DNA from: Candidatus Binatia bacterium
GTDB lineage: Bacteria; Desulfobacterota; Binatia; Bin18
Assembly (NCBI GenBank): GCA_963664395.2
Contig: OY761159.2
Location: 2,112,001-2,176,000 of the forward strand
Reading direction: 5' to 3'
Length of the DNA stretch: 64,000 nucleotides
The notes beneath the pieces were generated by a model. That model ran no database searches. It had not been told where the DNA came from and worked only from the letters and a program-made list of their open reading frames with translations. Both the position numbers and the translations under genes were made by a program. Positions 1-64,000 of this stretch are shown here, one piece after another (positions within the stretch are counted from its first letter, which is position 1; each line of letters opens with the position of its first letter).

Positions 1-191
1 GTGCCTGAGCCGCTCACCACCACCGCGGTATAGCCCTGCGGGGCAAACGCCTGCAGGAGCTTGGTTCGAACCGCAGCCAGAAGGTCGGAAAACTCTTCTT
101 CCCGATGGCATAGGTCTCCACGCAGGAGAGCCTGCCGGACACGCGGAGAAACGTTGACGGGGCCGGGATTCAGAAGGATGTATTGCTGCAT
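1..191 (-). CDS. Class V PLP aminotransferase, PhnW/2-aminoethylphosphonate transaminase-like (5' part only, runs off the window)
   Basis: Manual translation from ATG at 191: MQQYILLNPGPVNVSPRVRQALLRGDLCHREEEFSDLLAAVRTKLL...VVVSGSGT. LLNPGP and SGSGT motifs. Not in the ORF track. Confidence 0.8.
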   Translation of the reverse strand, partial: MQQYILLNPGPVNVSPRVRQALLRGDLCHREEEFSDLLAAVRTKLLQAFAPQGYTAVVVSGSG

Positions 192-230
192 AGCTTTAGC
201 GGGGAAAGATACAGAATAGGGATAGAGACT

Positions 231-827
231 CTATCTCCCTTCTCTATCTCCCTTCTCTATCTCCTCCATAAAGCGACTGACGATCTGCCGTGGCTCGTGC
301 GTAATCCGACCAATCTTACGCTCTTCCCGGTCCGGCTCAATTTTAATCAGAAGAAATGACGGCCCATTTTTTTCGGACAGATCTCGTGCCAGCAGGTCCC
401 GCGCGGCCGCGCGCAGTTGGTCGGCATCCTCCGCGCGGCGCACGTCAGCATAGCCGCTCGCGCGCGCCACTGCATCAAGCGCAACGCGACTGGAAATAGT
501 CGGCTGGTTTCCCGTCGAACCGTAGGCTTCGTTGTCAAAAACAAGATGCACCAAATTACGCGGCTGCTGCGCTCCGATCAACGCCAGTGAGCCCATATTC
601 ATTAAGACATTGCCATCCCCGTCAAACACGACAACACGCCGCTCAGGTTTACTCAGGGCCACGCCGAGCGCAATGGACGAAGCCAGGCCCATTGAGCCAA
701 TCATATAGAAATTGCCGGGACGATCTTCAAGATTGAAAGACTCGCGAGAGATAAACCCATTCGCATGGACAACCAGGGCGTCCTGCAAAACAGGCACAAC
801 CACACTCAGTGCCCGCGCTAGATTCAT
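231..827 (-). CDS. Phosphonopyruvate/sulfopyruvate decarboxylase beta subunit (ThDP-binding, ComE-like)
   Basis: GSMGLASSIALG and GDGNVLMN...DNE ThDP-binding motif; overlaps the stop of the alpha subunit. Confidence 0.85.
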   Translation of the reverse strand: MNLARALSVVVPVLQDALVVHANGFISRESFNLEDRPGNFYMIGSMGLASSIALGVALSKPERRVVVFDGDGNVLMNMGSLALIGAQQPRNLVHLVFDNEAYGSTGNQPTISSRVALDAVARASGYADVRRAEDADQLRAAARDLLARDLSEKNGPSFLLIKIEPDREERKIGRITHEPRQIVSRFMEEIEKGDREGR

Positions 828-1309
828 GCGGCGACTCCGGGCGGGAGGACGAGCGCCGTCGGACGGCTCGTCTGCTTCAGGGTCGAGGCCGCCCAGACGA
901 TAGCCTCCTCAAGGGTCGGCTCTTCAAGCACTCGATACGGAATCTTCAAGGTGGATAACAGCTCGGGCAGAATGTCTCCCATAATGATATGCTCCGGCGC
1001 GTCCTTGCCCTGATACCCGCGCCACGTGATCAGCAGCAGACAGGGCAAGTCATAGATCAAACTGAGAGAGGACAGCGCATTCAGGCAGACCCCCAGGCCC
1101 GAATTCTGCATGATGACAACGGGTTGTTTGCCGGCCATATAGGCTCCCGCCGCCAGACCCACCGCCGCATCTTCGCGCGTCTCGGCAATATAGCCGCCCC
1201 GTTCTTCAAGCGTGGCAATTACGCCCTTGACCAAAGAGCAGGGCACACCGGTGAAAAAGTCAAATCCGACGGCGCTGAGGTGTTGAACAAAGTCTGGTCC
1301 GCTGATCAT
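824..1309 (-). CDS. Phosphonopyruvate/sulfopyruvate decarboxylase alpha subunit (ComD-like)
   Basis: FFTGVPCS, E...AVGLAAG, MQNSGLG and WRG...D.PEH motifs; start moved to ATG at 1309 (MISGPDF). Confidence 0.85.
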   Translation of the reverse strand: MISGPDFVQHLSAVGFDFFTGVPCSLVKGVIATLEERGGYIAETREDAAVGLAAGAYMAGKQPVVIMQNSGLGVCLNALSSLSLIYDLPCLLLITWRGYQGKDAPEHIIMGDILPELLSTLKIPYRVLEEPTLEEAIVWAASTLKQTSRPTALVLPPGVAA

Positions 1310-1382
1310 AGGTGGTGAGACTCCAAGCTCCAGAATATCCGAATAAGGGCTCTGCAAGAACTCTACAAGAACTCTACAAGAA

Positions 1383-4256
1383 CTACGATAAGTCCCCTTG
1401 GGCTGAGTCTTGCACAGAGAGTTCCGGAGCGACGGCATCTGACTCCTGCCCGATTCTTTCCGGCCGGTAGAGAAGCAGCGGTAAGACTACAATGGACGCG
1501 ATAAGGACACTACCTACCGCCAGGGTAAGCAGGAGGCCCATACTGAAAATACCATAGTATTGAGCGACCATGAGACTGCCAAACCCGACCATGGTCGTCA
1601 GCGAGAACAGGACAACCGCCTGGCCGGTACTTCCGGCAATCAAGTTGGCGACCGAGCCGTCACTTCCCTCTCGGAAACGATGGACGAGATGGATGCCGTT
1701 CTCCACGCCGATGCCAATAATCAGGGGCGCTGCAACCATATTGGCCAGATTGAATTGCACGCCCCCCAGCCACATCAGTCCCGCGGTCCAGATCATACCA
1801 AGACCGAGCGGCAGGACGGCCAGCAGTGCATCCCCGACACGTCGCAGGGCCAGAAATGTGACGACCAGGATAGCGAGGAAGGCATACCAGGCAGCCTCAA
1901 CATAGCCGTCCTTCATCGCCCCAATAGACTCATAGCCAATAATCGGGGAGCCGGTGACATCTGGGTCAACGGTGCGCAACTGCCGAATGAACTCCGTCAG
2001 GGGCTCGCGCTCCCAGATGTTTTCTTTGGGATAGATCTGTAAAAGAAACCGCTGGCCGTCACTGCTGACAAAGCGGCTGCGCAACTGAGGCGGGACATCG
2101 GCAAATGTGATCGGACCAACCGGAGACAGGTTCTGACTGAGGAGAGACCATTTATCCTGAAAGTCGAGAAACAGGGCGTTCTGAAAAAGGGTCAGGCTCT
2201 GTTGGGCGTTGTGTACCGGCAGCGTTCGGAGGGTTTCAAAAACGGCCAGGAGATGTTGGCGCGCCTCGTGCAGGATCGTCTCACCGCCATTTTCCTGGGT
2301 ACGAATTTTGAGTCGAAGTTTATCAAGGGTGCGTTCGAGCTGCCGGACCTCTACCGCGCGGGGAGCGTTGCGGAGCGGGGGCAGAGTACTCAGCAGCGGG
2401 CGGATCGCTGCGAGGAGAGGGAGGCGTTCCTGTTGTCCGTCCGGAATCAGCGCGGCAACGCTTTCAACGGTCTCCACGCTGGGCAGCGCGGCAAATGCTT
2501 GGGCCTTTTGACGCGCAGCTTCGGGCGTGGGAGCCGTCGCCAAGGCATTCCAGGACGAGCGTTCGGAGTTTTCAATAATACGCTTTTCCCACTCAACCGA
2601 CTCGGTGCCGTGGGCTTGGAGGTTCAGCAAATTATAGTCAAAGGAGACCCACGGCAGAGCCAGGAGTCCCGCCGCCGTTCCAAGTCCGGCGATCCAGAAG
2701 AGAACACTTCTCTTCTGTTCGACGTACTTGCCCAACCCGGAAAAAGTTGTCCGTAGGACTCTCGGCTGTGCTACGGAAGCATCGAGAATCACCTGCTGGT
2801 TCGATTTGATATTCTCGATACTGCTGACGGAAACCCGCCACGGCCAGAACGAGTCCATCCCTACGATCAAGGCTGGCAGGAAAGTGAGGACGGCGAGAAC
2901 AGACAGCAGGATACCCCCGCCCGAAATGATGCCGAGTTCCTGAACCCCGCGAAAGTCGGCCAGTATGACCGAAAAAAAGGCCAGCGCCGTGGTCAACGCG
3001 CCCGCAATAATACTGGGCACAGTCTGTTCAAACACGATCGTAATAGCCTCGGCTTGGTCTTTTCCTTTGCCGCGCTCTTCCTCATAGCGCGTCATAAAGT
3101 GGACCCCAAAGTCGTCGGCCAGGCCGAGCAGCATAGGGGCGATAAAGACGGTAATAATCGTGAGATGACCGACTGAGAGAGTCACAAAGCCCAGCGTCCA
3201 GCTCAGACCGATCATGAGCGCCGAGATAATGCAGAACGGATGCCGAATGCGGCGGAAAAAGAGCAGGTAGAGGAGCGCAATACCGGACAGCGATACGACC
3301 GTTGCCACTGCCGTATCGTGCTGGGCGCTGAGCATTTCATCATTGCCCAGTGCTTTTGTTCCCGTTACACCGGCATCCAGACCAGGAAATTCCACTTTGA
3401 GATCAGTAATCGCCTGCCGAATAGCAGCCATTGAGTCTTGGAGGTCATTGAAGCCCGCAGCTGCATCTTCTTTCGCCTCAACCATGAGGAACATGTATTT
3501 GCGATTCTCGGTAATCAGGAAGCCCTCATCATCGAGCTGTCCGGTACCCCCAAAAAACTCGGCCCAGGGAGAACGGTAGCGGTAGTCTTTGCCATTCAAC
3601 GCCCGCGCGCTCTCTTGTAACAGCGCGTTCAGAAAGGACAGCTGAGAGTCAGAGAACTCGCCCGACTCTTCATCTGTTGCTGTTCCCAGCCCGAGGAGAT
3701 CCTCAACTAGATGCGAAACAACGGCGCTACTGACCTGGGTGTTAATCGCCTCGAACAGGGTATTCAAGCCAGGGTTCGCAAGCAGCTCATGAATAATCTC
3801 TTGAGAGTCTTCAAGACTCCGCCGTAAATCACGCAGATTCTCGGGCGACAGGTACAGCAGCTTTTTGCCTTCCAAGGAGGAAACATCGACCCGGTAAAAA
3901 ATCTCAGCAATATGCTCCCGCTCTTGGGCGAGTCGTTCACCGAGGCGAGTAACAAAGGCTTTGCCTTGCGGGATGTCTTGCGGTTCAACAACAACGACGA
4001 CCTGATCCAGGCCGATAAACTCTTCGGAATATTCCTCATCGAGTTGCAGGTAGCGCTTTTCGGTCGAAATCAGATCATTGCGGCCAGTCACGAGTTCGAG
4101 ATGCTGCGCTGTGTAAATTGACGCCGCAACAGAAATAAGGAGACAGAGACTCAGGATAGTCTTTGCGTACGCAACCACACCCTGGGCGCACGCGCGCAGG
4201 ACGCGTTTTTCCAGGGCACCCAAGCGCTGTTTCAAAGATGGGGGGATTGCCGGCAC
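1383..4256 (-). CDS. hpnN: MMPL/RND-family transporter, hopanoid exporter HpnN-like
   Basis: 957 aa with two transmembrane bundles and large periplasmic loops; GLADDFGVH and GIGVENGIH MMPL motifs; FDYNLLNLQ..GTESV motif; next to an HpnM/MlaC-type gene. Confidence 0.75.
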   Translation of the reverse strand: MPAIPPSLKQRLGALEKRVLRACAQGVVAYAKTILSLCLLISVAASIYTAQHLELVTGRNDLISTEKRYLQLDEEYSEEFIGLDQVVVVVEPQDIPQGKAFVTRLGERLAQEREHIAEIFYRVDVSSLEGKKLLYLSPENLRDLRRSLEDSQEIIHELLANPGLNTLFEAINTQVSSAVVSHLVEDLLGLGTATDEESGEFSDSQLSFLNALLQESARALNGKDYRYRSPWAEFFGGTGQLDDEGFLITENRKYMFLMVEAKEDAAAGFNDLQDSMAAIRQAITDLKVEFPGLDAGVTGTKALGNDEMLSAQHDTAVATVVSLSGIALLYLLFFRRIRHPFCIISALMIGLSWTLGFVTLSVGHLTIITVFIAPMLLGLADDFGVHFMTRYEEERGKGKDQAEAITIVFEQTVPSIIAGALTTALAFFSVILADFRGVQELGIISGGGILLSVLAVLTFLPALIVGMDSFWPWRVSVSSIENIKSNQQVILDASVAQPRVLRTTFSGLGKYVEQKRSVLFWIAGLGTAAGLLALPWVSFDYNLLNLQAHGTESVEWEKRIIENSERSSWNALATAPTPEAARQKAQAFAALPSVETVESVAALIPDGQQERLPLLAAIRPLLSTLPPLRNAPRAVEVRQLERTLDKLRLKIRTQENGGETILHEARQHLLAVFETLRTLPVHNAQQSLTLFQNALFLDFQDKWSLLSQNLSPVGPITFADVPPQLRSRFVSSDGQRFLLQIYPKENIWEREPLTEFIRQLRTVDPDVTGSPIIGYESIGAMKDGYVEAAWYAFLAILVVTFLALRRVGDALLAVLPLGLGMIWTAGLMWLGGVQFNLANMVAAPLIIGIGVENGIHLVHRFREGSDGSVANLIAGSTGQAVVLFSLTTMVGFGSLMVAQYYGIFSMGLLLTLAVGSVLIASIVVLPLLLYRPERIGQESDAVAPELSVQDSAQGDLS

Positions 4257-4283
4257 AGATGGAGTCTCCCTGGGAAGTGGGGG

Positions 4284-4883
4284 TTAGGGATTGGGGGTCG
4301 GGGTGAGGGCCTCATTATCAATCTTCTGCTGCATACGCTTCACCAGCTCTTCATACGACTGTTTGGACATAAGCGCTTGGACTTGTTTGCGCAGGTTACC
4401 GGCCATACTCACCCCGTCAAGCCGGACATCCCAAATCTTCCACACGCCCTCCGATTGATTGAGCCGAAAACCGATGTCAACGCGACCTTCGTCAGGATTC
4501 ACTACCGAGACCTCGACAAGGGCCTCATTCCCGCTCAGTTGCGTGTCGCCGTATTCGAATTGAATCTCGGCAAGAAATTCCGACGCTCTCGGATAGGCGA
4601 GCTCGCGCAGCAAGCGCACGAGGAGGCCGCTAAAATCCTCCTGCTTCTCTTGGCCGAGGGTGTCCCAGTGCGGTCCCATCAGCCAGCGCGCAAGTTGGGC
4701 AATTGCCAGGTTTTTTTCGATTTCTTCCTTCGTACAGGGCGGCGGGGCTGAGGGAGAGCCCAATTCCTGACCGCACGATTGCATGGCAGAAAGCAGCCGT
4801 TTGGTCACGTCGGCCGGAGAATCTGCCCAGCCGAGCTGAGGGAAAAGGATACATATCGTCAAAAGAAGAGTTTTTCCCACCAT
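4284..4883 (-). CDS. MlaC/Ttg2D/HpnM-family periplasmic lipid-binding protein
   Basis: Signal peptide, LMGPHW, WKIWDVRLDGVSM..N.RKQ motif; start set at ATG 4883. Confidence 0.8.
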   Translation of the reverse strand: MVGKTLLLTICILFPQLGWADSPADVTKRLLSAMQSCGQELGSPSAPPPCTKEEIEKNLAIAQLARWLMGPHWDTLGQEKQEDFSGLLVRLLRELAYPRASEFLAEIQFEYGDTQLSGNEALVEVSVVNPDEGRVDIGFRLNQSEGVWKIWDVRLDGVSMAGNLRKQVQALMSKQSYEELVKRMQQKIDNEALTPTPNP

Positions 4884-5052
4884 AAAGCTCCTCGATACGC
4901 CAACCACTGTCTTTCTAATCTTTTCAATTTCAATAAGGAAAGGGATGTCAGTTCTTATGACGCACACACGAGGCGCGCGGAACGGGACTCTCTCTCCCAG
5001 AGGGAGAGGGAATACCACCCAATCCCTACTCCCCAATCCCGAGACCCGCGGA

Positions 5053-5823
5053 TTATTCTGCGACTTGCCTCTCCCGATTTTGCAGGTAGAAGTCCTGCAC
5101 CGCACTGTACAAATCAAGGGAAAAACGGTTCACACTCTCGAAGAGTTCAAGATTGAGCGAGCGTTCGTTGACCGCGTCTGTTCCCGTTGTTCCAGCGTCC
5201 GTTGCCACAATTTCCGTTGGGGATAAAAAGTATGATCTCGGGTCCATGGCTCCGTCGGCTACTCGGCCAATGGCATCACGGAGCGTGGAGGGTCCGATAA
5301 AGGGGAGTACCAGATAAGGGCCCGGTCTGACGCCATATTTTCCGAGCGTTTGGCCAAAATCTTCTTCGCTCTTTTCGATGCCGAATTTCTCTTTGGCGAT
5401 ATCAAAAAAGCCGAGCCCGCCAATAGTCGTATTGATCATAAAGCGGCCGGCTTCCCGTGCAGCGCCGTTCAGCTTGAGTTGAAAGAGGCTATTGGCGAAG
5501 CGAGGCACGACACTGATATTGTCGAAAAAACGGCGGACACCGAGCCGCGCATTCTCCGGCACAGCCCCGGCATAGGAACGCGCCACCGGTCTGAGGATAT
5601 GTTCGTCCATCCAGATGTTGAAGGAGAACATCTTCTCATTAAAGGGTTCAAAAACGGACGGTTCGTAAGCCGGAGTGGTAGCGTCAAGGGTGTCCAGGGG
5701 GCCAGTCAGCCCTCCCTGAAATGCGCCATTCTGGGCAAAGGCTGAAGAAACGGTCAGCAAGCCAAGTCCGAGCATACTGACCACACAGAAAGCGGCAACA
5801 GAGAAAAAGCGTCTTTTTTGCAT
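5053..5823 (-). CDS. mlaA: MlaA/VacJ-family outer-membrane lipid asymmetry protein
   Basis: EPFNEKMFSFN, RFMINTTIGGLG, EDFGQTLG..G...GPYLVLPFIGPSTLRD. Confidence 0.9.
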   Translation of the reverse strand: MQKRRFFSVAAFCVVSMLGLGLLTVSSAFAQNGAFQGGLTGPLDTLDATTPAYEPSVFEPFNEKMFSFNIWMDEHILRPVARSYAGAVPENARLGVRRFFDNISVVPRFANSLFQLKLNGAAREAGRFMINTTIGGLGFFDIAKEKFGIEKSEEDFGQTLGKYGVRPGPYLVLPFIGPSTLRDAIGRVADGAMDPRSYFLSPTEIVATDAGTTGTDAVNERSLNLELFESVNRFSLDLYSAVQDFYLQNRERQVAE

Positions 5824-5846
5824 TGTTCTATACTCTGAATAGCGTC

Positions 5847-6269
5847 CTAGGCGTCCTTGGTTGGCAACAGAACAGTCGCCGTTCCAATGGCCCAGCGTTC
5901 TTCATCATCGTTCTCCATCCAGATATCGCACTCAGCAATATGCCGCTCTGCATCCTTCTGCGTGACAAAGCCAAGCAGGTGAATAGTACAGTCAGGCACG
6001 ACCGGGCTGCGAAACGTCGTGCCGATCCGTGTAATCTGCGCCGCTTGGTTCCACTCGCTTATCAGGCGGGCCAGCAGCCCCATACTTAATACCCCAGGCG
6101 CGATCATGCCCGGCAAGCCCTCTTTGCGGGCGCCTTCATCGTCTGTGAAGCGGGGGAAATCCATGCCGACCGTTTTGGCGTACTTGCGGACGAAGTCTTT
6201 GGTCAGGAGCAGGTCAATGGGTGGCAACTCGTCGCCTTCTTCTATGTCTTCAAAATAGACTGTCTTCAT
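5847..6269 (-). CDS. MaoC-like hot-dog-fold dehydratase subunit
   Basis: YFEDIEEGDELP start, GLPGMIAPG, FRSPV. Confidence 0.8.
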   Translation of the reverse strand: MKTVYFEDIEEGDELPPIDLLLTKDFVRKYAKTVGMDFPRFTDDEGARKEGLPGMIAPGVLSMGLLARLISEWNQAAQITRIGTTFRSPVVPDCTIHLLGFVTQKDAERHIAECDIWMENDDEERWAIGTATVLLPTKDA

Positions 6270-6709
6270 CGCTGCATAATCCTGTGGTCAACAATGGCAA
6301 CCTGCTCACCGTCCTGGTTGGTGATCTCATTCCGCAGGACGATGAAATACATGGAGCCACTGCGTCCGGTTTTCTCATAAATATCGTGTATGGTGCTGAC
6401 CATTTTCAGCGCGTCACCGGGCCGGACCGGCGCAAAAATTTCAACATCACGTCCGCCATCAAAGCCGACCTTGCCAAAGCGTGGCATATGCTCGGGCGTC
6501 ATTTTTTTGGGGCGGAAGCGGGTCACATAGGTCGGTGGCGCAACGAGACCGCCATGGGGTCCGTTCGCGGCAGCTGCTTCATCCGTGTAGAGTGGGTTGG
6601 TTTCTCCAAGCGCGTCCGCAAATTTCAGGATGTCTTCTTTGTCAACCGGCGGGAAGTCAGTTTCGTCAAACACCTGGCCTAACATGGACCGATCAAATTC
6701 AAGAGCCAT
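6266..6709 (-). CDS. MaoC-like dehydratase (N-terminal/FAS1 DH-type subunit)
   Basis: FADALGETNPLYTDE..A, VAPPT, EKTGRSGSM. Confidence 0.85.
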   Translation of the reverse strand: MALEFDRSMLGQVFDETDFPPVDKEDILKFADALGETNPLYTDEAAAANGPHGGLVAPPTYVTRFRPKKMTPEHMPRFGKVGFDGGRDVEIFAPVRPGDALKMVSTIHDIYEKTGRSGSMYFIVLRNEITNQDGEQVAIVDHRIMQR

Positions 6710-6730
6710 GCGAGTGTCCTCTATGCGCCC

Positions 6731-7408
6731 CTATGCGCCATTAGCTGCCGGCCGCGCCGGGGCGCGCCGGACACGAAAATCAACCGGACGATAGCCACCG
6801 ACTCGAAGCGCCTCAACCAACTCTTCCGTATTCGTAATATCTTTCTCAAACTCCGTAGCGCAAATCCCGACAAAGCTCACCAGATGGGCATCACTCCCAC
6901 CAAAGGCATGGTAACCATACGAATTAATAAGCTCGGCCACGCGCTCGTTTTCGCCTTTTTTGCTCCCGCCGTTCAGGGCCTCGACGCCAACAACCCCCCG
7001 GAGTGGAGGGCGGTTTTCATAGTGCTCAATCAATCCAATAGTGGGCCGACCCGGGTGACACGGCATGGCAACACCGCCCAGGCGCGCCACTTCGTCAATC
7101 AACTCTTGGGCCCGCAGCCGCACGTTGGAGAAGTCGAAGCGTTGCAGCATAGCGTCGTTCACCCCATACACGAGAACGTGGCCGTACTCAGTCTCGACTT
7201 CCGCGGCTTTGAGGATCAGCATGCCATACTTATCTTCAAGCGCTCGGTAGTCACTGTGTGTGTCGAACTGGCGGTGCTCGGTCAGAACGATGCCGTCCAG
7301 CGGCCGTTCGTCTCGTTTGCGGGCCAGCCATTTGAGGTAGGCCTCAACCGGCGCACGGCTGTCGTCTGAGACTTCAGAGTGGAGATGGAGGTCAATTACT
7401 CGTGCCAT
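6731..7408 (-). CDS. PHP-domain metal-dependent phosphoesterase
   Basis: IDLHLHS, LTEH, HP, GGSDAH motifs; start set at ATG 7408. Confidence 0.85.
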   Translation of the reverse strand: MARVIDLHLHSEVSDDSRAPVEAYLKWLARKRDERPLDGIVLTEHRQFDTHSDYRALEDKYGMLILKAAEVETEYGHVLVYGVNDAMLQRFDFSNVRLRAQELIDEVARLGGVAMPCHPGRPTIGLIEHYENRPPLRGVVGVEALNGGSKKGENERVAELINSYGYHAFGGSDAHLVSFVGICATEFEKDITNTEELVEALRVGGYRPVDFRVRRAPARPAANGA

Positions 7409-7603
7409 TGAGGATGTTCCAGAGCCGGCTGTCTGGCCCGACTCTTCTGTCTCCTTTTGTCGAAGAGATTTTTTCCGGTTGCGGAATAGTGCCCTATAGT
7501 GCCAGAAGTGAACGATTGTGGCAATGCAAAGTGGGGAGGGGCAGCCGGCTCCTGTCCCTCCCCATTCCAGCATCAGGCGGTTATCAACAGGCTCCCAGGA
7601 AGA

Positions 7604-8026
7604 CTAGGCGGTCGGTTTGAACAGCGGCACCGCAACCTCCGGCGTCACGTCCTCGAAGGTAACTTCGACCGGCATTCCTATGGTGACGCTCTCCGGGTCA
7701 CAGTCCACGATGTTCGTCAGCATCCGCACCCCTTCTTCCAACTCAACATAGGCCATGACATAGGGCACTTTGTTGCGAAATCCCGAACTTTGATTCTGAC
7801 GGGTGATGGTAAAGGTGTAGACTGTGCCCTTGCCGCTACAGCGTAGCCACTCAAAGTCCTGCGACAGGTCTTCGGGACAAAACGCCCGTGGATAGTAAAA
7901 GACCGTTCCACACCTGCGGCATTTCTGGACATACAGTTCGTGCCGGGCACAGGCTTCCCAAAACGGGCGCGACTCTTCATCTACCCGCGGAACCGGACGT
8001 TTCGATTTCTTTTGCTCATCAGCCAT
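7604..8026 (-). CDS. DUF35 Zn-ribbon/OB-fold protein (thiolase partner)
   Basis: PFWEAC, CxxC...CP, SGKGTVYTFT, PYVMAYVELEEGVRMLTNIV; start at ATG 8026. Confidence 0.9.
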   Translation of the reverse strand: MADEQKKSKRPVPRVDEESRPFWEACARHELYVQKCRRCGTVFYYPRAFCPEDLSQDFEWLRCSGKGTVYTFTITRQNQSSGFRNKVPYVMAYVELEEGVRMLTNIVDCDPESVTIGMPVEVTFEDVTPEVAVPLFKPTA

Positions 8027-8063
8027 AATCAATTCCCCACTATCGGCATTATCGGCCTGCTGC

Positions 8064-9212
8064 CTAGACTCCGAGGACCAGAGAGGCACCGCTGTGCCGC
8101 AGCCCGAGTGTCCCGCCCGTTCCATGGCAAAAGGCGAGTGCACAATCTTTGACCTGGCGCTCCCCACACTCACCTCGCAGCTGCTTGACCGCTTCGATCA
8201 CGAGAAAAATCCCGCGCATACCGGGGTGATTAGACGAGAGCCCCCCACCGTCGGTGTTAATCGGGAGCTCGCCGCCCAGACCAATACGACCGTTCTGGAT
8301 ATACGAGCCCCCCTCGCCTTTTTTGCAAAATCCCAGACTTTCCAAGGTCACACACACCGTAATGGTAAATGAGTCATAAATCATGGCCATGTCAAAGTCG
8401 GTATGACTCACGCCGGCACGCGCCATGGCCTTCGGGCCGGACTGCTTGGCAGCCGCGTCGGTAATATCGCGCATCCCAGCGCTGGTATGCGCACAGGCCT
8501 CTGCCGCACTGAGGATATGGACGGGCTTCTTTTTGAGATCGCGCGCCCGTTCAGCGGACGTGACAACCAGGGCGCCGCCGCCATCCGAGATCATGCAGCA
8601 GTCCAAGAGATGCAGCGGTGAAGACACCTCGCGCGAGGCGAGCACGTCGTCAACGCTAATCGGGTCACGAAACTTTGCATGTGGATTCAGGGACGCATGT
8701 TTGCGGGTGGTCACGGCAATCTCGGCCAGTTGCTCACTGGTTGTGCCGAATTCGTGCATATGGCGCTGCGCGGTCAGAGCGTAGTCGCCCACGGTTGTCG
8801 GGCCGTAGCAGCCCTCAAACTGTTCGGGCGGATCGCCGCTCCCGCCGCCTCCTGTGCCAACGGCAAAACGGTCTGAGGACCATTTGCTGCCGTATAGGAT
8901 CAGGGCAACATCGCAGTAGCCGGCGGCAATCGCCGCCGCCGCGTGAGCCGTATGCGAAACAAAGGACGAGCCGCCGATCGAGTTGGAGTCCAGGAAATCG
9001 GGGTTAAGATTCAGGTGCTCGGCCAGGGCGATAATCCCCATGCCACCCACCCCCGAGGTAAACAGGCCGTTCACATCTTTTATGCTCAGCCCGGCATCGT
9101 CCAGGGCGCCGCGCGCACTCTCGGCCATGATCTGGTATTGGGTTTTATGCGGTGCCCAACGCAGCGGGTGCTCGTACACGCCGGCCAATGCGGCTTTTCG
9201 ACTGATACTCAT
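8064..9212 (-). CDS. SCP2/Ltp2-type thiolase-family protein
   Basis: LHLLDCCMISDGGGA, IYDSFT, NTDGGGLSSNHPG. Confidence 0.9.
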   Translation of the reverse strand: MSISRKAALAGVYEHPLRWAPHKTQYQIMAESARGALDDAGLSIKDVNGLFTSGVGGMGIIALAEHLNLNPDFLDSNSIGGSSFVSHTAHAAAAIAAGYCDVALILYGSKWSSDRFAVGTGGGGSGDPPEQFEGCYGPTTVGDYALTAQRHMHEFGTTSEQLAEIAVTTRKHASLNPHAKFRDPISVDDVLASREVSSPLHLLDCCMISDGGGALVVTSAERARDLKKKPVHILSAAEACAHTSAGMRDITDAAAKQSGPKAMARAGVSHTDFDMAMIYDSFTITVCVTLESLGFCKKGEGGSYIQNGRIGLGGELPINTDGGGLSSNHPGMRGIFLVIEAVKQLRGECGERQVKDCALAFCHGTGGTLGLRHSGASLVLGV

Positions 9213-9223
9213 ACTATGCCTCT

Positions 9224-10021
9224 TTAGTTGAAGAACGCCTGAATGGCGTCGCAGGCGGCCTGCGGTTTTTCGATCGGCAGCCAGTGCCCGGCCTCGGGAA
9301 TCACCGCCAGTTGGGCGTTCGGGATATTGTCTCGCAATTCTTCTGCCTGAGCGACTGGCGTGGTGGCATCATCCGCTCCAGCCAGCACCAGCGTGGGCAG
9401 GGTGATCTGTCCGAGTTGCGCCGTCAGGTCAACCTGCTGGCAGGCCATCAAATCAAAGCAGCGGACGCGCGGGTCGGTCTTGATCTGCTCCATCCAGCCC
9501 TCTTGGATGATCTCCTGCGGCGTTTGAGGCGAGCACGAAACCTTGGTAAACGGCTGTCCCTGGCGACCTTTCATCACCGCTTGCCAGGTCTTGATGAGCT
9601 CGTCCGGGATATTGAACTTTGCCGCGGTGCAGGTCAGCGCCAAGCCTTCCAGCATATCAGCATGGCGCAGAGCCAGATCCAGGGCAATTGCTCCACCCAT
9701 GGAATGGCCAACAATAACCACTGGGCGCACACCCAACGCCTTCCACAGCATATAGGTGAAGTCGCTATACGCGGCCACGCTTTTGAGACTTTCCGTTCCA
9801 CTCGAACGCCCATGTCCCGGAAAGTCGAACGACAACGGACTGTGGTTGGCGGATAGCATATCGAGCATCTTATGGGCGAAATGGCCGTTACTGCCCGCCC
9901 CATGGACGTACAAAAAGAGCCGGCCCTTGCTCACATCAGGAACAACAGGCGGCAGCGTCGTCTGGCCGGTGTGAAAATAATTCACCGCATAGCCTTCAAC
10001 ATCAACATACTTGGTTGGCAT
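9224..10021 (-). CDS. Alpha/beta hydrolase
   Basis: HGAG, DFPGHGRS, GHSMGG nucleophile elbow, catalytic D and AGH. Confidence 0.9.
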   Translation of the reverse strand: MPTKYVDVEGYAVNYFHTGQTTLPPVVPDVSKGRLFLYVHGAGSNGHFAHKMLDMLSANHSPLSFDFPGHGRSSGTESLKSVAAYSDFTYMLWKALGVRPVVIVGHSMGGAIALDLALRHADMLEGLALTCTAAKFNIPDELIKTWQAVMKGRQGQPFTKVSCSPQTPQEIIQEGWMEQIKTDPRVRCFDLMACQQVDLTAQLGQITLPTLVLAGADDATTPVAQAEELRDNIPNAQLAVIPEAGHWLPIEKPQAACDAIQAFFN

Positions 10022-10135
10022 ATCCCCTCGCTTTGGAAAAAACTGTCAACTGACTAATCGGGCGGGGTCGAGTTTGTCAAGGGTTCCGGCCTGCGCGCTG
10101 GCCCAATCCAGCCGAGACCCTCGCGCCTCAGCCTT

Positions 10136-11330
10136 CTAGCGGCATCTTGGCTGGGACTCTCCTCCTCCCTCAGACTCGCGCCAGCTCGCGCACCAAGACC
10201 TGCAAGGATTGGGCATTATACGCCAAAAATGGTCAATATAGGGCAGGGCGGCCTTCATGCCCTGGGCGCGCGGTTCAAAGCTGGCGGCGCCGTACATGGG
10301 ATTGATCCAGACCACGCTGCGCACGCGTCGCCGCAGGGCGCGCATTTCGCGTTCAATGATCTCGGTGCGGCCGCTGTCATAGCCGTCACTGATAATAACG
10401 GCCCCCGTTGAGCGGGCCGAGCCTTCACGCAGAACACTCCGGTTCAACTTGGTGAGTGCTCCGCCGATATCCGTGCCGCCGGACCAGTGGCGGACCGTCT
10501 CGCCGACCTGCTGCAAGGTGTGTTGCACCGAGCGGCGGCGCAGCACGGACGTGATCTCAGTGACAGCCGTGCTGAAAACCACCGTGCGCGCGTTCTTGAG
10601 CTCCTTCTGAATCCCCAGCATGAGCTGCAAAAGAAACGGATTAAACGCATCCATGGAGCCACTCACGTCGCACAACATCGCACAACAGGACGAGGCGAGT
10701 CTTGCGTACGCGGCGCTGGACCCGGGCGAGTTCAACCATATCCATGCCGTGCCGCATATTACGCCGGAGTAAGCGTCGCAGGTCTATCCGCCGGCCGCGT
10801 GGGGACGGTTTGAGACGCCGGCTGGGGCGGGTGGCGAGACGCCTGGCTAGGGCACGGACGATGTGTTCGATGGGGGGCGCTGCCTCATCCCAACGCGCCG
10901 TCAGGTTCAGGTCGCGCTGGGTCTCCTGTGCACTGGTATCTTCAAGCTGGCCAATAATGTCCTGGTGGGCCTCCTGCAAGCCCTGGTCGAAGTCGCCGCG
11001 GAGCAACTCGGTCTGCACGCCTATGCGGTAGCCTGCGTTCTCCGCTTCCCCGTACCAGTAGGCCTTGAACACCCGGTCAAATCGTTGTTCTGCCGCTTGA
11101 CTGCTGGCCAGATTCGTCCGCAGGGCGAGGCGGAAGTCGTCCTCATTGACAAACTGAATACTACGCAGGGAGCGGGCGACATCAATGACGCGGCCTGGGG
11201 TCACACCGAGTTGCGCCGCCTTGGCTAATCGACACAGCTCCAGCGTGCGTGTGAGCAGCGTCTCGGGTAGCTGACTCAGAGCGGAGGGGGCTTCTTTGGG
11301 GGGTTCCGCTGGAGGCGTATCCCCACTCAC
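10136..11330 (-). pseudogene. CoxE-like VWA-domain protein, frameshifted
   Basis: RRIDLRRLLRRNMRHG, LCDVSGSM, WSGGTDIG, IISDG and WINP motifs split over two ORFs. A 10-bp tandem duplication (TCGCACAACA at 10668-10687) breaks the frame, and a second shift near 10225 hides the natural end ...AYNAQSLQVLVRELARV. Confidence 0.85.
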
Positions 11331-11548
11331 TCCGTGCCACCCTTCAGGATGGTAGCCGCCCCAATGGTGTGTAAGCGCTCAATATCGTCATGGTATTTCA
11401 GAATCACACCGGCAGTGTCCTCCAGAGTTTCCGCCCGGAGTTCGTCAATCTCCAGTCCGAGCGCCCGGTCGGCGATATAATTCCACTGGGCAAATTGTGC
11501 CTGGACGGCCTCAACCGATTGAAAGACTGGACGGTTCTGTTCCGACAT
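11327..11548 (-). pseudogene. CoxD/MoxR AAA ATPase remnant (N- and C-termini fused, core deleted)
   Basis: N-terminal FQSVEAVQAQFAQWNYIADRAL joined directly to C-terminal ..LRAETLEDTAGVILKYHDDI; no Walker motifs; overlaps the coxE-like gene. Confidence 0.7.
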
Positions 11549-11628
11549 GATGATTCCCGAGTTTTTCTTCCTGGTCGGGCTGAGTCAGGGCTTCATCTCC
11601 CTGCCCGACCGAGTATCTGGAGAGCCGG

Positions 11629-14600
11629 CTACAGTGCCGCCACGCTGAGCGCGTTTGAGCGCTCGGCCAGCCGCTGCTCAAAAGCGGCCAGCTCGTCATC
11701 CAGGATACTGAAGTATGTGGCTTGGGGATGATGAAAGACAAGCGCCGAGACCGAGGCTTCCGGTTCCATCATGTATCCCTCGGTCAGCTCGACGCCGATT
11801 GAGGCGGTGATTGGCAGCAACTGAAACAGGCGTTCCTGGTCTTCGAGGCGCGGACACGCCGGATAGCCGAAACTCACCCGGACACCGCGATACCGGGCCT
11901 TGAAGCGATCCCGCATGGTCAGCTCCGGCGGGTCGGCAAAGCCCCACATCTCGCGCAGGCGCTGATGGAGCAGTTCGGCAAACGCCTCCGCGCTTTCAAT
12001 AGCAAGGGCTTGCAGGATATGGGACTGGAGGTAGTGGCCCGCTTGGCGGTACTGTTCCGACAGTTCTCGTACACCGTGGCCACAGGTCACGACGAACAGC
12101 GCGATATAGTCCGGTTTGCCAGCGCTCGTCGGAGCCACGAAATCACTCAGACAGCGGCCCTCTCCATGCTGTTGACGGGGGAAGAGAAATGTCTCGACAA
12201 TATCTTTTCCGTTCGCCTGGTACAGCCGCAGGCTGTCGCCTTCTGCCTGGGCCGGAAAGAATTTATAGACCGCTTGAGCGCGCAGCAGTTTTTTTGCAAT
12301 AACCTCATCCATCACGGCTTCGACCTGTCGGTGTAACGCGACGGCTTTCTCGTTGCCCTGCGCTAATAAGGTCTCAAGATTGCCCTTGAGCCCCAGGTGC
12401 TTGCCGTACAGCATGCTCGGGTTGAGATAGGCGAAGATCGCCTCCAGATCATAATCAGCGAGCGTATGCGGACGCAGATCGGGCGGGAGTGGGGCGGGCT
12501 GTTCGTGTGCCAGCACGGCCGGTTGTACTCTGGGTGCAGATTTTCGCGGCTGAGACTTGCGGTCCTGCTGGGCTAAACGGGCCCGTTCTTTTTCAAGGTC
12601 CAGAATGAGCGCCGCGTGCTTGTCTTCATCCACAAGCCGGTTGGCCAGATCGAGTCCGCGCATGGCATCGTGAGCGTAACAGACCAGGCCGTCGTACTCG
12701 GGGGCAATTTTATTGGCGGTAAAACGTGGGGTGAGCGCAGCTCCACCAACCAGAATCGGACAGGCGACCTGGGCATTCTTGAGGTCCTGGGCCGTCACCA
12801 CCATCTGTTGGGCCGATTTGACCAGCAAACCGGACAGGCCCACAATATCCGGCTGATGTTCACGGACGGCTTCTATGAGTGTCTCAGGTGCGACTTTAAT
12901 ACCGAGGTTCACCACGCGGTAGCCGTTGTTTGACAGGATGATCTCAACCAGGTTTTTCCCGATATCATGCACATCGCCCTTGACGGTGGCCAGGATGACG
13001 GTGCCTTTGAGTGCACTGTCAGTTTTCTCCATAAAGGGTTCGAGATGACTCACCGCAGCCTTCATTGACTCAGCGCTTTGCAAGACCTCGGCCACAATGA
13101 GTTCATTGTTGTTGAACAGTCGTCCGACTTCATCCATCCCGGCCATGAGCGGCCCATTGATGATATTCAGTGGCAACTGATCGCGGAGGGCGGTGTTGAG
13201 GTCGGCAATCAGGCCGTCTTTTGAGCCTTCTATGATATAACGAGCCAGCCGTTCGTCCAGCGGAAGGGCGGCGTACGTATCCTCAATCACAGTTTCTTTT
13301 TTCTGTCGAAAGTGTGCGGCAAAAGCAGCCACCGGGTCCTCACTGCGCCAATAAATCAGATCATCCGCGAGTTGTTTTTCTTCTGCGGCAATCGAGGCGT
13401 AGCGTTCCAACCTTTCCGTGTTCACAATAGCCAAGTCGAGACCGGCTTTGACACAGTGGTAGAGAAACACGGAGTTCAGCACCTCTCGGCCGGCCGGCGG
13501 GAGGCCAAAGGAGACATTGCTGATACCCAGGATGGTCTTGCACGCCGGCAGCTCTTGTTTAATCAGCCGGACGCCTTCAATCGTCTCTTCCCCTGCGCCA
13601 ATATAGTTGTGGTCACCGGTTCCGAGTGGAAATACCAGCGGATCAAAAATGAGATCTTCAGCCGACAGGCCGTATTTGTGGGTGAGCAGCGCATAGCTCC
13701 GTTTCGCAACTGCGAGTTTTCGCCGCCGGGTGACCGCCATTCCCTGTTGCGGGTCTTCATCAATACAGCCCACAACCACCGCCGCGCCGTAGCGTTTGAT
13801 GAGCGGCACGACCTGCGCAAACCGTTCCTCGCCGTCTTCCAGGTTGATCGAGTTGACAATCGCTTTGCCCTGTGACTGTTCAAGCGCGGCTTCAATGACC
13901 CGTGCGTCAGTCGAGTCGATCATCAGGGGAACTTTGATCTTCCGCACCAGAATGTCCAGGAAGGCGGTCATATCGCTGAGTTCTTCGCGGTCCGGGTCTG
14001 CGACGCACACATCCACGATTTGGGCTCCACCCCGCACCTGCCGGCGGCCGATTTCTGCGCCTTCTTCAAACGCACCCTCAGTGAGGAGCCGCTTGAATTT
14101 GCGTGACCCAATCACGTTCGTTCGCTCACCGACCAGCACCGGACGTTTGTCGTCGTCAATCACCAGGGGTTCGAGCCCGGACACCACACTCCGTTTGGTC
14201 GTCGGCAGGGTCCGCGGCCGCTTGCCCTCCAGCATGTGCCTGAGCAATTCGATGTGGGCCGGCGTCGTGCCGCAGCAGCCGCCCAGCATATTGAGCCAGC
14301 CGGCATCAACAAAACGTTCGAGCTTGGCCGCAATCATCTCGGGCGATTCGTTGTAGTGTCCTTCTTCATCCGGCAACCCGGCGTTCGGAATACACACTGC
14401 AGGGAAACGAGAGAGCGCAGCTAAGGTCCGTAAATGATCGGTCATAAAATCGGGGCCGGTGGCACAGTTCAGTCCGAGCGCGAACAGGTCATGGTGCGCC
14501 ACGGAGGTATAGAGCGCCTCCACCCCCTGCCCGGCCAACATCGTCCCCATCGTTTCAATCGTGATGGAGACGGCGACCGGCACGCGCTGCCCGACCGTCC

Positions 14601-15186
14601 GAAACGCGTCGTCGATTCCCACCAGGCCCGATTTCAGATTGAGCGTGTCTTGGGTGGTTTCCATCACCAGCAGGTCCACGCCACCCCGCAGCAGACCTGC
14701 TGCTTGTTCGGCATAGGTGTGCCGCAGTTGGCTGAAGGTCACACCGCCCGTGACGGAAATCGTTTTTGTGGTCGGCCCCATGGAGCCGGCCACAAAGCGA
14801 GGCTTTTGGAGTGAGCTATACCGTTGGGCACTGGCCCGAGCAAGCTGGGCCGCGGCCTGGTTTATTTCTCCCGCTTTCTCTTGCAGACCATATTCGGCCA
14901 GAACGATACTGGCAGCGCCAAAGGTATTCGTCTCAATAATATCCGACCCGGCCTGCAAGAAGCCGTCATGAATCTTCGTAATCGCCGCGGGGCAGGTCAA
15001 TACCAGGTGTTCATTACAGCCTTCGTACTCAAGGCCGCCGAAATCTTCGGCGCATAGATTTTGGGCTTGGATGGAGGTCCCCATTGCGCCATCAAAGAGC
15101 AGCACCCGTTCGCGCAGGAGGGCGTACAGTTCCGTTGTCGTAGCCGATAAGGAAGGCCGTGTGTCGTTCAAATCTCTTATCCTCAC
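11629..15186 (-). CDS. metH: Cobalamin-dependent methionine synthase
   Basis: DGAMGT, GGCCGT, GERTN, ATVKGDVHDIGKNLV B12-binding motif, FGYPACP and PEASVS activation domain. Confidence 0.97.
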   Translation of the reverse strand: MRIRDLNDTRPSLSATTTELYALLRERVLLFDGAMGTSIQAQNLCAEDFGGLEYEGCNEHLVLTCPAAITKIHDGFLQAGSDIIETNTFGAASIVLAEYGLQEKAGEINQAAAQLARASAQRYSSLQKPRFVAGSMGPTTKTISVTGGVTFSQLRHTYAEQAAGLLRGGVDLLVMETTQDTLNLKSGLVGIDDAFRTVGQRVPVAVSITIETMGTMLAGQGVEALYTSVAHHDLFALGLNCATGPDFMTDHLRTLAALSRFPAVCIPNAGLPDEEGHYNESPEMIAAKLERFVDAGWLNMLGGCCGTTPAHIELLRHMLEGKRPRTLPTTKRSVVSGLEPLVIDDDKRPVLVGERTNVIGSRKFKRLLTEGAFEEGAEIGRRQVRGGAQIVDVCVADPDREELSDMTAFLDILVRKIKVPLMIDSTDARVIEAALEQSQGKAIVNSINLEDGEERFAQVVPLIKRYGAAVVVGCIDEDPQQGMAVTRRRKLAVAKRSYALLTHKYGLSAEDLIFDPLVFPLGTGDHNYIGAGEETIEGVRLIKQELPACKTILGISNVSFGLPPAGREVLNSVFLYHCVKAGLDLAIVNTERLERYASIAAEEKQLADDLIYWRSEDPVAAFAAHFRQKKETVIEDTYAALPLDERLARYIIEGSKDGLIADLNTALRDQLPLNIINGPLMAGMDEVGRLFNNNELIVAEVLQSAESMKAAVSHLEPFMEKTDSALKGTVILATVKGDVHDIGKNLVEIILSNNGYRVVNLGIKVAPETLIEAVREHQPDIVGLSGLLVKSAQQMVVTAQDLKNAQVACPILVGGAALTPRFTANKIAPEYDGLVCYAHDAMRGLDLANRLVDEDKHAALILDLEKERARLAQQDRKSQPRKSAPRVQPAVLAHEQPAPLPPDLRPHTLADYDLEAIFAYLNPSMLYGKHLGLKGNLETLLAQGNEKAVALHRQVEAVMDEVIAKKLLRAQAVYKFFPAQAEGDSLRLYQANGKDIVETFLFPRQQHGEGRCLSDFVAPTSAGKPDYIALFVVTCGHGVRELSEQYRQAGHYLQSHILQALAIESAEAFAELLHQRLREMWGFADPPELTMRDRFKARYRGVRVSFGYPACPRLEDQERLFQLLPITASIGVELTEGYMMEPEASVSALVFHHPQATYFSILDDELAAFEQRLAERSNALSVAAL

Positions 15187-15429
15187 CCTTTCATCATACG
15201 GAGGCCGACGTGGGGGATAAAGAGACTGGAGACGGTCGTGTCAAAAAGACCCGGCTCTCGGCAGCCGTCGGCAGCTCCACGTGAATAAGGGGCGCTCCGC
15301 TTAATGCAGTGCCTCTTATATACGCCAGGAATTTTCTTGTCTAATAGGCCGCGCCTGCAGTGCGGACACAAAAAGGGGATTGCCACAACATAGTGGAGGC
15401 GTTAGGGGGAGAAAAATGGGAGAATACTC

Positions 15430-17055
15430 ATGCAGCCTTTTTTTGAAGAATCGTTAGCCGAACATTTGACGCGTATCGAACATTATATGCGGGGGTGTGA
15501 GTTGCTTGATTTCCCGCGCGAAGCCAGCGTCTTACGGGCCGAACTTGCCGCGTTCATGCGAGCCCACGCGACCTCCGTTGTACAAGAATGGGTCGGACTG
15601 ATTGCACCGACGTTCCCGATTCCAACCGATCGCGTCCTTGGGGTCACACGCGATATGCGGGCCGCCCTCCTGCGTTGGGCCCAGCATATCGAGGCCCCCC
15701 ACGATACGCAGACCTACGAATATCTGCGCGAACATGCCCGGCAGGGGTTTATCTCTCTTTTCCCGGCCTCCCGTTTCCTGGCCAGCCAGATGAAAATTCG
15801 CCTGCTGATCGCGGAGCGTTTACGCGGCGCGTATGCGAAAGATCGGAAGAAACTCGTTGCCCTGCTGACCTTGCTGGACCAGGAGTTCTCCGAACGTCTT
15901 TTGCATATTACGGACTTCTTTGTTGAAGCCCGAGAAGAAGCGCTGCGGGATGAAGAGGAACGTCATCGCAAGGCGGTTGATTATGCCCCGGCGCCAATCT
16001 TTCAGATCAGCGGCTCTGACGGCACGATTCAGCAGGCCAATCGAGAAGCGGAGAAAGCCACCGGTATGTCCCAGACTGAGCTGGCGGGGCGGGCCATTTG
16101 GGACCTTCATCCCCCAGAGGAAAAAGCCCACGTCCGCCAGCTCTATCACGAGACATTGAAACGGGGCTATCTGGGCTGGGAAGACCTGCGTCTGGGAACG
16201 AAAAAGGGAGGGGACGTTGTTCCGGTCTCTGTCTATTTTGGGGCGATCGAGCATCGCGGAGAAAAAACCATCCAGGGCATCTATGTGGACATTTCCGATC
16301 GGCGCCAGTTGGAGAGCCAATTGATCCAATCAGAAAAAATGGCGGCAATCGGACAGCTGGCAGCTGGTATCGCCCACGAAATTCGCAATCCCCTCGGTAT
16401 CATTTTGAATGCGTTATACGATCTGGACCACATCGCAGATACAACCAACCCGGAGATTCATGAGGATCTGCACATCGCCAAGGAGGAAATTACTCGCGCC
16501 CAAGAAATCATCACCAATCTGCTTGAGTTCTCACGCGAGGGCGGGACCGATATGGAAGAGGTCGCCCTTGACGATCTGCTTGGGAAAACGCTCCAATTCA
16601 TGCGGAAATATTTGGAGACGCATAATATCCAAGTCGCGACCCACTTTGGTGATGTTGGCCGCTGTCTGACCAACCAGAACGCCCTGCGCCAAGTCTTTCT
16701 GAATCTCATAACCAATGCGGTTCAGGCCATGCCGCAGGGGGGCGAGTTGCGCTTACAGACCAAGCGGAATGCTCACAATCACGTCACGATTGAATTCAGC
16801 GATACGGGTGTCGGCATTCCCGCACATCAGCTGAACAGCATCTTCAACCCCTTTTTTACGACAAAGGAGCCCGGCCAAGGGACCGGCCTCGGCCTCTCGA
16901 TCGTTCATTCAGTGATCAAACGCTACCAGGGGGATATTGTCGTGCACAGCGCGGTGAACCAGGGCACGACGTTTCTCATCGAGCTTCCCTGTCCGTGCGC
17001 GAATGAATCCCCGGTTCTGGAAGCAGCCTCGACTGAACGGCTGTCCGTTCCCTAA
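15430..17055 (+). CDS. Cytoplasmic PAS-domain sensor histidine kinase with an all-helical N-terminal input domain
   Basis: AHEIRNPL H-box, NLITNAVQA N-box, DTGVGI, FNPFFTTK, GTGLGL; PAS region before the H-box. Confidence 0.92.
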   Translation: MQPFFEESLAEHLTRIEHYMRGCELLDFPREASVLRAELAAFMRAHATSVVQEWVGLIAPTFPIPTDRVLGVTRDMRAALLRWAQHIEAPHDTQTYEYLREHARQGFISLFPASRFLASQMKIRLLIAERLRGAYAKDRKKLVALLTLLDQEFSERLLHITDFFVEAREEALRDEEERHRKAVDYAPAPIFQISGSDGTIQQANREAEKATGMSQTELAGRAIWDLHPPEEKAHVRQLYHETLKRGYLGWEDLRLGTKKGGDVVPVSVYFGAIEHRGEKTIQGIYVDISDRRQLESQLIQSEKMAAIGQLAAGIAHEIRNPLGIILNALYDLDHIADTTNPEIHEDLHIAKEEITRAQEIITNLLEFSREGGTDMEEVALDDLLGKTLQFMRKYLETHNIQVATHFGDVGRCLTNQNALRQVFLNLITNAVQAMPQGGELRLQTKRNAHNHVTIEFSDTGVGIPAHQLNSIFNPFFTTKEPGQGTGLGLSIVHSVIKRYQGDIVVHSAVNQGTTFLIELPCPCANESPVLEAASTERLSVP

Positions 17056-17078
17056 GACATCCCGTTGAGACTACTATC

Positions 17079-18440
17079 ATGCCTGGACATCTTCTCCTGG
17101 TCGAAGACGAAGCGAATATGGCCAAGATGCAGACCAAGATTCTGCAACGTAAAGGCTATACGGTAGAAGCCGTCTGTCATGGCCAAGCAGCACTCCAGGT
17201 GCTTGGCCAGACAAATTTTGACGTCGTCATCACTGACCTCAAGATGCCGGTCATGGATGGGATGCAACTCCTGGGCGAGATGCGGGCGCGCTCCTATGAG
17301 TGTCCGGTGATTGTCCTGACCGGCTACGGCACAATTGAAAGCGCGGTTGAAGCCATGCAGTCCGGAGCGGCGGATTATCTCACCAAACCCTGCAACCCGG
17401 ATGAGCTGCTCCTCAAAGTCGAGAAGCTGGTTGAAACACGTCGTCTCCGCCAAGAGGTGGCGCAACTCCGGCACGAGGTACGGAGCTATAAGCGCTTTGG
17501 TGAACTCATCGGACACAGTGCGGCCATGCGTCGCCTGTACGCCACTATTGGCTCAGTCAGCAGCAATAAAAGTACGGTGCTCATCACCGGAGAAAGCGGG
17601 ACCGGCAAGGAACTTGTGGCACGCACAATTCACCTTAAAGGACCGTGGGCCGGTCAGCCATTTCTCGCCCTCAACTGTGGCGCCATGTCTGAGACCCTGC
17701 TTGACAGCCAACTCTTTGGCCATAAGCGGGGCGCTTTTACCGGAGCCATTGCGGATCACGACGGCGTGTTCCAAGCGGCCAGCGGCGGCACCCTGTTCTT
17801 GGATGAAGTGGCGGAAATTCCGCTGGCGCTCCAGGGCAAATTTCTGCGCGCCATTCAAGAGCGGGAAGTCACGCCGTTAGGGGCCAGCCGCCCGATCAGG
17901 GTCGATGTCCGCATCATCGCGGCGAGCAATACCAACCTCGAACAGGCCCTCGCGGCTGGAACATTTCGGAAAGATTTATTCTATCGCCTGAATGTTGTCC
18001 CCATAGATATCCCGCCGCTCAAGGAACGGCGGGATGACATCCCCCTGCTGGTCGATCACCTCGTTGCGGTGTTCAGCACCGCATACAAGGTCCAACCAAA
18101 ACGCTTGACGGCCGAGGCCATGGACAAGCTTGTTGCGTATCCGTGGCCGGGGAATGTGCGTGAGTTACAAAATGTGATTGAGCGCCTGTTCGCATTACAT
18201 CACGGGCAAGAGATTACCCATGCCGACCTGCCGACTCCTATTAGCGGGTTTGCGCACTCCGAACCACATTTTGAGGCGTGGGCGGACATGCCTTCCTTAG
18301 CCGCTATGGAACGGGCTCTCATCCTGGCAGCCCTGCGTCGGGGACACGGCAACAAAAACGAAGCCGCGCGCCTGCTCAAGATTGACCGCCAACGCCTGTA
18401 TCGGAAGATGGAGAAGTATCAGCTCGAGAGCGGAGACTAA
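17079..18440 (+). CDS. Sigma54-dependent NtrC-family response regulator
   Basis: Receiver (DLKMP), GESGTGKE, GAFTGA, WPGNVREL, Fis-type HTH. Confidence 0.95.
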   Translation: MPGHLLLVEDEANMAKMQTKILQRKGYTVEAVCHGQAALQVLGQTNFDVVITDLKMPVMDGMQLLGEMRARSYECPVIVLTGYGTIESAVEAMQSGAADYLTKPCNPDELLLKVEKLVETRRLRQEVAQLRHEVRSYKRFGELIGHSAAMRRLYATIGSVSSNKSTVLITGESGTGKELVARTIHLKGPWAGQPFLALNCGAMSETLLDSQLFGHKRGAFTGAIADHDGVFQAASGGTLFLDEVAEIPLALQGKFLRAIQEREVTPLGASRPIRVDVRIIAASNTNLEQALAAGTFRKDLFYRLNVVPIDIPPLKERRDDIPLLVDHLVAVFSTAYKVQPKRLTAEAMDKLVAYPWPGNVRELQNVIERLFALHHGQEITHADLPTPISGFAHSEPHFEAWADMPSLAAMERALILAALRRGHGNKNEAARLLKIDRQRLYRKMEKYQLESGD

Positions 18441-18614
18441 TCCGGCTGCCTGCTCCTGGGTTTTGAGGACATTTCGCGCCGCAGAAGCGAGATTGCGGAA
18501 TAATCCTCATGGTGAACGACCTGAACATGGACAAGAAGGAGCAGGAGTATCTGGCCGTTGGCTCTTCTCAAACTATTGCCTTGCCGTACTCTATAATATG
18601 GGTAATATGGGAGC

Positions 18615-18863
18615 GTGAAAACGACGATTGATATCCATGACGAACTCCTGGCGCGGGCGAAACGTCACGCCAAGAAGACAGGTCGCCCCTTGCGTGCCGT
18701 GGTTGAGGACGGACTCCGTCAGGTCCTCGCCGCGCCCGCCTCCCGGAACCGCTACCGGCTGCCCGATTTGAGCACTGGCCATGCCGGCGCGGAGGACCCC
18801 CTCGAAGCCTACTCGTGGCAGGACCTGCGCGGGTTGGTCTACGGAGAGACTGAAACACAGTGA
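18615..18863 (+). CDS. vapB: VapB-type antitoxin (ribbon-helix-helix)
   Basis: MKTTIDIHDELLARAK...LRAVVEDGLR; overlaps the PIN toxin. Confidence 0.85.
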   Translation: MKTTIDIHDELLARAKRHAKKTGRPLRAVVEDGLRQVLAAPASRNRYRLPDLSTGHAGAEDPLEAYSWQDLRGLVYGETETQ

Positions 18864-19294
18864 TTGCGGTCGATACGAACCTGCTCGTGTACGCGCACCG
18901 CAAGGAATCCCGCGTGCACGAAACAGCCTTTACGATCGTGCGGGCGCTTGCCGAAGGGAGCCAAGTGTGGGCGATTCCCTGGCCCTGCTGCTACGAATTC
19001 CTGAGTGTTGTAACAAACCCCCGAATTTGGAAAGACACGGCAACATCGCCGGAGCGCGCATGGCGGCAACTCGAAGCCTGGGCCACATCGCCAAGCAACC
19101 GCCTGCTCGGCGAGACCGACGACTTTCTCAAGGTTTTGAGCAGCCTCGTGCAGCGGCCGCGGGTGCGTGGTGCGGTTGTACACGATGCCCGGATCGCCGC
19201 GCTCTGTCTGGCGCACGGTACTGAAGCGCTACTCACCCGTGATCGCGATTTCTCGTTATTTCCAGAGCTGCGAACACGTGATCCATTCAGTTAG
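18860..19294 (+). CDS. vapC: VapC PIN-domain toxin
   Basis: IAVDTNLLVYA, HDARIAA, TRDRDF. Confidence 0.92.
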   Translation: MIAVDTNLLVYAHRKESRVHETAFTIVRALAEGSQVWAIPWPCCYEFLSVVTNPRIWKDTATSPERAWRQLEAWATSPSNRLLGETDDFLKVLSSLVQRPRVRGAVVHDARIAALCLAHGTEALLTRDRDFSLFPELRTRDPFS

Positions 19295-19450
19295 GAAAAG
19301 GTTGAAGAATTATAGGGACGAAAGGATCGAGAGGGCCATGTCGGTTCAACACGAACCGAGCAGCGGCAGCGGCAGCGGGTAGAGGAGCCTTGTGGAGACT
19401 GGTACATACAGGGGGAAAACCGGCCCGCAGCATAGAGCGGAATCCCCATT

Positions 19451-22400
19451 ATGGACAACCGATTCTTCGAGCAGCCGATCTTGAACTCACCCTACGAGTA
19501 TCCCACGCAACACTGGGAGCTTGATGACCAGGGACAGCCAACACAGCAGATCATCGAAAGCCGCCGTCGGGCCGAGTTTATTACTCCCATTCCAAAGCCG
19601 AGAAAACGGAAAGGCTCATCGCACCAGCAGCAACTCGTCTTGGATGAGGGCAAAGGACTCTCAACCGCTGAGCAGCAGTACGACTCCACGTCAATTATCA
19701 CCGCGCTGCGCCGTCAGGTGGACCAGTGGCGCAGCCGACCAAATCGAGCCGACTGGCAGGTGACGCCCGAAACCGCTCGTCTGCTTCAACACTGGCGACA
19801 GCATACGTTCAACACTATCCGGCCCTTCTTCTGTCAGGTGGAAGCAGTTGAAACCGCTATCTGGCTGACCGAGGTCGCCCCGAGCGCGGGCAAGACCGGC
19901 AAAGACTTTCTGGACCATCTCACGAATGCCAATAACGACGCCAATCCGGGCTTGCTGCGCCTGGCGCTCAAACTCGCTACTGGCGCGGGTAAGACTACGG
20001 TTATGGCCATGCTGATTGCCTGGCAGACCATCAACGCAGTCCGCCGCCCAACGAGCAGAAGATTTACCCGAGGCTTTCTGATCGTCACGCCTGGCTTGAC
20101 GATCCGCGACCGGCTGCGCGTCCTGCAACCGAACGACCCGGACAGCTACTACGAAAGCCGAGAGCTGGTGCCGAACGACATGCTCGGCGACCTCGACCGG
20201 GCCAAGATCGTCATTACCAACTACCACGCCTTTAAGCTGCGTGAACGGATGGCGCTTTCAAAGGGTGGCCGCTCGCTACTCCAAGGCCGAGGCGCGGAGT
20301 TGGACACCTTGGAGACTGAAGGACAGATGATCCAGCGCGTCATGCCCGACCTCATGGGTATGAAAAATATCGTGGTGATGAACGACGAGGCACACCATTG
20401 CTACCGTGAGAAACCGGAAAAAGACGACGAAGGAACTCTGAAAGGCGACGAGCGAAAAGAAGCCGAGAAGAACAACGAGGCTGCGCGGCTCTGGATTTCC
20501 GGCCTGGAAGCCATAAACCGCAAGTTGGGTGTTGCACGGATCATGGATTTATCGGCCACCCCGTTCTTTCTACGCGGGTCGGGCTATGCCGAGGGGACAC
20601 TCTTCCCCTGGACGATGAGCGACTTTTCACTCATGGACGCCATCGAATGCGGCATCGTCAAACTGCCCCGCGTGCCTGTGGCCGACAATATCCCTGGCGG
20701 CGACATGCCCAAGTTCCGCAACCTGTGGGAACATATTCGCTCCCGGATGCCGAAAAAGGGCCGAGGCAAGGCCAAGACCCTCGACCCGCTCAGCCTGCCG
20801 GTTGAACTCCAGACCGCCCTGGAAGCCCTGTATGGTCATTACGAGAAGACCTTCAAGCTATGGCAGCAGGAAGGCATTCAGGTTCCGCCCTGTTTTATCG
20901 TGGTGTGCAACAACACCTCTACATCCAAGCTGGTCTACGACTACATCTCGGGCTTTCGGCGGGACAATGGGAACGATTCGACGGCGTTTGAGAATGGCCG
21001 CCTGCCGCTATTCCGGAACTATAATGCGGACGGGACTCAACTGGCGCGTCCACGTACTTTACTCATCGACAGCCAACAGCTCGAATCCGGTGATGCCCTG
21101 GACGCCAATTTTCGGGCTATGGCCGCGGGCGAGATTGACCGCTTCCGGCGGGAGATTATCGAACGCACCGGCGACCGCGGTCAGGCCGAGAATCTTTCCG
21201 ACCAAGACTTGCTTCGGGAAGTGATGAATACGGTCGGTAAACTAGGTCGGTTGGGCGAGTCGATTCGCTGCGTTGTCTCGGTATCCATGCTGACCGAAGG
21301 CTGGGACGCCAACACGGTCACGCATGTCCTGGGCGTGCGCGCCTTTGGCACTCAACTGCTGTGCGAGCAAGTCATTGGGCGCGCCTTGCGTCGGCAATCC
21401 TACGCTTTGAATGAAGATGATCTGTTCAATGTGGAATACGCCGATGTCCTGGGGATTCCGTTCGACTTCACCGCCAAGCCGGTCGTCGCCCCACCCCAGC
21501 CGCCCCGCGAGACTGTTCAGGTTCGAGCGGTGCGGCCCGACCGCGACCATCTTGCAATCCAGTTTCCACGTGTCGAAGGCTATCGCGTCGAACTGCCGGA
21601 GGAGCGGCTCAGCGCCGAGTTCAACGACGATTCCATTCTGGAGTTGACCCCGGACCTCGTTGGCCCCTCGATCACACGGAACGCGGGAATTATTGGAGAA
21701 GATGTTGACCTCAACCTCGTTCACACCGACGACCTACGGCGCTCCACCGTGTTGTTCCACGTTGCCAAGCGTTTGCTCTACACCAAATGGCGCGACCCTG
21801 GCGAAGAGCCGAAGCTCCACCTATTCGGCCAGTTGAAACACATCACCACACAATGGCTCGATACCTGCTTGATCTGCAAAGGCAGCACCTATCCTGCCCA
21901 GCTCATGTACCAGGAACTGGCCGACATGGCCTGCGAACGCATTACTGCCGGCATTACCCGCTCCTTCGTAGGCAGCCGACCCGTGAAAGCCGTATTGGAC
22001 CCGTACAACCCCACCGGCTCTACCATGCATGTGAACTTCAATACCTCAAAAGCGCATCGCTGGGAGACGGATGCACGGCGGTGTCACATCAACTGGGTTA
22101 TCCTCGACAGCGACTGGGAGGCCGAGTTTTGCCGCGTGGCCGAGTCGCATCCGGCCGTGCAGGCATACGTGAAGAATCACAACCTCGGTCTGGAGATACC
22201 CTACCGCTACGGCTCAACCCTGCGGACCTATATTCCTGACTTCATCGTCCTGCTGAATGACGGTCATGCCGATCCGTTGCACCTGATTGTTGAGATCAAG
22301 GGCTATCGGGGTGAAGACGCCAAGGAAAAGAAGTCTACCATGGAGACCTACTGGGTGCCTGGGGTGAATCGTCATGGGCAATATGGGCGTTGGGCCTTCG

Positions 22401-22543
22401 CCGAATTCACGGAGGTGTATCAGATCGAGGCCGACTTTCAGGCCACGCTCGAAGCGAGCTTCGACAGGCTTATCAATCGACCCCCTAGCCACTCCCCACT
22501 GAACAGAGGAGAAGATCATGAAATTGGAGGTAGTCGTCCATGA
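19451..22543 (+). CDS. res: Type III restriction enzyme Res subunit (helicase plus PD-(D/E)xK nuclease)
   Basis: LATGAGKT, NDEAHHCY, SATP, MLTEGWD, QVIGRALRR; C-terminal PDF...EIKG. Confidence 0.9.
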   Translation: MDNRFFEQPILNSPYEYPTQHWELDDQGQPTQQIIESRRRAEFITPIPKPRKRKGSSHQQQLVLDEGKGLSTAEQQYDSTSIITALRRQVDQWRSRPNRADWQVTPETARLLQHWRQHTFNTIRPFFCQVEAVETAIWLTEVAPSAGKTGKDFLDHLTNANNDANPGLLRLALKLATGAGKTTVMAMLIAWQTINAVRRPTSRRFTRGFLIVTPGLTIRDRLRVLQPNDPDSYYESRELVPNDMLGDLDRAKIVITNYHAFKLRERMALSKGGRSLLQGRGAELDTLETEGQMIQRVMPDLMGMKNIVVMNDEAHHCYREKPEKDDEGTLKGDERKEAEKNNEAARLWISGLEAINRKLGVARIMDLSATPFFLRGSGYAEGTLFPWTMSDFSLMDAIECGIVKLPRVPVADNIPGGDMPKFRNLWEHIRSRMPKKGRGKAKTLDPLSLPVELQTALEALYGHYEKTFKLWQQEGIQVPPCFIVVCNNTSTSKLVYDYISGFRRDNGNDSTAFENGRLPLFRNYNADGTQLARPRTLLIDSQQLESGDALDANFRAMAAGEIDRFRREIIERTGDRGQAENLSDQDLLREVMNTVGKLGRLGESIRCVVSVSMLTEGWDANTVTHVLGVRAFGTQLLCEQVIGRALRRQSYALNEDDLFNVEYADVLGIPFDFTAKPVVAPPQPPRETVQVRAVRPDRDHLAIQFPRVEGYRVELPEERLSAEFNDDSILELTPDLVGPSITRNAGIIGEDVDLNLVHTDDLRRSTVLFHVAKRLLYTKWRDPGEEPKLHLFGQLKHITTQWLDTCLICKGSTYPAQLMYQELADMACERITAGITRSFVGSRPVKAVLDPYNPTGSTMHVNFNTSKAHRWETDARRCHINWVILDSDWEAEFCRVAESHPAVQAYVKNHNLGLEIPYRYGSTLRTYIPDFIVLLNDGHADPLHLIVEIKGYRGEDAKEKKSTMETYWVPGVNRHGQYGRWAFAEFTEVYQIEADFQATLEASFDRLINRPPSHSPLNRGEDHEIGGSRP

Positions 22544-22700
22544 AGCGGAGGAAGGTGGTTATTGGGCAGAGGTGCCCGCTATCCCCGGCTGCACGACTCA
22601 GGGAGAATCTTTTGAAGCACTGCTGAGCAATCTCTACGAAGCGGTTGAAGGGTGTCTGTCCGTGGATGTCCAGGAGATTCCCGCGTCGGACAAAGGTTAA
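22518..22700 (+). CDS. hicB: Solo HicB-family antitoxin between res and mod
   Basis: EAEEGGYWAEVPAIPGCTTQGESFE. Confidence 0.85.
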   Translation: MKLEVVVHEAEEGGYWAEVPAIPGCTTQGESFEALLSNLYEAVEGCLSVDVQEIPASDKG

Positions 22701-22705
22701 ATTCA

Positions 22706-25477
22706 ATGGCTCAATCCCGTGGCAAGAAGACGGCCAAGACCGTCGCAACACTCACGCACCCCGCCGCATCGCGCAAGAATATCCCCACGGCCGAGTTTCA
22801 GTCGGTGATGCGTAAGGACGAACAAAGTCCGATTCAGGTTGCCTATGAGCGTCGCAACCGCGATTTGGACCCGCAGTTGGTGTGGCGGGGGAAGGACGAA
22901 CAGGACTGGTCGGACTTGGTCGTCCAGGCACCACCGCTCTACATCCAGGAGAAAGTTCATCCCAAGGTCCTCATCGACGACCTGCTCCGTCAAACCAAAA
23001 CCGACGACAAAGCCGCCGACGCCCAATTCGACCTGTTCGCCGACTTCAACGGTCTGCCCGACGAGGCCCGCTCCACCGATTTCTACCAGCACGACGCCAA
23101 CTGGACCAACCGCATGATTCTGGGTGACTCACTCCAAGTGATGGCGTCGCTGGCGGAGCGGGAGGGGCTGCGCGGCAAGGTGCAGTGCATCTACATCGAT
23201 CCGCCCTACGGCATCAAGTTCAACTCCAACTTCCAGTGGTCCACGACCAGCCGCGATGTCAAGGACGGCAACACCGGTCACATCACCCGCGAGCCCGAAC
23301 AGGTGAAGGCGTTTCGGGATACGTGGCGGGATGGGATTCATTCGTATCTGACATATCTGCGGGACCGGCTGACCGTTGCACGGGATTTGCTGACGGAGAG
23401 CGGTTCTGTGTTTGTTCAGATTGGGGATGAGAATGTGCATCGGGTTCGGGCGCTGATGGATGAGGTGTTTGGAGAGGACAACTTTGTCTCCTGCATCTCA
23501 TTTAAGAAGACTTCTGGCTCAGGCGCAGCGTACTTGGAGAATATCTATGACATGCTTCTTTGGTATGCCAAGAAGCGCCCACTTATGAAGTATCGTAGGG
23601 CATTCTTGCCGAAGGCGGCTCAGTTGTTAGACACGCAATACACTGAACAGGACTCCATTCGGAAAGCGTACGTCCTTGGCGATCATCGATATATGCCGGA
23701 CACTATTAGCTCACAGGGAGCCAGCGAGTCAGGGACTTACCCGATAGAACTTGAAGGTAAGATTTTTGAATTACCGCCAAATACACATTGGAAGACTTCG
23801 CGAGAAGGGATGCCACGCCTGAAACTCGCTGGCCGGCTAATAGGGGTGGGTAGGCGCATCCGGTACAAGCGGTATGCCGACGATTTCTCTGTCACGACGT
23901 TCAGCAATAGCTGGGATGACACGATTGTGTCTGGATATACAGATCCAAAAATCTACGTTGTCCAGACATCACTAAAAGTTACTCAACGCTGCATCCTCAT
24001 GGCCACCGATCCCGGCGACCTAGTTCTCGACCCCACCTGCGGCGCAGGCACCACTGCCTACGTTGCCGAACAATGGGGCCGCCGCTGGATCACCATTGAC
24101 ACGTCTCGTGTGGCCTTGGCGCTGGCCCGTGCCCGCATTATGGGTGCGCGTTACCCTTACCACTTGCTGGCCGATAGTCGTGAGGGGCAACGTAAAGAAG
24201 CTGAAGTCACTCGGACTGCTCCCTCTGAAACGCCGGTGCATGGCAATATCCGTCAGGGGTTCGTCTACGAGCGTGTCCCGCATATTACGCTCAAATCCAT
24301 CGCCAATAATGCCGAGATCGATGTGATCTGGGAGAAGTTTCAGGCAATGCTCGAACCGCTGCGCGAGCAACTGAATTGTACGCTAGGACAAGAGAAGACG
24401 CCGTGGGAGGAGTGGGAAATTCCTCGTGAGGCTGACGCTGGCTGGTCGGAGGAGGCGAAGAGGCTCCATGCCGAGTGGTGGGAGCAGCGGATTGCGCGGC
24501 AGAAGGAAATTGATGCGTCTATCGCGGCCAAGGCCGACTATGAATACCTGTACGACAAACCCTACGAGGATAAGAAAAAGGTGCGGGTTGCCGGGCCGTT
24601 CACGGTCGAAAGTCTGTCTCCGCACCGGGTGTTGAGCGTGGACGAAGACGACGAATTGATCGACGGCGTTGCCGAGCCGGAAGCCGGGTACGGCGAAGAG
24701 CATGACTTCGCCCGGATGATTCTGGAAAACCTCAAGACCGCCGGCGTGCAGCAGGCGCATAAGGAAGACAAAATCGCCTTCACCGCAATCACCCCCTGGC
24801 CGGGCGATTTGATCTGCGCCGAGGGCCGCTACCTCGAAGGCGACCAGGAAGCCGGCACGGAAAAGCGCGCGGCAATTTTTATCGGCCCGGAGTTTGGTAC
24901 GGTCTCTCGTCCGGACTTGGTCCAAGCGGCCCGTGAGGCAGGTGACGCGGATTTCGACGCGCTGATTACCTGCGCCTTCAACTACGACGCGCGCTCATCC
25001 GAGTTTGACAAGCTCGGCCGCATTCCCGTGCTCAAGGCCCGCATGAACGCCGACCTGCACATGGCCGACGATCTGAAGAACACCGGCCAGGGCAATTTAT
25101 TCGTTATCTTCGGCGAGCCGGACATCGACATCCTGGACGCTGAGAACGGACAGGTTCGGGTCAAGATTAACGGCGTGGACGTGTTCCATCCGAACACCGG
25201 TGAAATCCGTAGCGACAACGCCGACGGCATCGCCTGCTGGTTTATCGACACCGACTACAACGAAGAGAGCTTCTTCGTTCGCCACGCCTATTTCCTCGGA
25301 GCCAACGACCCCTACAAAGCCCTCAAGACCACCCTCAAGGCCGAGATCAACGCAGACGCCTGGGCGACCCTCAACAGCGACACCTCCCGCCCGTTCGACA
25401 AACCCACGTCCGGGCGGATCGCCGTCAAGGTCATCAATCATCTGGGCGACGAGGTAATGAAGGTGTTTCGGGTATGA
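22706..25477 (+). CDS. mod: Type III modification methyltransferase Mod (beta-class N6-adenine MTase)
   Basis: NRMILGDSL, IYIDPPY, later VLDPTCGAGTT; start set at ATG 22706. Confidence 0.9.
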   Translation: MAQSRGKKTAKTVATLTHPAASRKNIPTAEFQSVMRKDEQSPIQVAYERRNRDLDPQLVWRGKDEQDWSDLVVQAPPLYIQEKVHPKVLIDDLLRQTKTDDKAADAQFDLFADFNGLPDEARSTDFYQHDANWTNRMILGDSLQVMASLAEREGLRGKVQCIYIDPPYGIKFNSNFQWSTTSRDVKDGNTGHITREPEQVKAFRDTWRDGIHSYLTYLRDRLTVARDLLTESGSVFVQIGDENVHRVRALMDEVFGEDNFVSCISFKKTSGSGAAYLENIYDMLLWYAKKRPLMKYRRAFLPKAAQLLDTQYTEQDSIRKAYVLGDHRYMPDTISSQGASESGTYPIELEGKIFELPPNTHWKTSREGMPRLKLAGRLIGVGRRIRYKRYADDFSVTTFSNSWDDTIVSGYTDPKIYVVQTSLKVTQRCILMATDPGDLVLDPTCGAGTTAYVAEQWGRRWITIDTSRVALALARARIMGARYPYHLLADSREGQRKEAEVTRTAPSETPVHGNIRQGFVYERVPHITLKSIANNAEIDVIWEKFQAMLEPLREQLNCTLGQEKTPWEEWEIPREADAGWSEEAKRLHAEWWEQRIARQKEIDASIAAKADYEYLYDKPYEDKKKVRVAGPFTVESLSPHRVLSVDEDDELIDGVAEPEAGYGEEHDFARMILENLKTAGVQQAHKEDKIAFTAITPWPGDLICAEGRYLEGDQEAGTEKRAAIFIGPEFGTVSRPDLVQAAREAGDADFDALITCAFNYDARSSEFDKLGRIPVLKARMNADLHMADDLKNTGQGNLFVIFGEPDIDILDAENGQVRVKINGVDVFHPNTGEIRSDNADGIACWFIDTDYNEESFFVRHAYFLGANDPYKALKTTLKAEINADAWATLNSDTSRPFDKPTSGRIAVKVINHLGDEVMKVFRV

Positions 25478-25870
25478 CAATACCATCGCCGAAACAAGTC
25501 TTTGACGACCCGACAGAGCATTGGGCCTTTCTCACCCAAAGCTCTGATGACGATTTCGAGGGTCAGTATTTCGACCGTAAAGAGGCTGGCCGGGCGGGCG
25601 TTGACGCAAAAAGGCTGGAGAAGCAACTAGGAGGCATACGGGGTCAGATCAAAGAGACGATTTCTGCATTTGCCAACACAAACCGCAAGGGCGGGCTGCT
25701 CGTTCTCGGGATCGCCTCCAATGGAACCGTGAACGGCATTGACCACCTATCAGAACAGCAAAGGAACAGCCTGACAGATTTTGCGACACTCCTTCATCAT
25801 CAGGCAGCGGAACCCAAACTACATGAATGTGTGGATACTCAGGACAACTCTAAGACTATCTGTCTAATAT
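25474..25870 (+). pseudogene. Schlafen/AlbA_2 domain, N-terminal part of a truncated gene
   Basis: EGQYFDRKE...ISAFANT..GGLLVLGI...G.V.GI AlbA_2 signature; similarity ends at ~25870, and the rest of ORF 25474-26091 is out of frame. Confidence 0.8.
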
Positions 25871-26252
25871 TCGATTCTACGATAACCGGCCAGAAACAGA
25901 TGGTAGTCTGCGCCGCGGAAGCTACGTCGAAGCAGCGAAGAACAAAATCTACCTCTCGACGACCGGCTACAACCCGTTTCGTCGGGCGCTGGGAACACCG
26001 AAACCGCTGGAAGTCTCAGCGTGGGTCCATCGGCCAGAAGAATTACCGAGAGCGGAACTCGACCTTCGTGTTCTCGCAGTGCAAGTTCTAAACCTGACCA
26101 AGTTGAACTGGGCGTCTACAGATTCGTTCTGTGGAGAGCCTATTACTCTGAAGTACGCCGGAAACATTGCTTACTTAACCGCCGCATTTCTAAGACAATC
26201 CGAACCATTCAACCTCCACCCTGTTCTGGAAAAAACACCGTGGTTCATTTGA
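25866..26252 (+). pseudogene. C-terminal part of a prokaryotic Argonaute PIWI domain
   Basis: Manual translation of the frame starting at 25866: NIRFYDNRPETDGSLRRGSYV...LSTTGY...GTPKPLEV...QVLNLTKLNWASTDSFCGEPITLKYAGNIAYL...LEKTPWFI-stop. RG.Y, G.P.PL, LTKLNW...P.T.KYA and terminal WFI are pAgo C-terminal hallmarks. Confidence 0.8.
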
Positions 26253-26350
26253 TTCCGTAAGGACGGCCCCACTTGTGATGTAAGCTGCGCAGGTTGATCT
26301 ATGCCAAGTCGGGCTTGACAATCGTGCAAAAATGCACGACGTAGCGTCTG

Positions 26351-26557
26351 ATGAAGAGCGGCGAATTCGTCAGACGGGCCTAGCGCTATGCAAAAAGAGT
26401 CGGGCTTGTATCCCACTTTAATCCGAGCCGAGGCAAGGGCAGTCACGGACGGCTTCACGTCGGAGATCGCTTGACTACCGTGCCGCGCAAGGAAATTGGG
26501 CCGGGCCTGTTGGCCGCCATGTTGAACGACCTTAACATCGACAAGAAGGAGTTCTGA
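26351..26557 (+). pseudogene. hicA: HicA-like toxin with an internal amber stop
   Basis: MKSGEFVRRA*RYAKR...RGKGSHGRLHVGDRLTTVPRKEIGPGLLAAMLNDLNIDKKEF; TAG at 26381-26383; its TGA overlaps the hicB ATG. Confidence 0.8.
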
Positions 26558-26985
26558 TGCGGTACGCTTATCCATGCGTCTTGACGCCTGAAGAAGGCGG
26601 GGGCTTTTTCGTGCGTTTCCCCGATGTGCCGGGAGCGCTGACCTGTGGCGAAGACCGGACCGAAGCGTTGATGATGGCCGAGGACGCCTTGGCTGTAGCT
26701 CTCGCCGGTTACGTTCAGCAGCGGCGGGACATTCCCGCCCCAAGTCCTGTTAAAGCCGGCCAGGCAATCGTGACCCTGCCGCCACTTGTCGCCGCAAAGC
26801 TCGCGCTGTACACGGCGATGCGTCAGCAGGGCGTCACCAAGGTGGCCCTTGCAACTCGTTTGGGCCTGAGTGAGTCCGTCGTGCGCAGGCTTGTGAATCC
26901 CGAGCATCGCTCCCACATCAGCCAGATCGAAAAAGCCCTCCGCGCCGTCGGGCGCAAACTCGCAGTTGAGGATCAGGCGGCGTGA
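26557..26985 (+). CDS. hicB: HicB antitoxin with C-terminal HTH
   Basis: GGFFVRFPDVPGALTCG..EALMMAEDAL; C-terminal LATRLG...VRRLVNP HTH. Confidence 0.9.
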   Translation: MRYAYPCVLTPEEGGGFFVRFPDVPGALTCGEDRTEALMMAEDALAVALAGYVQQRRDIPAPSPVKAGQAIVTLPPLVAAKLALYTAMRQQGVTKVALATRLGLSESVVRRLVNPEHRSHISQIEKALRAVGRKLAVEDQAA

Positions 26986-27096
26986 GGAAGAGTCACTATT
27001 GGACAGAAGTTGGAAATCAAGCAGCAGGTGTTTCGGGTAAACTAAGGAGTGGGTGGAATTCGGCTTGATGTCAGGGGCACAGGCGGCCGGCCCGGC

Positions 27097-28062
27097 TCAG
27101 CGTATCTTGCCTTCAACAAAGGGGACTTCGTAGGCTTTTTCATGATTGATAGGACCGTGCCCGAAATAGCCCTCTTCGCCGAATAACTCGCCGTGGTCTG
27201 CGGTAATCGTAATATAGGTATTTGGGGGGACGATGTCGAAGAGGCGTTCAAACACTTCGTCAAGGTAGCGGACGGCATGGACCTGTCGCTTGCGGAGACG
27301 GTCGAGTTTGTCTTGATCGAAGAACCGCTCCCCTTCTTCATCTTCAATAAGCTTCCCGCCGACGACGGCGTCATCAAGATGCTTAAAGACCCCGTGGACG
27401 CCGTGAATCTTCGGCCACTCCTCGCTGGGCTCGTTGGGTAACGCGTACGGATAGTGCGTCTCTCCGACATTCAACAAATAAAACGACGGCCGGTCAGGAG
27501 AGAAAGATAACCGCTCAACCATAGCAGCCATGTCATTATGGGTTGGCATCAGTGTAAATGAGTCGAAGTCCTTATTGAGCAGCGTGGCGGGGTTCAAAAC
27601 GGGCAAAGAGACCATCGCATGCGTATGGTAGCCCAGCTTCCATTTTAAGAATGTGGGTAAAAAGAGCTGCGGAACCAGGCTTTTGAACTCAATCCGTTCT
27701 GCTCCGAGGCGTTCCTGGTATTTGAAAAAATCCCGTTTGTAATACTCGGAAGCATAGACTTGCTGCGGGCTGGAGTGGGGCAATAAGCCCATCAGCAGGT
27801 TGTAATGAGACGGGGCTGTCCAAGACGCATAGCTCCAACGACGCTGTACCTCACCCAGGGCACTGACCGTTCTCGGCCGGGCTTCCATAAAGGCATCATA
27901 CCGGCAGCTGTCAAGGATCACGATGAGGTAATTATTCCTGCCCTGGGGGGGAGGAAGCTGCCGCTCCGCGGCGACTTGGGACGGCGTAGCCAGCCGTGTC
28001 TCAGCCGGCTGGGGCACCTCCCCAGACCCGCCCCGATTGAAGAGCCGCTTCAAAATACCCAT
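27097..28062 (-). CDS. Sulfatase/alkaline-phosphatase superfamily metalloenzyme
   Basis: VILDSCRYD, SWTAPSH, ETHYPY, ITADHGELFGE..YFGH. Confidence 0.8.
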   Translation of the reverse strand: MGILKRLFNRGGSGEVPQPAETRLATPSQVAAERQLPPPQGRNNYLIVILDSCRYDAFMEARPRTVSALGEVQRRWSYASWTAPSHYNLLMGLLPHSSPQQVYASEYYKRDFFKYQERLGAERIEFKSLVPQLFLPTFLKWKLGYHTHAMVSLPVLNPATLLNKDFDSFTLMPTHNDMAAMVERLSFSPDRPSFYLLNVGETHYPYALPNEPSEEWPKIHGVHGVFKHLDDAVVGGKLIEDEEGERFFDQDKLDRLRKRQVHAVRYLDEVFERLFDIVPPNTYITITADHGELFGEEGYFGHGPINHEKAYEVPFVEGKIR

Positions 28063-28091
28063 GCCTGCTCCTTACTGGCGATCCTTACTTT

Positions 28092-28805
28092 TCAAGACTT
28101 TTCAAGAGAAATATCGACCGGCTGCCGGTGTGCCGGTTCAGGAAAAGAATGGGAGAGAACGCGTTCAGGATCGTGTCCCCCAGCGCGTAATAAGCGGACC
28201 ACTTCTGTCTCTGGTAGAGGCGTTCCTCCCCCAAGGAGGCGCGCCCGGAAGAGAATCTGGGCGGCGTGCTCAAGCATCTCCAGCTTTGAGTAGGCCTCTT
28301 GGAGAGTCACGCCTACCGTTACAGATCCATGCCGAGCTAACATAAGCGCGTCGAATTGGCGGATGAGGGGACAGATTGCCTCACCGGTATCACGCGTACC
28401 GGGCGTGACATACGGGACAGTCGGAATGGCGCCCAGGGCAGTGACGACTTCGGGCAATGTACCGTCGGCAAGCGAGATGCCGGCTAAGGTGCACGCAACC
28501 GCTGTTGTCGGATGGGCATGAATGACCGCCGCAACATCCGTCCGCTCTCGGTACACAGCAAGGTGGAGGGCGATTTCCGATGACGGCAAGCCCTCGTCAC
28601 TCACCGGCTTCCCCTCTAAATCGGTCTCAATCAATTGCTCGGGTCGCAGAAAGCCTTTGTGCACCCCTCGGCACGTGACCAGGATACGGTCCGGACCAAG
28701 GCGGACGCTGACATTCCCTTCTGAAGACGCAATGAAGCCCTTGTGGTACATGGCGTGGCAGATAGTCACGAATTCAGTCGTTATAGCAGGCCGGTTGGTA
28801 TTCAT
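28092..28805 (-). CDS. Class II aldolase/adducin-family protein
   Basis: EGNVSVR, PSSEIALH, AVIHAHP, RHGS. Confidence 0.9.
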   Translation of the reverse strand: MNTNRPAITTEFVTICHAMYHKGFIASSEGNVSVRLGPDRILVTCRGVHKGFLRPEQLIETDLEGKPVSDEGLPSSEIALHLAVYRERTDVAAVIHAHPTTAVACTLAGISLADGTLPEVVTALGAIPTVPYVTPGTRDTGEAICPLIRQFDALMLARHGSVTVGVTLQEAYSKLEMLEHAAQILFRARLLGGGTPLPETEVVRLLRAGGHDPERVLSHSFPEPAHRQPVDISLEKS

Positions 28806-29045
28806 AGCTGTTCAGGAGGGCCAGGGTCCTCTCTCTGGTATGGAGATAGCGTTTCATTCACCAGACTGTCGTAAATCTGTTCAGGCTTTTTTACAAGAGA
28901 CTGGACAGAAAAATGGGCACTATCCCCGGTCAGAGAGAATGCGTCCGAGCCTGTGTGGTGGAAGAGGTCGGTCCGGCTATTCAGGCTTTGTAGAATTCTG
29001 ATAGGCTAAACGGACAGCAGACAAGGAAGGTGAGGAGGTGCATAC

Positions 29046-30224
29046 GTGACTGCGGACGCTGATCTATTTCATCCCTCTGCAGAGCATCGTCTTTTACGCC
29101 GGACTATTCGGGAGTTTGTCAAAAAACGGGTTGAGCCGCAGGCGCTTGAGCACGACCGGCAGGAACGCTTCAATATCACGCTCTTTCGCGAGCTCGGTGC
29201 ACTCGGACTCCTGGGCATTACTGTGCCGGAACAGTATGGCGGCGCAGGCATGGATGCGGTGGCGGCCGTTATCGCTCATGAGGAACTGTCCGCCTCAGAC
29301 CCCGGTTTCTGTCTGGCCTACCTGGCACACGCCATGCTCTGTGTCAATAATTTCTGTCGCAATGCCAATGCCGAACAGCGACAGCGGTATTTACCCGCCC
29401 TCCTCTCCGGCGAATGGGTCGGAGGGATGTGTATGACGGAGCCCTCAGCCGGTACGGATGTGCTCGGTATGAAAACTCGGGCGGTCCGCCGTGGGGACAC
29501 CTATGCCATTACCGGTCGCAAGATGTTCATTACCAATGGCGCTCTTGACGACACGACGTTAGGGAACTTCTTTCTCGTCTATGCGCAAACGGAAAAGGGC
29601 CTGAGTTCGTTTGTTGTTGAGAGGGACTTTGCCGGCTTTTCGCTGGGCCAACGGCTCCACGGGAAAACCGGCATGCGCGCCTCAATGACCGCCGAGCTCG
29701 TCTTTGAAGACTGTCAGGTTCCGGTCGCAAATCGCCTGGGCCAAGAAGGCGATAGCGTGCTCCACATGATGCGCAACCTGGAGATCGAACGGGTCACTAT
29801 TGGAGCCATGTCCACGGGCATCGCCGGGCGGTGCGTCGAAGATATGACCCGCTATGCGAGTGAGCGTACCGCCTATGGGCAGCCGATTAATAGCTTTGGT
29901 CAGATCCAGCGCTACATCGCTGATTCCTATGCGCAATACATGGCTGCTCGGACCTATGTCTATCACACCGCGGGGATTATGGACCTGGATACACCCGGCC
30001 ACCGGGTTGACTCGGATGGCGTCAAGCTTGTCGCTACGACAATGGCGAAAACCGTCGCCGACAACGCCATGCAGGTGTTAGGTGGCTATGGCTATTTTAA
30101 CGAGTACGTTGTTGAGCGCTTATGGCGGGATGCGAAATTGCTGGAGATTGGAGGCGGCACCCTGGAAGCGCATCAAAAGAATATCACCAAAGACCTGACG
30201 CGTCACATGGACCTCATCCGCTAG
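29046..30224 (+). CDS. Acyl-CoA dehydrogenase (isovaleryl-CoA dehydrogenase-like)
   Basis: MTEPSAGTD, GRKMFITNG, QVLGGYGY...RDAKLLEIGGGT. Confidence 0.92.
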   Translation: MTADADLFHPSAEHRLLRRTIREFVKKRVEPQALEHDRQERFNITLFRELGALGLLGITVPEQYGGAGMDAVAAVIAHEELSASDPGFCLAYLAHAMLCVNNFCRNANAEQRQRYLPALLSGEWVGGMCMTEPSAGTDVLGMKTRAVRRGDTYAITGRKMFITNGALDDTTLGNFFLVYAQTEKGLSSFVVERDFAGFSLGQRLHGKTGMRASMTAELVFEDCQVPVANRLGQEGDSVLHMMRNLEIERVTIGAMSTGIAGRCVEDMTRYASERTAYGQPINSFGQIQRYIADSYAQYMAARTYVYHTAGIMDLDTPGHRVDSDGVKLVATTMAKTVADNAMQVLGGYGYFNEYVVERLWRDAKLLEIGGGTLEAHQKNITKDLTRHMDLIR

Positions 30225-30234
30225 GGAGAAAGAC

Positions 30235-30426
30235 ATGCGCTACCTATGGGACCGCATCATGATTGCCCTCATGGTTGGGGTGATTGGCTTTTGCATGTTT
30301 GAGATATGGAACGAAACCCTGGAGCCCCTCCGGTGTACGGTTGGCATCGGGGGAGCCGTGCTGGTGATTATCCTCAAACTGAACGCACTGAGGAAGCCGC
30401 AACAGGAGACACCCTCCAAGCCGTGA
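30235..30426 (+). CDS. Small two-helix membrane protein
   Basis: GGAG RBS, two hydrophobic segments, operon position. Confidence 0.55.
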   Translation: MRYLWDRIMIALMVGVIGFCMFEIWNETLEPLRCTVGIGGAVLVIILKLNALRKPQQETPSKP

Positions 30427-30440
30427 ATTCTGCATTCTCC

Positions 30441-30956
30441 ATGCGAAAAAGAATATCCAACGCGGGCTTTACCTTTATAGAACTGATCCTGGTCCTCGTC
30501 ATTATCAGTATTGCCTTTGCCATTGTCGCGCCTGCTGTCGGGAATCGTCTTAACCGTGGTGACCCGAAACGGACGGCGGCGCAGTTACGGACCACACTGG
30601 AACTCTTACGCCTGCGGGCAATCACAGGCGGCACAGAACAGCGGCTCATCGTTGACCCGCAAGACAATCGGTATTGGCAAGAGTCCGGGCGTCATGTTGC
30701 AGCTCGGGATGACAGTAAAAATGAGTCCGACCAGGACGATGAGCAGACCACTCCCTCGGACGAAGATGTCCAGCTATCAGCCACGAGTCTGTGGGTGCGG
30801 GAGGAGGGGGAAGTTGAGTTCCGCTTTTATTCGGACGGGACAAATTCCGGCGGGAAGATAACAGTGGAACAGCAGCGGGGAACGAACGTGGTCGCGTATA
30901 CCATCGCGCTCAATCCGCTGCTTGGAACCGCCACCGTCCACTATGCCGGAGAATAG
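30441..30956 (+). CDS. gspH: Type II secretion minor pseudopilin GspH
   Basis: GFTFIELILVL prepilin motif; FYSDGTNSGG. Confidence 0.8.
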   Translation: MRKRISNAGFTFIELILVLVIISIAFAIVAPAVGNRLNRGDPKRTAAQLRTTLELLRLRAITGGTEQRLIVDPQDNRYWQESGRHVAARDDSKNESDQDDEQTTPSDEDVQLSATSLWVREEGEVEFRFYSDGTNSGGKITVEQQRGTNVVAYTIALNPLLGTATVHYAGE

Positions 30957-31461
30957 TCAGAGGGCGGAGGGGAACCGCCACCCAGAGAGGGAGTCCGTGA
31001 AGTTGAGGGCTGCGCACATCGGGCGGGCCGGGTTTACTCTCTTAGAGGTCATGGTCGCGCTCTCTATCCTGGCGGTCGGCCTGGTGGCCGTGCTTGAACT
31101 CCTTGCCGGCAGTCTCCGTCTCACAGGCAAGGCCTCACACCGCACCCAGGCAGTCATCCATGCCCAGAACGTGATGGATGGGTTTTTTGCCCCGGATTTC
31201 CTGGAAGATGGAGAGGAAAGCGGAGAGCTGCCGGATGGTTTTTTTTGGCGGGCGCAGGTGCAGGAAATCTTTCCGGATGAAACCGAAGAAGAGGCCGCGG
31301 AAAGGGAAAACGATGCGCTGGGCGGCCAAACATCCTTGCTTCACATCAAGGAGATCACCGTCAGCCTCGGCTGGGAGGAAGGGGAGAGCCACCGGAGTTT
31401 CGAGCTGCGTTCCATGCGCCTCATGTACGAAGAGCCCGATAGCCTCAAAGAAGAGGAATGA
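30943..31461 (+). CDS. gspI: Type II secretion minor pseudopilin GspI
   Basis: GFTLLEVMVAL prepilin motif; gene order. Confidence 0.8.
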   Translation: MPENSQRAEGNRHPERESVKLRAAHIGRAGFTLLEVMVALSILAVGLVAVLELLAGSLRLTGKASHRTQAVIHAQNVMDGFFAPDFLEDGEESGELPDGFFWRAQVQEIFPDETEEEAAERENDALGGQTSLLHIKEITVSLGWEEGESHRSFELRSMRLMYEEPDSLKEEE

Positions 31462-32219
31462 AAAGAATGAACGTGTCCTCCAATGATCCAAAGCTGCTGG
31501 ACACGTTTACTCTTTTAAGCGTGCGATCCGCCCGCGGCTTTACCCTGCTTGAACTCCTCATCAGCCTGACGCTGATGAGTCTGGTCACCCTCGGCGTCTA
31601 TGCCGCGCTCAGCTTTGGCGCCAACGCGATCGAACGCGGCGAATCCCGGAGTATTGAGAACCAACGTGTCCGGGCGGCCCTTTCACTGATTGTCCGCAAA
31701 CTGAAGTCCGCCTACCCGCTCATGCTGCTGGTCGATGGCAAGCGCCTCGTCTACTTTTTTGGTGACGAAGAGGAACTCCGTTTCGTGGCCTCTGCCGACC
31801 GGCCTGAAATCGGCGGGTTGGAGAAGGTCTCCTACTTCATCAAAGAAGAAGACGGAGCGCGCGAACTGTGGATGCGTATTTCGGCGCCGACCTTACCGGC
31901 AGATCTAGCCGAAGAGCGCGAGGGAAGTTTATCCTTGGAGGCCGAGGTTCTGTCCGATGTTGACGAGCTGGTCTGGGAGTATTTCGGGCAGCGGCAAAAC
32001 GAAGACGAAGAAGCCTGGCATGAGAGTTGGAGCGGGGAGGAGGAGCCGAAGTTGCCCCAGGCCGTGCGGCTGTCGTGGCGCGCCACCCCGTCTGATAGAG
32101 GGGGGATGGGGGGGATGCCGAACGAATGGCAGATCGAGGTCTCGATTCAGGTCCGGGAGCCTGTTGCGGAACTGCGTCGCACTCCCCAGAACCGCCGGCG
32201 GAACCGGGGTCGGAGATAA
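31458..32219 (+). CDS. gspJ: Type II secretion minor pseudopilin GspJ
   Basis: GFTLLELLISL; C-terminal W...LPQAVRL. Confidence 0.85.
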   Translation: MKRMNVSSNDPKLLDTFTLLSVRSARGFTLLELLISLTLMSLVTLGVYAALSFGANAIERGESRSIENQRVRAALSLIVRKLKSAYPLMLLVDGKRLVYFFGDEEELRFVASADRPEIGGLEKVSYFIKEEDGARELWMRISAPTLPADLAEEREGSLSLEAEVLSDVDELVWEYFGQRQNEDEEAWHESWSGEEEPKLPQAVRLSWRATPSDRGGMGGMPNEWQIEVSIQVREPVAELRRTPQNRRRNRGRR

Positions 32220-32224
32220 CGGCC

Positions 32225-33235
32225 ATGCGGAACGAGCGCGGCGTTGTCCTGCTTGTTGTTGTGTGGGCACTGGTGGTGCTCATGGTTGTGGCGATTGAGC
32301 TGGGCCGCACCGCCCGGGTGGAGGGGCTGAGTACGGATGTCTACCAACAGGAGGTCAAAACCTATTATTTGGCCGTCGCCGGACTGAACCGCGTCCTCTA
32401 CCAGCTCATCCGAACGAGCCAGCAGGGCCGCACGCGCAATCTCCAGGACGATGATCGGCTGGGCCCGCGCGACCGGCTGAGCGATGATGAGACCGAGCAG
32501 GAGGAATGCCCGGACCTCTGGCTGCTGGGCGATGGCCAATGGAGAAACGAACCCTATGGCGAGGGCGGCTATCAGGTCCGCGTCAGTGATGAGACCGGCA
32601 AAATCAATATCAACCAGGCGGATGAGCTTATTTTACGTCAAACCTTTACCAATCTGGACTTTGACCCGGACTTTGGGGATGCCCTGGCTGATGCCATCCT
32701 CGACTGGCGCGACCCGGATGCGTTAGAGCGGCTGAATGGGGTCGAGAGTGAGTACTACTTAGAGCAGGACATTTCCTACCCGGCCAAGGACGGGCCGCTC
32801 GACACGATTGATGAGCTCCTGCTGATTCGTGACGTCAGCCAGGACCTGTTCTACAACACCCTCAATAGAGTGTTCACGGTATATGGCAATGCACGCAGCG
32901 GCAATATGGCCAATACACAAACGGCGAACGCCTTAGTGCTCCGGGCCATACAGGGGGTTGATGCGGAAACCGCGGAGGAAACGATCCGGCAAAGGCGCGA
33001 AAACTGCGGGGAAGAGTTCTTGGACGCGACCGCGGCACGCGGGGGTCTGCCCACGATTGTCACCATAGAGAGCGTCGGCTATCTGCATACCGGCCGTATC
33101 ACCCGCCGGCTGGCCGGCGTGATTGATCGCACGGGGAGCCAGTATCGGATGCTGCGCTGGCAGGACCGTCTGCCCGCACAAGCCCTCCCGCTCAGAAAAG
33201 ACGCTTTTGAAGACGAGGAAGAGGGGTGGTTCTGA
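32225..33235 (+). CDS. gspK: Type II secretion minor pseudopilin GspK
   Basis: ERGVVLLVVVW, DETGKININ, DAILDWRD.D; start at ATG 32225. Confidence 0.9.
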   Translation: MRNERGVVLLVVVWALVVLMVVAIELGRTARVEGLSTDVYQQEVKTYYLAVAGLNRVLYQLIRTSQQGRTRNLQDDDRLGPRDRLSDDETEQEECPDLWLLGDGQWRNEPYGEGGYQVRVSDETGKININQADELILRQTFTNLDFDPDFGDALADAILDWRDPDALERLNGVESEYYLEQDISYPAKDGPLDTIDELLLIRDVSQDLFYNTLNRVFTVYGNARSGNMANTQTANALVLRAIQGVDAETAEETIRQRRENCGEEFLDATAARGGLPTIVTIESVGYLHTGRITRRLAGVIDRTGSQYRMLRWQDRLPAQALPLRKDAFEDEEEGWF

Positions 33236-33317
33236 GCCGGCCCTTCCTATTCCGGCCATACCACGTCAGCCCGCACGGGACTTGCCTGTCGAGCCGGTCT
33301 CAGCCACAACAGGCGTC

Positions 33318-36300
33318 ATGCCGACCCCGAACACAAAACTCACAACAGCAGTCGAAACCTATCTGACTGACCTCCGCCGCATACGGGCCTCGGGCGGCGC
33401 AACCGGCGAGCGGTCATACTATCCGGCACTGTCCGCCCTGCTCGACGCCGTGGGTGCCACGCTGAAACCCAAGGTGTTCTGCGTGGCCGAACTCGCGGCT
33501 CAAGGGGCGGGTCATCCCGACTTCGGGCTCTACACGGCCAAGCAAGTGCAGAGGGGCCAGCCGAAGGAAGGCCAGGTGCCAGAACGCGGCGTCGTTGAAG
33601 TCAAGTCTACCAGCGACGACGCTTGGCTGACTGCGAACAGCGCCCAAGTCAGCCGCTATTGGGAGCGTTACCGGCTGGTGCTGGTCACCAACACACGCGA
33701 TTTCGTTCTGGTGGGTGAAGACACCGCCGGCCAGCCGGCTACGCTCGAAACCTTCCGGCTTGCGGAAAGCACGGAAGACTTCGCCCGGCGCTTGGAAACG
33801 CCGCGGGCGTTGGCCCGTACAGTCGGTGCCGGGCTCGGGGAATATCTCTGCCGCGCCCTGTCACACCGGGCCGCCCTGACCGAGCCGAAAGACCTGGCCT
33901 GGCTGCTGGCGTCCTACGCCCGCGACGGCCTCTCTCGGGTCGAGGCAGCAGGAGACGACGCCCCGTCGCTAGCCGCCGTGCGCGCGGCGTTGGAAGAGGC
34001 ACTCGGGGTACGCTTCGAGGGCGACAAGGGAACGCGATTCTTCCATTCAACCCTAGTCCAGACCTTATTCTACGGGGTATTCTCCGCCTGGGTATTGTGG
34101 GCACGGCAGGCACCCTCCCCAAGGGGGACGTTCAACTGGCATGAAGCCGTGTGGCATCTCCGCGCCCCCGTGCTGGCCGCTTTATTCTCGCAGCTTGCGC
34201 AACCCGGCCGGCTGCAACCGCTCGGCCTGGTCGAAGTCCTGGACTGGACTTCCTCTGCCCTCAACCGCGTAGACCGTACGGCCTTCTTCGCCCGCTTCAA
34301 CGAAGGCGACGCCGTGCCCTATTTCTACGAACCCTTCCTCGAAGCCTTTGACCCCGAACTCCGGAAACAACTCGGCGTGTGGTACACGCCCACCGAAGTA
34401 GTCCGCTACATGGTCGCCCGCGTGGATAAGGCGCTGAAAGATGACCTAGATATCCCGGACGGGCTCGCTGCGGACAATGTCTACGTCCTGGACCCGTGTT
34501 GCGGGACCGGGGCGTATCTGGCCGAAGTGTTGCGCCGCATTGCCGTAAATCTCACTGGCAAAGGCATGGGCGCACTCGCCGGTGCGCGGGTCAAACAGGC
34601 GGCTATGAATCGGGTGTTCGGCTTCGAGATCATGCCCGCCCCGTTTGTCGTGGCGCATCTGCAAGTCGGCCTGACCATGCAGGACTTGGACGCGCCCTTG
34701 GCGGACGATGGCAATGAACGCGCCGGCGTCTTCCTCACCAATGCCCTGACCGGCTGGGAACCCCATACCACCAAGCCGCTCCCCTTCCCCGAGTTGGAAG
34801 AAGAACGGGACCGAGCCGAGCGGGTCAAGCAGAACACCCCGATTCTGGTGATTCTGGGCAACCCGCCCTACAACGGCTATGCCGGTATGGCCGTAGACGA
34901 AGAGCGGGTACTGTCGGACGCCTACCGGGTGACCAAGCGGGTACGGAAACCCGAAGGCCAAGGGTTGAACGATCTGTATGTGCGCTTCTTTCGCATGGCG
35001 GAACGACGGATTGCCGAGAAGACGGGCCAAGGCGTGGTGTGTTTCATCTCCAACTATTCATGGCTGGATGGGTTGTCGTTCACCGGGATGCGGGAGCGCT
35101 ATCTGGAAGCGTTTGACGCCATTCGGATTGATTGTCTCAATGGCGACAAATACAAGACCGGCAAGACCACCCCGGACGGAACACCCGACCCGAGCATCTT
35201 TTCCACGCCAAGTGACCCGGTGGGGATTCAGGTGGGGACGGCCATTACGACCTTGGTCCGTAAGGCCGATCATGCATCGGCTGAAACCATTGGCTTCCGG
35301 CATCTGTGGGGGCAGGCGAAGCGAGAAGACCTGTTGGAGACGGCGGAGACGGAACCGGCGACGCTCTATGACGGCATTGAACCGGTGTTGCCGCTCGGTC
35401 TGCCGTTCGTGCAAACAGCAGTGAGTGAGGGCTGGTTCGACTGGCCGGCGCTGCCTAATCTGTTCCCAAAGTCATTTCCAGGGGTGACCACCAACCGAGA
35501 CGCCTTCCTCGTTGATATTGACCTCGACCGGCTCAAAGCGCGTATAAACGATTACTTCGACTCGGACCTGAGCCATGAGGAGATTGTACGGCGTTACCCG
35601 GTCGCCATGAAGGAAACATCGTCCATACAGTCTAATGCTCGACAGGTCCGCAACATACGTCTCACACGCGGCGGCCCGGACGAGTCCGGCTTCGTGCGCC
35701 ATGCCTATCGACCCTTCGATACGCGATGGCTCTACTGGGAAGAAGATTCCGGGTTGCTGTCTCGCCCATGTCCCGATTCCAAGCCGCATGTGTTCGAGGG
35801 AAATTTGTGGCTGGTCTCGCAGCAGAAACCGCGGCGGGCATGGTCGCCACCGCAAGTGATTTCACACATCGGCTGTTATGATCTCATGGACCGGAACTGT
35901 TCTTGTTTCCCCGTTTGGCTCAGAAGCGATGGTGTCGGAGATAACAAGGACCGTCGTCCGAACCTCTCGGGTACGGCGCAACGCTACCTTAGACGCCTTG
36001 GTCAGGACGTGGAAGACCTGTTTCACCACGTCCTGGCCGTGTTGCACGATCCTGCCTACCGCGAGGCCAACGCAGGAGCACTCCGCATGGAATGGCCCCG
36101 CATCCCGCTGCCCGGTTGGCCCGATGGAGACGCCTCCGAGGCGGATGAAACCCTTGCCCGCTCCGCTGCACGGGGCCGCGAACTGGCCGCCCTGCTTGAT
36201 CCCGAAACCCCCGTGCCCGGCGTGACGACCGGAACCCTGCGCCCGGAGGTCGCTGCCATTGCCGTCCCCGCCACGGTGAACGGACGCAACATGGACGGAG

Positions 36301-36683
36301 ACGACTTCGCACTGACCGCTGGGTGGGGCCATTACGGCACGGGCGACGCGGTGATGCCCGGCCAAGGGCGCGTTGTTGAACGCGATTACACGGCGGACGA
36401 ACACGCCGCTCTGGGCGATACTATTGGGGTACTCGGTCAGACCACGTTCGACATCTATCTGAACGGCAACGCCTACTGGCGCAACGTCCCGGCTGCCGTC
36501 TGGCGCTACAAGCTGGGCGGCTATCAGGTGCTCAAGAAATGGTTGTCGTACCGCGAACGGGCGGTGCTGGGGCGGGCGCCGTTGCCGGAGGAGGTGGGGT
36601 ATTTTGCGGAGGTGGCACGGCGCATTGGGGCGATATTGGTGGCGACCGATACGCTAGCGGTGTCGGATGACGCCTTAGGCTAA
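33318..36683 (+). CDS. Single-chain restriction-modification enzyme (type IIG/IIL-like: nuclease, gamma-class N6 MTase and ISP-type specificity domain)
   Basis: N-terminal PDFG...VEVK, GVWYTP, LDPCCGTG, GNPPY, YRPFD, C-terminal GGYQVLKKWL; no helicase motifs seen; start at ATG 33318. Confidence 0.85.
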   Translation: MPTPNTKLTTAVETYLTDLRRIRASGGATGERSYYPALSALLDAVGATLKPKVFCVAELAAQGAGHPDFGLYTAKQVQRGQPKEGQVPERGVVEVKSTSDDAWLTANSAQVSRYWERYRLVLVTNTRDFVLVGEDTAGQPATLETFRLAESTEDFARRLETPRALARTVGAGLGEYLCRALSHRAALTEPKDLAWLLASYARDGLSRVEAAGDDAPSLAAVRAALEEALGVRFEGDKGTRFFHSTLVQTLFYGVFSAWVLWARQAPSPRGTFNWHEAVWHLRAPVLAALFSQLAQPGRLQPLGLVEVLDWTSSALNRVDRTAFFARFNEGDAVPYFYEPFLEAFDPELRKQLGVWYTPTEVVRYMVARVDKALKDDLDIPDGLAADNVYVLDPCCGTGAYLAEVLRRIAVNLTGKGMGALAGARVKQAAMNRVFGFEIMPAPFVVAHLQVGLTMQDLDAPLADDGNERAGVFLTNALTGWEPHTTKPLPFPELEEERDRAERVKQNTPILVILGNPPYNGYAGMAVDEERVLSDAYRVTKRVRKPEGQGLNDLYVRFFRMAERRIAEKTGQGVVCFISNYSWLDGLSFTGMRERYLEAFDAIRIDCLNGDKYKTGKTTPDGTPDPSIFSTPSDPVGIQVGTAITTLVRKADHASAETIGFRHLWGQAKREDLLETAETEPATLYDGIEPVLPLGLPFVQTAVSEGWFDWPALPNLFPKSFPGVTTNRDAFLVDIDLDRLKARINDYFDSDLSHEEIVRRYPVAMKETSSIQSNARQVRNIRLTRGGPDESGFVRHAYRPFDTRWLYWEEDSGLLSRPCPDSKPHVFEGNLWLVSQQKPRRAWSPPQVISHIGCYDLMDRNCSCFPVWLRSDGVGDNKDRRPNLSGTAQRYLRRLGQDVEDLFHHVLAVLHDPAYREANAGALRMEWPRIPLPGWPDGDASEADETLARSAARGRELAALLDPETPVPGVTTGTLRPEVAAIAVPATVNGRNMDGDDFALTAGWGHYGTGDAVMPGQGRVVERDYTADEHAALGDTIGVLGQTTFDIYLNGNAYWRNVPAAVWRYKLGGYQVLKKWLSYRERAVLGRAPLPEEVGYFAEVARRIGAILVATDTLAVSDDALG

Positions 36684-36693
36684 TCCGACCGAC
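36661..36693 (-). repeat. GTAG-family REP-like palindrome, copy 1 of 8 (others at 37395-37425, 38389-38419, 39908-39938, 41340-41370, 57986-58016, 58527-58560 variant, 63002-63032)
   Basis: Consensus GTAGGTCGGATTAGC-N3-4-GCGTAATCCGACA, read by eye at each site. Confidence 0.85.
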
Positions 36694-36719
36694 GGGACTC
36701 ACTATATCCTCCCGAATTA

Positions 36720-37307
36720 TCAACCAGATTTTGGCATAAAAACGTTTTCGTAGTATTTCTTCAGCCTTTCGGGCATTGTTGCTGGCGAAACTTGGTCTGT
36801 TCTCTGCTTTTCTTCTCTCTTGACGTCTTCTCCATACTTTTCTTGGTGTGTCTGGATGATGGCCCCGAGTGTGTCCGTTAGCAAGCCAGGGATCATTGGT
36901 AAGTCTTTTTCTGATTCCCTATAGCGTAACTCCTCAAAGCTGTCTTGATGTTCGTCTATGACCCCTTCCACCCGGATGCCCATTACTTTTCCATTCCCCG
37001 GGATGCCTATTGCCTCGCCCTTTTCACGGATGCGCTGTTGTGTTTCGGGAGCCAGCATGTCGTAGAGCTTCCGTAAATTATGAATGTTCTTTGGGGGTTT
37101 CCCCTCTCTCCGAATCAGCGCCTTGAGTGCGTTCTCGATTCCAAATGCCGCTAAGATGCTCTCTGCTAAGAATGGACCCCCTATTCGGACTCGTTCTTCT
37201 TTCGTTCCATTTATCGCTTTGTCAAATATCTTCTTGAGCGCCCCAGAAGACTGGTACATTGCTATAGCTGTCCCGATATTCTTGGCCGCTCTTTCTTTTT
37301 CGTCCAC
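36720..37307 (-). CDS. HEPN-like domain protein
   Basis: FGIENALKAL...HNLRKLYD.L...F.ELRY pattern typical of HEPN-fold proteins; AT-richer than its flanks. Confidence 0.6.
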   Translation of the reverse strand: MDEKERAAKNIGTAIAMYQSSGALKKIFDKAINGTKEERVRIGGPFLAESILAAFGIENALKALIRREGKPPKNIHNLRKLYDMLAPETQQRIREKGEAIGIPGNGKVMGIRVEGVIDEHQDSFEELRYRESEKDLPMIPGLLTDTLGAIIQTHQEKYGEDVKREEKQRTDQVSPATMPERLKKYYENVFMPKSG

Positions 37308-37404
37308 GTCTTTTCCTCCTGCCCTTCCATTATCATTCCGGTATCATTGCCGTTCTATATTTAGGCGAGCCAGGGAGGCAGATCAAACAGTCCCGTAGGT
37401 CGGC

Positions 37405-37695
37405 TTAGTGAAGCGTAAGCCGACAGCCCGATACCATTGCCGATATGAACAACCGAGCTGGATCAATGACCGAGCAGACCAATGAATGCCTCCCGGTCAC
37501 AATCCCGATGTCTTTCTGAATCTTGGACAGCAGGCCAACGCCGATCGTTTCATCACCATGAATGGGCACAACCGTGCTGCGTCCATCCGGGTGCTTCATC
37601 ATCGCATGACTCCCGCGTTGCCTCACGGCAGCAAAACCGGCCTTCCGCAGAGAGCGGACCACATGGGCACCCGTCACGCGCGGGAGTCTGGTCAT
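37405..37695 (-). CDS. hicA: HicA toxin (C-terminus apparently frameshifted)
   Basis: GFAAVRQRGSH...VVPIH; the natural end DREAFIGLLGH-stop lies in another frame near 37500. Confidence 0.8.
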   Translation of the reverse strand: MTRLPRVTGAHVVRSLRKAGFAAVRQRGSHAMMKHPDGRSTVVPIHGDETIGVGLLSKIQKDIGIVTGRHSLVCSVIDPARLFISAMVSGCRLTLH

Positions 37696-37904
37696 ACAGA
37701 GATTCTTTGTACACCGACCAGTTCCAGCGGCCTCGGCGCGTCTTCGCCCTCGACCTCAAGCCAGAGGGCGATTGCCTCTTGCATCCGTTCGAGCAATTGG
37801 TCAATGGACGAGCCCTGAGTATGGCAGCCTGGAAGAGCGGGAACACTCCCCACGTAAGAGCCGTCTTCATCTCTCTCGATAACGATGGTGTATTCAGCGC
37901 TCAT
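37692..37904 (-). CDS. hicB: HicB antitoxin (short form)
   Basis: IERDEDGSYVGSVPALPGCHTQG...EAIALWLE. Confidence 0.9.
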   Translation of the reverse strand: MSAEYTIVIERDEDGSYVGSVPALPGCHTQGSSIDQLLERMQEAIALWLEVEGEDAPRPLELVGVQRISV

Positions 37905-38024
37905 TTGGTGCTCCCCTAGGTTGATCTGGGCGGTCGTAGGCCCTGACGATTCTGTTGGACTGGCTCAGTATGGTCCAGTCCAATCGCCATCTCAAGCGGG
38001 CCGGCTGGTTCAGGGGATGGGCTA

Positions 38025-38136
38025 GGCGGCGATCAACAGAGAGAAGCAAATCAAGAAGTGGCAGCAGGCCTGGAAGCTGGCCCTGATCGAAAAACAGAAC
38101 CCGACGTGGCGGGATTTGTCTGACGCACTCGTCTGA
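38025..38136 (+). pseudogene. 3' fragment of a second GIY-YIG nuclease copy
   Basis: AINREKQIKKWQQAWKLALIEKQNPTWRDLSDALV-stop, near-identical to the end of 38461-38754 and followed by the same palindrome. Confidence 0.85.
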
Positions 38137-38163
38137 CTGGATTCCTGCTTTCGCAGGAATGAC
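38137..38163. repeat. GTCATTCCTGCGAAAGCAGGAATCCAG palindromic repeat (also 38426-38452, 38755-38781, partial 38802-38816)
   Basis: ATTCCTGC-N4-GCAGGAAT hairpin; an inverted pair brackets the GIY-YIG gene. Confidence 0.9.
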
Positions 38164-38173
38164 GGGAAGTGCC

Positions 38174-38377
38174 TTAACCGGCGAATGACTTGAGCAACAG
38201 TGAAACGACGCCTGCAACAATCGCGCTGCTCATCCACTTCACGACCGACAATTCCCGTTCAATGGGCGTAAAGTCGGCCTTGGTCGCCAGACTTTCTTCT
38301 GACATGGCCTGAGCGGCCGCCCGCGCCTTTTCTTCGGGTGCTCCCGCCGCTATAGGACCGTTCCTTATCATGGGCAA
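38174..38377 (-). CDS. DUF1640-like coiled-coil/membrane-anchor protein, probably 5'-truncated
   Basis: AGAPEEKARAAA...LATKAD...VVKWM...hydrophobic tail. Confidence 0.5.
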   Translation of the reverse strand: MPMIRNGPIAAGAPEEKARAAAQAMSEESLATKADFTPIERELSVVKWMSSAIVAGVVSLLLKSFAG

Positions 38378-38460
38378 GCAGCCGGGCCGTCGGATTACGC
38401 CTCCGGCTGATCGACCGACGGGACTGTCATTCCTGCGAAAGCAGGAATCCAGAAGTTCCC

Positions 38461-38754
38461 ATGACCGAAAAACAGCCGACCGTGTATATCCTGGCCAGCC
38501 ACCGCAATGGAACGATCTATACGGGCGTCACGGGTAATCTGGTGGCACGAATGTGGCAGCACAAAAACGACCTGGTTGAGGGGTTTACCAAAAAGTACGG
38601 CGTCCACACCTTAGTGTATTATGAAGTGCATGAAGATATGCGGTCGGCTATCAATAGAGAAAAGCACATCAAGAAGTGGAAGCGGGCCTGGAAACTGGCT
38701 CTGATCGAAAAACAGAATCCGACGTGGCGTGACTTGTATGACGCTCTCGTCTGA
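38461..38754 (+). CDS. Small GIY-YIG nuclease
   Basis: VYILASHRNGTIYTGVT.NL..R..QH, AI.REK.IKKW.R.WK. Confidence 0.92.
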   Translation: MTEKQPTVYILASHRNGTIYTGVTGNLVARMWQHKNDLVEGFTKKYGVHTLVYYEVHEDMRSAINREKHIKKWKRAWKLALIEKQNPTWRDLYDALV

Positions 38755-39160
38755 CTGGATTCCTGCTTCCGCAGGAATGACGAACTTTCGCAGGGACGGA
38801 CTTTTGCAGGAATGACGGAAAGCGGAGAGAGATGCAACAGGAATTCATGGGCAGGGCCATAGAGCTCTCGTGAGTCCATATGCGGGCAGGGGGAGACCGG
38901 CCATGCGGGGCGGTCATCGTCAAGGCCGGAGACATTATTTCAGAGGGATATGTGGCATTTCGGAAACGCCATCTTGCGGGTTGACGGACTGACTATTTTG
39001 GAGTGAAATCGAACTCCCATTGGGCCACACGCTTGTGACTCGATCAGCCCGAAGGCCAGTGCCGATAAGACGCAGGCCGATGTGGTCGTATTCGCGATGA
39101 TGCTTTTCCAATTCAGCGGACACCTCGAAACACCACGTTAAATTTTGTCGGGTCAGCGAC

Positions 39161-39675
39161 ATGCCAATCAGATCAATCAAACTGTTGTTTGCGGTAATCG
39201 TCGGCTGTCTCCTCTCTTCTTGCTCCCTGACACCAAATCAAAATCCCCCGATTCTCGAAGCAGTGACGGAGTTACCCGACGAGTTTGCCGAAGGTGAAGT
39301 TGCCGGCTCATACGAGCCGCTGGAGTGGTGGAAGGCGTTCGCCGACCCGGTTCTCGACCAGGTAATCGAAGCGGTGCTGGCCTCGAACTTCGACCTGGCC
39401 GAGGCGGTCGCCCGGGTCGACTAGGCCAGGGCGCGGGAGCGTATCGTCAAAGCCCCGGCGTTTCCGCTGCTTCAGCCTTCGCTTGGTATCACCGACACGG
39501 ATACCCCCACCAATGCGGGTATCGCCGCCCACCTGGACGAATTGGGGGTGGGTTCCGACGTATACCGCGATTTTGGCATCAAGCTCCCCGACCGGATCGG
39601 CCTGACGACCTACAGCCTGGGTCTTGACATCTCCTACGAACTTGACCTCTGGGGGCGCAATCGCAACGACGCGCG
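39161..39675 (+). pseudogene. NodT/OprM-type efflux outer-membrane lipoprotein, 5' fragment with an amber stop
   Basis: Lipobox LSSC, WWKAFADPVLDQVIEAVLASNFDL..A.ARV, TAG at 39422-39424, frame continues to SYELDLWGR then ends. Confidence 0.8.
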
Positions 39676-39880
39676 CGCCGCCGACCTCTGGCCCCAGGTA
39701 CGAGCCCAGGTGCGGACATACCGCGTCGGCCACGCAGACACGGCCTGCTTCGTCGCACCAAGCGACGATTTCCTCGCCCAGCCACGTCTTCTCGATCAGT
39801 TTCTCTCGCAGAATGGACGCGCGGCTTATGACGAAATACCACCCCTCGGGGAACGCTGGCAACTCATCCATGCTATTCAT
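39672..39880 (-). pseudogene. Rieske oxygenase N-terminal fragment
   Basis: FPEGWYFV...WLGEEIVAW...DAVCPHLGS; the second Rieske C-x-x-H ligand pair is missing, and the rest of the ORF is the antisense of the efflux gene. Confidence 0.8.
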
Positions 39881-39996
39881 GGACAGTCTTTTGGTGCTCC
39901 TCGTCTGGTAGGTCGGATGAGCGTAGCGTAATCCGACAGCCCCTATGCGTGTCCAACCTCCCCGTCTGAAGTCAAAGCAGGTCCGGCGGGCAATGT

Positions 39997-41295
39997 CTAA
40001 GGGAAGGGAATGTAGGAGATGTTCGGCTGTGGGAGCGGCGCGCCTATCGCCGCCGCAAAATCCGCGTCGGAGATGTGAACGAGGAACGGCGCGGCTTGGC
40101 CGGGATCAATCGGAAATCTCGGTTTAGGGTTCGGAATCGCAAACGCTGGCGTACCAAGCTGTCCCCCCTTATCAACCACGGCTGCAAAGCCACAGACATA
40201 GGTTGCATTGACATGGTCCGCACCATAGTGACCGAACAGCGCATATGAAAGGATGCCTGCACGGCGACGAAGGTGCGGCAGCATCAGATCTGCCGCCGTG
40301 ATGTCCTGGAACTGTACGGCTATAAAGCTTGGGCGATGGCCGGAGAATTGGGACGCGGCTTTACGCATCGCATCCAGCCAAGGCTTCGACGTGTCGTCCT
40401 CGCGTTCGCAGCGCATGACGACGAAGCACCCTCCAGTTTCCGTTAAACCGCCTGCAATATGGGAGTTTGGGCCGAAGGCATCTTCGCAGAAACGGCAGAA
40501 TGCGCGTTCGTCGTTGCACGGTGCCGCGCCGAGGCACTCGTTATAGTCCCGTCGCTCAATACGGAATCCAGCCCTGCGCATGCTGGACGGAGCATTGGCT
40601 TCAAGCATACCTGCGGTTGCACGGCGAAGCTCTGCCTGTTTAGAGATGTTGGACGGAAGCCTCTTCTTAAGAGTAATCACCAGTATCTCCTGCCGCTCCA
40701 AGTCGGCGTGCGCTTCGAGCTGCGGGGAAAGTGCTTGGATGAAGCGATAAAAGTCTTTACGGTGTATGTGGCGCCCTGCATCAGCGGACAGACTCTTACA
40801 CTCAACCTCGCCGACGAAGCCGTTGCGACTGAACTCGATGTCGTAGTTCGCAGAGCATTCCAGATCAGGGAAACGAACTTCGTACCCCTCCGCCATGAGC
40901 CTGAGCGCCAGACCCACTTCAAGATAAAGTGCGGCAAAGCCAGATTCGGCCTTCAACCCGTCGCGTAGCCGACCTTCTAGTTGTCTCTGGGCGTCTTCAG
41001 GGAGTCGCGCATTGATCTCGACCATCGCACCAGCAAATTGCAGCGCCACCAAGGCAAGTTGGTCCACGCGCTCAGGAAGAAGCCGCCTTTCTTTGGCAAG
41101 AACGTCTGCCTGATGGCTGAGCGCCATCTCTAACCAATGATAATCTGAGACTATTTTCCAAAGATAAGGCGAGCTTTTCTGCTCTGCGTCTAGCTGTTCG
41201 ACGCGCCTATACCAGCGGTCCGGGTCTACTAGACGGAAGAAGAGCGGTATGTACGGCGCAAGCCGCTCCAGGTCAGAAAAAACATTGAATCGCAT
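39997..41295 (-). CDS. Hypothetical protein with a possible PD-(D/E)xK nuclease-like motif
   Basis: 432-aa ORF with GGAG RBS; YDIEF...EVECKS; bounded by direct REP copies. Confidence 0.6.
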   Translation of the reverse strand: MRFNVFSDLERLAPYIPLFFRLVDPDRWYRRVEQLDAEQKSSPYLWKIVSDYHWLEMALSHQADVLAKERRLLPERVDQLALVALQFAGAMVEINARLPEDAQRQLEGRLRDGLKAESGFAALYLEVGLALRLMAEGYEVRFPDLECSANYDIEFSRNGFVGEVECKSLSADAGRHIHRKDFYRFIQALSPQLEAHADLERQEILVITLKKRLPSNISKQAELRRATAGMLEANAPSSMRRAGFRIERRDYNECLGAAPCNDERAFCRFCEDAFGPNSHIAGGLTETGGCFVVMRCEREDDTSKPWLDAMRKAASQFSGHRPSFIAVQFQDITAADLMLPHLRRRAGILSYALFGHYGADHVNATYVCGFAAVVDKGGQLGTPAFAIPNPKPRFPIDPGQAAPFLVHISDADFAAAIGAPLPQPNISYIPFP

Positions 41296-41395
41296 CTGAA
41301 CCTTTCTACTCCCTCCATCTATACACTGCTAGCAGTCCCGTAGGTCGGATTAGCGCAGCGTAATCCGACATTCCCGGCTAATCGCAGTATTCTCC

Positions 41396-41632
41396 TCACG
41401 CCTCTTCATCTTCCATTTCGGTTTCCAGTAATTCCTCTTGTTCTTCGAGACGCACCTGGAGGGTGCTCAGCGCTTCAAACACGGCACTGACCGCTTCCTG
41501 AAAGTCATCCTCGGCACTGACCACTCCGGCTGCCACACGTTCTTCACAATCCCGACTCACTTCTGCAATGGACAGTTTGGCCGACTTCACCAGACCGATC
41601 CATTGACCGATAATCGCAAGGGCGTCTTCCAT
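41396..41632 (-). CDS. Small acidic hypothetical protein
   Basis: AGGAGG RBS upstream; 78 aa, helical and acidic. Confidence 0.6.
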   Translation of the reverse strand: MEDALAIIGQWIGLVKSAKLSIAEVSRDCEERVAAGVVSAEDDFQEAVSAVFEALSTLQVRLEEQEELLETEMEDEEA

Positions 41633-41762
41633 CCGATCTGCCTCCTTTCTGCCTTCTAATGAGTAAACATGCCGACTTCTGTATATCTGTTGAGGACATG
41701 TTTACTCATTCCCATCCCCTGGTAGACTGGAGGCTCTCACATCTACAGGAAAGGGGAACAGT

Positions 41763-42965
41763 ATGCGACAGGTTGCAGTCGTTGGAGCGGGGATGACGCG
41801 CTTTGGCAAACATATGGATCGCAGCATGAAGGATTTGGCCCGGGAGGCGGTTGAGGGGGCCGTGCAATCGGCAGGGGTCAGCACGCACGATATCGAGGCC
41901 GCGGCCGTTGGGAATGCGGTGGCCGGCCTGATTACCGGACAGGAGTGTATCCGGGGTCAGGTCGTGCTGCGCGAGCTCGGCATTGGCGGCATCCCGGTCA
42001 TTAATACCGAAAACGCGTGTGCCAGCTCTTCCACCGCTTTTCATCTGGCCTGGCTCTACGTCGCGTCCGGGATGTATGACGTTGTGCTCGCGCTCGGGAT
42101 GGAAAAGCTCTTTCATCCGGATAAGCAACGGACGTTTGAGGCGATAGGCAGCGCCATCGATCTTGAGCAGGCCGAGTCGTTTGCCAGAGAGATGAGCGGC
42201 GAGCAAAGCGCGGGGGCCGGTCAGTCCCGCAGCGTTTTTATGGATTATTATGCCAACCTCGCCCGCCAGCATATGCAGCGCTACGGCACGACACAGAAAC
42301 AGTTTGCTCGCATCGCCGCCAAGAATCATACCAACGGGAGTTTGAACCCGCATGCCCAGTATCAAACCCGGCGCTCGGTCGAAGATGTTCTTGCCGCGCC
42401 ACTCATTGCGGACCCACTCACCCGCATGATGTGTTCGCCCATTGGCGACGGCGCGGCCGCGGTCCTGGTGACCACAGCCGACAAAGCCCGCCAACTCACC
42501 TCCCGGCCCGTCTATGTCAAGGCTTCAACCCTGGGTTCAAGCAAGGAACACGCAGCCGATTCTCCCGGCATCGTCCCGTCAGTCGCCCACAAGGCATACG
42601 AGCAAGCCGGGCTTGGGCCGGAGGATCTCCAGGTTGTCGAGGCTCACGACGCGACCGCGCCGGCCGAACTCCTGGTGTATGAGGAGCTGGGCCTGTGCCA
42701 AGCCGGCGAGGGCGGAAAATTTATTGACGAGGGCGTGACACAGCTTGGTGGCCGCTGCCCGGTCAATCCCAGCGGCGGTCTCTTGGCCAAGGGGCATCCG
42801 GTCGGCGCGACCGGTGTTGCCCAGATCTGTGAAATATTCTGGCAGCTCCGGGGCGAGGCGGGTGAGCGTCAGGTCGCGGGTGCCAAGGTCGGCCTGACCG
42901 AAAACGGCGGTGGCGTGCTTGGGGGCGAAAACGCGGCAGCGTCCATCCACGTGTTTAGCGTCTGA
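41763..42965 (+). CDS. SCP2-type thiolase-family protein
   Basis: ENACASSS, CSPIGDGAAA, EAHDA, NPSGGLLAKGHPVGATG. Confidence 0.92.
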   Translation: MRQVAVVGAGMTRFGKHMDRSMKDLAREAVEGAVQSAGVSTHDIEAAAVGNAVAGLITGQECIRGQVVLRELGIGGIPVINTENACASSSTAFHLAWLYVASGMYDVVLALGMEKLFHPDKQRTFEAIGSAIDLEQAESFAREMSGEQSAGAGQSRSVFMDYYANLARQHMQRYGTTQKQFARIAAKNHTNGSLNPHAQYQTRRSVEDVLAAPLIADPLTRMMCSPIGDGAAAVLVTTADKARQLTSRPVYVKASTLGSSKEHAADSPGIVPSVAHKAYEQAGLGPEDLQVVEAHDATAPAELLVYEELGLCQAGEGGKFIDEGVTQLGGRCPVNPSGGLLAKGHPVGATGVAQICEIFWQLRGEAGERQVAGAKVGLTENGGGVLGGENAAASIHVFSV

Positions 42966-42978
42966 TCTCCAGAACCAG

Positions 42979-43086
42979 AAAAAGAAAAGGCCCGCAGGAT
43001 AAAGGAGGGGAAACCTGCGGGCCTTAAATCATCGTCAGGACGGGGAGGACCTGACGATGATGTCTTGAACGATGTTCAAGAGAACG
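42979..43086 (-). ncRNA. Candidate three-hairpin small RNA with C-rich (anti-SD) loops, ending in an intrinsic terminator
   Basis: Perfect stems at 43063-43081, 43028-43061 (loop UCCUCCCCGU) and 42987-43025 (loop UUUCCCCUCCUUUAU), then a U-tract; promoter directly upstream. Confidence 0.6.
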
Positions 43087-43092
43087 GGGAGG

Positions 43093-43121
43093 AATATAGC
43101 CCAGGTGTCCGGCTTTCACAA
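43093..43121 (-). promoter_or_regulatory. Sigma70-like promoter TTGTGA-N17-TATATT with an AT-rich upstream tract
   Basis: -35 at 43121-43116, -10 at 43098-43093, spacer counted as 17 nt; 43130-43175 is very AT-rich. Confidence 0.6.
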
Positions 43122-43186
43122 GATAAGTTACACTGAATTAAATTTGTTTTATTTATTAGCAATACTTAAAAATAATCGGCTCGGTC

Positions 43187-44473
43187 TCAGAACAGGATTT
43201 GGGTCTGGACCCGCAGGCGATCGGCACTCGTGCTCCCCTCCACAAACGGTTCCCCATCCAGAAAACTGTAATCCACCTGGAGTTTGACGTGGTGGCCGTA
43301 CAGATAGTAGTTGACCCCTCCTGTATATTCCCGTACATCCCCGGCCGTTCGGGGGTTATTGGCGAACTGAAAGTCCACCCCGGAGACGCGGCCAGCGATT
43401 TCCAGTTTTTCCGTGAGATAGTAACCAATCTGGCCGTAGTAGCCCCAGTCATGGCCCACCTCGTTCAGGGCTTCGAGATTATTGCGACGGTAATAGCCTG
43501 CGGCCTGGACACTGAAACCCTGATAGCGGAAGCCGCCGTCAACGGTGACGTTGGTCGTGCGGTCGCCGGGCATCACGTTCTGAAAGCGGGAGGCCTGCTC
43601 GACCGGGTTAAAGGCCGCCGCAACTCCAATTGAAAGCTGTGGTGTGGCAGCCGGGGTCGGGGAGCTTTCCAGATAACCGTAGGGCTCAAGGAGGTCGTAT
43701 TCCAAACGCCCTTGCCAGGCGACTTCTGCGCCGGCGTTCTGCTGGCCGCCCGCATCCAGTGCCCGAATACTGTTGGTGACCAGCCCGTGGTAGGACAGCC
43801 GACCCACTTTCCCGCTCAGATGCAAGCCGATCGCCCGGTGCAAATTAAAGGCATAATCCGCTGCGGACAGGTCTGGGAACAGCAGATGGCCAGGGTGGGC
43901 GTAGAACTGACGGCTATAGGGCAGGAGAAAGCGACCGGCCTGCGCCCTCAGGTATGGGGAATGGCGGTACTGCATCCACCAGTCGAGCAGGGTCGATCGG
44001 TTGCTGTTGCCAAAGGTGGTCGCTTCGTACTGGAAGAAATACTTCACCTTGGGATCAAACACATTCCCGGAAAACGCCAAGTGTGCCAGGGCCACGTCGA
44101 AATTATTGCGGCTTCTGCCCGTATCCGGGGCGGTCAGCGTATAGCGAGCCTGCAGGAACCCGTTCAGGCTGAGCGAGTAGCGCCCATCTTGACTGCGAAT
44201 GAAAAAGCCATTGTCATACACATCTTCCGCCGCCAAGCCTTGCTTGCGCGTTCCAGCCGTATAACCAAAATCAACTCCGTGCCCGGTCCGTTCCTTCTCC
44301 TTTGCTTCCAGCTCCCGCATACGGCGTTCCAGGGCCTGCATGACCTTGTGCTGCTCGGCGAGTTGCTGGCGTAACTCGCCGAGCTCGTCGGCCAGCCCTG
44401 GGGTCGTCAGGGTGCTGAGAACAAGGCCGGTAATCAGACGGGCCCGGGCGACAAAACCTCCTCTGACTCTCAT
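43187..44473 (-). CDS. OprO/OprP-like outer-membrane porin
   Basis: Signal peptide, N-terminal coiled coil, GFFIRS...LQARY, GVNYY..GH..KLQVDY, terminal Phe; start at ATG 44473. Confidence 0.8.
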   Translation of the reverse strand: MRVRGGFVARARLITGLVLSTLTTPGLADELGELRQQLAEQHKVMQALERRMRELEAKEKERTGHGVDFGYTAGTRKQGLAAEDVYDNGFFIRSQDGRYSLSLNGFLQARYTLTAPDTGRSRNNFDVALAHLAFSGNVFDPKVKYFFQYEATTFGNSNRSTLLDWWMQYRHSPYLRAQAGRFLLPYSRQFYAHPGHLLFPDLSAADYAFNLHRAIGLHLSGKVGRLSYHGLVTNSIRALDAGGQQNAGAEVAWQGRLEYDLLEPYGYLESSPTPAATPQLSIGVAAAFNPVEQASRFQNVMPGDRTTNVTVDGGFRYQGFSVQAAGYYRRNNLEALNEVGHDWGYYGQIGYYLTEKLEIAGRVSGVDFQFANNPRTAGDVREYTGGVNYYLYGHHVKLQVDYSFLDGEPFVEGSTSADRLRVQTQILF

Positions 44474-44730
44474 ATCCGTACTCCCTCCTTCCTCTCGACG
44501 CTGAGGCGACCGTGAGAGCTTGATGCAAAACGGTGCCGGGGGATAAAAATGCGGGCGGGCCGCTCCTATGGGCTCCCAGCCGCGTTGGGGATGACAGGCG
44601 CCGTCCAGCCGCGGAGAGCGCATAATGACGTAATCTATGACACAGTATGGGAGTGATAGCTACAAGACCTTCAGCGCCGGAGTCGGCCCGCCCGAAAAGA
44701 CCCGCAGGGGTAAGGGAGGGGAAACCTGCG

Positions 44731-44800
44731 AGCCTTTTTGTCTCTTTTCAGAAGAGAAAATAGCCCTGGGCGAGGGGCAGGACCTGAGCCGGTTCGCAGG
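44731..44800 (+). repeat. 70-bp direct repeat (partner at 50493-50562) flanking czcCBA
   Basis: AGCCTTTTTGTCTCTTTTCAGAAGAGAAAATA..C..TGGGCGAGGGGCAGGACCTGAGCCGGTTCGCAGG at both sites, differing at about 2 positions. Confidence 0.9.
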
Positions 44801-44993
44801 CGTATTTCTGTATCTTGGCGCTAGTAGTCTGCTGCCGGCCGCCCATGATGCGAGCCATTCCCGTCTGCCGCCTTTGGCGACCCTGGCCGGAGTGGCGTTT
44901 ATTTATGGCGCCCAGTCTTTGGCGCCGCACTAACATCGTGCTGCCGAAAGCGGTTGCGTTCGTGCGCCTCTCAGTTATTCTGCCCAGACGCTC

Positions 44994-46409
44994 ATGACGG
45001 ATATGCGACACATTCCGACACGTCTCTCTCGCCGCTTGATCCGCTTTGGCGTTATCGGGCTCAGCCTTTGCCTACTGCTTGGGCTTCCGAGCTGCGCCGT
45101 CGCCCCTCTTGCTGACAGCACCCTTGAACCACGCCGCTTAGGCCGAGAATTACCACCGGCTCACGCCTCCCCTGAATCAGAATCGGCGCCTCCTGCCTTC
45201 ACCGAACCTACCGGCGGCCTGACGCTCCGCGCCACGCTTGCGGCGGCCTTACTCAACAGCCCGGCGCTGGCCGCCTTTTCCTGGGAGGCGCGCGCCCGAG
45301 AAGCCAGAGCCATACAGGCCGGCCGGCCCCCGAATCCAGTACTCGAGCTTAAAGTGGAAGAGTTTGGCGGCGGTGGCGACCGCACGGCGTTTGATGGTGC
45401 AGACACCACCGTCCGGCTCGGCCAATTGTTTGAACTCGGCGGCAAGCGGGCAAAACGTCAGCGGGTGGCAACGCTCGAACGGGACTTGGCGGCCTGGGAT
45501 TACGAAACCCACCGGCTCAATGTTCTCACCACCGTTGCCAAAGCGTTTGTCGCGGTGCTTGCGACGCAGAGGCGAGTCAGCCTGGCGGAAGAACAGCTGG
45601 GAATGGCAGAAGAAGCCCTCCAAACCGTAGCCGTTCAGATCAAGGCCGGGGCAGTATCGATAGCGGAAGAGGCCCGCGCACGGGTCGCGTTAGCGCGTAG
45701 CCAGGTTGACCTTGCACGACGCAAACGGGAACAGACTGCTGCCCAGCTTCGGCTGGCCGCAACCTGGGGCAGTACGACCGTTACGTTCTCGGCGGTTACC
45801 GGCGACTTGGAGAGCATTATCCCGCCTCCATCTGCTGACGATCTCCTCCCGCATCTCAGCCACAACCCGGACGTTGCCCGTTGGGGCGTAGAAAAAGAAC
45901 AGCACCACGCCGTTCTCGAGCTAGAGCAGGCGCGCCAGATTCCCGACGTCGAGGTGGATGCAGGCGTGCGGTACATTAACGCAGACAAGACTGCCGCTCT
46001 GGTCTTTGAGGCCAACGTGCCGCTCATGCTGTTTGATCAGAATCGAGGCGGTATACAAGAAGCTTCTGCCCGTCTGGCGAAGGTCAACGCGGAACAACGC
46101 GCGGCTGAGGTCCAAATTCGGGTCGCTTTGGCTGCCGCCCATCAATCGCTCTTCTCCGCCTTCGAGCAAGTCACCGCCCTGCGAGATACTATCATTCCTC
46201 AAGCCCGCTCCGCCTTTGAGGAAGTGAACCGAGCATATCGGCGCGGGGGGCTTCGTTATAGGGACGTCTTAGATGTCTGGCAGACGCTTTTTGAACTGCG
46301 CGGACAATATGTCGAGGCTCTCGCCAGCTACCACACCGCGGCGGCGGACGTGGAACGCCTGATTGCCGAGCCGCTTGATGCACTCGACCACATAGACGAG
46401 ACTGACTGA
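44994..46409 (+). CDS. czcC: CzcC-like TolC-family outer-membrane channel
   Basis: Lipoprotein signal, AG..PNP.L, Q.FELGGKR..R, PL.LFDQNRGGI. Confidence 0.85.
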   Translation: MTDMRHIPTRLSRRLIRFGVIGLSLCLLLGLPSCAVAPLADSTLEPRRLGRELPPAHASPESESAPPAFTEPTGGLTLRATLAAALLNSPALAAFSWEARAREARAIQAGRPPNPVLELKVEEFGGGGDRTAFDGADTTVRLGQLFELGGKRAKRQRVATLERDLAAWDYETHRLNVLTTVAKAFVAVLATQRRVSLAEEQLGMAEEALQTVAVQIKAGAVSIAEEARARVALARSQVDLARRKREQTAAQLRLAATWGSTTVTFSAVTGDLESIIPPPSADDLLPHLSHNPDVARWGVEKEQHHAVLELEQARQIPDVEVDAGVRYINADKTAALVFEANVPLMLFDQNRGGIQEASARLAKVNAEQRAAEVQIRVALAAAHQSLFSAFEQVTALRDTIIPQARSAFEEVNRAYRRGGLRYRDVLDVWQTLFELRGQYVEALASYHTAAADVERLIAEPLDALDHIDETD

Positions 46410-46410
46410 T

Positions 46411-47364
46411 ATGAAGGCCGACGCCCCGTATAGTTCAGTGCTGCTCGTGCTTGGCGCTCTGCTGCTTACGCTCTTGTTTGCCCGTCAGGAAGCACAGGGC
46501 CTCGCACCTGACGATCACGCTGCGGAGCAGGAACACGATGAAGGTCTTGTGCAGCTCTCCCCTGAAGAACTCACAGAATTCGGTATCGAAATCGATCGCG
46601 CCCAGCCAGGAACGATTACACGTACGGTTGAGACGCCAGGCGAAGTGCGGCTGAACGGAGAACAGCTGGCGCATATCGTCCCGCGCTTTTCCGGCATCGC
46701 AACCGCCGTCTATAAAAAGACCGGCGATACGGTTCGCGCCGGTGAAGTCCTCGCGATTGTCGAAAGTAGCCACAGCTTGGCCTCGTATGACCTCAAAACA
46801 CTCATAGCGGGAACCGTCATTGAGAGACATATTACACCCGGCGAGGCAGTCACCCGAGAGACGCAGGCGTTTGTGATTGCCAGCCTGACAAGCGTGTGGG
46901 TCAATCTGAGCGTGTACCAGAAAGACCTCCCGGCCGTTCATGTCGGCCAGCCAGTACGGCTGTCAATGGGTCATGCATTGCCCGAAACGGACGGAAAAAT
47001 CTCGTACGTCTCACCGATAGTCGATAAGGAAACGCGTACGGCGACCGCACGGGTAGTCCTGTCTAACCCCCAGAAACGCTGGCGGCCTGGCATGTTTGTT
47101 ACCGGCCGGATCGTCGTGGAACGCACGAAAGTGCCGCTGGCCGTGCCCCGCACGGCACTCCAGACAATAGCCGACCAGACCGTGGTGTTTGTCGAAACGG
47201 ACGAGGGTTTTCAACCGCGAGCCGTGACGACCGGACGCGCCGATGACGATCTGGTGGAAATCCGGATGGGTCTGGCGCCAGGCGAGCGCTACGTCAGCCG
47301 TGGAGGCTTCACACTGAAAGCGGAACTGTCCCGTGAGCAGTTCGGCGACGGCCACGGTCACTAA
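46411..47364 (+). CDS. czcB: CzcB-like RND membrane fusion protein
   Basis: His-rich N-terminus, ETRTATARV.L.NP...WRPGMFV, C-terminal HGH. Confidence 0.88.
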   Translation: MKADAPYSSVLLVLGALLLTLLFARQEAQGLAPDDHAAEQEHDEGLVQLSPEELTEFGIEIDRAQPGTITRTVETPGEVRLNGEQLAHIVPRFSGIATAVYKKTGDTVRAGEVLAIVESSHSLASYDLKTLIAGTVIERHITPGEAVTRETQAFVIASLTSVWVNLSVYQKDLPAVHVGQPVRLSMGHALPETDGKISYVSPIVDKETRTATARVVLSNPQKRWRPGMFVTGRIVVERTKVPLAVPRTALQTIADQTVVFVETDEGFQPRAVTTGRADDDLVEIRMGLAPGERYVSRGGFTLKAELSREQFGDGHGH

Positions 47365-47378
47365 GAGGACGGGCTAGT

Positions 47379-50300
47379 TTGGACCGCATCATTCAGTTCA
47401 GCCTCTCCAACCGCTCACTTATGGCCGTCCTCGGCGTCTTGCTGGCGGTGGCCGGATACCGCAGCTATGTGCATCTCCCCGTTGATGCCTTTCCCGATGT
47501 CTCCCCCAATCTCGTGCAGGTGTTTACCGAGACAGAGGGGCTGGCTCCGGAAGATGTCGAGCAATACGTCACGTATCCAATTGAAGCTGTGATGAACGGA
47601 TTGCCTCTCCTGGAACGTATCCGGTCCGTCTCGAACTTTGGGCTCTCTGTCGTCAGTGTGTACTTTCAGGATGGAACAGACATCTACTTTGCCCGCCAAC
47701 TGGTAAACGAACGGCTACAAGAAGCCCGCGAGCAGATTCCTGAAGGCTTCGGAACCCCCCGGCTTGGACCTATCTCGACCGGGATGGGGCTCGTACTGTT
47801 TTACTACCTCGAAGACGCAACCGGGCGGTATTCACTTGAAGAGCTACGAACCATTCAGGATTGGCTCGTCAAGTTTCATTTACAAACCGTGCCGGGTGTG
47901 ACCGCAGTGCTCGGGATTGGGGGCTATGAAAAACAATTTCAGGTGGCCGTCCATCCGGAACTCTTGCTCCGTGCCGGAGTTACTATCAGCGATGTGATTG
48001 TCAGTATCCGAGAAAACAACCTCAACGTCGGCGCGCAATTTATCGAGAAGAACGCCGAGGAGTTTGTCGTTCGGTCGGTCGGGCTCGCCTCGAACGTGTC
48101 GGATATCGAGAGCATCGTTATCAAGGCTAATGATGGCACCCCCTTTTTTTTGCGCGAGCTCGCGGACGTCGGGGTCGGCGGCGCGATTCGACGCGGAGTC
48201 CAGACCCGAAACGGCCTTGAAGAAGTGGTCGCCGGGATGGTGGTCAAGCTCTTTGGGGCAAATTCCTCAACGGTTATCGAACACGTTGAGGCCAAGATGG
48301 CAGAAATTAATCGCATCCTCCCGACCGGGGTCACACTTGTTCCGTATTACGAACAAAAGACGCTGGTGACGGCGTGTGTGACAACGGTCAGGAACGCCTT
48401 GGTTGAGGGTGTTGTCTTGGTGGTGCTCGTGCTCATGTTTTTCATGGGCAGCTTTCGATCCAGCGTCGTTGTCGCTCTTTCTATTCCCTTCTCGGTCCTC
48501 TTTGCCACGTTGTGGATGGGCTATTTCGACATTTCCGCAAATTTGGTGTCGCTTGGCGGACTCGCCATCGCTATCGGGTTGCTGGTTGATGGCACGATCA
48601 TCATGGTGGAAAACGTCGACCGTATGCTGCGCGAGGCCGACGCCGACGCACCTCGCAGTCAGGTGGTCGCCCGAGCGTGTTCGGAAGTCGCCCGCCCGAT
48701 CGTCTTTGCGGTTGCCATTATTGTCATTGTCTTCCTGCCACTGTTTCTGCTCCAAGGTGTGGAGGGCAAAACTTTTCGTCCGCTGGCGCATACCGTGGTG
48801 CTGGCCATGTGCGGCTCACTTGTCTTTGCATTATTGCTGGCTCCCGGCTTGGCGGCGACGGTCATGCGGCGGCCACGCCATGCGGACCGTGCGCCATCCG
48901 GAGGACGCGTCTCGCGCAGCCTGATCTATCCCTACCGACCGGTGGTGAGGCTCTTTGTTCGTTGGCCGGTGCTGGCCGTTCTTGTTGTGGTTCTTTTAGT
49001 CGCATTGGGTGGGGCAGTGTTTCCCTTGCTCGGCTCTGAGTTTACCCCACGCCTGCAAGAAGGGACGTTGGTGCTGCGGTTGACGATGGCGCCCTCGATT
49101 TCACTGCGCGAGAGTCAACGAGTGACGATGATCGTCGAGCGGCGGCTCATGAAAATTCCCGAAATTGCCGGAGTGGTGACACGGATCGGCCGGGGCGAAG
49201 TCGGCGCGCACACCGACCCCATTAATAGCGCCGAAATGTATATTCAGCTTCGTCCGCAAGAAGACTGGCGCACGGCGCAGAATCAAGAGCAGCTCGAAGG
49301 CGTCATTCGCAAGGAACTAGGGCGCGTCCCCGGCGTGCTGACAAACTTTACCCAACCAATCGCAATGACCGTCGACGAACTCCTTGAGGGCGTGCGGGCA
49401 GAGCTCGCCATTAAACTTTTTGGCGATGACCTGGATATCCTTATTGCCAAGGGCAACGAGATTGCCAGCGTGACACGGCGTATCCGAGGAGCAACTGACG
49501 TCCAGGTGGATCAGGTGGCGGGCATGCCGCAGCTTGTCGTCCGCGTGAATCGGCAAGCCGTCGCGCGATACGGCATGAATGTGGCGGACGTGCAGCAGAC
49601 GGTCCGAGCGGCAGTGGGTGGCGAAGTCGCAGGGCAGATTTTTGAGGGCAGCCGCCGCTTTGCCATTCTCGTCCGGTTTGCTCCGGAATACCGAAGCACG
49701 AGCGCCGCAATCAGTAACATTCTTGTTCCTGGTCCGGGTCGCGTACGCGTGCCGCTCTCAGAGTTGGCGACGATTGAGGAAGTGGTCGGCCCGCGTCAAA
49801 TCACCCGCGAGAATAATCAGCGCTTTCTCACTATTCAGTGTAATGTCTCGGGGCGCGATATCGGGTCGTTTGTAGCGGAAGCCCAAGCCGCCATTGAGAC
49901 GCAAGTGCACCTGCCGACGGGCTATTTGGTCACCTGGGGCGGGCAGTTTCGTCTACAACAGGAGGCAAATAAGCGGCTGGCCATCGTCATTCCGCTGACC
50001 TTGCTGATCGTTTTCTTGCTCCTGTTTTCCAGTTTTCAATCGCTCCGAAATGCGCTGTTGATTCTCCTCAATATTCCGCTGGCACTGGTGGGGGGCATGG
50101 TCGCGTTATGGGTCACGAGCCAGAATTTCTCCGTTCCCGCGTCGGTGGGATTCATCGCGCTGTTTGGCATCGCGCTTGAGAACGGCATGGTGCTGGTGAC
50201 GTATCTGAACCAACTGGTTCGTGAAGGTATTGCGGTTGACGAGGCGGCCATACGAGGCGCGTGTTTACGGCTGCGCCCGGTACTGATGACTGCCATCACA

Positions 50301-50468
50301 ACTGCTCTGGGACTGCTCCCCCTCCTCCTCTCCCATGGCACGGGCAGTGAGGTGCAGCGCCCGCTGGCTACAGTTGTGGTGGGCGGTCTGATCTCCTCAA
50401 CCGTGCTCACCCTCCTGGTACTCCCCGCGTTGTATACGTGGAGTGAGCAACGGCACGCGCATGTGTGA
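47379..50468 (+). CDS. czcA: CzcA/CusA heavy-metal RND efflux permease
   Basis: LPVDAFPDV, EGKTFRPLA, RLRPVLMTA, GSEVQRPLATVVVGG. Confidence 0.93.
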   Translation: MDRIIQFSLSNRSLMAVLGVLLAVAGYRSYVHLPVDAFPDVSPNLVQVFTETEGLAPEDVEQYVTYPIEAVMNGLPLLERIRSVSNFGLSVVSVYFQDGTDIYFARQLVNERLQEAREQIPEGFGTPRLGPISTGMGLVLFYYLEDATGRYSLEELRTIQDWLVKFHLQTVPGVTAVLGIGGYEKQFQVAVHPELLLRAGVTISDVIVSIRENNLNVGAQFIEKNAEEFVVRSVGLASNVSDIESIVIKANDGTPFFLRELADVGVGGAIRRGVQTRNGLEEVVAGMVVKLFGANSSTVIEHVEAKMAEINRILPTGVTLVPYYEQKTLVTACVTTVRNALVEGVVLVVLVLMFFMGSFRSSVVVALSIPFSVLFATLWMGYFDISANLVSLGGLAIAIGLLVDGTIIMVENVDRMLREADADAPRSQVVARACSEVARPIVFAVAIIVIVFLPLFLLQGVEGKTFRPLAHTVVLAMCGSLVFALLLAPGLAATVMRRPRHADRAPSGGRVSRSLIYPYRPVVRLFVRWPVLAVLVVVLLVALGGAVFPLLGSEFTPRLQEGTLVLRLTMAPSISLRESQRVTMIVERRLMKIPEIAGVVTRIGRGEVGAHTDPINSAEMYIQLRPQEDWRTAQNQEQLEGVIRKELGRVPGVLTNFTQPIAMTVDELLEGVRAELAIKLFGDDLDILIAKGNEIASVTRRIRGATDVQVDQVAGMPQLVVRVNRQAVARYGMNVADVQQTVRAAVGGEVAGQIFEGSRRFAILVRFAPEYRSTSAAISNILVPGPGRVRVPLSELATIEEVVGPRQITRENNQRFLTIQCNVSGRDIGSFVAEAQAAIETQVHLPTGYLVTWGGQFRLQQEANKRLAIVIPLTLLIVFLLLFSSFQSLRNALLILLNIPLALVGGMVALWVTSQNFSVPASVGFIALFGIALENGMVLVTYLNQLVREGIAVDEAAIRGACLRLRPVLMTAITTALGLLPLLLSHGTGSEVQRPLATVVVGGLISSTVLTLLVLPALYTWSEQRHAHV

Positions 50469-50642
50469 AGATAGGAGGCATCATTCAGCCTCAGCCTTTT
50501 TGTCTCTTTTCAGAAGAGAAAATAACGCTGGGCGAGGGGCAGGACCTGAGCCGGTTCGCAGGTGAGTATTTCACCGTTCGCTTTGACGACGTACGTCTCC
50601 AGATTGACTTCTATCTCCGGCAGGGCCTGATGGCCAGGGCGG

Positions 50643-50945
50643 TCCGTCACGGTGCTCAATAGCGGAGACCGACCCATTCAGGTGGGTTCGCATTATCACT
50701 TCTTCGAGGCCAATCGCGCGCTGCGTTTTCCTCGGGCCACGACTTTTGGTCTGCGGCTTGATATTCCAGCCGGTACGGCCGTTCGTTTTGAGCCGGGAGA
50801 AGAGAAAAGCGTACAACTCGTCCCGTTTGGTGGACAACGGACGGTCTTCGGTTTGAACGGTTTGACCGAGGGGAATACACAGGATGCCAGCGTTCGACAG
50901 CAGGCGCTCCTCAGAGCGGCAGAGCAGGGCTTCCTGAAAGAGTAA
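50643..50945 (+). pseudogene. ureB: Urease beta subunit lacking its normal N-terminus
   Basis: [24 protein letters not shown]...[15 protein letters not shown]; no in-frame MIPGE start. Confidence 0.85.
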
Positions 50946-50991
50946 ACGTGTCCTCCAATAAATATGCAGATGCTGGACACGTTTACTCTTT
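50937..50991. repeat. About 55-bp palindromic element (second copy at 31461-31516)
   Basis: AAAGAGTAAACGTGTCC...GGACACGTTTACTCTTT 17-bp inverted repeat; the two copies have related spacers (TCCAAT...TGCT). Confidence 0.8.
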
Positions 50992-51014
50992 TCCTCAGAC
51001 GAAGATGAGGCTGT

Positions 51015-51632
51015 ATGACAGGCTATGCTGAAGTTCCCCGGCTCGGTATCGGCGGACCAGTCGGCTCGGGGAAGACAGAGCTGATTGAACACGTGGTGCC
51101 GTATCTTCAGGGGCAGGGAAAACAGCTCGCGGTTATCACCAATGACATTCTGACCCAGGAAGACGCCCAACGCCTGCGCAGTCGCGGCTTCCTCTCCCCG
51201 GACCGCATTGTCGGCGTTGAGACCGGCGCCTGCCCACACACGGTTATTCGCGAAGATCCGACCATGAATCTGGAAGCAGTCCGCCGGCTGGAGGAACAGT
51301 TCCCTGCCCTGGATCTCATTATCTTAGAGAGTGGCGGGGACAATCTGGCGTCAACGTATTCTCCGGAACTCGCCGACGCCTTTGTCTTTGTCATCGACGT
51401 TGCCGGGGGCGACGACATTCCACGCAAGCGGGGGCTGGGGATTACCCGCTCAGACCTGCTGGTTATCAACAAGGTCGATCTTGCTCCGCATGTCGGAGCA
51501 AATATTGAGGTGATGACCCAGGATGCACGTCAGGCGCGTGGTACGCGGCCCGTTCTTCTCACCAACTGTAAAACAGGGATGGGGATTACGGACGTGGGCG
51601 AGTGGATTGAACGCGAATTACTCTTTGTCTAG
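51015..51632 (+). CDS. ureG: Urease accessory GTPase UreG
   Basis: [27 protein letters not shown]. Confidence 0.96.
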
Positions 51633-51645
51633 TGCTCTCTCCCCC

Positions 51646-52596
51646 ATGCCAGTGTCTGCGCATGACGCCTCCCGGCCGGGCCTCTCTCTTGATGCCGCCT
51701 TCTGGCCGCGCTCGTTTCAGGCCTATCTGTCTGACACACTCGATCAACGCCCGGCTGGTTCGGCTGGCAAGTCCGGCGCGTGCAAGCTGACCTTTGCAGC
51801 AGAGTCAGGAAAAACCCATCTTCAGCGCTCGTTTGTTTCCCATCCTTTCCATCTGACCCGTCCCTGGTATTTGGACCCGGCCTTGCCCGGTATGGCGGTG
51901 GTCTACGTCCAAACACCCGCGGGCGGACTAATTCAGGGCGATCGGGCAACGCTCCGGTTCGATCTGGGCGACGCGGCCCAAGTCCATATTACCAATCAGG
52001 CCGCAGAGAAGATTCACTCTATGACTGCCAACTGCGCACTGCAAAGCGTCTCGTTTGTTTTGGACGCAGGGGCCTATGCGGAGTATTGTCCCGAGCCCAT
52101 TATTCTCTTTCCCCGCGCGCGTTTCGGCCAGCAACTCCACGTCCAACTCGGCCGACAGGCGACCTTTTTCTTTTCCGAGATCTTTCTCATTCGTGGGGAC
52201 ATGACGCGAGAACCGTTTGAGGCACTCTCTACCAGCCTGAGCGTCACTGATGCTGCCGGCGCCCTACTCATACGAGAACACGGAGTCGTCCTCCCACTCC
52301 AGCAGCGCCTCACTGGCCCTGGCGTCCTGGGTCGCTATCACGTCTGGGGCCAAGCCGTCCTCGTTGGCCGATCGGTGACCGAGAGCTGGGCACGAGAAAT
52401 CCAAGGAAAGCTTCAAGAGGAATTGTTGCCTGACACAGCTCTCGTGGCCGGCACGACTGTCCTCCCAGAGGAATGCGGAATCTGCGTGAAAGTAGCAGGG
52501 ACAAGCGTTCCAGCGGTTCGACGGGTATTACGCCGAGCCTGGCACGGGCTGTGCCGGCGCCATCTCGGTGTTCCCGCACCAGACCTACCAAAATGA
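51646..52596 (+). CDS. ureD: Urease accessory protein UreD/UreH
   Basis: TPAGGLIQGD, TNQAAEKIHSM, PEPIILFP.ARF.Q; start at ATG 51646. Confidence 0.88.
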   Translation: MPVSAHDASRPGLSLDAAFWPRSFQAYLSDTLDQRPAGSAGKSGACKLTFAAESGKTHLQRSFVSHPFHLTRPWYLDPALPGMAVVYVQTPAGGLIQGDRATLRFDLGDAAQVHITNQAAEKIHSMTANCALQSVSFVLDAGAYAEYCPEPIILFPRARFGQQLHVQLGRQATFFFSEIFLIRGDMTREPFEALSTSLSVTDAAGALLIREHGVVLPLQQRLTGPGVLGRYHVWGQAVLVGRSVTESWAREIQGKLQEELLPDTALVAGTTVLPEECGICVKVAGTSVPAVRRVLRRAWHGLCRRHLGVPAPDLPK

Positions 52597-52597
52597 G

Positions 52598-52659
52598 GAA
52601 CGGAGGCCACGCATGCTGCGCATCAGTCATCGTCTCGGGAATGTCCATCAGGATTCCGA
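52598..52659 (+). repeat. Orphan copy of the ureE RBS and first 16 codons (partner at 63507-63568)
   Basis: GAACGGAG...ATG MLRISHRLGNVHQDS versus MLRVSHHLGNIHQDS. Confidence 0.9.
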
Positions 52660-52679
52660 AGGGGTAGTATGACGACGGA

Positions 52680-55193
52680 ATGAACGAAGCCACCGCCCGT
52701 ATCAAAATCAACAAGCTGCTCGAAGCAGCCGGCTGGGGTTTCTTTGCCGACGGCGACCAACCTGCCAACATCCGTCTTGAGCCAAGCGTTACGATAAAGG
52801 CGTCCGATCTCGACGCGCTTGGTAACGACTTCGATAAAACCGCTAAGGGCTTTATTGACTTTCTGCTGCTCGATACCAAGGGCTTCCCGCTCATCGTGCT
52901 GGAGGCCAAAGCCGAGGACAGGAATCCCCTGGTCGGCAAGGAGCAGGCGCGTAAATACGCTCGCTCGCTGAACTGCCGTTTCGTTATGCTCTCCAACGGA
53001 AATCTGCACTACTTCTGGGACCTGGAGCGCGGTAATCCCTACCTCATCACTACCTTTCCCACACCGGACTCGGTGGCCGGCTATGCGAGTGCCTCACCCG
53101 ACCCGCAGCGTCTGGTCAATGAACAGGTCAACGACGACTATATCGTCCTCACCCAGCGTCTCGGCTACGCATCCGAGGCAGCCTGGAAGAACGAAGACGA
53201 GCGCCCCGGCTTCATCCAGGCTAACAGACTTCGTTTTTTGCGGCCCTATCAACTGAGAGCCGTATACGCCCTGCAACGCGCGGTACACCAGGGCAAAGAC
53301 CGCTTTCTGTTCGAGATGGCGACCGGCACCGGCAAGACGCTCACCGCCGCAGCGGTCATCAGGCTATTCCTGCGCTCTGCCAACGCTCGGCGCGTGTTGT
53401 TTCTGGTGGACCGCCTGGAACTGGAGGAGCAGGCCAGAAAGGTTTTTGCGGCCCTGCTGTCCGCGGACTTCCAGACGGTCATTTACAAGGAGAAGCGTGA
53501 CGACTGGCGGCGGGCCGAGATCGTCGTCAGTACCGTTCAATCTCTGCTGTTCAATAACAAATACCAACAGCTTTTCTCGCCGACGGACTTTGACTTGGTG
53601 ATCTCCGACGAGGCGCACCGCTCGATTGGCGGCAATGCTCGGGCGGTATTCGACTATTTCGTTGGCTACAAGCTCGGTCTGACCGCCACGCCCCGCGATT
53701 ACTTACGGAGCTTCGACCAGACCAAGCGCACGACGCGGGACCCGCGTGAGGCCGAGCGTCGGCTGCTGCTGGACACCTATCGTACTTTCGGCTGCGAGAG
53801 CGGACAGCCAACCTTTCGCTACTCACTGCTCGACGGTGTCAGGGAGGGCTTTCTGATCAACCCCACGGTGGTGGACGCGCGGACGGAAGTCACCACCCAA
53901 CTCCTCTCCGAAGAGGGCTTTGTTGTGTCGTTCACCGAGGGCAGCGGTGAGGATCAGCAGGAAGCGTACAAGCAGCGCGAGTTCGAGAAACGCTTCTTTT
54001 CCGAAGCCACCAACCAACTTTTCTGTAAGACTTTTCTTGAGAACGCGCTACGCGACCCGATCAGCGGAGAGATCGGCAAATCCATTATCTTTGCCGTCAG
54101 CCAGCACCACGCGGCCAGGCTGACGCAAATCCTCAACCAGATGACCGAGCGTATGTTTCCCGGCAAGTACCAGTCCGATTTCGCCGTACAGGTTACCTCG
54201 CAGATACCCGACGCCCAGCAGTTCACCATCAACTTTGCCAACAACAACCTGATCGGCTCGGGCAACTTCCTGCCCGACTACAAGACCGGCAAGGCCCGTA
54301 TCTGCGTCACGGTCGGCATGATGACGACCGGGTACGACTGCACCGATATCCTGAATCTCGGCATGTTCCGGCCTATCTTCTCACCCACCGATTTCGTCCA
54401 GATCAAGGGACGGGGCACGCGCAAGCACGATTTTCGCGACCAACTTTTCGACATCGGCCTCAAGGACGCCGTCACCCAGCCACACAAAACCGCTTTCAAG
54501 CTGTTCGACTTCTTCGGCAACTGCGAATACTTCGAGGACGAGTTCAACTACGACGAAGTCCTCAAGCTGCCTCGACCTCGGGCTCAGGGGAACGGCGACG
54601 GCCCGCAACCCTACGGAACTTACGAGCATCTGGGCCGCGACATCCTCGAAGAAATTGCAGAAGAAACCATCGGCCTGGAGGGGATGAGGATAGACCGGAT
54701 GTTCTTCGACCGGTTCGCGGACGCAGTGCGACAAGACGAGACCATCGCGCAGGCCGTCGAAGCCGGCCAGTGGGACCGCGTTATGGACTACATCAACCGC
54801 GAAGTCTTCGACAAACCCGAGGAGTACTATACTCTTGCCAAACTGCGCAAAGCTGCCGCCGTGGACCGCCGCCTGACCCTGCGTGAAATTCTGGAAAAGG
54901 TTTTTGACATCATCCCGCGCTTCAAACCCAAGGACGAACTGCTGGAAGAAGAATTCACCAAGTTTGTCGCCGACCATACCCCGCCACGGGCTGACTCCAT
55001 TGCGGCTATCAAGGCCTACTTCAAAGCATACGCCACCGACGGCTACACTCGTGACATCATCGACACCCGGCAGTTCTCCAGGCTGGCCACCTCTCCGGTC
55101 TTTTCCATTGGCGACTATCGGGCCGTGCCGGAGAAATATCGCGCGATCATTCCCGAGTACGTGAAGGACTACGTGTCGTTGAACCAGTTCTGA
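52680..55193 (+). CDS. hsdR: Type I restriction endonuclease subunit HsdR
   Basis: IDFLL...LEAK nuclease, MATGTGKT, DEAHRS, LTATP, QIKGRGTR. Confidence 0.92.
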   Translation: MNEATARIKINKLLEAAGWGFFADGDQPANIRLEPSVTIKASDLDALGNDFDKTAKGFIDFLLLDTKGFPLIVLEAKAEDRNPLVGKEQARKYARSLNCRFVMLSNGNLHYFWDLERGNPYLITTFPTPDSVAGYASASPDPQRLVNEQVNDDYIVLTQRLGYASEAAWKNEDERPGFIQANRLRFLRPYQLRAVYALQRAVHQGKDRFLFEMATGTGKTLTAAAVIRLFLRSANARRVLFLVDRLELEEQARKVFAALLSADFQTVIYKEKRDDWRRAEIVVSTVQSLLFNNKYQQLFSPTDFDLVISDEAHRSIGGNARAVFDYFVGYKLGLTATPRDYLRSFDQTKRTTRDPREAERRLLLDTYRTFGCESGQPTFRYSLLDGVREGFLINPTVVDARTEVTTQLLSEEGFVVSFTEGSGEDQQEAYKQREFEKRFFSEATNQLFCKTFLENALRDPISGEIGKSIIFAVSQHHAARLTQILNQMTERMFPGKYQSDFAVQVTSQIPDAQQFTINFANNNLIGSGNFLPDYKTGKARICVTVGMMTTGYDCTDILNLGMFRPIFSPTDFVQIKGRGTRKHDFRDQLFDIGLKDAVTQPHKTAFKLFDFFGNCEYFEDEFNYDEVLKLPRPRAQGNGDGPQPYGTYEHLGRDILEEIAEETIGLEGMRIDRMFFDRFADAVRQDETIAQAVEAGQWDRVMDYINREVFDKPEEYYTLAKLRKAAAVDRRLTLREILEKVFDIIPRFKPKDELLEEEFTKFVADHTPPRADSIAAIKAYFKAYATDGYTRDIIDTRQFSRLATSPVFSIGDYRAVPEKYRAIIPEYVKDYVSLNQF

Positions 55194-55415
55194 ACTGTGA
55201 TTGAATGGGATTTTTGGGATTGATGGGATGCAGAAGGAGCATAAGTTTCGGAGTTGACCGGCCAGATCATCGGGTGTGCTATGACGGTGCATTCCGCGCT
55301 GGGCAATGGGTTTCAGAACGAGTCACCAACAAGAAGTTCAACCAAAAAAATCAACGCAATCCCAAAATCCCCTAAATCCTGTTAATCCTACCAATCCCAC
55401 AAATCACAGTTCAGA
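55189..55415 (+). mobile_element. Inverted-repeat-bounded element with an internally deleted GxxExxY-family gene remnant
   Basis: 14-bp perfect terminal IR TCTGAACTGTGATT / AATCACAGTTCAGA; subterminal GGGATT/AATCCC iterations; internal ELTGQIIGCAMTVHSALGNGFQ. Confidence 0.65.
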
Positions 55416-55417
55416 CT

Positions 55418-58009
55418 ATGTTAGACACCACCACCAAACGCCGGATTGACACCGCCCGCGACCTCCTCGTCGGCAAGGTGCCTGACCCCAAGAGTCAGGT
55501 CGAACAGATTACCATTGCGCTCATCTACAAGTTCATGGATGACATTGACGCCGAGAGCGAAGAGTTCGGCGGCACGCGTACCTTCTTCGCCGATGACTTC
55601 GCCCGTTACGGCTGGGCCAAACTGATGTACTCCGGCCTGGGCGGAAACGAGATTCTCAATCTTTACGCCGAGGCCATTACCCGAATGCCGGAGAACCCCG
55701 GTATCCCGCCGCTGTTCCGCGATATTTTCAAGAACGCCTATCTGCCCTACCGCGACCCCGAGACCCTGCGCGGCTTTCTCAAGGTGATTGACGAGTTTAC
55801 CTACGACCACTCCGAACGCCTGGGTGATGCCTTCGAGTATCTGCTGTCCGTACTCGGCTCTCAGGGCGATGCCGGGCAGTTCCGCACCCCACGGCACATC
55901 ATCGACTTTATCGTGGCCGTCATTGACCCCAAAAAGAATGAAACCATCCTCGACCCGGCCTGCGGTACCGCCGGATTTCTGATCTCCTCGTACAAACACA
56001 TCCTGAAGGCAAACACCGACGCCGACGGTCACAGCACTTTGACCCCGGACGAAAGGGGCCGATTGGCAACCAATTTTCAGGGTTACGACATCTCGCCCGA
56101 CATGGTGCGCCTGTCGCTGGTCAATATGTATCTGCACGGCTTTGTCGCCCCGCATATCTTCGAGTACGACGCCCTGACCAGCCAGGAGCGTTGGAACGAG
56201 TACGCCGACGTGATTCTGGCCAACCCGCCGTTCATGTCGCCCAAAGGCGGCATCCGGCCCCACAATCACTTCTCGGTGCAGTCCAAACGCAGCGAAGTAC
56301 TGTTTGTAGACTACATGGCCGAGCATCTGACGCCCAACGGCCGCGCTGGCATCATCGTGCCCGAGGGCATCATTTTTCAGAGCCAGAACGCTTACAAGCA
56401 ACTGCGCAAGATGCTGATAGAGGACTATCTGGTGGCGGTGGTATCGCTGCCGGCGGGTGTGTTCCAACCCTACTCCGGCGTCAAGACTTCGATTCTGATT
56501 CTGGACAAGGTGTTAGCCAAGAAAGCCGACCGCATCGCCTTCTTCAAGGTAGAAAACGACGGCTTCGGCCTGGGGGCGCAACGCCGCCCGATTGACAGGA
56601 ATGACTTGCCGCAGGTGCAAAAGGAGCTGGGCGAATATCTTGGAAGGCTGCGGGCTGGCGAATCGGTGGACGATTTCCAGCCAGCGTTGACGGACCGCGT
56701 AGCCGAACCAGGGGCGGAGTACACGAAGAGCGAATCGACACACGGGCTCATCGCCGAGAAGGAGAAGATTGCTGCGAGTGGAGAGTATAATCTGAGCGGG
56801 GAGCGGTATCGGGAGAATCGGGTACGCAATCACGCGTTCCCTTTAGTTTCCATTGGAGATTCAGAACTTTTCCGTGTCGAAAGTGGTGGTACGCCAAAAT
56901 CCGATGTGAAGGAATACTGGAGTGGCAGCATTCCTTGGGCGACGTTGGTTGATTTGCCTGCAACCAATTTTATCACCGAGATTAGGGCTACTCAGCGTAC
57001 CATTACCGAACTTGGCTTAAATAAGTCCTCAGCGAAGCTGATTCCAGAAAATTCTGTCATCGTTTCGACCCGGGCGACTATTGGGAGAATCGCCATCAAC
57101 CGTATACCACTAGCGACCAACCAGGGGTTCAAGAACGTCGTTATCAAGGACCTGAACAAAGTTCTCCCCGAATATGTCGCACTCACGTTGACAAAGCTTG
57201 TGCCCACGATGGAAGCCCAGGCGAGCGGTGGCACCTTCAAAGAGATTTCCAAGTCGAGGTTCTGTGGGCTACAAATCCCCCTACCGCCGCTGGAAGTGCA
57301 GCGGGAAATTGTGGCCGAGATTGAAGGCTACCAAAAAGTGATTGACGGGGCGCGGATGGTAGTGGAGAACTATCGGCCTCATATTGTAGTTGATCCTGAG
57401 TGGCCGATGATTCCGCTTAGTGATGCGTGTGAGTTAATCATGGACGGGACTCACTTTTCTCCGAAGAATATGGAACAAGGCGCACGGCTGTACCTCACCT
57501 CCAAGAATGTTAGAGAAAACCACCTTGACCTTTCCAAAGTCAGTTACGTGACTGAAGCAGACCACAAATCCATTTATGCGCGCTGCCCAGTTCAAAAGGG
57601 AGATGTTCTCTACGTCAAGGATGGAGCGAACACGGGTCTTACGGCCATAAACACTCTGGATGAAAAATTCTCACTACTCTCAAGTGTCGCAGTCTTACGG
57701 GGAAAGCGGAATTACCTTGATAACCAATTCTTGTGTCTCTTTCTGAATACCCCCGACGGTCGGAGCAGGTTACTTTCCATGATGTCAGGCGTAGCTATCA
57801 GAAGGCTGACGTTGACGAAGATCAATCAGGCTCAGATTCCTTTGCCACCTATTCAAGACCAGAAGAGAATAGTTCAGGAGATCGAAGCCGAGCAAGCTGC
57901 CGTCGACGCCAACCGTGAACTGATTGAGCGATTTGAGAAGAAGATTCAGGCGGCGGTGGGGCGGGTGTGGGGAGAAACCGAAGTCGTAGGTCGGACTAGC
58001 TCGGCGTAA
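55418..58009 (+). CDS. Fused type I HsdM-HsdS (N6 MTase plus two target-recognition domains)
   Basis: GQFRTPRH, LDPACGTAGF, ANPPF; then SGGTP...IPLPPLEVQREIV and a second TRD ending IPLPPIQDQKRIV. Confidence 0.92.
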   Translation: MLDTTTKRRIDTARDLLVGKVPDPKSQVEQITIALIYKFMDDIDAESEEFGGTRTFFADDFARYGWAKLMYSGLGGNEILNLYAEAITRMPENPGIPPLFRDIFKNAYLPYRDPETLRGFLKVIDEFTYDHSERLGDAFEYLLSVLGSQGDAGQFRTPRHIIDFIVAVIDPKKNETILDPACGTAGFLISSYKHILKANTDADGHSTLTPDERGRLATNFQGYDISPDMVRLSLVNMYLHGFVAPHIFEYDALTSQERWNEYADVILANPPFMSPKGGIRPHNHFSVQSKRSEVLFVDYMAEHLTPNGRAGIIVPEGIIFQSQNAYKQLRKMLIEDYLVAVVSLPAGVFQPYSGVKTSILILDKVLAKKADRIAFFKVENDGFGLGAQRRPIDRNDLPQVQKELGEYLGRLRAGESVDDFQPALTDRVAEPGAEYTKSESTHGLIAEKEKIAASGEYNLSGERYRENRVRNHAFPLVSIGDSELFRVESGGTPKSDVKEYWSGSIPWATLVDLPATNFITEIRATQRTITELGLNKSSAKLIPENSVIVSTRATIGRIAINRIPLATNQGFKNVVIKDLNKVLPEYVALTLTKLVPTMEAQASGGTFKEISKSRFCGLQIPLPPLEVQREIVAEIEGYQKVIDGARMVVENYRPHIVVDPEWPMIPLSDACELIMDGTHFSPKNMEQGARLYLTSKNVRENHLDLSKVSYVTEADHKSIYARCPVQKGDVLYVKDGANTGLTAINTLDEKFSLLSSVAVLRGKRNYLDNQFLCLFLNTPDGRSRLLSMMSGVAIRRLTLTKINQAQIPLPPIQDQKRIVQEIEAEQAAVDANRELIERFEKKIQAAVGRVWGETEVVGRTSSA

Positions 58010-58056
58010 TCCGACAAGGGAGGTGGGGTGGGTGAAGGCTGAAGTGGAGACGGGGG

Positions 58057-58260
58057 ATGCCAAAAGTTAGAGACGCGATTAGGCTCATAGAGCGAGAGGG
58101 CTGGGAATTGGTCCGTACCCGTGGAAGTCACAGGCAATATCGCCACTCCAAAAAATCGGGAACCGTTACGATAGCAGGCCGAATGAGTAAGGACCTTGCG
58201 CCTAAAACTTGGGCGAGTATTCTCAAACAAGCAGGAATAGACAGAGGAGAATCGCTGTGA
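58057..58260 (+). CDS. hicA: HicA toxin
   Basis: GWELVRTRGSHRQYRH..K.G.VTIAG. Confidence 0.92.
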   Translation: MPKVRDAIRLIEREGWELVRTRGSHRQYRHSKKSGTVTIAGRMSKDLAPKTWASILKQAGIDRGESL

Positions 58261-58487
58261 AATACGCCATCCTCATTGAAAGAACCGACAACGGCTACTC
58301 TGCCTATGTGCCCGATTTACCCGGTTGTATCGCCGCCGCAGATACAAAAACCGCAGTGGAAGAACTGATCCGCGAAGCTATCAGCCTCCACCTCGAATCC
58401 CTCCACGAACACGGCGACCCAATTCCTGAACCGCACACAACCGCTGCTCTCATTGAGGTCCAACCTTTCTCCGATTCGTTTGTTTGA
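58257..58487 (+). CDS. hicB: HicB antitoxin
   Basis: GTG start overlapping the hicA stop; YSAYVPDLPGCIAA...EAISLHLE. Confidence 0.9.
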   Translation: MKYAILIERTDNGYSAYVPDLPGCIAAADTKTAVEELIREAISLHLESLHEHGDPIPEPHTTAALIEVQPFSDSFV

Positions 58488-58562
58488 GATGGCGGGACGG
58501 GCGCCAGTCTTACGGTCCTGCTGGGGAGGTTGGGTGACGCCTTCGGCTCACCCAACCTACGG

Positions 58563-58703
58563 GCTAAAATTCCGATGTCGAATCTTGAAACCCAAGGTGC
58601 CATTGTCGCAGAAATTGAAGCCAAACAATCGCTAGTCAACGCCAACCGTGAACTGCTTGAACGATTTGAGAAGAAGATTCGGGCGGCGGGGGGGCGGAGA
58701 TAA
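58563..58703 (+). pseudogene. Orphan hsdS 3'-end copy (no. 2)
   Basis: AKIPMSNLETQGAIVAEIEAKQSLVNANRELLERFEKKIRAAGGR versus native AQIPLPPIQDQKRIVQEIEAEQAAVDANRELIERFEKKIQAAVGR. Confidence 0.9.
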
Positions 58704-58761
58704 GACAAAGGGCGCGGACTAACCTCAAACCGGATTATTTTGGGAAAGCGGGCAGGAACGC

Positions 58762-60468
58762 CTACGAATCCGCAGACGAGGATTTTTGCTTCTCGTAATC
58801 ATCCAAGGCTGCCACAATACGATCTAACAATTTACCGAATCCTGAAAAATCAATCTTGTCGGCACTTGGTCTAACTACCTTTTCGGCAAAAACGGTCTTT
58901 CCGTACGTATCGTCTGTGTTGTGTTTCTTCGAGGGGTCAAACTTCTTTCCATCTATAGGAATTTTGAGCAACTTTGGGCCAAACAAATCTTCTATGCAGG
59001 ATTTTGAATCCGTGCCGTTCTCTGGTGTCTTTACGAGATAAAGATTCTTGTGAAGATGGTAGAATAATTCCGAAACTTCGTTTGTTATATTAAGGCTATA
59101 ATTTTCTTTTACAACGCTGAAGATACTCTTAGCGCCGTCGTCGTTGTCGGTTAGGATGATCACCGGATGGGCAAGCGGTGCATGTTTGAAGGAGGCGATG
59201 ATGATTTTGTACTTTGCGATAAGGCGGCTGATATCACCTGTACCACCACCAAGCTGAAGGACTTGGTAAATTGTTTGCGAGTATCTCATGAAGCGGACAG
59301 TACTTGAGAAGCTGCCGTTTACAAGCTCACCTAATTGTGGATGGTAATCCGTTAGTTTTTTGATTGCTGCACGTAGATAAACGATATCGGTTTTTCCTTC
59401 TGTCACAATCAAGGGTTTTTCTAACGCCACAAAGTGCTTATAGAAGAGAAATTTTTTGTACAACATCCGAGCCGCGGTTGGTGTTTTCTTTTTTTCAACT
59501 TCCTCCCTTAGATCGGAGCGATCCTTTATGTAATGTATGTGACTGAGAATGCCCTCAATTTTATTTAAGCCTTTCACGGAGGTGTCAGGGGTGGATACAT
59601 AATAGCTCCCGGTCGAGAACAGCTTATGACAAATCGCGCGTGCGGTCCGATAGTATTCCGATCTGATGTTGACTTTTTCGTTGACTATTAAACCGGTCGT
59701 CACTTGGCGCGACCCACGCCACTGCATCCGTGTTTTGCTGGCGTTTATTTTGAAGCCGGCTCTATGAATCTCCTTTACAAGTTGCGAACCAAGTTCCCAG
59801 GCCGAGAGTCTTTCAGGAATTGGTTTTGCTAAAGCTGTAGGAAAATCCTTACGGTTCGTCGAAAAGGTGATGTCATCAGCATAGCGCGAATAAGTGCACT
59901 TGTTTTTCTTGGCGAATCGAGCAAGACGCACATCCAGTATATGTCCAAGCAAGTTGGATATTATCGGGGAACATGGACTGCCCTGCGGCAATTCGTTCTT
60001 ATGACACGCAATTTGCGCAATGACTGTCGCGACTTTCTCATTTAGCTCAAAACGTTTGTCTTTTATGAAGAAGCCTCGAACACGTCCGAAATTGAATGAA
60101 GGGAAAAAGTCTTGGAGATCCAGGTTCAGTACATAGCGGCGACGTTTATGCACAGAAGCATTGGTGAAGATTGAGCAGGAGCGCGCAAAGCCATGAGCGA
60201 GCGGATGGTGGGTGGGGCCGGTTTTCTCAAATTCGGCGACGCATCTGTAGAGTACGTCCGCCAATCGTCTCTGTAGCATTTTCAACCGACGTTCGGGCGC
60301 GTTGATTAGCCGCTTCCCACCGTTGTGTTTTGGGATTTCAAAGGAGTGGTACTTTTCTGCTTCTGGCAACTGATACAGTAGATATGAAACGGTCTTAGGT
60401 TGTACACCGAGAATATGACCGACATCCTTCAATGTTCGGGCTGCCCGCAGCTTCTCCAAGTCGGTCAT
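58762..60468 (-). CDS. Retron reverse transcriptase fused to a TOPRIM nuclease (Ec67-like, type I-C)
   Basis: NASVH, LDLQDFFPS, LPQGSPCSP, YSRYADD, VTGL retron motifs; C-terminal EGKTD...DNDD TOPRIM. Confidence 0.93.
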   Translation of the reverse strand: MTDLEKLRAARTLKDVGHILGVQPKTVSYLLYQLPEAEKYHSFEIPKHNGGKRLINAPERRLKMLQRRLADVLYRCVAEFEKTGPTHHPLAHGFARSCSIFTNASVHKRRRYVLNLDLQDFFPSFNFGRVRGFFIKDKRFELNEKVATVIAQIACHKNELPQGSPCSPIISNLLGHILDVRLARFAKKNKCTYSRYADDITFSTNRKDFPTALAKPIPERLSAWELGSQLVKEIHRAGFKINASKTRMQWRGSRQVTTGLIVNEKVNIRSEYYRTARAICHKLFSTGSYYVSTPDTSVKGLNKIEGILSHIHYIKDRSDLREEVEKKKTPTAARMLYKKFLFYKHFVALEKPLIVTEGKTDIVYLRAAIKKLTDYHPQLGELVNGSFSSTVRFMRYSQTIYQVLQLGGGTGDISRLIAKYKIIIASFKHAPLAHPVIILTDNDDGAKSIFSVVKENYSLNITNEVSELFYHLHKNLYLVKTPENGTDSKSCIEDLFGPKLLKIPIDGKKFDPSKKHNTDDTYGKTVFAEKVVRPSADKIDFSGFGKLLDRIVAALDDYEKQKSSSADS

Positions 60469-60487
60469 AGACCAGTTCTCAAGAGAA

Positions 60488-60634
60488 GGCTTACAGGCAC
60501 TCCTATGCGAAACGAAACCCTAGAGAACGATATCTAACGATATCTAGCGTTGTTCAAGGATGACCAGGGAGCACGCGCGCCCTGACATTCTGTCTTATAT
60601 CGCGATTGCGCGATAACAAGTCTGCCTGTAAGCC
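60488..60634 (-). ncRNA. Retron msr-msd non-coding RNA
   Basis: 12-bp perfect a1/a2 inverted repeat GGCTTACAGGCA (60488-60499) / TGCCTGTAAGCC (60623-60634); G right after the 5' arm; two short msr stems and a longer msd hairpin; about 20 nt upstream of the RT ATG. Confidence 0.85.
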
Positions 60635-60684
60635 AGCGCACACCGTGGCATATCGGTGCTGGAATAGCAAGAAAAATAGAAAAG

Positions 60685-60779
60685 GTCGTCGAGATTGAAG
60701 TTGACAAGCCCTGGTCAACGCTAACCGCGAACTGATTAAGCAATTTGAGGAGAAGGTTCGGACGAGTGGGGGGGCATAG
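60685..60779 (+). pseudogene. Orphan hsdS 3'-end copy (no. 3, one frameshift)
   Basis: VVEIEV/-QALVNANRELIKQFEEKVR. Confidence 0.85.
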
Positions 60780-60830
60780 CGAGGGCAAGGTCAATCGGGT
60801 AGAATTTTCACTTACGAGGAGGGGAAAGTC

Positions 60831-61028
60831 ATGTCTGAAAGAGCCGAGACAGAAAGGGTCTCAGATGATTATCTGAGGACATTAGAACGTGTCAAAAAGC
60901 AATACCAGCAATACGTGGAAGTGAGCGAGCTTTACAAATTGCCTGTCCAAAAGGAAGAGGAAATTATCCAATATCAATCTCCAAGTCCAGAGCACCCTCT
61001 GACGACAAATACAATTCGTATCAAGTAA
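60831..61028 (+). CDS. Small hypothetical protein upstream of the Clp/SDH protease
   Basis: Strong GAGGAGG RBS; 11-nt gap to the next gene. Confidence 0.65.
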   Translation: MSERAETERVSDDYLRTLERVKKQYQQYVEVSELYKLPVQKEEEIIQYQSPSPEHPLTTNTIRIK

Positions 61029-61039
61029 GTGAAATAGTC

Positions 61040-62019
61040 ATGGCTTCATGGAGCGAACTCCTAGAACTGCTAAAAGCTCAAAGAGACCCTGTCTGGCTTG
61101 ATAGCAAACTAAAAGAACATTTGAGCGCCATCTCAGGGCGTCGTAACGGTGCCGCCGTCATCTTTTACGCCTCGGCTTTTCTGCAAAAAACGCCGACAAG
61201 GTGGCCATCACCAGAGAAGATATCAATGGCTTCATGAACGCGCTTTACGAAGCACCGACCGATAGAGGTCTCGTATTGATCCTTCATACTCCTGGTGGCG
61301 ACCCGAATGCTGTTGAAAGTATCGTTGAGTATCTTCATTCCAAATTCAATTATCTTGAGGTCATTGTTCCATACCTGGCTATGTCCGGCGGCGCGATGAT
61401 AAGTCTTGCGAGCGATCAACTAACGCTCGGTAAGCAGAGCCAACTTGGGCCGATTGACCCTCAACTTGTCATTGGTAACAAAACACATTCGGCCAGGGCG
61501 ATTCAGGAAGGATTTAATAAGGCAAGAGAGGATATTGAAAGCGATACGAAATTAGCGCATCTCTGGGCACCTATTTTACAAAATATGGGACCTTCGCTTT
61601 TCTTGGAAGCTGAGAAAGCTTTGTCATACAGCAAAGAGTTGGTGGCAAACTGGCTCATGAAAAGGATGCTCAAAGGTATACGCGACGAGACAGAAAGAAA
61701 GAGAAAAGCCGATACCATTGCGGCATATTTTAATGCTGAAGATATTCCTGACTACGGCCAAGTGCATGTCCATGGCCAGAGGATTGGAGCGGTCAAGCTT
61801 AGGGAACTTGGGCTTAATCTGCAATTTTTTGAGGATGACCAAGCTCTGCAGAATGATATTTTAACGGCATATCACTTGATGACCTTGATTTTTGAAATGA
61901 CGACTTCCCTCAAGTTCATTGCCAGCGATAGAGGAAAAATGTGGGTCAAACAAGAACAGCAGATTCTTGCCCCAGCATCCCCTCCTGTCCCTCAACAACC
62001 TCCCTCAATTATCCCCTGA
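61040..62019 (+). CDS. ClpP/SppA-like (SDH family) serine protease, split by a 1-nt shift in an A6 run
   Basis: LILHTPGG, AMSGGAMISLA...SQLGPIDPQ, HG.RI; frame changes at CAAAAAAC (61184-61191), and one extra A would join 61040-61237 to 61201-62019. Confidence 0.8.
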
Positions 62020-62784
62020 TTCCCAGACCTTGTCTGAAAACTGGACGATATGTTCACCTTCCCGTAATGGCTCGCCGGCGAGGCTGTCGAGCCAGTTCAT
62101 ACCCTCGACATAAACATCGTCATAACGGGCATCTTTTACGGGGTTAATCAGTTTGTGATCTTTGCGTTCTCTGTTTTTATACCGCGCTCGTAATGCCCGC
62201 ATTCGCTCTTTGAATTGCTTCTTTTTCTTGGCCGATAAGCCGTCCATTCTCAGCGGTGTCGGAACAGGCTCATTCATTGAGATGTCCTGGGTGACGACTG
62301 TAAAGTCCAAAAACTCATTAGGCGCGGCAGATAACATGGGTTCCGTCCTATAAACGTAATGCAGCAGGCTCTGCGTGTCTTGCCCGAATCGCCGCACATC
62401 TTCTTTCAGTCCCGAAGTTATCGCAAATGAGAGTTGGTTCCCTATCTCTTCTAACTGCTCTTCATCACTCAGAGACCAACGAACCCAATCCTGCCTCTCT
62501 TCATAGTTGCTCTCAAAAGACCGTCTCTCCGCGTCGATAGCGCTGAGTGCAGGCTCAATACGCGCGTAAACCGATTGGGACCACGGACCGAATTTGTAAA
62601 ATTGCTACCCTGTCCCGGTAAAGGTAACGCCGTTGTTTCGTTTCGCATGGAAAAGGTCGGCCAAATACACATACTTAATCAGGTGAATTGGTCCGAGCTG
62701 GCGGTCTAAGAATTCATCCTGCTCTCCAGCAACCAGCAACGCATACTGGAGCAGCAAGTCAACACGGGAGGGGGCCACTGGCAT
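62005..62784 (-). pseudogene. Panacea/SocA (DUF4065)-like antitoxin with an internal amber stop
   Basis: Manual translation from ATG 62784: ...LGPIHLIKYVYLADLFHAKRNNGVTFTGTG*QFYKFGPWS...LLHYVYRTEPM; TAG at 62607-62605 where Trp is expected; the frame continues into ORF 62005-62397. Confidence 0.75.
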
Positions 62785-62893
62785 TACTTCGACTCGAAGG
62801 GCTGAGAATCAGGTCTATTTACGGTTCTCCTGGGACAGCAAGCATACCGGAATTGTCGGAGCGCGCCTACCCGTATGTGGGCTCCTCCCATAT

Positions 62894-63025
62894 AAGATTG
62901 AAGCCGAACGAACTCTTGTCACCGCTAATCGTGAACTGATTGAACGATTTGAGAAGAAAATTCGGGAAGCGATTGGGAGGGTGTGGGGAGAGGCCGAAGT
63001 CGTAGGTCGGACTAGCTCGGCGTAA
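62894..63025 (+). pseudogene. Orphan hsdS 3'-end copy (no. 4)
   Basis: KIEAERTLVTANRELIERFEKKIREAIGRVWGEAEVVGRTSSA-stop. Confidence 0.9.
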
Positions 63026-63072
63026 TCCGACAAGGGAGGTGGGGTGGGGAGAGGCTGAAGCGGAGACGGGGG

Positions 63073-63276
63073 ATGTCAAAAGTTAGAGACGCGATTAGGC
63101 TCATAGAGCGAGAGGGCTGGGAATTGGTCCGTACCCGTGGAAGTCACAGGCAATATCGCCACTCCAAAAAATCGGGAACCGTTACGATAGCAGGCCGAAT
63201 GAGTAAGGACCTTGCGCCTAAAACTTGGGCGAGTATTCTCAAACAAGCAGGAATAGACAGAGGAGAATCGCTGTGA
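63073..63276 (+). CDS. hicA: HicA toxin (duplicate)
   Basis: Identical to 58057-58260 except residue 2. Confidence 0.92.
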   Translation: MSKVRDAIRLIEREGWELVRTRGSHRQYRHSKKSGTVTIAGRMSKDLAPKTWASILKQAGIDRGESL

Positions 63277-63479
63277 AATACGCCATCCTCATTGAAAGAA
63301 CCGACAACGGCTACTCTGCCTATGTGCCCGATTTACCCGGTTGTATCGCCGCCGCAGATACAAAAACCGCAGTGGAAGAACTGATCCGCGAAGCTATCAG
63401 CCTCCACCTCGAATCCCTCCACGAACACGGCGACCCAATTCCTGAACCGCACACAACCGCTACCCTCATTGAGGTCTGA
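63273..63479 (+). CDS. hicB: HicB antitoxin (duplicate)
   Basis: Near-identical to 58257-58487 with a shorter tail. Confidence 0.9.
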   Translation: MKYAILIERTDNGYSAYVPDLPGCIAAADTKTAVEELIREAISLHLESLHEHGDPIPEPHTTATLIEV

Positions 63480-63521
63480 CCCATCTGCGATTCGTCTGTT
63501 TGAGCAGAACGGAGTGCAAAT

Positions 63522-64000
63522 ATGCTGCGCGTCAGTCATCATCTCGGGAATATTCACCAGGATTCCGACCTCGCCGCTCAGGTCACGCGCTGGGAGCACG
63601 CGCACCAACTGGAAGAAGTGACCCTGAACGAACGGGAGGCGCAGAAGAGTCGGCTTCGCCTACAGACCTCGACCGGCCAAGAGCTGGGGCTCGTCTTGCC
63701 CCGTGGCACAGAAATCACGGATGGGGACGTCTTTGCCTTCACCGATAGGGAAGGCGGCCTGTTAGTCCACCTCGCTCTTCAGGAGGTCATGGTGCTGACG
63801 CTTCGCCCAGGACTGCCCTTGGGCAAGCAACACCACTGGCTGGTGCGCCTGGGCCATGTGCTGGGCAACCAGCACTGGCCGGTCGCGAGCGTCAACGAGG
63901 CGGTCCTGGTGCCGGTCAGCCTCGACCGGGCGGTGATGGAAACCGTTCTGCGTACCCATCATCTCCTGGATCAATTTACGGTTCGGTATGAGCGGCGTTC
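63522..64000 (+). CDS. ureE: Urease accessory protein UreE (runs off the window)
   Basis: Manual translation: MLRVSHHLGN...QKSRLRLQTSTGQELGLVLPRGTEITDGDVF...LGHVLGNQHWP; not in the ORF track. Confidence 0.88.
   Translation, partial: MLRVSHHLGNIHQDSDLAAQVTRWEHAHQLEEVTLNEREAQKSRLRLQTSTGQELGLVLPRGTEITDGDVFAFTDREGGLLVHLALQEVMVLTLRPGLPLGKQHHWLVRLGHVLGNQHWPVASVNEAVLVPVSLDRAVMETVLRTHHLLDQFTVRYERR

What the first reader, a model, noticed from the sequence alone, without database searches (positions are those of the whole stretch)
25474..26252. Hidden Schlafen/AlbA-Argonaute gene remnant coupled to a type III R-M operon
Seen: an AlbA_2/Schlafen domain starts overlapping the mod stop (ATGA). At about 25866 (AATATT) the sequence switches to the -1 frame and encodes 128 aa matching the pAgo PIWI C-terminus (GTPKPLEV, LTKLNW, PITLKYA, terminal WFI). 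The ORF track misses this. Established: some long pAgos carry N-terminal Schlafen-like domains. Inference: an internal deletion collapsed a Schlafen-pAgo fusion (or two-gene operon) that was translationally coupled to mod, pointing to an intact R-M plus Schlafen-pAgo defence system in relatives.
Basis: partly seen in the sequence, partly recalled or inferred. Interest (0 to 1): 0.8.

Follow-up and report, generated by a model that had tools for sequence, protein, structure and literature searches.

The report
Deleted Schlafen-Argonaute gene after restriction operon
This stretch is the wreck of a 1124-residue Schlafen-Argonaute phage-defence gene that lost its middle 2.6 kb, and in relatives from several phyla the intact gene lies in the same place directly behind the same restriction-modification genes.

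Summary
Window 25474-25872 encodes residues 1-133 (Schlafen/AlbA_2 start). Window 25866-26252, in another frame, encodes residues 997-1124 (end of PIWI) of one protein. Both pieces hit the same PADLOC pAgo model, at positions 2-131 and 995-1121 of 1121. They are 100% and 99.2% identical to an intact 1124-aa metagenomic protein, P0123.

A 2596-nt deletion between AATATTC and AATGTTC removed the rest. The assembly's own 98%-identical haplotig C7 still carries the missing segment. Contigs from two independent studies bridge the deletion junction, so it is not an assembly artefact.

The family is the known SLFN-pAgo family (RzAgo; bioRxiv 10.64898/2026.05.29.728809). The gene start overlaps the stop of a type III-like mod by 4 nt.

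A homologous mod lies directly upstream of the pAgo in 7 of 80 genome loci and 5 of 22 metagenome loci, often with res. All belong to the window's own pAgo clade, which spans Binatia, Arenicellales and Planctomycetota. Within the genus the pAgo was broken independently at least four more times.

Functional coupling of the R-M system and the pAgo is not shown. Other cargo genes follow mod in sister genomes.

The parts
19451..22543 (+). res: 1030-aa restriction subunit (SF2 helicase plus C-terminal endonuclease), open
   Evidence: Pfam ResIII E 3.9e-8 and RE_endonuc E 3.3e-5. NCBIfam NF046055 BPTD_3080 family restriction endonuclease, 1403.9 bits against a cut-off of 800.
22652..25477 (+). mod: 941-aa type III-like DNA methyltransferase, open. 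The start codon (GTG) is taken from the ORF list and was not verified.
   Evidence: Pfam N6_N4_Mtase E 2.4e-32. PADLOC MTase_III PDLC03632, 1451 bits. Orthologues at 72-85% identity in six genomes of the genus.
25474..25477 (+). ATGA: the pAgo start codon overlaps the mod stop codon
   Evidence: Sequence. The same 4-nt overlap (ATGA or GTGA) is seen in L032, L097 and L101/G001.
25474..25872 (+). SLFN-pAgo remnant, residues 1-133: first two thirds of the Schlafen/AlbA_2 nuclease domain. It carries the E(x)4DxK motif (EGQYFDRK) and the SAFAN box.
   Evidence: 100% identical to P0123 residues 1-133. The motifs are as defined in the preprint, section 10.
25866..25872 (+). Deletion junction: AATATTC, the surviving copy of a 7-nt near-repeat. 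The intact allele has AATATTC on the left and AATGTTC on the right.
   Evidence: C7 compared with the window. The two tblastn pieces of P0123 overlap on exactly these 7 nt.
25866..26252 (+). SLFN-pAgo remnant, residues 997-1124 plus stop: last ~128 aa of the PIWI domain. It is in the -1 frame relative to the N-terminal piece and has no start codon of its own apart from an internal GTG at 26079.
   Evidence: 99.2% identical to P0123 residues 997-1124. PIWI spans about 825-1103 of the family profile.
25474..26091 (+). Present-day ORF of 205 aa: 133 genuine residues followed by 72 out-of-frame residues
   Evidence: Pfam sees only the truncated AlbA_2 domain (profile 1-77 of 118).
26557..26985 (+). 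HicB-like antitoxin with an HTH domain, the next gene of the island. It is conserved at this place in G004.
   Evidence: Pfam HicB_lk_antitox E 1.2e-9. G004 synteny.

Best explanation
Window 25474-26252 is a pseudogene. It is what remains of an 1124-residue SLFN-pAgo: a Schlafen tRNase domain, a GHKL ATPase and a long-B Argonaute core, the family of Runella zeae RzAgo. A single 2596-nt deletion between two 7-nt near-repeats (AATATTC ... AATGTTC) removed residues 134-996. That segment held the end of the Schlafen domain, the GHKL ATPase, the N, PAZ and MID domains and most of PIWI. The deletion is not a multiple of three, so translation started at the ATG that overlaps the mod stop now runs out of frame and stops at 26091. 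The PIWI tail is no longer read. The remnant is inferred to be non-functional. In RzAgo, nuclease activity needs ATP-driven tetramerisation through the GHKL domain and target sensing by the Ago core, and both are gone here. The intact gene was the last gene of a res-mod-SLFN-pAgo cassette. That cassette is found in one clade of SLFN-pAgos and has moved between phyla. In this Binatia genus the pAgo has been inactivated repeatedly while res and mod often survive. This suggests (inference) that the abortive-infection tRNase is costly or dispensable there. Intact and deleted alleles coexist in nature.
For: SHOWN. One gene: both pieces hit one PADLOC pAgo model at its two ends. They are 100% (133/133) and 99.2% (127/128) identical to intact P0123, 1124 aa.

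Undeleted allele in the same assembly: C7 is a 22.3-kb haplotig of C1, differing over 19.7 kb by 361 substitutions and 8 indels. It continues past the junction through pAgo residues ~134-998 and ends exactly at the right-hand repeat.

The junction is real: Logan contigs of run X4 (816 nt, 0 differences) and run X9 (1611 nt, 17 differences), from two studies, bridge 25873/25874. In X3 contigs stop and start exactly at 25873 and 25870. In X1 a contig carries 123 non-window letters before 25870.

Family: P0123 has AlbA_2 (E 1.4e-10) and HATPase_c_4 (E 4e-5). L034 also has Piwi at 36.5 bits. The family profile hits 22 Argonaute/Piwi structures. Architecture and length match the preprint's definition.

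Cassette: the homologous mod lies directly upstream of the pAgo in L032, L034, L035, L041 and L081. Only the mod tail remains in L097 and L101. Res is present in 4 of these loci (80 loci examined). In metagenomes mod is upstream in L112, L113, L114 and L117, L115 has the tail, and res is in 2 loci (22 examined). On the tree, 6 of the 7 labelled rows sit in one 7-row clade. The label needs 3 changes against a shuffled mean of 6.8, and 0 of 500 shuffles are as low.

Repeated decay at the syntenic locus: G021 has residues 1-258, 259-423 and 1024-1124, with a frameshift and a TAG. G004 keeps only the first ~14 nt. G001 has 1-51 joined to 686-1124. C7 is read in three frames.
Against: Pfam Piwi gives no hit on the fragment or on P0123.

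C7's two frameshifts in the pAgo and two 1-nt insertions in mod could be real decay or haplotig errors. They are not in homopolymers, and reads were not available to decide.

In X1 and X3 no junction-bridging contig was among the pieces shown (1289 pieces not shown), so allele proportions are unknown.

Non-function of the 205-aa ORF is inferred only. It keeps the E(x)4DxK and SAFAN motifs.
Confidence: 0.93

Rival explanations
1. The deletion is an artefact of the assembly: the organism really has the intact gene, and C1 was joined wrongly across a short repeat.
For: C7 carries the undeleted segment and ends exactly at the junction. In runs X1 and X3 the contigs shown break at the junction.
Against: Contigs of X4 (0 differences; 43 nt left and 773 nt right of the junction) and X9 bridge it, and they come from two other studies. 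A 7-nt imperfect repeat is far too short to mislead an assembler. C7 differs from C1 by 361 substitutions, so it is another strain and not the same molecule.
Confidence: 0.03
2. The truncated 205-aa Schlafen ORF, still translationally coupled to mod, is a working small protein. It could be a constitutive or dominant-negative SLFN fragment retained by selection.
For: The ORF is open and starts at the original ATG overlapping the mod stop. It keeps the E(x)4DxK and SAFAN motifs. The deleted allele occurs in at least two studies' metagenomes.
Against: Only profile positions 1-77 of 118 of AlbA_2 remain, followed by 72 out-of-frame residues. RzAgo needs the GHKL domain and tetramerisation for nuclease activity (abstract and section 10). 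Sister genomes show different, progressively larger deletions at the same place, down to ~14 nt in G004. That is the pattern of neutral decay.
Confidence: 0.04
3. The mod-pAgo adjacency is only defence-island neighbourhood. The 3' end of mod is a hotspot where unrelated cargo genes land, and the pAgo works on its own.
For: Downstream of orthologous mod genes in the genus lie a UvrD-like helicase (G015), an AAA_16 ATPase (G006, G007, G001), Fic (G050) and unknown proteins (G012, G017, G027, G022). GmrSD-like and AbiP2 reverse-transcriptase genes are inserted between res and mod in L034, L035, L041 and L081. Extra copies of the mod tail flank cargo in G001 and G004. RzAgo defends alone in a heterologous host. 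The preprint states there is no conserved linkage with specific partners.
Against: The same mod family sits directly before the pAgo in 12 fetched loci plus 4 loci of the genus, across at least three phyla. It is found only in this pAgo clade. The 4-nt start/stop overlap is kept in Binatia and Arenicellales.
Confidence: 0.7

Closest known systems
SLFN-pAgo / RzAgo of Runella zeae (Kuzmenko et al., bioRxiv 10.64898/2026.05.29.728809; abstract, sections 5, 10 and 11 and searched passages read)
   Same: The intact allele P0123 has the same architecture (AlbA_2 Schlafen, PF13749 GHKL, Ago core). Its length of 1124 aa falls within the family's 1071-1187 aa. The window's N-terminal piece carries the E(x)4(D/E)xK and SAFAN motifs. 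The gene lies in a defence-island context next to R-M genes.
   Different: The window copy is a deletion pseudogene. In this clade the gene has a fixed place directly behind a BPTD_3080-type res-mod pair, whereas the preprint reports no conserved partner. Its Extended Data Fig. 2 on neighbourhoods could not be seen. Direct identity to RzAgo was not measured, because its sequence was not among the fetched loci.
Long-B pAgos such as RsAgo (PDB 5awh, 6d8a, 6d95), and EcAgo (23wq)
   Same: The MID-PIWI region of the family profile aligns to them (E 7e-13 and 1.5e-19).
   Different: They lack the ~450-residue Schlafen-GHKL N-terminal extension. Absence of the catalytic tetrad in this clade was not tested here and is taken from the preprint.
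PrrC anticodon nuclease embedded in the EcoprrI type Ic R-M locus (PMC1484252, PMC3458546; abstracts seen in the search listing only)
   Same: A tRNA-cutting abortive-infection protein encoded inside or next to an R-M operon.
   Different: There is no homology: PrrC is an ABC ATPase with an ACNase domain. PrrC is silenced by, and physically bound to, its R-M enzyme, and nothing of the kind is shown here. It is an analogy only.
Type III restriction-modification (Mod plus Res)
   Same: The Mod has an N6_N4 MTase domain and matches the PADLOC MTase_III model at 1451 bits. The Res has an SF2 helicase and a C-terminal endonuclease domain.
   Different: The gene order is res then mod. Mod is unusually long (941 aa). 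Res belongs to the NCBIfam BPTD_3080 family. Relatives carry other defence genes between res and mod.

Membership tests
SLFN-pAgo | N-terminal Schlafen/AlbA_2 domain (PF04326) with E(x)4(D/E)xK and SAFAN motifs | tested here: met
   In the window piece: PF04326 E 7.1e-9, above the cut-off, but only profile positions 1-70 of 118. EGQYFDRK and SAFAN are read, with the motif definitions. In P0123 the domain is full (1-118 of 118, E 1.4e-10).
SLFN-pAgo | GHKL ATPase domain (PF13749) after the Schlafen domain | tested here: not met
   Absent from the window gene because it lies in the deleted segment. In the intact allele P0123 it scores 24.0 bits, just under the cut-off of 26 (E 4e-5). C7 scores 25.8 bits, L034 25.1 bits and the G008 protein 29.7 bits. 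Many family members carry a precomputed PF13749 hit. The family has the domain; this copy lost it.
SLFN-pAgo | Argonaute core ending in a PIWI domain | tested here: inconclusive
   The window keeps only the last 128 residues. There is no Pfam Piwi hit, but 16 PADLOC pAgo/PIWI models hit. For intact relatives the feature is met: PF02171 at 36.5 bits in L034, and the profile hits 22 Ago/Piwi structures.
SLFN-pAgo | Length 1071-1187 residues, single polypeptide | tested here: not met
   The present ORF is 205 aa. The ancestral or intact allele is 1124 aa. The window copy is therefore a pseudogene of the family, not a working member.
SLFN-pAgo | Long-B clade, PIWI catalytic tetrad absent | not tested
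   Taken from the preprint. The best solved-structure hits are EcAgo and the long-B RsAgo, but the residues were not examined.
SLFN-pAgo | Guide-dependent DNA sensing that licenses tRNA cleavage and phage defence | not testable with these tools
   Experimental property shown for RzAgo.
Type III R-M | Mod methyltransferase plus Res helicase-nuclease encoded together | tested here: met
   Both ORFs are open and full length relative to orthologues.
Type III R-M | Classical gene order mod then res | tested here: not met
   Res (19451-22543) precedes mod (22652-25477) here and in L034, L035, L041, L114 and L117. I therefore call it 'type III-like'.
PrrC-type R-M-guarded tRNase | Obligate genetic linkage of the tRNase gene to an R-M locus | tested here: inconclusive
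   Linked in one clade only: 7 of 80 genome loci and 5 of 22 metagenome loci. Most SLFN-pAgos are not linked.
PrrC-type R-M-guarded tRNase | Physical association with, and silencing by, the R-M enzyme | not testable with these tools
   No complex prediction was run. Neighbourhood alone was judged insufficient reason for one.

The most novel reading that the evidence does not exclude
In this clade the BPTD_3080-type res-mod pair and the SLFN-pAgo form one two-layer defence unit that travels between phyla. The R-M enzyme acts first. The co-translated Schlafen-Argonaute is tied to it, either held in check by Mod/Res or fed by its cleavage products, and kills the cell by tRNA cleavage when restriction fails, as PrrC does with EcoprrI. 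The repeated loss of only the pAgo in Binatia would then reflect the cost of that suicide arm.
Probability: 0.17. Interest if true: 0.7.

Novelty: new member of a known kind. Interest (0 to 1): 0.4.

Why it matters
The remnant itself is an ordinary pseudogene of a family that is already described. Three things around it have some value.

(1) It is a natural, dated example of how an abortive-infection Argonaute is lost. Intact and deleted alleles are 99-100% identical on the retained residues and coexist in public metagenomes. At least four other independent inactivations occurred at the same locus in one genus. That is a usable data set on the cost of SLFN-pAgo.

(2) One clade of SLFN-pAgos has a fixed place directly behind a particular res-mod pair, across Binatia, Arenicellales and Planctomycetota. 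The only paper on the family reports no conserved partner. This gives a concrete cassette in which to test cooperation between R-M and pAgo.

(3) An annotation pipeline that calls a 205-aa 'AlbA_2 protein' here is reporting a gene fragment.

Tried and rejected
Pfam Piwi on the 132-aa C-terminal piece and on P0123 gave no hit. I did not take this as refutation, because PADLOC pAgo models, PF02171 on 75%-identical L034 and solved Argonaute structures all match.

G008's intact 1121-aa protein (P0002) was first taken as the reference. It is only 32-59% identical to the window pieces and lies in another context (MZB helicase, GmrSD), so it was replaced by P0123.

A search with P0002 alone in genome contigs found only its own record.

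The family-level search (55 genomes, E<=1e-30) found the N-terminal half only in G000, G021 and G008. No intact close orthologue was found in the species representatives searched.

Relaxed tblastn (E<=1) for a mod tail upstream of 16 other pAgo loci gave nothing credible (L116 has no upstream sequence).

Window 26253-27100 is not a repeat in the genome.

Read evidence: only Logan contigs were available, so no allele frequencies, strand or expression could be read. Parts of the stretch without a bridging contig in X1 and X3 are not evidence of absence.

A complex prediction for Mod with the pAgo was considered and not sent, because neighbourhood alone is not reason enough. Structure prediction was not run, because sequence evidence sufficed.

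The figures and extended data of the preprint are not held and supplements are closed. Its Extended Data Fig. 2 (neighbourhoods) may already show the mod linkage.

Only one paper uses 'SLFN-pAgo', and it contains no occurrence of 'type III restriction'.
Full report
WHAT IS THERE. The window carries res (19451-22543, 1030 aa) and mod (22652-25477, 941 aa) on the + strand. Res has Pfam ResIII and RE_endonuc domains and matches NCBIfam NF046055, the BPTD_3080 family restriction endonuclease, at 1403.9 bits against a cut-off of 800. Mod has an N6_N4_Mtase domain and matches PADLOC MTase_III PDLC03632 at 1451 bits. An ATG at 25474 overlaps the mod stop as ATGA. From that ATG, 133 residues match Pfam SLFN_AlbA_2 (E 7.1e-9, profile 1-70 of 118). 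They also match PADLOC pAgo model PDLC02394 at positions 2-131 of 1121 (E 1.5e-46). These match the same model at positions 995-1121 (E 2.6e-67) and 15 more pAgo/PIWI models. Pfam's Piwi model does not hit this short piece. The present ORF is 25474-26091, 205 aa, of which the last 72 are out of frame.

IT IS ONE GENE WITH A HOLE. A search with the N-terminal half of the undeleted haplotig allele found P0123 and many other ~1120-aa proteins. P0123 is an intact 1124-aa protein from public metagenomes. It is 100% identical to the window's residues 1-133 and 99.2% identical to residues 997-1124. The two matches overlap on window 25866-25872. Gene arithmetic (3375 nt intact against 779 nt here) gives a deletion of 2596 nt, which is not a multiple of three.

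The assembly itself holds the undeleted form. Contig C7 (22.3 kb) matches C1 over 19.7 kb with 361 substitutions and only 8 indels, so it is a second strain and not read noise. C7 runs on past the junction for about 2.6 kb, encoding pAgo residues ~134-998. It ends exactly at AATGTTC, where C1 resumes after AATATTC. The deletion therefore lies between two 7-nt near-repeats, as expected for slippage or microhomology-mediated loss (inference).

In C7 the pAgo is read in three frames, and mod carries two 1-nt insertions 11 nt apart that are not in homopolymers. I cannot tell real decay from haplotig error.

THE DELETION IS REAL. Only Logan contigs could be laid. A contig of run X4 (816 nt, no differences, 25831-26646) and one of run X9 (1611 nt, 17 differences, 25322-26900) bridge the junction, and they come from two studies. 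In X3 one contig ends at 25873 and the next begins at 25870. These are exactly the last and first bases shared by the two alleles. In X1 the contig covering 25870-26900 carries 123 letters before 25870 that do not lie on the window. Both patterns fit coexistence of the two alleles, but the letters were not shown and 1289 pieces were not listed. I therefore claim only that the deleted allele exists outside this assembly.

WHAT THE GENE WAS. P0123 has a full AlbA_2 domain and HATPase_c_4 (PF13749) at 24.0 bits, just under the cut-off. L034, 75% identical, also has Piwi above the cut-off. A profile of 29 members (A1) hits 22 solved Argonaute/Piwi chains over profile positions ~825-1103, best EcAgo at 1.5e-19 and RsAgo at 7e-13.

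This is the SLFN-pAgo family of Kuzmenko et al. (bioRxiv 10.64898/2026.05.29.728809; abstract, sections 5, 10 and 11 and searched passages read). They describe extra-long long-B pAgos with a Schlafen domain and a GHKL ATPase. For RzAgo they show RNA-guided recognition of DNA, ATP-driven tetramerisation, tRNA cleavage by the Schlafen domain and protection from phages.

Ryazansky et al. 2018 (PMC6299218, passages read) had already noted Schlafen domains fused to several long-B pAgos.

The window's N-terminal piece keeps the E(x)4DxK motif (EGQYFDRK) and the SAFAN box. It lacks the end of that domain, the GHKL ATPase and the sensor core. I infer the remnant is inert.

THE LINK TO RES-MOD. I fetched 80 SLFN-pAgo loci from species genomes and searched them with the window's Mod and Res.
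- 9 of the 80 loci had some hit.
- In 5 loci (L032 Arenicellales, L034 Binatia, L035, L041 and L081 Planctomycetota) a homologous full-length mod (64-71% identity) ends directly before the pAgo.
- In 2 loci (L097, and L101 which is G001) only the mod tail is left there.
- Res (76-82% identity) is present in L034, L035, L041 and L081.
- The other 2 hits (L052, L080) are weak matches to unrelated methylases placed elsewhere.

Of 22 JGI metagenome loci, L112, L113, L114 and L117 have full mod upstream, L115 has the tail, and L114 and L117 also have res. These are all 5 of the loci with >=71% identity over the N-terminus that have upstream sequence. None of the loci at <=58% identity has it.

On a quick ML tree of 72 rows (10 loci left out), 6 of the 7 mod-linked rows form a 7-row clade with SH-aLRT 90. 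L033 is the unlinked exception. L097 sits beside that clade inside an 18-row clade with support 97. The label needs 3 changes against a shuffled mean of 6.8, and 0 of 500 shuffles are as low. Near-copies inflate such clustering.

The 4-nt start/stop overlap is shared by the window, G001, L032 and L097. L034, L035 and L041 have 45-48-nt spacers, and L112-L114 and L117 have 112-159 nt.

The pAgo of Arenicellales L032 is 88-95% identical in DNA to the Binatia gene, while its mod is 71-80% identical. The pAgo, perhaps with the mod tail, has therefore moved recently between phyla.

AGAINST A FIXED 'SYSTEM'. In the linked loci, other defence genes are interleaved: a GmrSD-like gene and, in L035 and L081, an AbiP2 reverse transcriptase between res and mod, and a NERD/UvrD helicase after the pAgo. 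In genomes of the genus with orthologous mod (72-85% identity) and no pAgo, other genes follow mod. These are a UvrD-like helicase (G015), an AAA_16 ATPase (G006, G007), and proteins without Pfam hits (G012, G017, G027, G022). In another family, G050 has Fic. Three relatives in the same 18-row clade (L037, L038, L040) instead sit between a DUF1156 methyltransferase and a DUF499 protein. RzAgo works alone in a foreign host. The preprint states that there is no conserved linkage with specific partners. I therefore rate 'hotspot plus co-transfer' well above 'obligate functional unit'.

REPEATED LOSS. G021 is syntenic with the window on both flanks. It has res and mod reduced to scraps, and pAgo residues 1-258, 259-423 and 1024-1124 with a frameshift and a TAG. 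G004, also syntenic, keeps the mod tail plus the first ~14 nt of the pAgo, joined straight to the sequence before the HicB-like gene. G001 has residues 1-51 fused in frame to 686-1124, a 487-aa ORF with a complete Pfam Piwi hit, behind an AAA_16 gene. Together with C1 and possibly C7, that makes four or five independent lesions in one genus.

Among the 80 genome loci my script flagged 11 of the 76 not cut by contig ends as disrupted. The criteria were a match split over frames, a span over 4.9 kb, or an open frame much shorter than the match. The flagged loci are L039, L062, L081, L087, L090, L097, L099, L101, L104, L105 and L110. I did not inspect each, and L099 is doubtful.

VERDICT. The object is a deletion pseudogene of a known family. 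The clade-specific res-mod-pAgo cassette and the segregating alleles are modest new observations. Organism: two genomes that the genome search places in the same genus correspond to records titled Candidatus Binatia bacterium.

Noticed in passing
G000 contigs C2-C14 against C1: All 13 small contigs (10-26 kb) of the assembly are 84-99.6% identical variants of stretches of the 4.8-Mb contig C1. They are strain haplotigs and explain the 5.4% 'contamination' figure.
   Followed up: partly
window 25013-25500 (3' end of mod): In four metagenome runs this ~490-nt stretch has a summed contig depth of hundreds to thousands, against 7-60 on the neighbouring pAgo remnant. Up to 45 distinct contigs overlie one position. 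The last 106 Mod residues are 90-97% identical across genomes whose Mod is otherwise 72-85% identical. The mod tail is far more widespread and conserved than the rest of the gene.
   Followed up: partly
L016 (G001) 11742-11764 and 13210-13315; L140 (G004) 4015-4220 and 4900-5006: Extra copies of the mod tail flank cargo genes: an AAA_16 ATPase in G001 and a HicB-like gene in G004. The mod 3' end appears to act as a recombination anchor for swapping or stacking downstream cassettes.
   Followed up: partly
L016 10278-11741 (-), genome G001: An in-frame deletion turned the extra-long SLFN-pAgo into a 487-aa protein with a complete Pfam Piwi hit (39.2 bits). It resembles a short pAgo and lies directly behind an AAA_16/STAND-like ATPase gene. 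Whether it works is unknown.
   Followed up: no
L037, L038, L040 (about 5700-15450 in each): In a sister sub-clade the SLFN-pAgo sits between a ~965-981-aa DUF1156/N6_N4 methyltransferase and a ~960-971-aa ORF (DUF499 in L040, the only one scanned). This is another methylase-containing R-M-like module.
   Followed up: partly
L062, L090, L097, L104: The pAgo match spans about 4.9-5.0 kb instead of 3.4 kb. This suggests ~1.6-kb insertions (possibly IS elements) inside the gene in Acidobacteriota, Poribacteria and Arenicellales MAGs. The inserts were not examined.
   Followed up: no
L128 (metagenome contig), match 3596-4288: Only pAgo residues 894-1124 (90% identical) are present although 3.6 kb of contig lies upstream. 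This is possibly another 5'-deleted remnant. No mod hit was found there.
   Followed up: no
window 26557-26985 (+): A HicB-like antitoxin with a C-terminal HTH domain. No HicA-like ORF was seen among ORFs of >=30 aa just upstream.
   Followed up: partly
G000:C1:4406602-4409220: A second, 43%-identical paralogue of this long Mod lies elsewhere on the chromosome.
   Followed up: no
L074, L075, L076, L083 (cyanobacterial loci): ORFs of 1191-1200 aa match the family only from residue ~161 onward. These cyanobacterial members have a different N-terminus in place of the first part of the Schlafen domain.
   Followed up: no

What the first reader, a model, noticed from the sequence alone, without database searches (positions are those of the whole stretch)
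57860..63504. Integrase-free, integron-like defence cassette array punctuated by four diverged copies of the hsdS 3' end
Seen: the last ~30-45 codons of the fused hsdM-S gene (EIEAEQ..V.ANRELIERFEKKI) recur in the same orientation at 58563-58703, 60685-60779 and 62894-63025. Each copy falls at a cargo boundary: [tail1] hicAB [tail2] retron [tail3] small ORF + Clp protease + Panacea [tail4] hicAB. The copies differ from each other at many codons while keeping the peptide, so they look like ends of different hsdS alleles rather than a local tandem duplication. No integrase or transposase is present in the island. Established: the conserved regions of hsdS are recombination substrates for TRD exchange. 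Inference: the conserved hsdS C-terminal coding segment acts as a docking site. Incoming DNA carrying an hsdS tail plus its downstream defence cargo recombines there and pushes older cargo distally, which would couple R-M specificity change to accretion of defence genes.
Basis: partly seen in the sequence, partly recalled or inferred. Interest (0 to 1): 0.88.

Follow-up and report, generated by a model that had tools for sequence, protein, structure and literature searches.

The report
Defence cassettes separated by orphan hsdS ends
Downstream of a type I restriction gene lies a row of small defence and toxin-antitoxin modules, each preceded by a leftover copy of the restriction specificity gene's last 30-45 codons, which look like scars of repeated recombination that also let modules be swapped between genomes without an integrase.

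Summary
One live and three orphan same-strand copies of the hsdS 3' conserved region (CR2) sit at cargo borders in a type I R-M island inserted between ureD and ureE. They occur nowhere else in the genome.

The pattern recurs. 11 of 18 related hsd loci carry at least one orphan tail: Candidatus Binatia relatives plus three Nitrospirales MAGs. One metagenome contig does too.

Orphan tails are former gene ends. Tail2+retron, tail3+orf65/protease and an orphan+DUF3644 cassette each match a live hsdS end with the same cargo in another genome.

Tails 1 and 3 are chimeric, so crossovers fall inside tails. Left ends are ragged, and no tyrosine recombinase lies within about 520 kb. This argues for homologous recombination rather than integron-like site-specific recombination.

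Imports occurred, shown by duplicated Panacea and SIR2 fragments in G007. Deletions occurred too, shown by scars in G021 and G025.

Orphan tails decay: they carry a frameshift and indels, and are 79% identical against 85% for the cargo.

Coupling to specificity change is optional. TRD2 and cargo separate in WIN/G002 and in G022/G007.

Cassette borders also carry REP-like hairpins.

The direction and molecular route of accretion remain inferred. Only species-level genomes and contigs were available.

The parts
52598..52659 (+). Orphan copy of the ureE 5' end (ribosome-binding site plus first codons) at the island's left border. It is a direct repeat of 63507-63568.
   Evidence: D3: 62 nt, 84% identity. 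Homology to site-B islands starts right after it, at 52665. The same fragment is present in G002 and G006.
52680..55193 (+). hsdR, the type I restriction subunit (837 aa).
   Evidence: Pfam ResIII 2.8e-37, HSDR_N. PADLOC REase_I 6e-58.
55418..58009 (+). Fused hsdM-hsdS (863 aa): N6_Mtase, TRD1, CR1, TRD2, CR2.
   Evidence: Pfam N6_Mtase 8.1e-48, Methylase_S 2e-35 with 2 stretches. Mosaic map: hsdM aa 1-465, TRD1 466-617, CR1 618-664, TRD2 665-820, CR2 821-853.
57878..57975 (+). Tail1, the live CR2. Its 5' and middle parts are of G002 type. From about 57950-57972 onward it is of tail4 type.
   Evidence: 57701-57972 is 92.6% identical to G002. The 3' segment is closest to G027's live tail (29/35), then to tail4 and the G027 orphan (28/35 each).
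57981..58020 (+). REP-A hairpin (GTAGGTCGGA...TCCGAC), which extends the hsdMS reading frame by 'VVGRTSSA'.
   Evidence: 27 regex matches genome-wide. Dozens of copies per relative genome.
58057..58260 (+). hicA #1 (toxin).
   Evidence: Pfam HicA_toxin 3.3e-19.
58257..58487 (+). hicB #1 (antitoxin). The GTG start overlaps the hicA stop.
   Evidence: Pfam HicB_lk_antitox 2.3e-13 on ORF 58209-58487. Sequence read.
58490..58566 (.). REP-B double hairpin, a single copy in this genome that abuts tail2.
   Evidence: only itself in the genome; 9 copies aligned from 7 loci. DNA fold z = -3.9 and -4.3.
58567..58703 (+). Tail2, a full-length orphan CR2 from 'IPM...' to its stop. The frame is open, with an indel in the terminal G run.
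   Evidence: Colinear with the retron, it matches G016's live tail plus retron.
58762..60468 (-). Retron reverse transcriptase fused to Toprim (568 aa), type I-C.
   Evidence: PADLOC RT-Toprim_I-C 4.9e-228, residues 1-565 on profile 6-558/568. Pfam RVT_1 7.9e-21.
60470..60680 (-). Putative retron ncRNA, with a 12-bp long-range inverted repeat GGCTTACAGGCA / TGCCTGTAAGCC.
   Evidence: conserved in 3 of 3 sequences (WIN, G016, G021), with no covariation.
60681..60779 (+). Tail3, a truncated orphan CR2 with a 1-nt frameshift. Its 5' part is of the G016-orphan type. Its 3' part is continuous with the protease cassette.
   Evidence: 34/46 to the G016 orphan. 60691-62429 is 85.8% identical to G022's live tail plus cargo.
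60831..61028 (+). orf65, a small ORF that always precedes the protease gene.
   Evidence: No Pfam or PADLOC hit. Conserved in G007, G022 and N62.
61040..62019 (+). SDH/ClpP-like serine protease gene, frameshifted in the A6 run at 61185-61190.
   Evidence: Pfam SDH_protease 1.2e-19. Intact 326-aa orthologues exist in G007 and G022. Frames read.
62005..62784 (-). Panacea-domain gene with an in-frame TAG at 62605-62607, so it is a pseudogene here.
   Evidence: single frame, one stop. The 268-aa G027 orthologue hits SocA_Panacea at 1.1e-4, 23.5 bits, below the 25.7 cut-off.
62894..63025 (+). Tail4, a truncated orphan CR2 (from 'KIEAE') plus a REP-A hairpin. The frame is open to its stop.
   Evidence: Closest to the G027 orphan (41/45 and 29/35).
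63073..63479 (+). hicA #2 (63073-63276) and hicB #2 (63273-63479).
   Evidence: 100% identical to copy #1 over 58088-58447.
63507..63568 (+). The true ureE 5' end (ureE starts at 63522). This is the right-hand copy of the island-flanking repeat.
   Evidence: D3. UreE orthologues are 85-94% identical in relatives.

Best explanation
The locus is a hypervariable defence island anchored on a type I R-M system (hsdR plus fused hsdM-S). The orphan 'tails' are the C-terminal conserved region (CR2) of earlier hsdS gene ends. Each is still joined to the cargo that lay downstream of it when that end was live.

The gene itself is a mosaic of conserved blocks (hsdM, CR1, CR2) and variable blocks (TRD1, TRD2), which relatives exchange by homologous recombination. 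The orphan CR2 copies extend that conserved/variable alternation past the stop codon: CR2 | cargo | CR2' | cargo | CR2''.

Inferred route. DNA from a relative, carrying an hsdMS 3' part plus its own cargo, is recombined in. The left crossover lies in a conserved hsd block. The right junction lies in or next to the resident CR2. The old tail and its cargo therefore end up distal. Once a cargo is flanked by two tails, it can be moved, joined to other cassettes or deleted by ordinary RecA-type recombination between tails. No dedicated recombinase is involved. Orphan tails are by-products that decay; they are not selected sites.

Shown here: the repeats, the tail+cargo colinearity with live genes elsewhere, the chimeric tails, the imports, the deletions, and recurrence in a second phylum.

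Inferred: the direction of each event, the donor form (linear double crossover, one-sided illegitimate join, or a circle) and RecA dependence.
For: 1. Repeats are real and locus-specific. In the genus, 13 of 28 genomes have tail hits, and all hits of a genome lie in one locus.

2. Classical hsdS mosaicism occurs in this family. hsdM, CR1 and CR2 align to most of the 13 relatives' loci (CR2 was not aligned for G013 and G014). TRD1 aligns only to G008, and TRD2 only to G002.

3. Orphan tail plus cargo equals live tail plus cargo elsewhere:
- window 58602-60689 vs G016 live tail plus retron, 85.2% over 2,133 nt;
- window 60691-62429 vs G022 live tail plus orf65/protease, 85.8% over 1,752 nt;
- G008 orphan plus DUF3644 gene vs G002 live tail plus the same gene, 91.6% over 849 nt;
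- G007 orphan 1 plus a fragment vs G006 live tail plus cl36.

4. Crossovers fall inside tails. Tail1 matches G002 through TRD2 up to 57972 and then switches to the tail4/G027-orphan type. Tail3's 5' part matches the G016 orphan (34/46), while its 3' part runs on into the G022-type cassette.

5. The same protease cassette has four different upstream junctions, all within CR2. It is live in G022. A roughly 30-nt tail remnant precedes it in G007. It follows the retron in the window. It follows AAA/DUF3226 genes in Nitrospirales N62.

6. Import, not only loss. G007 holds a 23-codon Panacea 3' fragment stuck to its protease cassette plus a full Panacea gene distally. It also holds two SIR2 fragments that are 80.7% alike.

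7. Turnover is proximal. G016 and G018 are 95-96% identical in the flanks and in hsdR/hsdM. They differ in TRD1, TRD2, tail and proximal cargo, and share the distal DUF3226-AAA pair.

8. No site-specific machinery was found. Orphan left ends are ragged, at profile positions of about 2-7, 16-48 and 62-77. No Pfam recombinase is in the island. The nearest PF00589 hits are about 523 and 618 kb from the window.

9. The pattern recurs in 11 of 18 loci, including Nitrospirales MAGs (N61: 1 live plus 4 orphans), and in metagenome contig L089, which is identical to L095.
Against: Deletion alone can turn an orphan into a live tail. Point 3 therefore does not give direction, and part of the between-genome variation may be differential loss from longer arrays (G021 remnant and G025 scar).

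Homologous recombination by itself does not explain the first orphan, nor the truncated left ends. An illegitimate step or later erosion must be assumed.

Many module borders are not at tails: REP-A, REP-B, a roughly 240-nt repeat, and the protease|Panacea convergent junction.

Cassette identities between genomes (85-92%) are similar to those of core genes (ureD/E/G 84-97% at the amino-acid level; hsdR DNA 87-91%). No event is therefore demonstrably recent, except the homogenisation of the two hicAB copies.

Tail segments are short (35-46 columns), so the chimera calls rest on few sites. The tree has 2 starred branches out of 27.

Only one genome per species and Logan contigs were available. 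No strain-level structural variant was firmly seen.
Confidence: 0.6

Rival explanations
1. Pure relics. One long ancestral array, or a few tandem hsd loci, decayed. The tails are inert leftovers, and the differences between genomes are differential deletions. The tails have no role in recombination.
For: Deletion is pervasive. G021 keeps only fragments: hsdR aa 1-42, RT aa 1-53 and a tail. G025 keeps about 46 nt of hsdR between intact flanks. G006's hsdR lacks aa 160-795. Orphan tails decay: there is a frameshift in tail3, strain indels at 58680 and 58687, and tail3 vs the G016 orphan is 79% identical against 85% for the adjoining cassette. Window cargo is partly broken.
Against: G007 carries duplicate, diverged fragments (Panacea, SIR2), which need import. 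Tails 1 and 3 are chimeric. The same cassette has different upstream neighbours and different truncation points in two phyla. The island lies at two chromosomal sites. All junctions to older cassettes that kept any hsdS sequence fall in the last ~140 nt of a 2.6-kb gene.
Confidence: 0.2
2. Hairpin-guided mobility. The REP-like elements at cassette ends are the real joints: REP-B, and the REP-A+REP-B composite that folds into a three-hairpin unit. They would be moved by a single-strand (Y1/RAYT-like) or unknown enzyme in trans. The tails are then passengers.
For: REP-B follows cassettes in 9 aligned instances from 7 loci. In G018, which has no orphan tails, REP-B-type copies separate its cassettes (three long copies of 80-118 nt plus a fourth 50-nt match, at 8892-8939 in L034 coordinates). 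Long REP-B matches of 77-118 nt lie in the island in the genomes that have them (G018, G002, G027). Shorter matches of 33-47 nt to its second hairpin also occur elsewhere, including in G012, which has no island. REP-A is genome-wide. hicAB sits exactly between REP-A and REP-B in the window and in G007. The fold z-scores are -3.1 to -4.3.
Against: The only PF01797 hit in the genome is weak (24.2 bits) and about 940 kb away. No Rfam or tRNA match was found. The GTTGGGT...ACCCAAC order is the reverse of the attC R''/R' order (recalled consensus). This idea does not explain why tail+cargo is colinear with live genes.
Confidence: 0.1
3. Site-specific accretion, like integron cassettes or tandem islands at the 3' end of a gene (SCC at rlmH, tRNA islands). 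The tail would be the att site and the recombinase would act in trans.
For: The layout looks like it: direct repeats of a gene's 3' end separating small modules. The whole island is itself flanked by a 62-nt repeat of the ureE 5' end.
Against: Orphan left ends are ragged and there is no shared exact core. Crossovers fall at different tail positions. No recombinase lies in the island or within about 520 kb. Cargo lies on both strands. Tail-to-tail identity is only 61-84%.
Confidence: 0.06
4. Assembly artefact: strain variants stitched together at repeats.
For: The genome is a metagenome-type assembly (14 contigs, 5.4% contamination). hicAB#2 is not separately bridged in the listed contigs.
Against: Independent contigs with 0-1 differences span tail1-hicAB, and hicB-REP-B-tail2-retron-tail3-protease, and Panacea-tail4. 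A 2,277-nt contig of another study (X8) spans tail2-retron-tail3-orf65. The same junctions occur in other genomes.
Confidence: 0.03

Closest known systems
TRD shuffling in type I hsdS genes by homologous recombination at the conserved regions (recalled examples: type IC EcoR124/EcoDXXI hybrids, S. aureus and H. pylori domain movement; the review PMC12707154 describes the TRD1-CR1-TRD2-CR2 layout, passages seen)
   Same: The same conserved/variable block design, and independent exchange of TRD1 and TRD2 among relatives. CR2 is a crossover zone.
   Different: Here copies of CR2 lie beyond the stop codon and bracket non-hsd defence cargo, so the swapped modules are whole genes rather than TRDs.
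Phase-variable hsdS loci (invertons or shufflons with silent hsdS copies; PMC7394358 and PMC7672463 seen as search listings and abstracts only)
   Same: Extra partial hsdS sequences lie next to a live type I system and recombine with it.
   Different: Those copies are inverted, carry TRDs and usually have a recombinase beside them, and they switch specificity reversibly. Here the copies are direct, carry no TRD and have no recombinase, and recombination changes cargo content.
Integron cassette arrays (recalled; PMC3053210 seen as a listing only)
   Same: A row of small, mostly defence or TA modules separated by a repeated element next to a fixed anchor, with newer modules apparently nearer the anchor.
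   Different: There is no IntI, no attI or attC, and no fixed crossover point. The repeat is a decaying coding fragment, and cargo lies on both strands.
Tandem islands at the 3' end of a gene, with repeated copies of that end (SCC elements at rlmH/orfX, islands at tRNA or bacA 3' ends; PMC4057263 abstract seen, the rest recalled)
   Same: Each insertion restores the gene's 3' end and displaces the old one distally, which gives direct repeats that allow modular excision.
   Different: Those use an element-encoded site-specific recombinase and an exact att core. Neither is present here.
Defence islands and embedded defence genes at type I R-M loci. Examples: the E. coli immigration control region (hotspot 36, passages of PMC12707154); TgvAB embedded in the V. 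cholerae T1RM (PMC11411939, passages); hsdMS with neighbouring Avast exchanged by lateral transduction plus recombination in S. aureus (PMC12829572, passages)
   Same: A type I R-M system acts as anchor for variable defence cargo. Replacement is by homologous recombination with conserved neighbours, without a local integrase.
   Different: None of the passages I read mentions direct orphan hsdS 3' fragments marking the cargo borders, or chimeric tails.

Membership tests
Type I restriction-modification system | HsdR with an N-terminal nuclease region and an SF2 helicase motor | tested here: met
   ResIII 2.8e-37, HSDR_N_2, Helicase_C. PADLOC REase_I 6e-58.
Type I restriction-modification system | N6-adenine methylase plus a specificity part with two TRDs separated by conserved regions | tested here: met
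   N6_Mtase 8.1e-48 and Methylase_S with 2 stretches in one 863-aa protein. Block map.
Integron | IntI tyrosine recombinase next to the array | tested here: not met
   No recombinase domain in any island ORF. The 5 PF00589 hits in the genome are all at least ~520 kb from the window.
Integron | attC sites with a fixed crossover point between cassettes | tested here: not met
   The repeats are hsdS coding remnants with ragged left ends. REP-B has GTTGGGT...ACCCAAC in the reverse of the recalled attC order. No attC model was available.
Phase-variable hsdS inverton/shufflon | Inverted hsdS copies carrying alternative TRDs, usually with an adjacent recombinase | tested here: not met
   All tails are on the same strand as the live gene. 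The window orphans are preceded by REP-B, retron ncRNA and the Panacea 5' region, not by TRDs. No recombinase.
Site-specific tandem islands at a gene's 3' end | An exact repeated att core and an element-encoded integrase | tested here: not met
   Tail identities are 61-84%, start points vary and there is no integrase.
Retron type I-C (RT-Toprim) | A full-length RT-Toprim protein | tested here: met
   PADLOC PDLC02966 4.9e-228, residues 1-565 on profile 6-558/568.
Retron type I-C (RT-Toprim) | An ncRNA (msr-msd) next to the RT, with flanking inverted repeats | tested here: inconclusive
   A 12-bp long-range pairing and hairpins are conserved in 3 of 3 sequences, but 0 of 50 pairs show compensatory change. 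No Rfam hit.
HicAB toxin-antitoxin | A HicA toxin ORF overlapping a HicB antitoxin ORF | tested here: met
   HicA_toxin 3.3e-19, HicB_lk_antitox 2.3e-13. GTGA overlap.
Panacea-domain antitoxin module | A SocA/Panacea domain over Pfam's cut-off, with an adjacent toxin | tested here: inconclusive
   The G027 orthologue scores 23.5 bits against a 25.7 cut-off. A 256-aa partner gene (cl21) is present in G007 and G027, has no Pfam hit, and is absent from the window. The window copy has a TAG stop.

The most novel reading that the evidence does not exclude
This hsd family carries a recombinase-free counterpart of an integron. The C-terminal conserved coding block of the specificity gene serves as a portable homology arm. 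Any defence cargo that once lay behind an hsdS gene can therefore be captured, stacked, reshuffled and passed on, even between phyla (Binatia and Nitrospirales), by the host's own homologous recombination. TRD swaps and cargo swaps would use the same joints. REP-B hairpins may be a second class of joint in the same system.
Probability: 0.3. Interest if true: 0.8.

Novelty: new variant of a known kind. Interest (0 to 1): 0.62.

Why it matters
Defence islands without integrases are common, but how they gain and stack systems is mostly inferred from flanking core genes. Here the joints are visible inside the island. They are relics of the anchor gene's own conserved 3' block, still attached to their cargo, some of them hybrid. 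They recur in at least two phyla.

This gives a concrete and testable route for integrase-free accretion and shuffling of defence genes. It extends the known modular recombination of hsdS beyond the gene. It also offers a simple search key, orphan CR2 copies downstream of hsdS, for finding cassette borders and new defence candidates. Candidates seen here are orf65 plus the SDH protease, the 505-aa cl41, and the 256-aa Panacea partner.

Tried and rejected
Circle or deletion junctions in reads. Only Logan contigs were available. Among the 15 joints shown (7 more were not shown), none 'goes back'. The skips that could be tail-to-tail products each rest on one short contig with 30-35 nt on the shorter side, in mixed metagenomes: 57965>63046 in X10, and 57378>62927 and 57384>58633 in X8. 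The two hicAB regions are near-identical, so I draw nothing from these joints, nor from uncovered bins.

Promoter and terminator scan of 57700-63600. It found 7 promoter-like sites against 5.2 +/- 2.5 expected, and 5 terminator-like sites against 6.6 +/- 2.1, none in a tail. There is no support for a regulatory role of the tails.

Rfam on 52000-64000 and on G018's array, and ARAGORN on the latter. Nothing was found above chance. The idea that the REP-A+REP-B composite is tRNA-like was dropped.

REP-A as a strong structure. The fold of 57975-58045 gave z = +0.56, so it is not supported as a stable hairpin on its own.

blastn-short of REP-A and REP-B in the own genome gave 4 hits and 1 hit. Regex counts were used instead.

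Obligatory coupling of TRD2 to cargo was rejected.

Tail3's 3' part being 'closest to G022' in the column count is weak (17/35) because of indels. The claim rests on the continuous BLAST alignment.

Literature. Four searches and passages of three papers turned up no description of direct orphan hsdS 3' fragments as cargo borders. Subscription journals and supplements were not searchable.

I did not test systematically whether orphans in relatives are preceded by TRD remnants. I did not annotate every cargo ORF: 27 representatives were scanned in Pfam, and PADLOC was run on the window's 10 ORFs only.

Full report
THE OBSERVATION

The window holds an 10.8-kb island (about 52660-63506) between the urease accessory genes ureD (51523-52596) and ureE (from 63522). 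It starts with hsdR (52680-55193) and a fused hsdM-hsdS gene (55418-58009).

The repeat finder reports four same-strand copies of the last part of that gene: 57878-57964, 58611-58697 (84%), 60690-60776 (61% ungapped, with a 1-nt indel) and 62894-62980 (77%). nhmmer finds all four.

A BLAST of the tail against the whole 5.04-Mb genome finds strong matches only at this locus. Across the genus, tail hits in each of 13 of 28 genomes fall in one locus.

- hicAB (58057-58487);
- a type I-C RT-Toprim retron on the minus strand (58762-60468; PADLOC 4.9e-228), with a conserved upstream ncRNA-like region;
- orf65 plus an SDH/ClpP-like protease (60831-62019);
- a Panacea-domain gene on the minus strand (62005-62784);
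- a second hicAB (63073-63479).

Two cargo genes are broken here. The protease has a -1 frameshift in an A6 run (61185-61190). The Panacea gene has a TAG at 62605-62607. Both are intact in relatives.

Contigs of public runs with 0-1 differences bridge tail1-hicAB, then hicB through tail2, retron and tail3 into the protease, and Panacea-tail4. An assembly chimera is therefore unlikely.

WHAT THE TAILS ARE

A block map of the gene against 13 relatives shows the classical type I design:
- conserved hsdM (aa 1-465);
- variable TRD1 (aligns only to G008);
- conserved CR1 (618-664);
- variable TRD2 (aligns only to G002);
- conserved CR2 (821-853).

The repeats are CR2.

Each window orphan continues without a break into its downstream cargo, and the same junction exists as a live gene end elsewhere:
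- tail2 plus retron matches G016's live tail plus retron (85.2% over 2,133 nt);
- tail3 plus orf65/protease matches G022's live tail plus the same genes (85.8% over 1,752 nt);
- G008's orphan plus a DUF3644 gene matches G002's live tail plus that gene (91.6% over 849 nt);
- G007's first orphan matches G006's live tail and what follows it.

In a tree of 30 tails the four window copies are scattered. Tail1 sits with G002 (97/99). Tail3 sits with orphans of G016 and G007. Tail2 sits with a Nitrospirales orphan. Holding the four together costs 47.9 log-likelihood units (p-AU 0.03).

The tails are therefore ends of different alleles, not a local duplication series.

Their peptide is only partly kept. 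About half of the differing codons are non-synonymous.

HOW WIDESPREAD

I examined 18 loci of this hsd family:
- the window;
- 13 relatives fetched;
- the G021 remnant;
- three Nitrospirales MAGs reached through a pattern scan.

Eleven of the 18 have at least one orphan tail, always on the strand of the live gene. The counts are: window 3; G007 2; G016, G027, G008, G014, G037 and G021 1 each; N61 4; N62 1 plus a weak one; N63 1.

Seven of the 18 have none detected: G002, G006, G011, G013, G017, G018 and G022.

One of 11 distinct metagenome loci (L089, identical to L095) has a live tail plus two orphans bracketing an unknown gene, a SIR2 gene and an FRG-TPR gene.

Record titles of the relatives' loci name Candidatus Binatia MAGs.

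Cargo across relatives is defence-like:
- SIR2, TIR, AAA_15/21 with DUF3226, an OLD-like ATPase, and AAA with DUF4435;
- DUF3644 with a REase-like domain, and Schlafen/AlbA_2;
- NYN, PIN, a Tle1-like hydrolase, and a HATPase_c_3 protein (its neighbouring ORFs looked Dcm- and Vsr-like by eye but were not scanned).

EVIDENCE ABOUT MECHANISM

(i) Crossovers inside tails. The window and G002 share TRD2 and the tail up to 57972 (92.6%) but have different cargo after it. From there, tail1 resembles tail4 and G027's tails (its live tail and its orphan). Tail3's 5' part is nearest G016's orphan (34/46). The retron-ncRNA|tail junction is the same in the window, G016 and G021. Tail3's 3' part runs on into the G022-type cassette.

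(ii) The protease cassette has four different upstream contexts, and every junction lies in CR2.

(iii) Imports happened. G007 carries a 23-codon Panacea fragment attached to its protease cassette, the same junction as in the window and G022. It also carries an intact Panacea operon at the distal end. It has two diverged SIR2 fragments and three copies of a roughly 240-nt repeat.

(iv) Turnover is concentrated next to hsdS. G016 and G018 are 95-96% identical in both flanks and in hsdR/hsdM. They differ in both TRDs, the tail and all proximal cargo, and share the distal DUF3226-AAA pair.

(v) Deletions are common: the G021 remnant, the G025 scar that retains about 46 nt of hsdR, and G006's internally deleted hsdR.

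(vi) There is no sign of site-specific recombination:
- orphan left ends range from full-length CR2 (tail2, two in N61, N63, one in L089) through intermediate starts (L089's second orphan, G016, N62, tail3, tail4) to starts about 62-77 positions in (eight cases);
- there is no shared exact core;
- no recombinase domain is in the island;
- the nearest tyrosine recombinase genes are more than 520 kb away;
- there is one weak Y1 transposase hit, about 940 kb away.

(vii) Orphans decay. Tail3 is frameshifted. Strain contigs carry 9- and 16-nt insertions in tail2's G run. Tail3 vs its G016 orthologue is 79% identical against 85% for the neighbouring cassette.

INTERPRETATION

The simplest reading is that the island extends the hsdS conserved/variable module design past the stop codon.

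A new hsdMS 3' part with its cargo is laid in from a relative. The left crossover is in a conserved hsd block. The right junction is in or beside the resident CR2, which is left behind with its cargo. Tail-flanked cargo can then be moved, combined or deleted by ordinary homologous recombination.

However, the tails look like decaying by-products rather than maintained docking sites. The 'integron' label is only an analogy.

The proposed coupling to specificity change is optional. The window and G002 share TRD2 with different cargo. G022 and G007 share cargo with different TRD2.

Several things are not shown: the direction of individual events, how the first orphan of a lineage arises and why many are truncated (illegitimate joining, or a circle carrying a partial tail, are possibilities), and RecA dependence.

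Differential loss from longer arrays explains part of the variation and remains the main rival.

OTHER BORDER ELEMENTS

Cassette ends also carry REP-like sequences.
- REP-A (GTAGGTCGGA...TCCGAC) is a genome-wide repeat.
- REP-B, a double hairpin (58490-58566), occurs once in this genome. Its long copies recur in relatives' islands, with shorter second-hairpin matches elsewhere.

REP-B follows cassettes in nine aligned instances. REP-B-type copies separate G018's cassettes where no orphan tails exist. hicAB sits between REP-A and REP-B in the window and in G007.

Whether REP-B is a second kind of joint is open. No known RNA or tRNA-like family matches.

THE ISLAND AS A WHOLE

The island lies at two chromosomal sites in the genus:
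- between ureD and ureE in the window, G002, G006 and G014;
- at a second site in G007, G008, G011, G016, G018, G022 and G027, with remnants in G021 and G025.

ureD and ureE are adjacent in G001, G004, G012 and G025.

At the urease site the island is flanked by a 62-nt direct repeat of the ureE 5' end (84% identity). This repeat is also present in G002 and G006. It is the same kind of 'orphan gene end' signature as the tails, but at the island scale.

NOVELTY AND LIMITS

Type I TRD shuffling, phase-variable hsdS loci, defence genes embedded in or next to type I systems, and integrase-free defence hotspots are all known.

In four full-text searches I found no description of direct orphan hsdS 3' fragments marking defence-cargo borders. 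Supplements and subscription journals were not searchable.

I rate this a new variant of a known kind.

Limits:
- one genome per species;
- contigs instead of reads;
- short tail segments for the chimera calls;
- incomplete annotation of relatives' cargo;

Noticed in passing
window 52598-52659 and 63507-63568: The whole hsd island is flanked by a 62-nt direct repeat (84%) of the ureE ribosome-binding site and first codons. The left copy is an orphan. Homology with site-B islands begins right after it, at 52665. The orphan copy is also present in G002 and G006. This suggests insertion by a single crossover in a short homology, or a similar event.
   Followed up: partly
window 58088-58447 vs 63104-63463: The two hicAB copies are 100% identical over about 360 nt, while their flanks fall to 67-93% and orthologues in other species are 87-91% identical. 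This fits recent gene conversion or duplication between the two copies.
   Followed up: partly
window 58490-58566; L034 8968-9082, 10943-11022, 13024-13138: REP-B is a double hairpin, a single copy in this genome with long copies recurring in relatives' islands. It usually lies right after a cassette. Together with REP-A it folds into a three-hairpin unit closed by a GTAGGT/ACCTAC stem. No Rfam or tRNA match was found.
   Followed up: partly
window 57981-58020, 63001-63036, and genome-wide: REP-A (GTAGGTCGGA...TCCGAC) gives 27 regex matches in the genome and dozens of copies in relatives. It extends the hsdMS reading frame by about 10 codons (VVGRTSSA).
   Followed up: partly
window 61185-61190 and 62605-62607: The SDH protease gene has a -1 frameshift in an A6 run. 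The Panacea gene has a premature TAG where G027 has Trp. Run contigs with 0 differences agree with both.
   Followed up: yes
window 60509-60609: Contigs in all four laid runs skip about 99 nt inside the retron ncRNA region ('between: not known'). This may reflect variant msd segments or related retrons in other organisms of those samples.
   Followed up: no
L040 (G037) 3693-4998 and 6916-9360: G037 belongs to a different family of the same order. It has a broken extra hsdM copy upstream of its full hsdMS, a tandem partial duplication of the anchor gene.
   Followed up: no
L034 12825-13062; L036 10896-11028, 14504-14760, 15623-15860; L033 (minus strand) 10860-11130 (G006 oriented 8772-9042): A roughly 240-nt repeat recurs at module borders: three copies in G007, two of them 95% alike.
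   Followed up: no
L030 (G008), L041 (G014), L087 (N63), L089: Some alleles are single-TRD ('half') hsdMS genes ending after one conserved region. In G008 and G014 a four-helix-bundle-like small gene (cl15) follows, and then an orphan CR2.
   Followed up: partly
L036 16046-17546 and L035 3124-3930: In G007 and G027 the Panacea-domain gene is followed by a 256-aa gene with no Pfam hit (cl21). This is a candidate toxin partner and is missing from the window.
   Followed up: no
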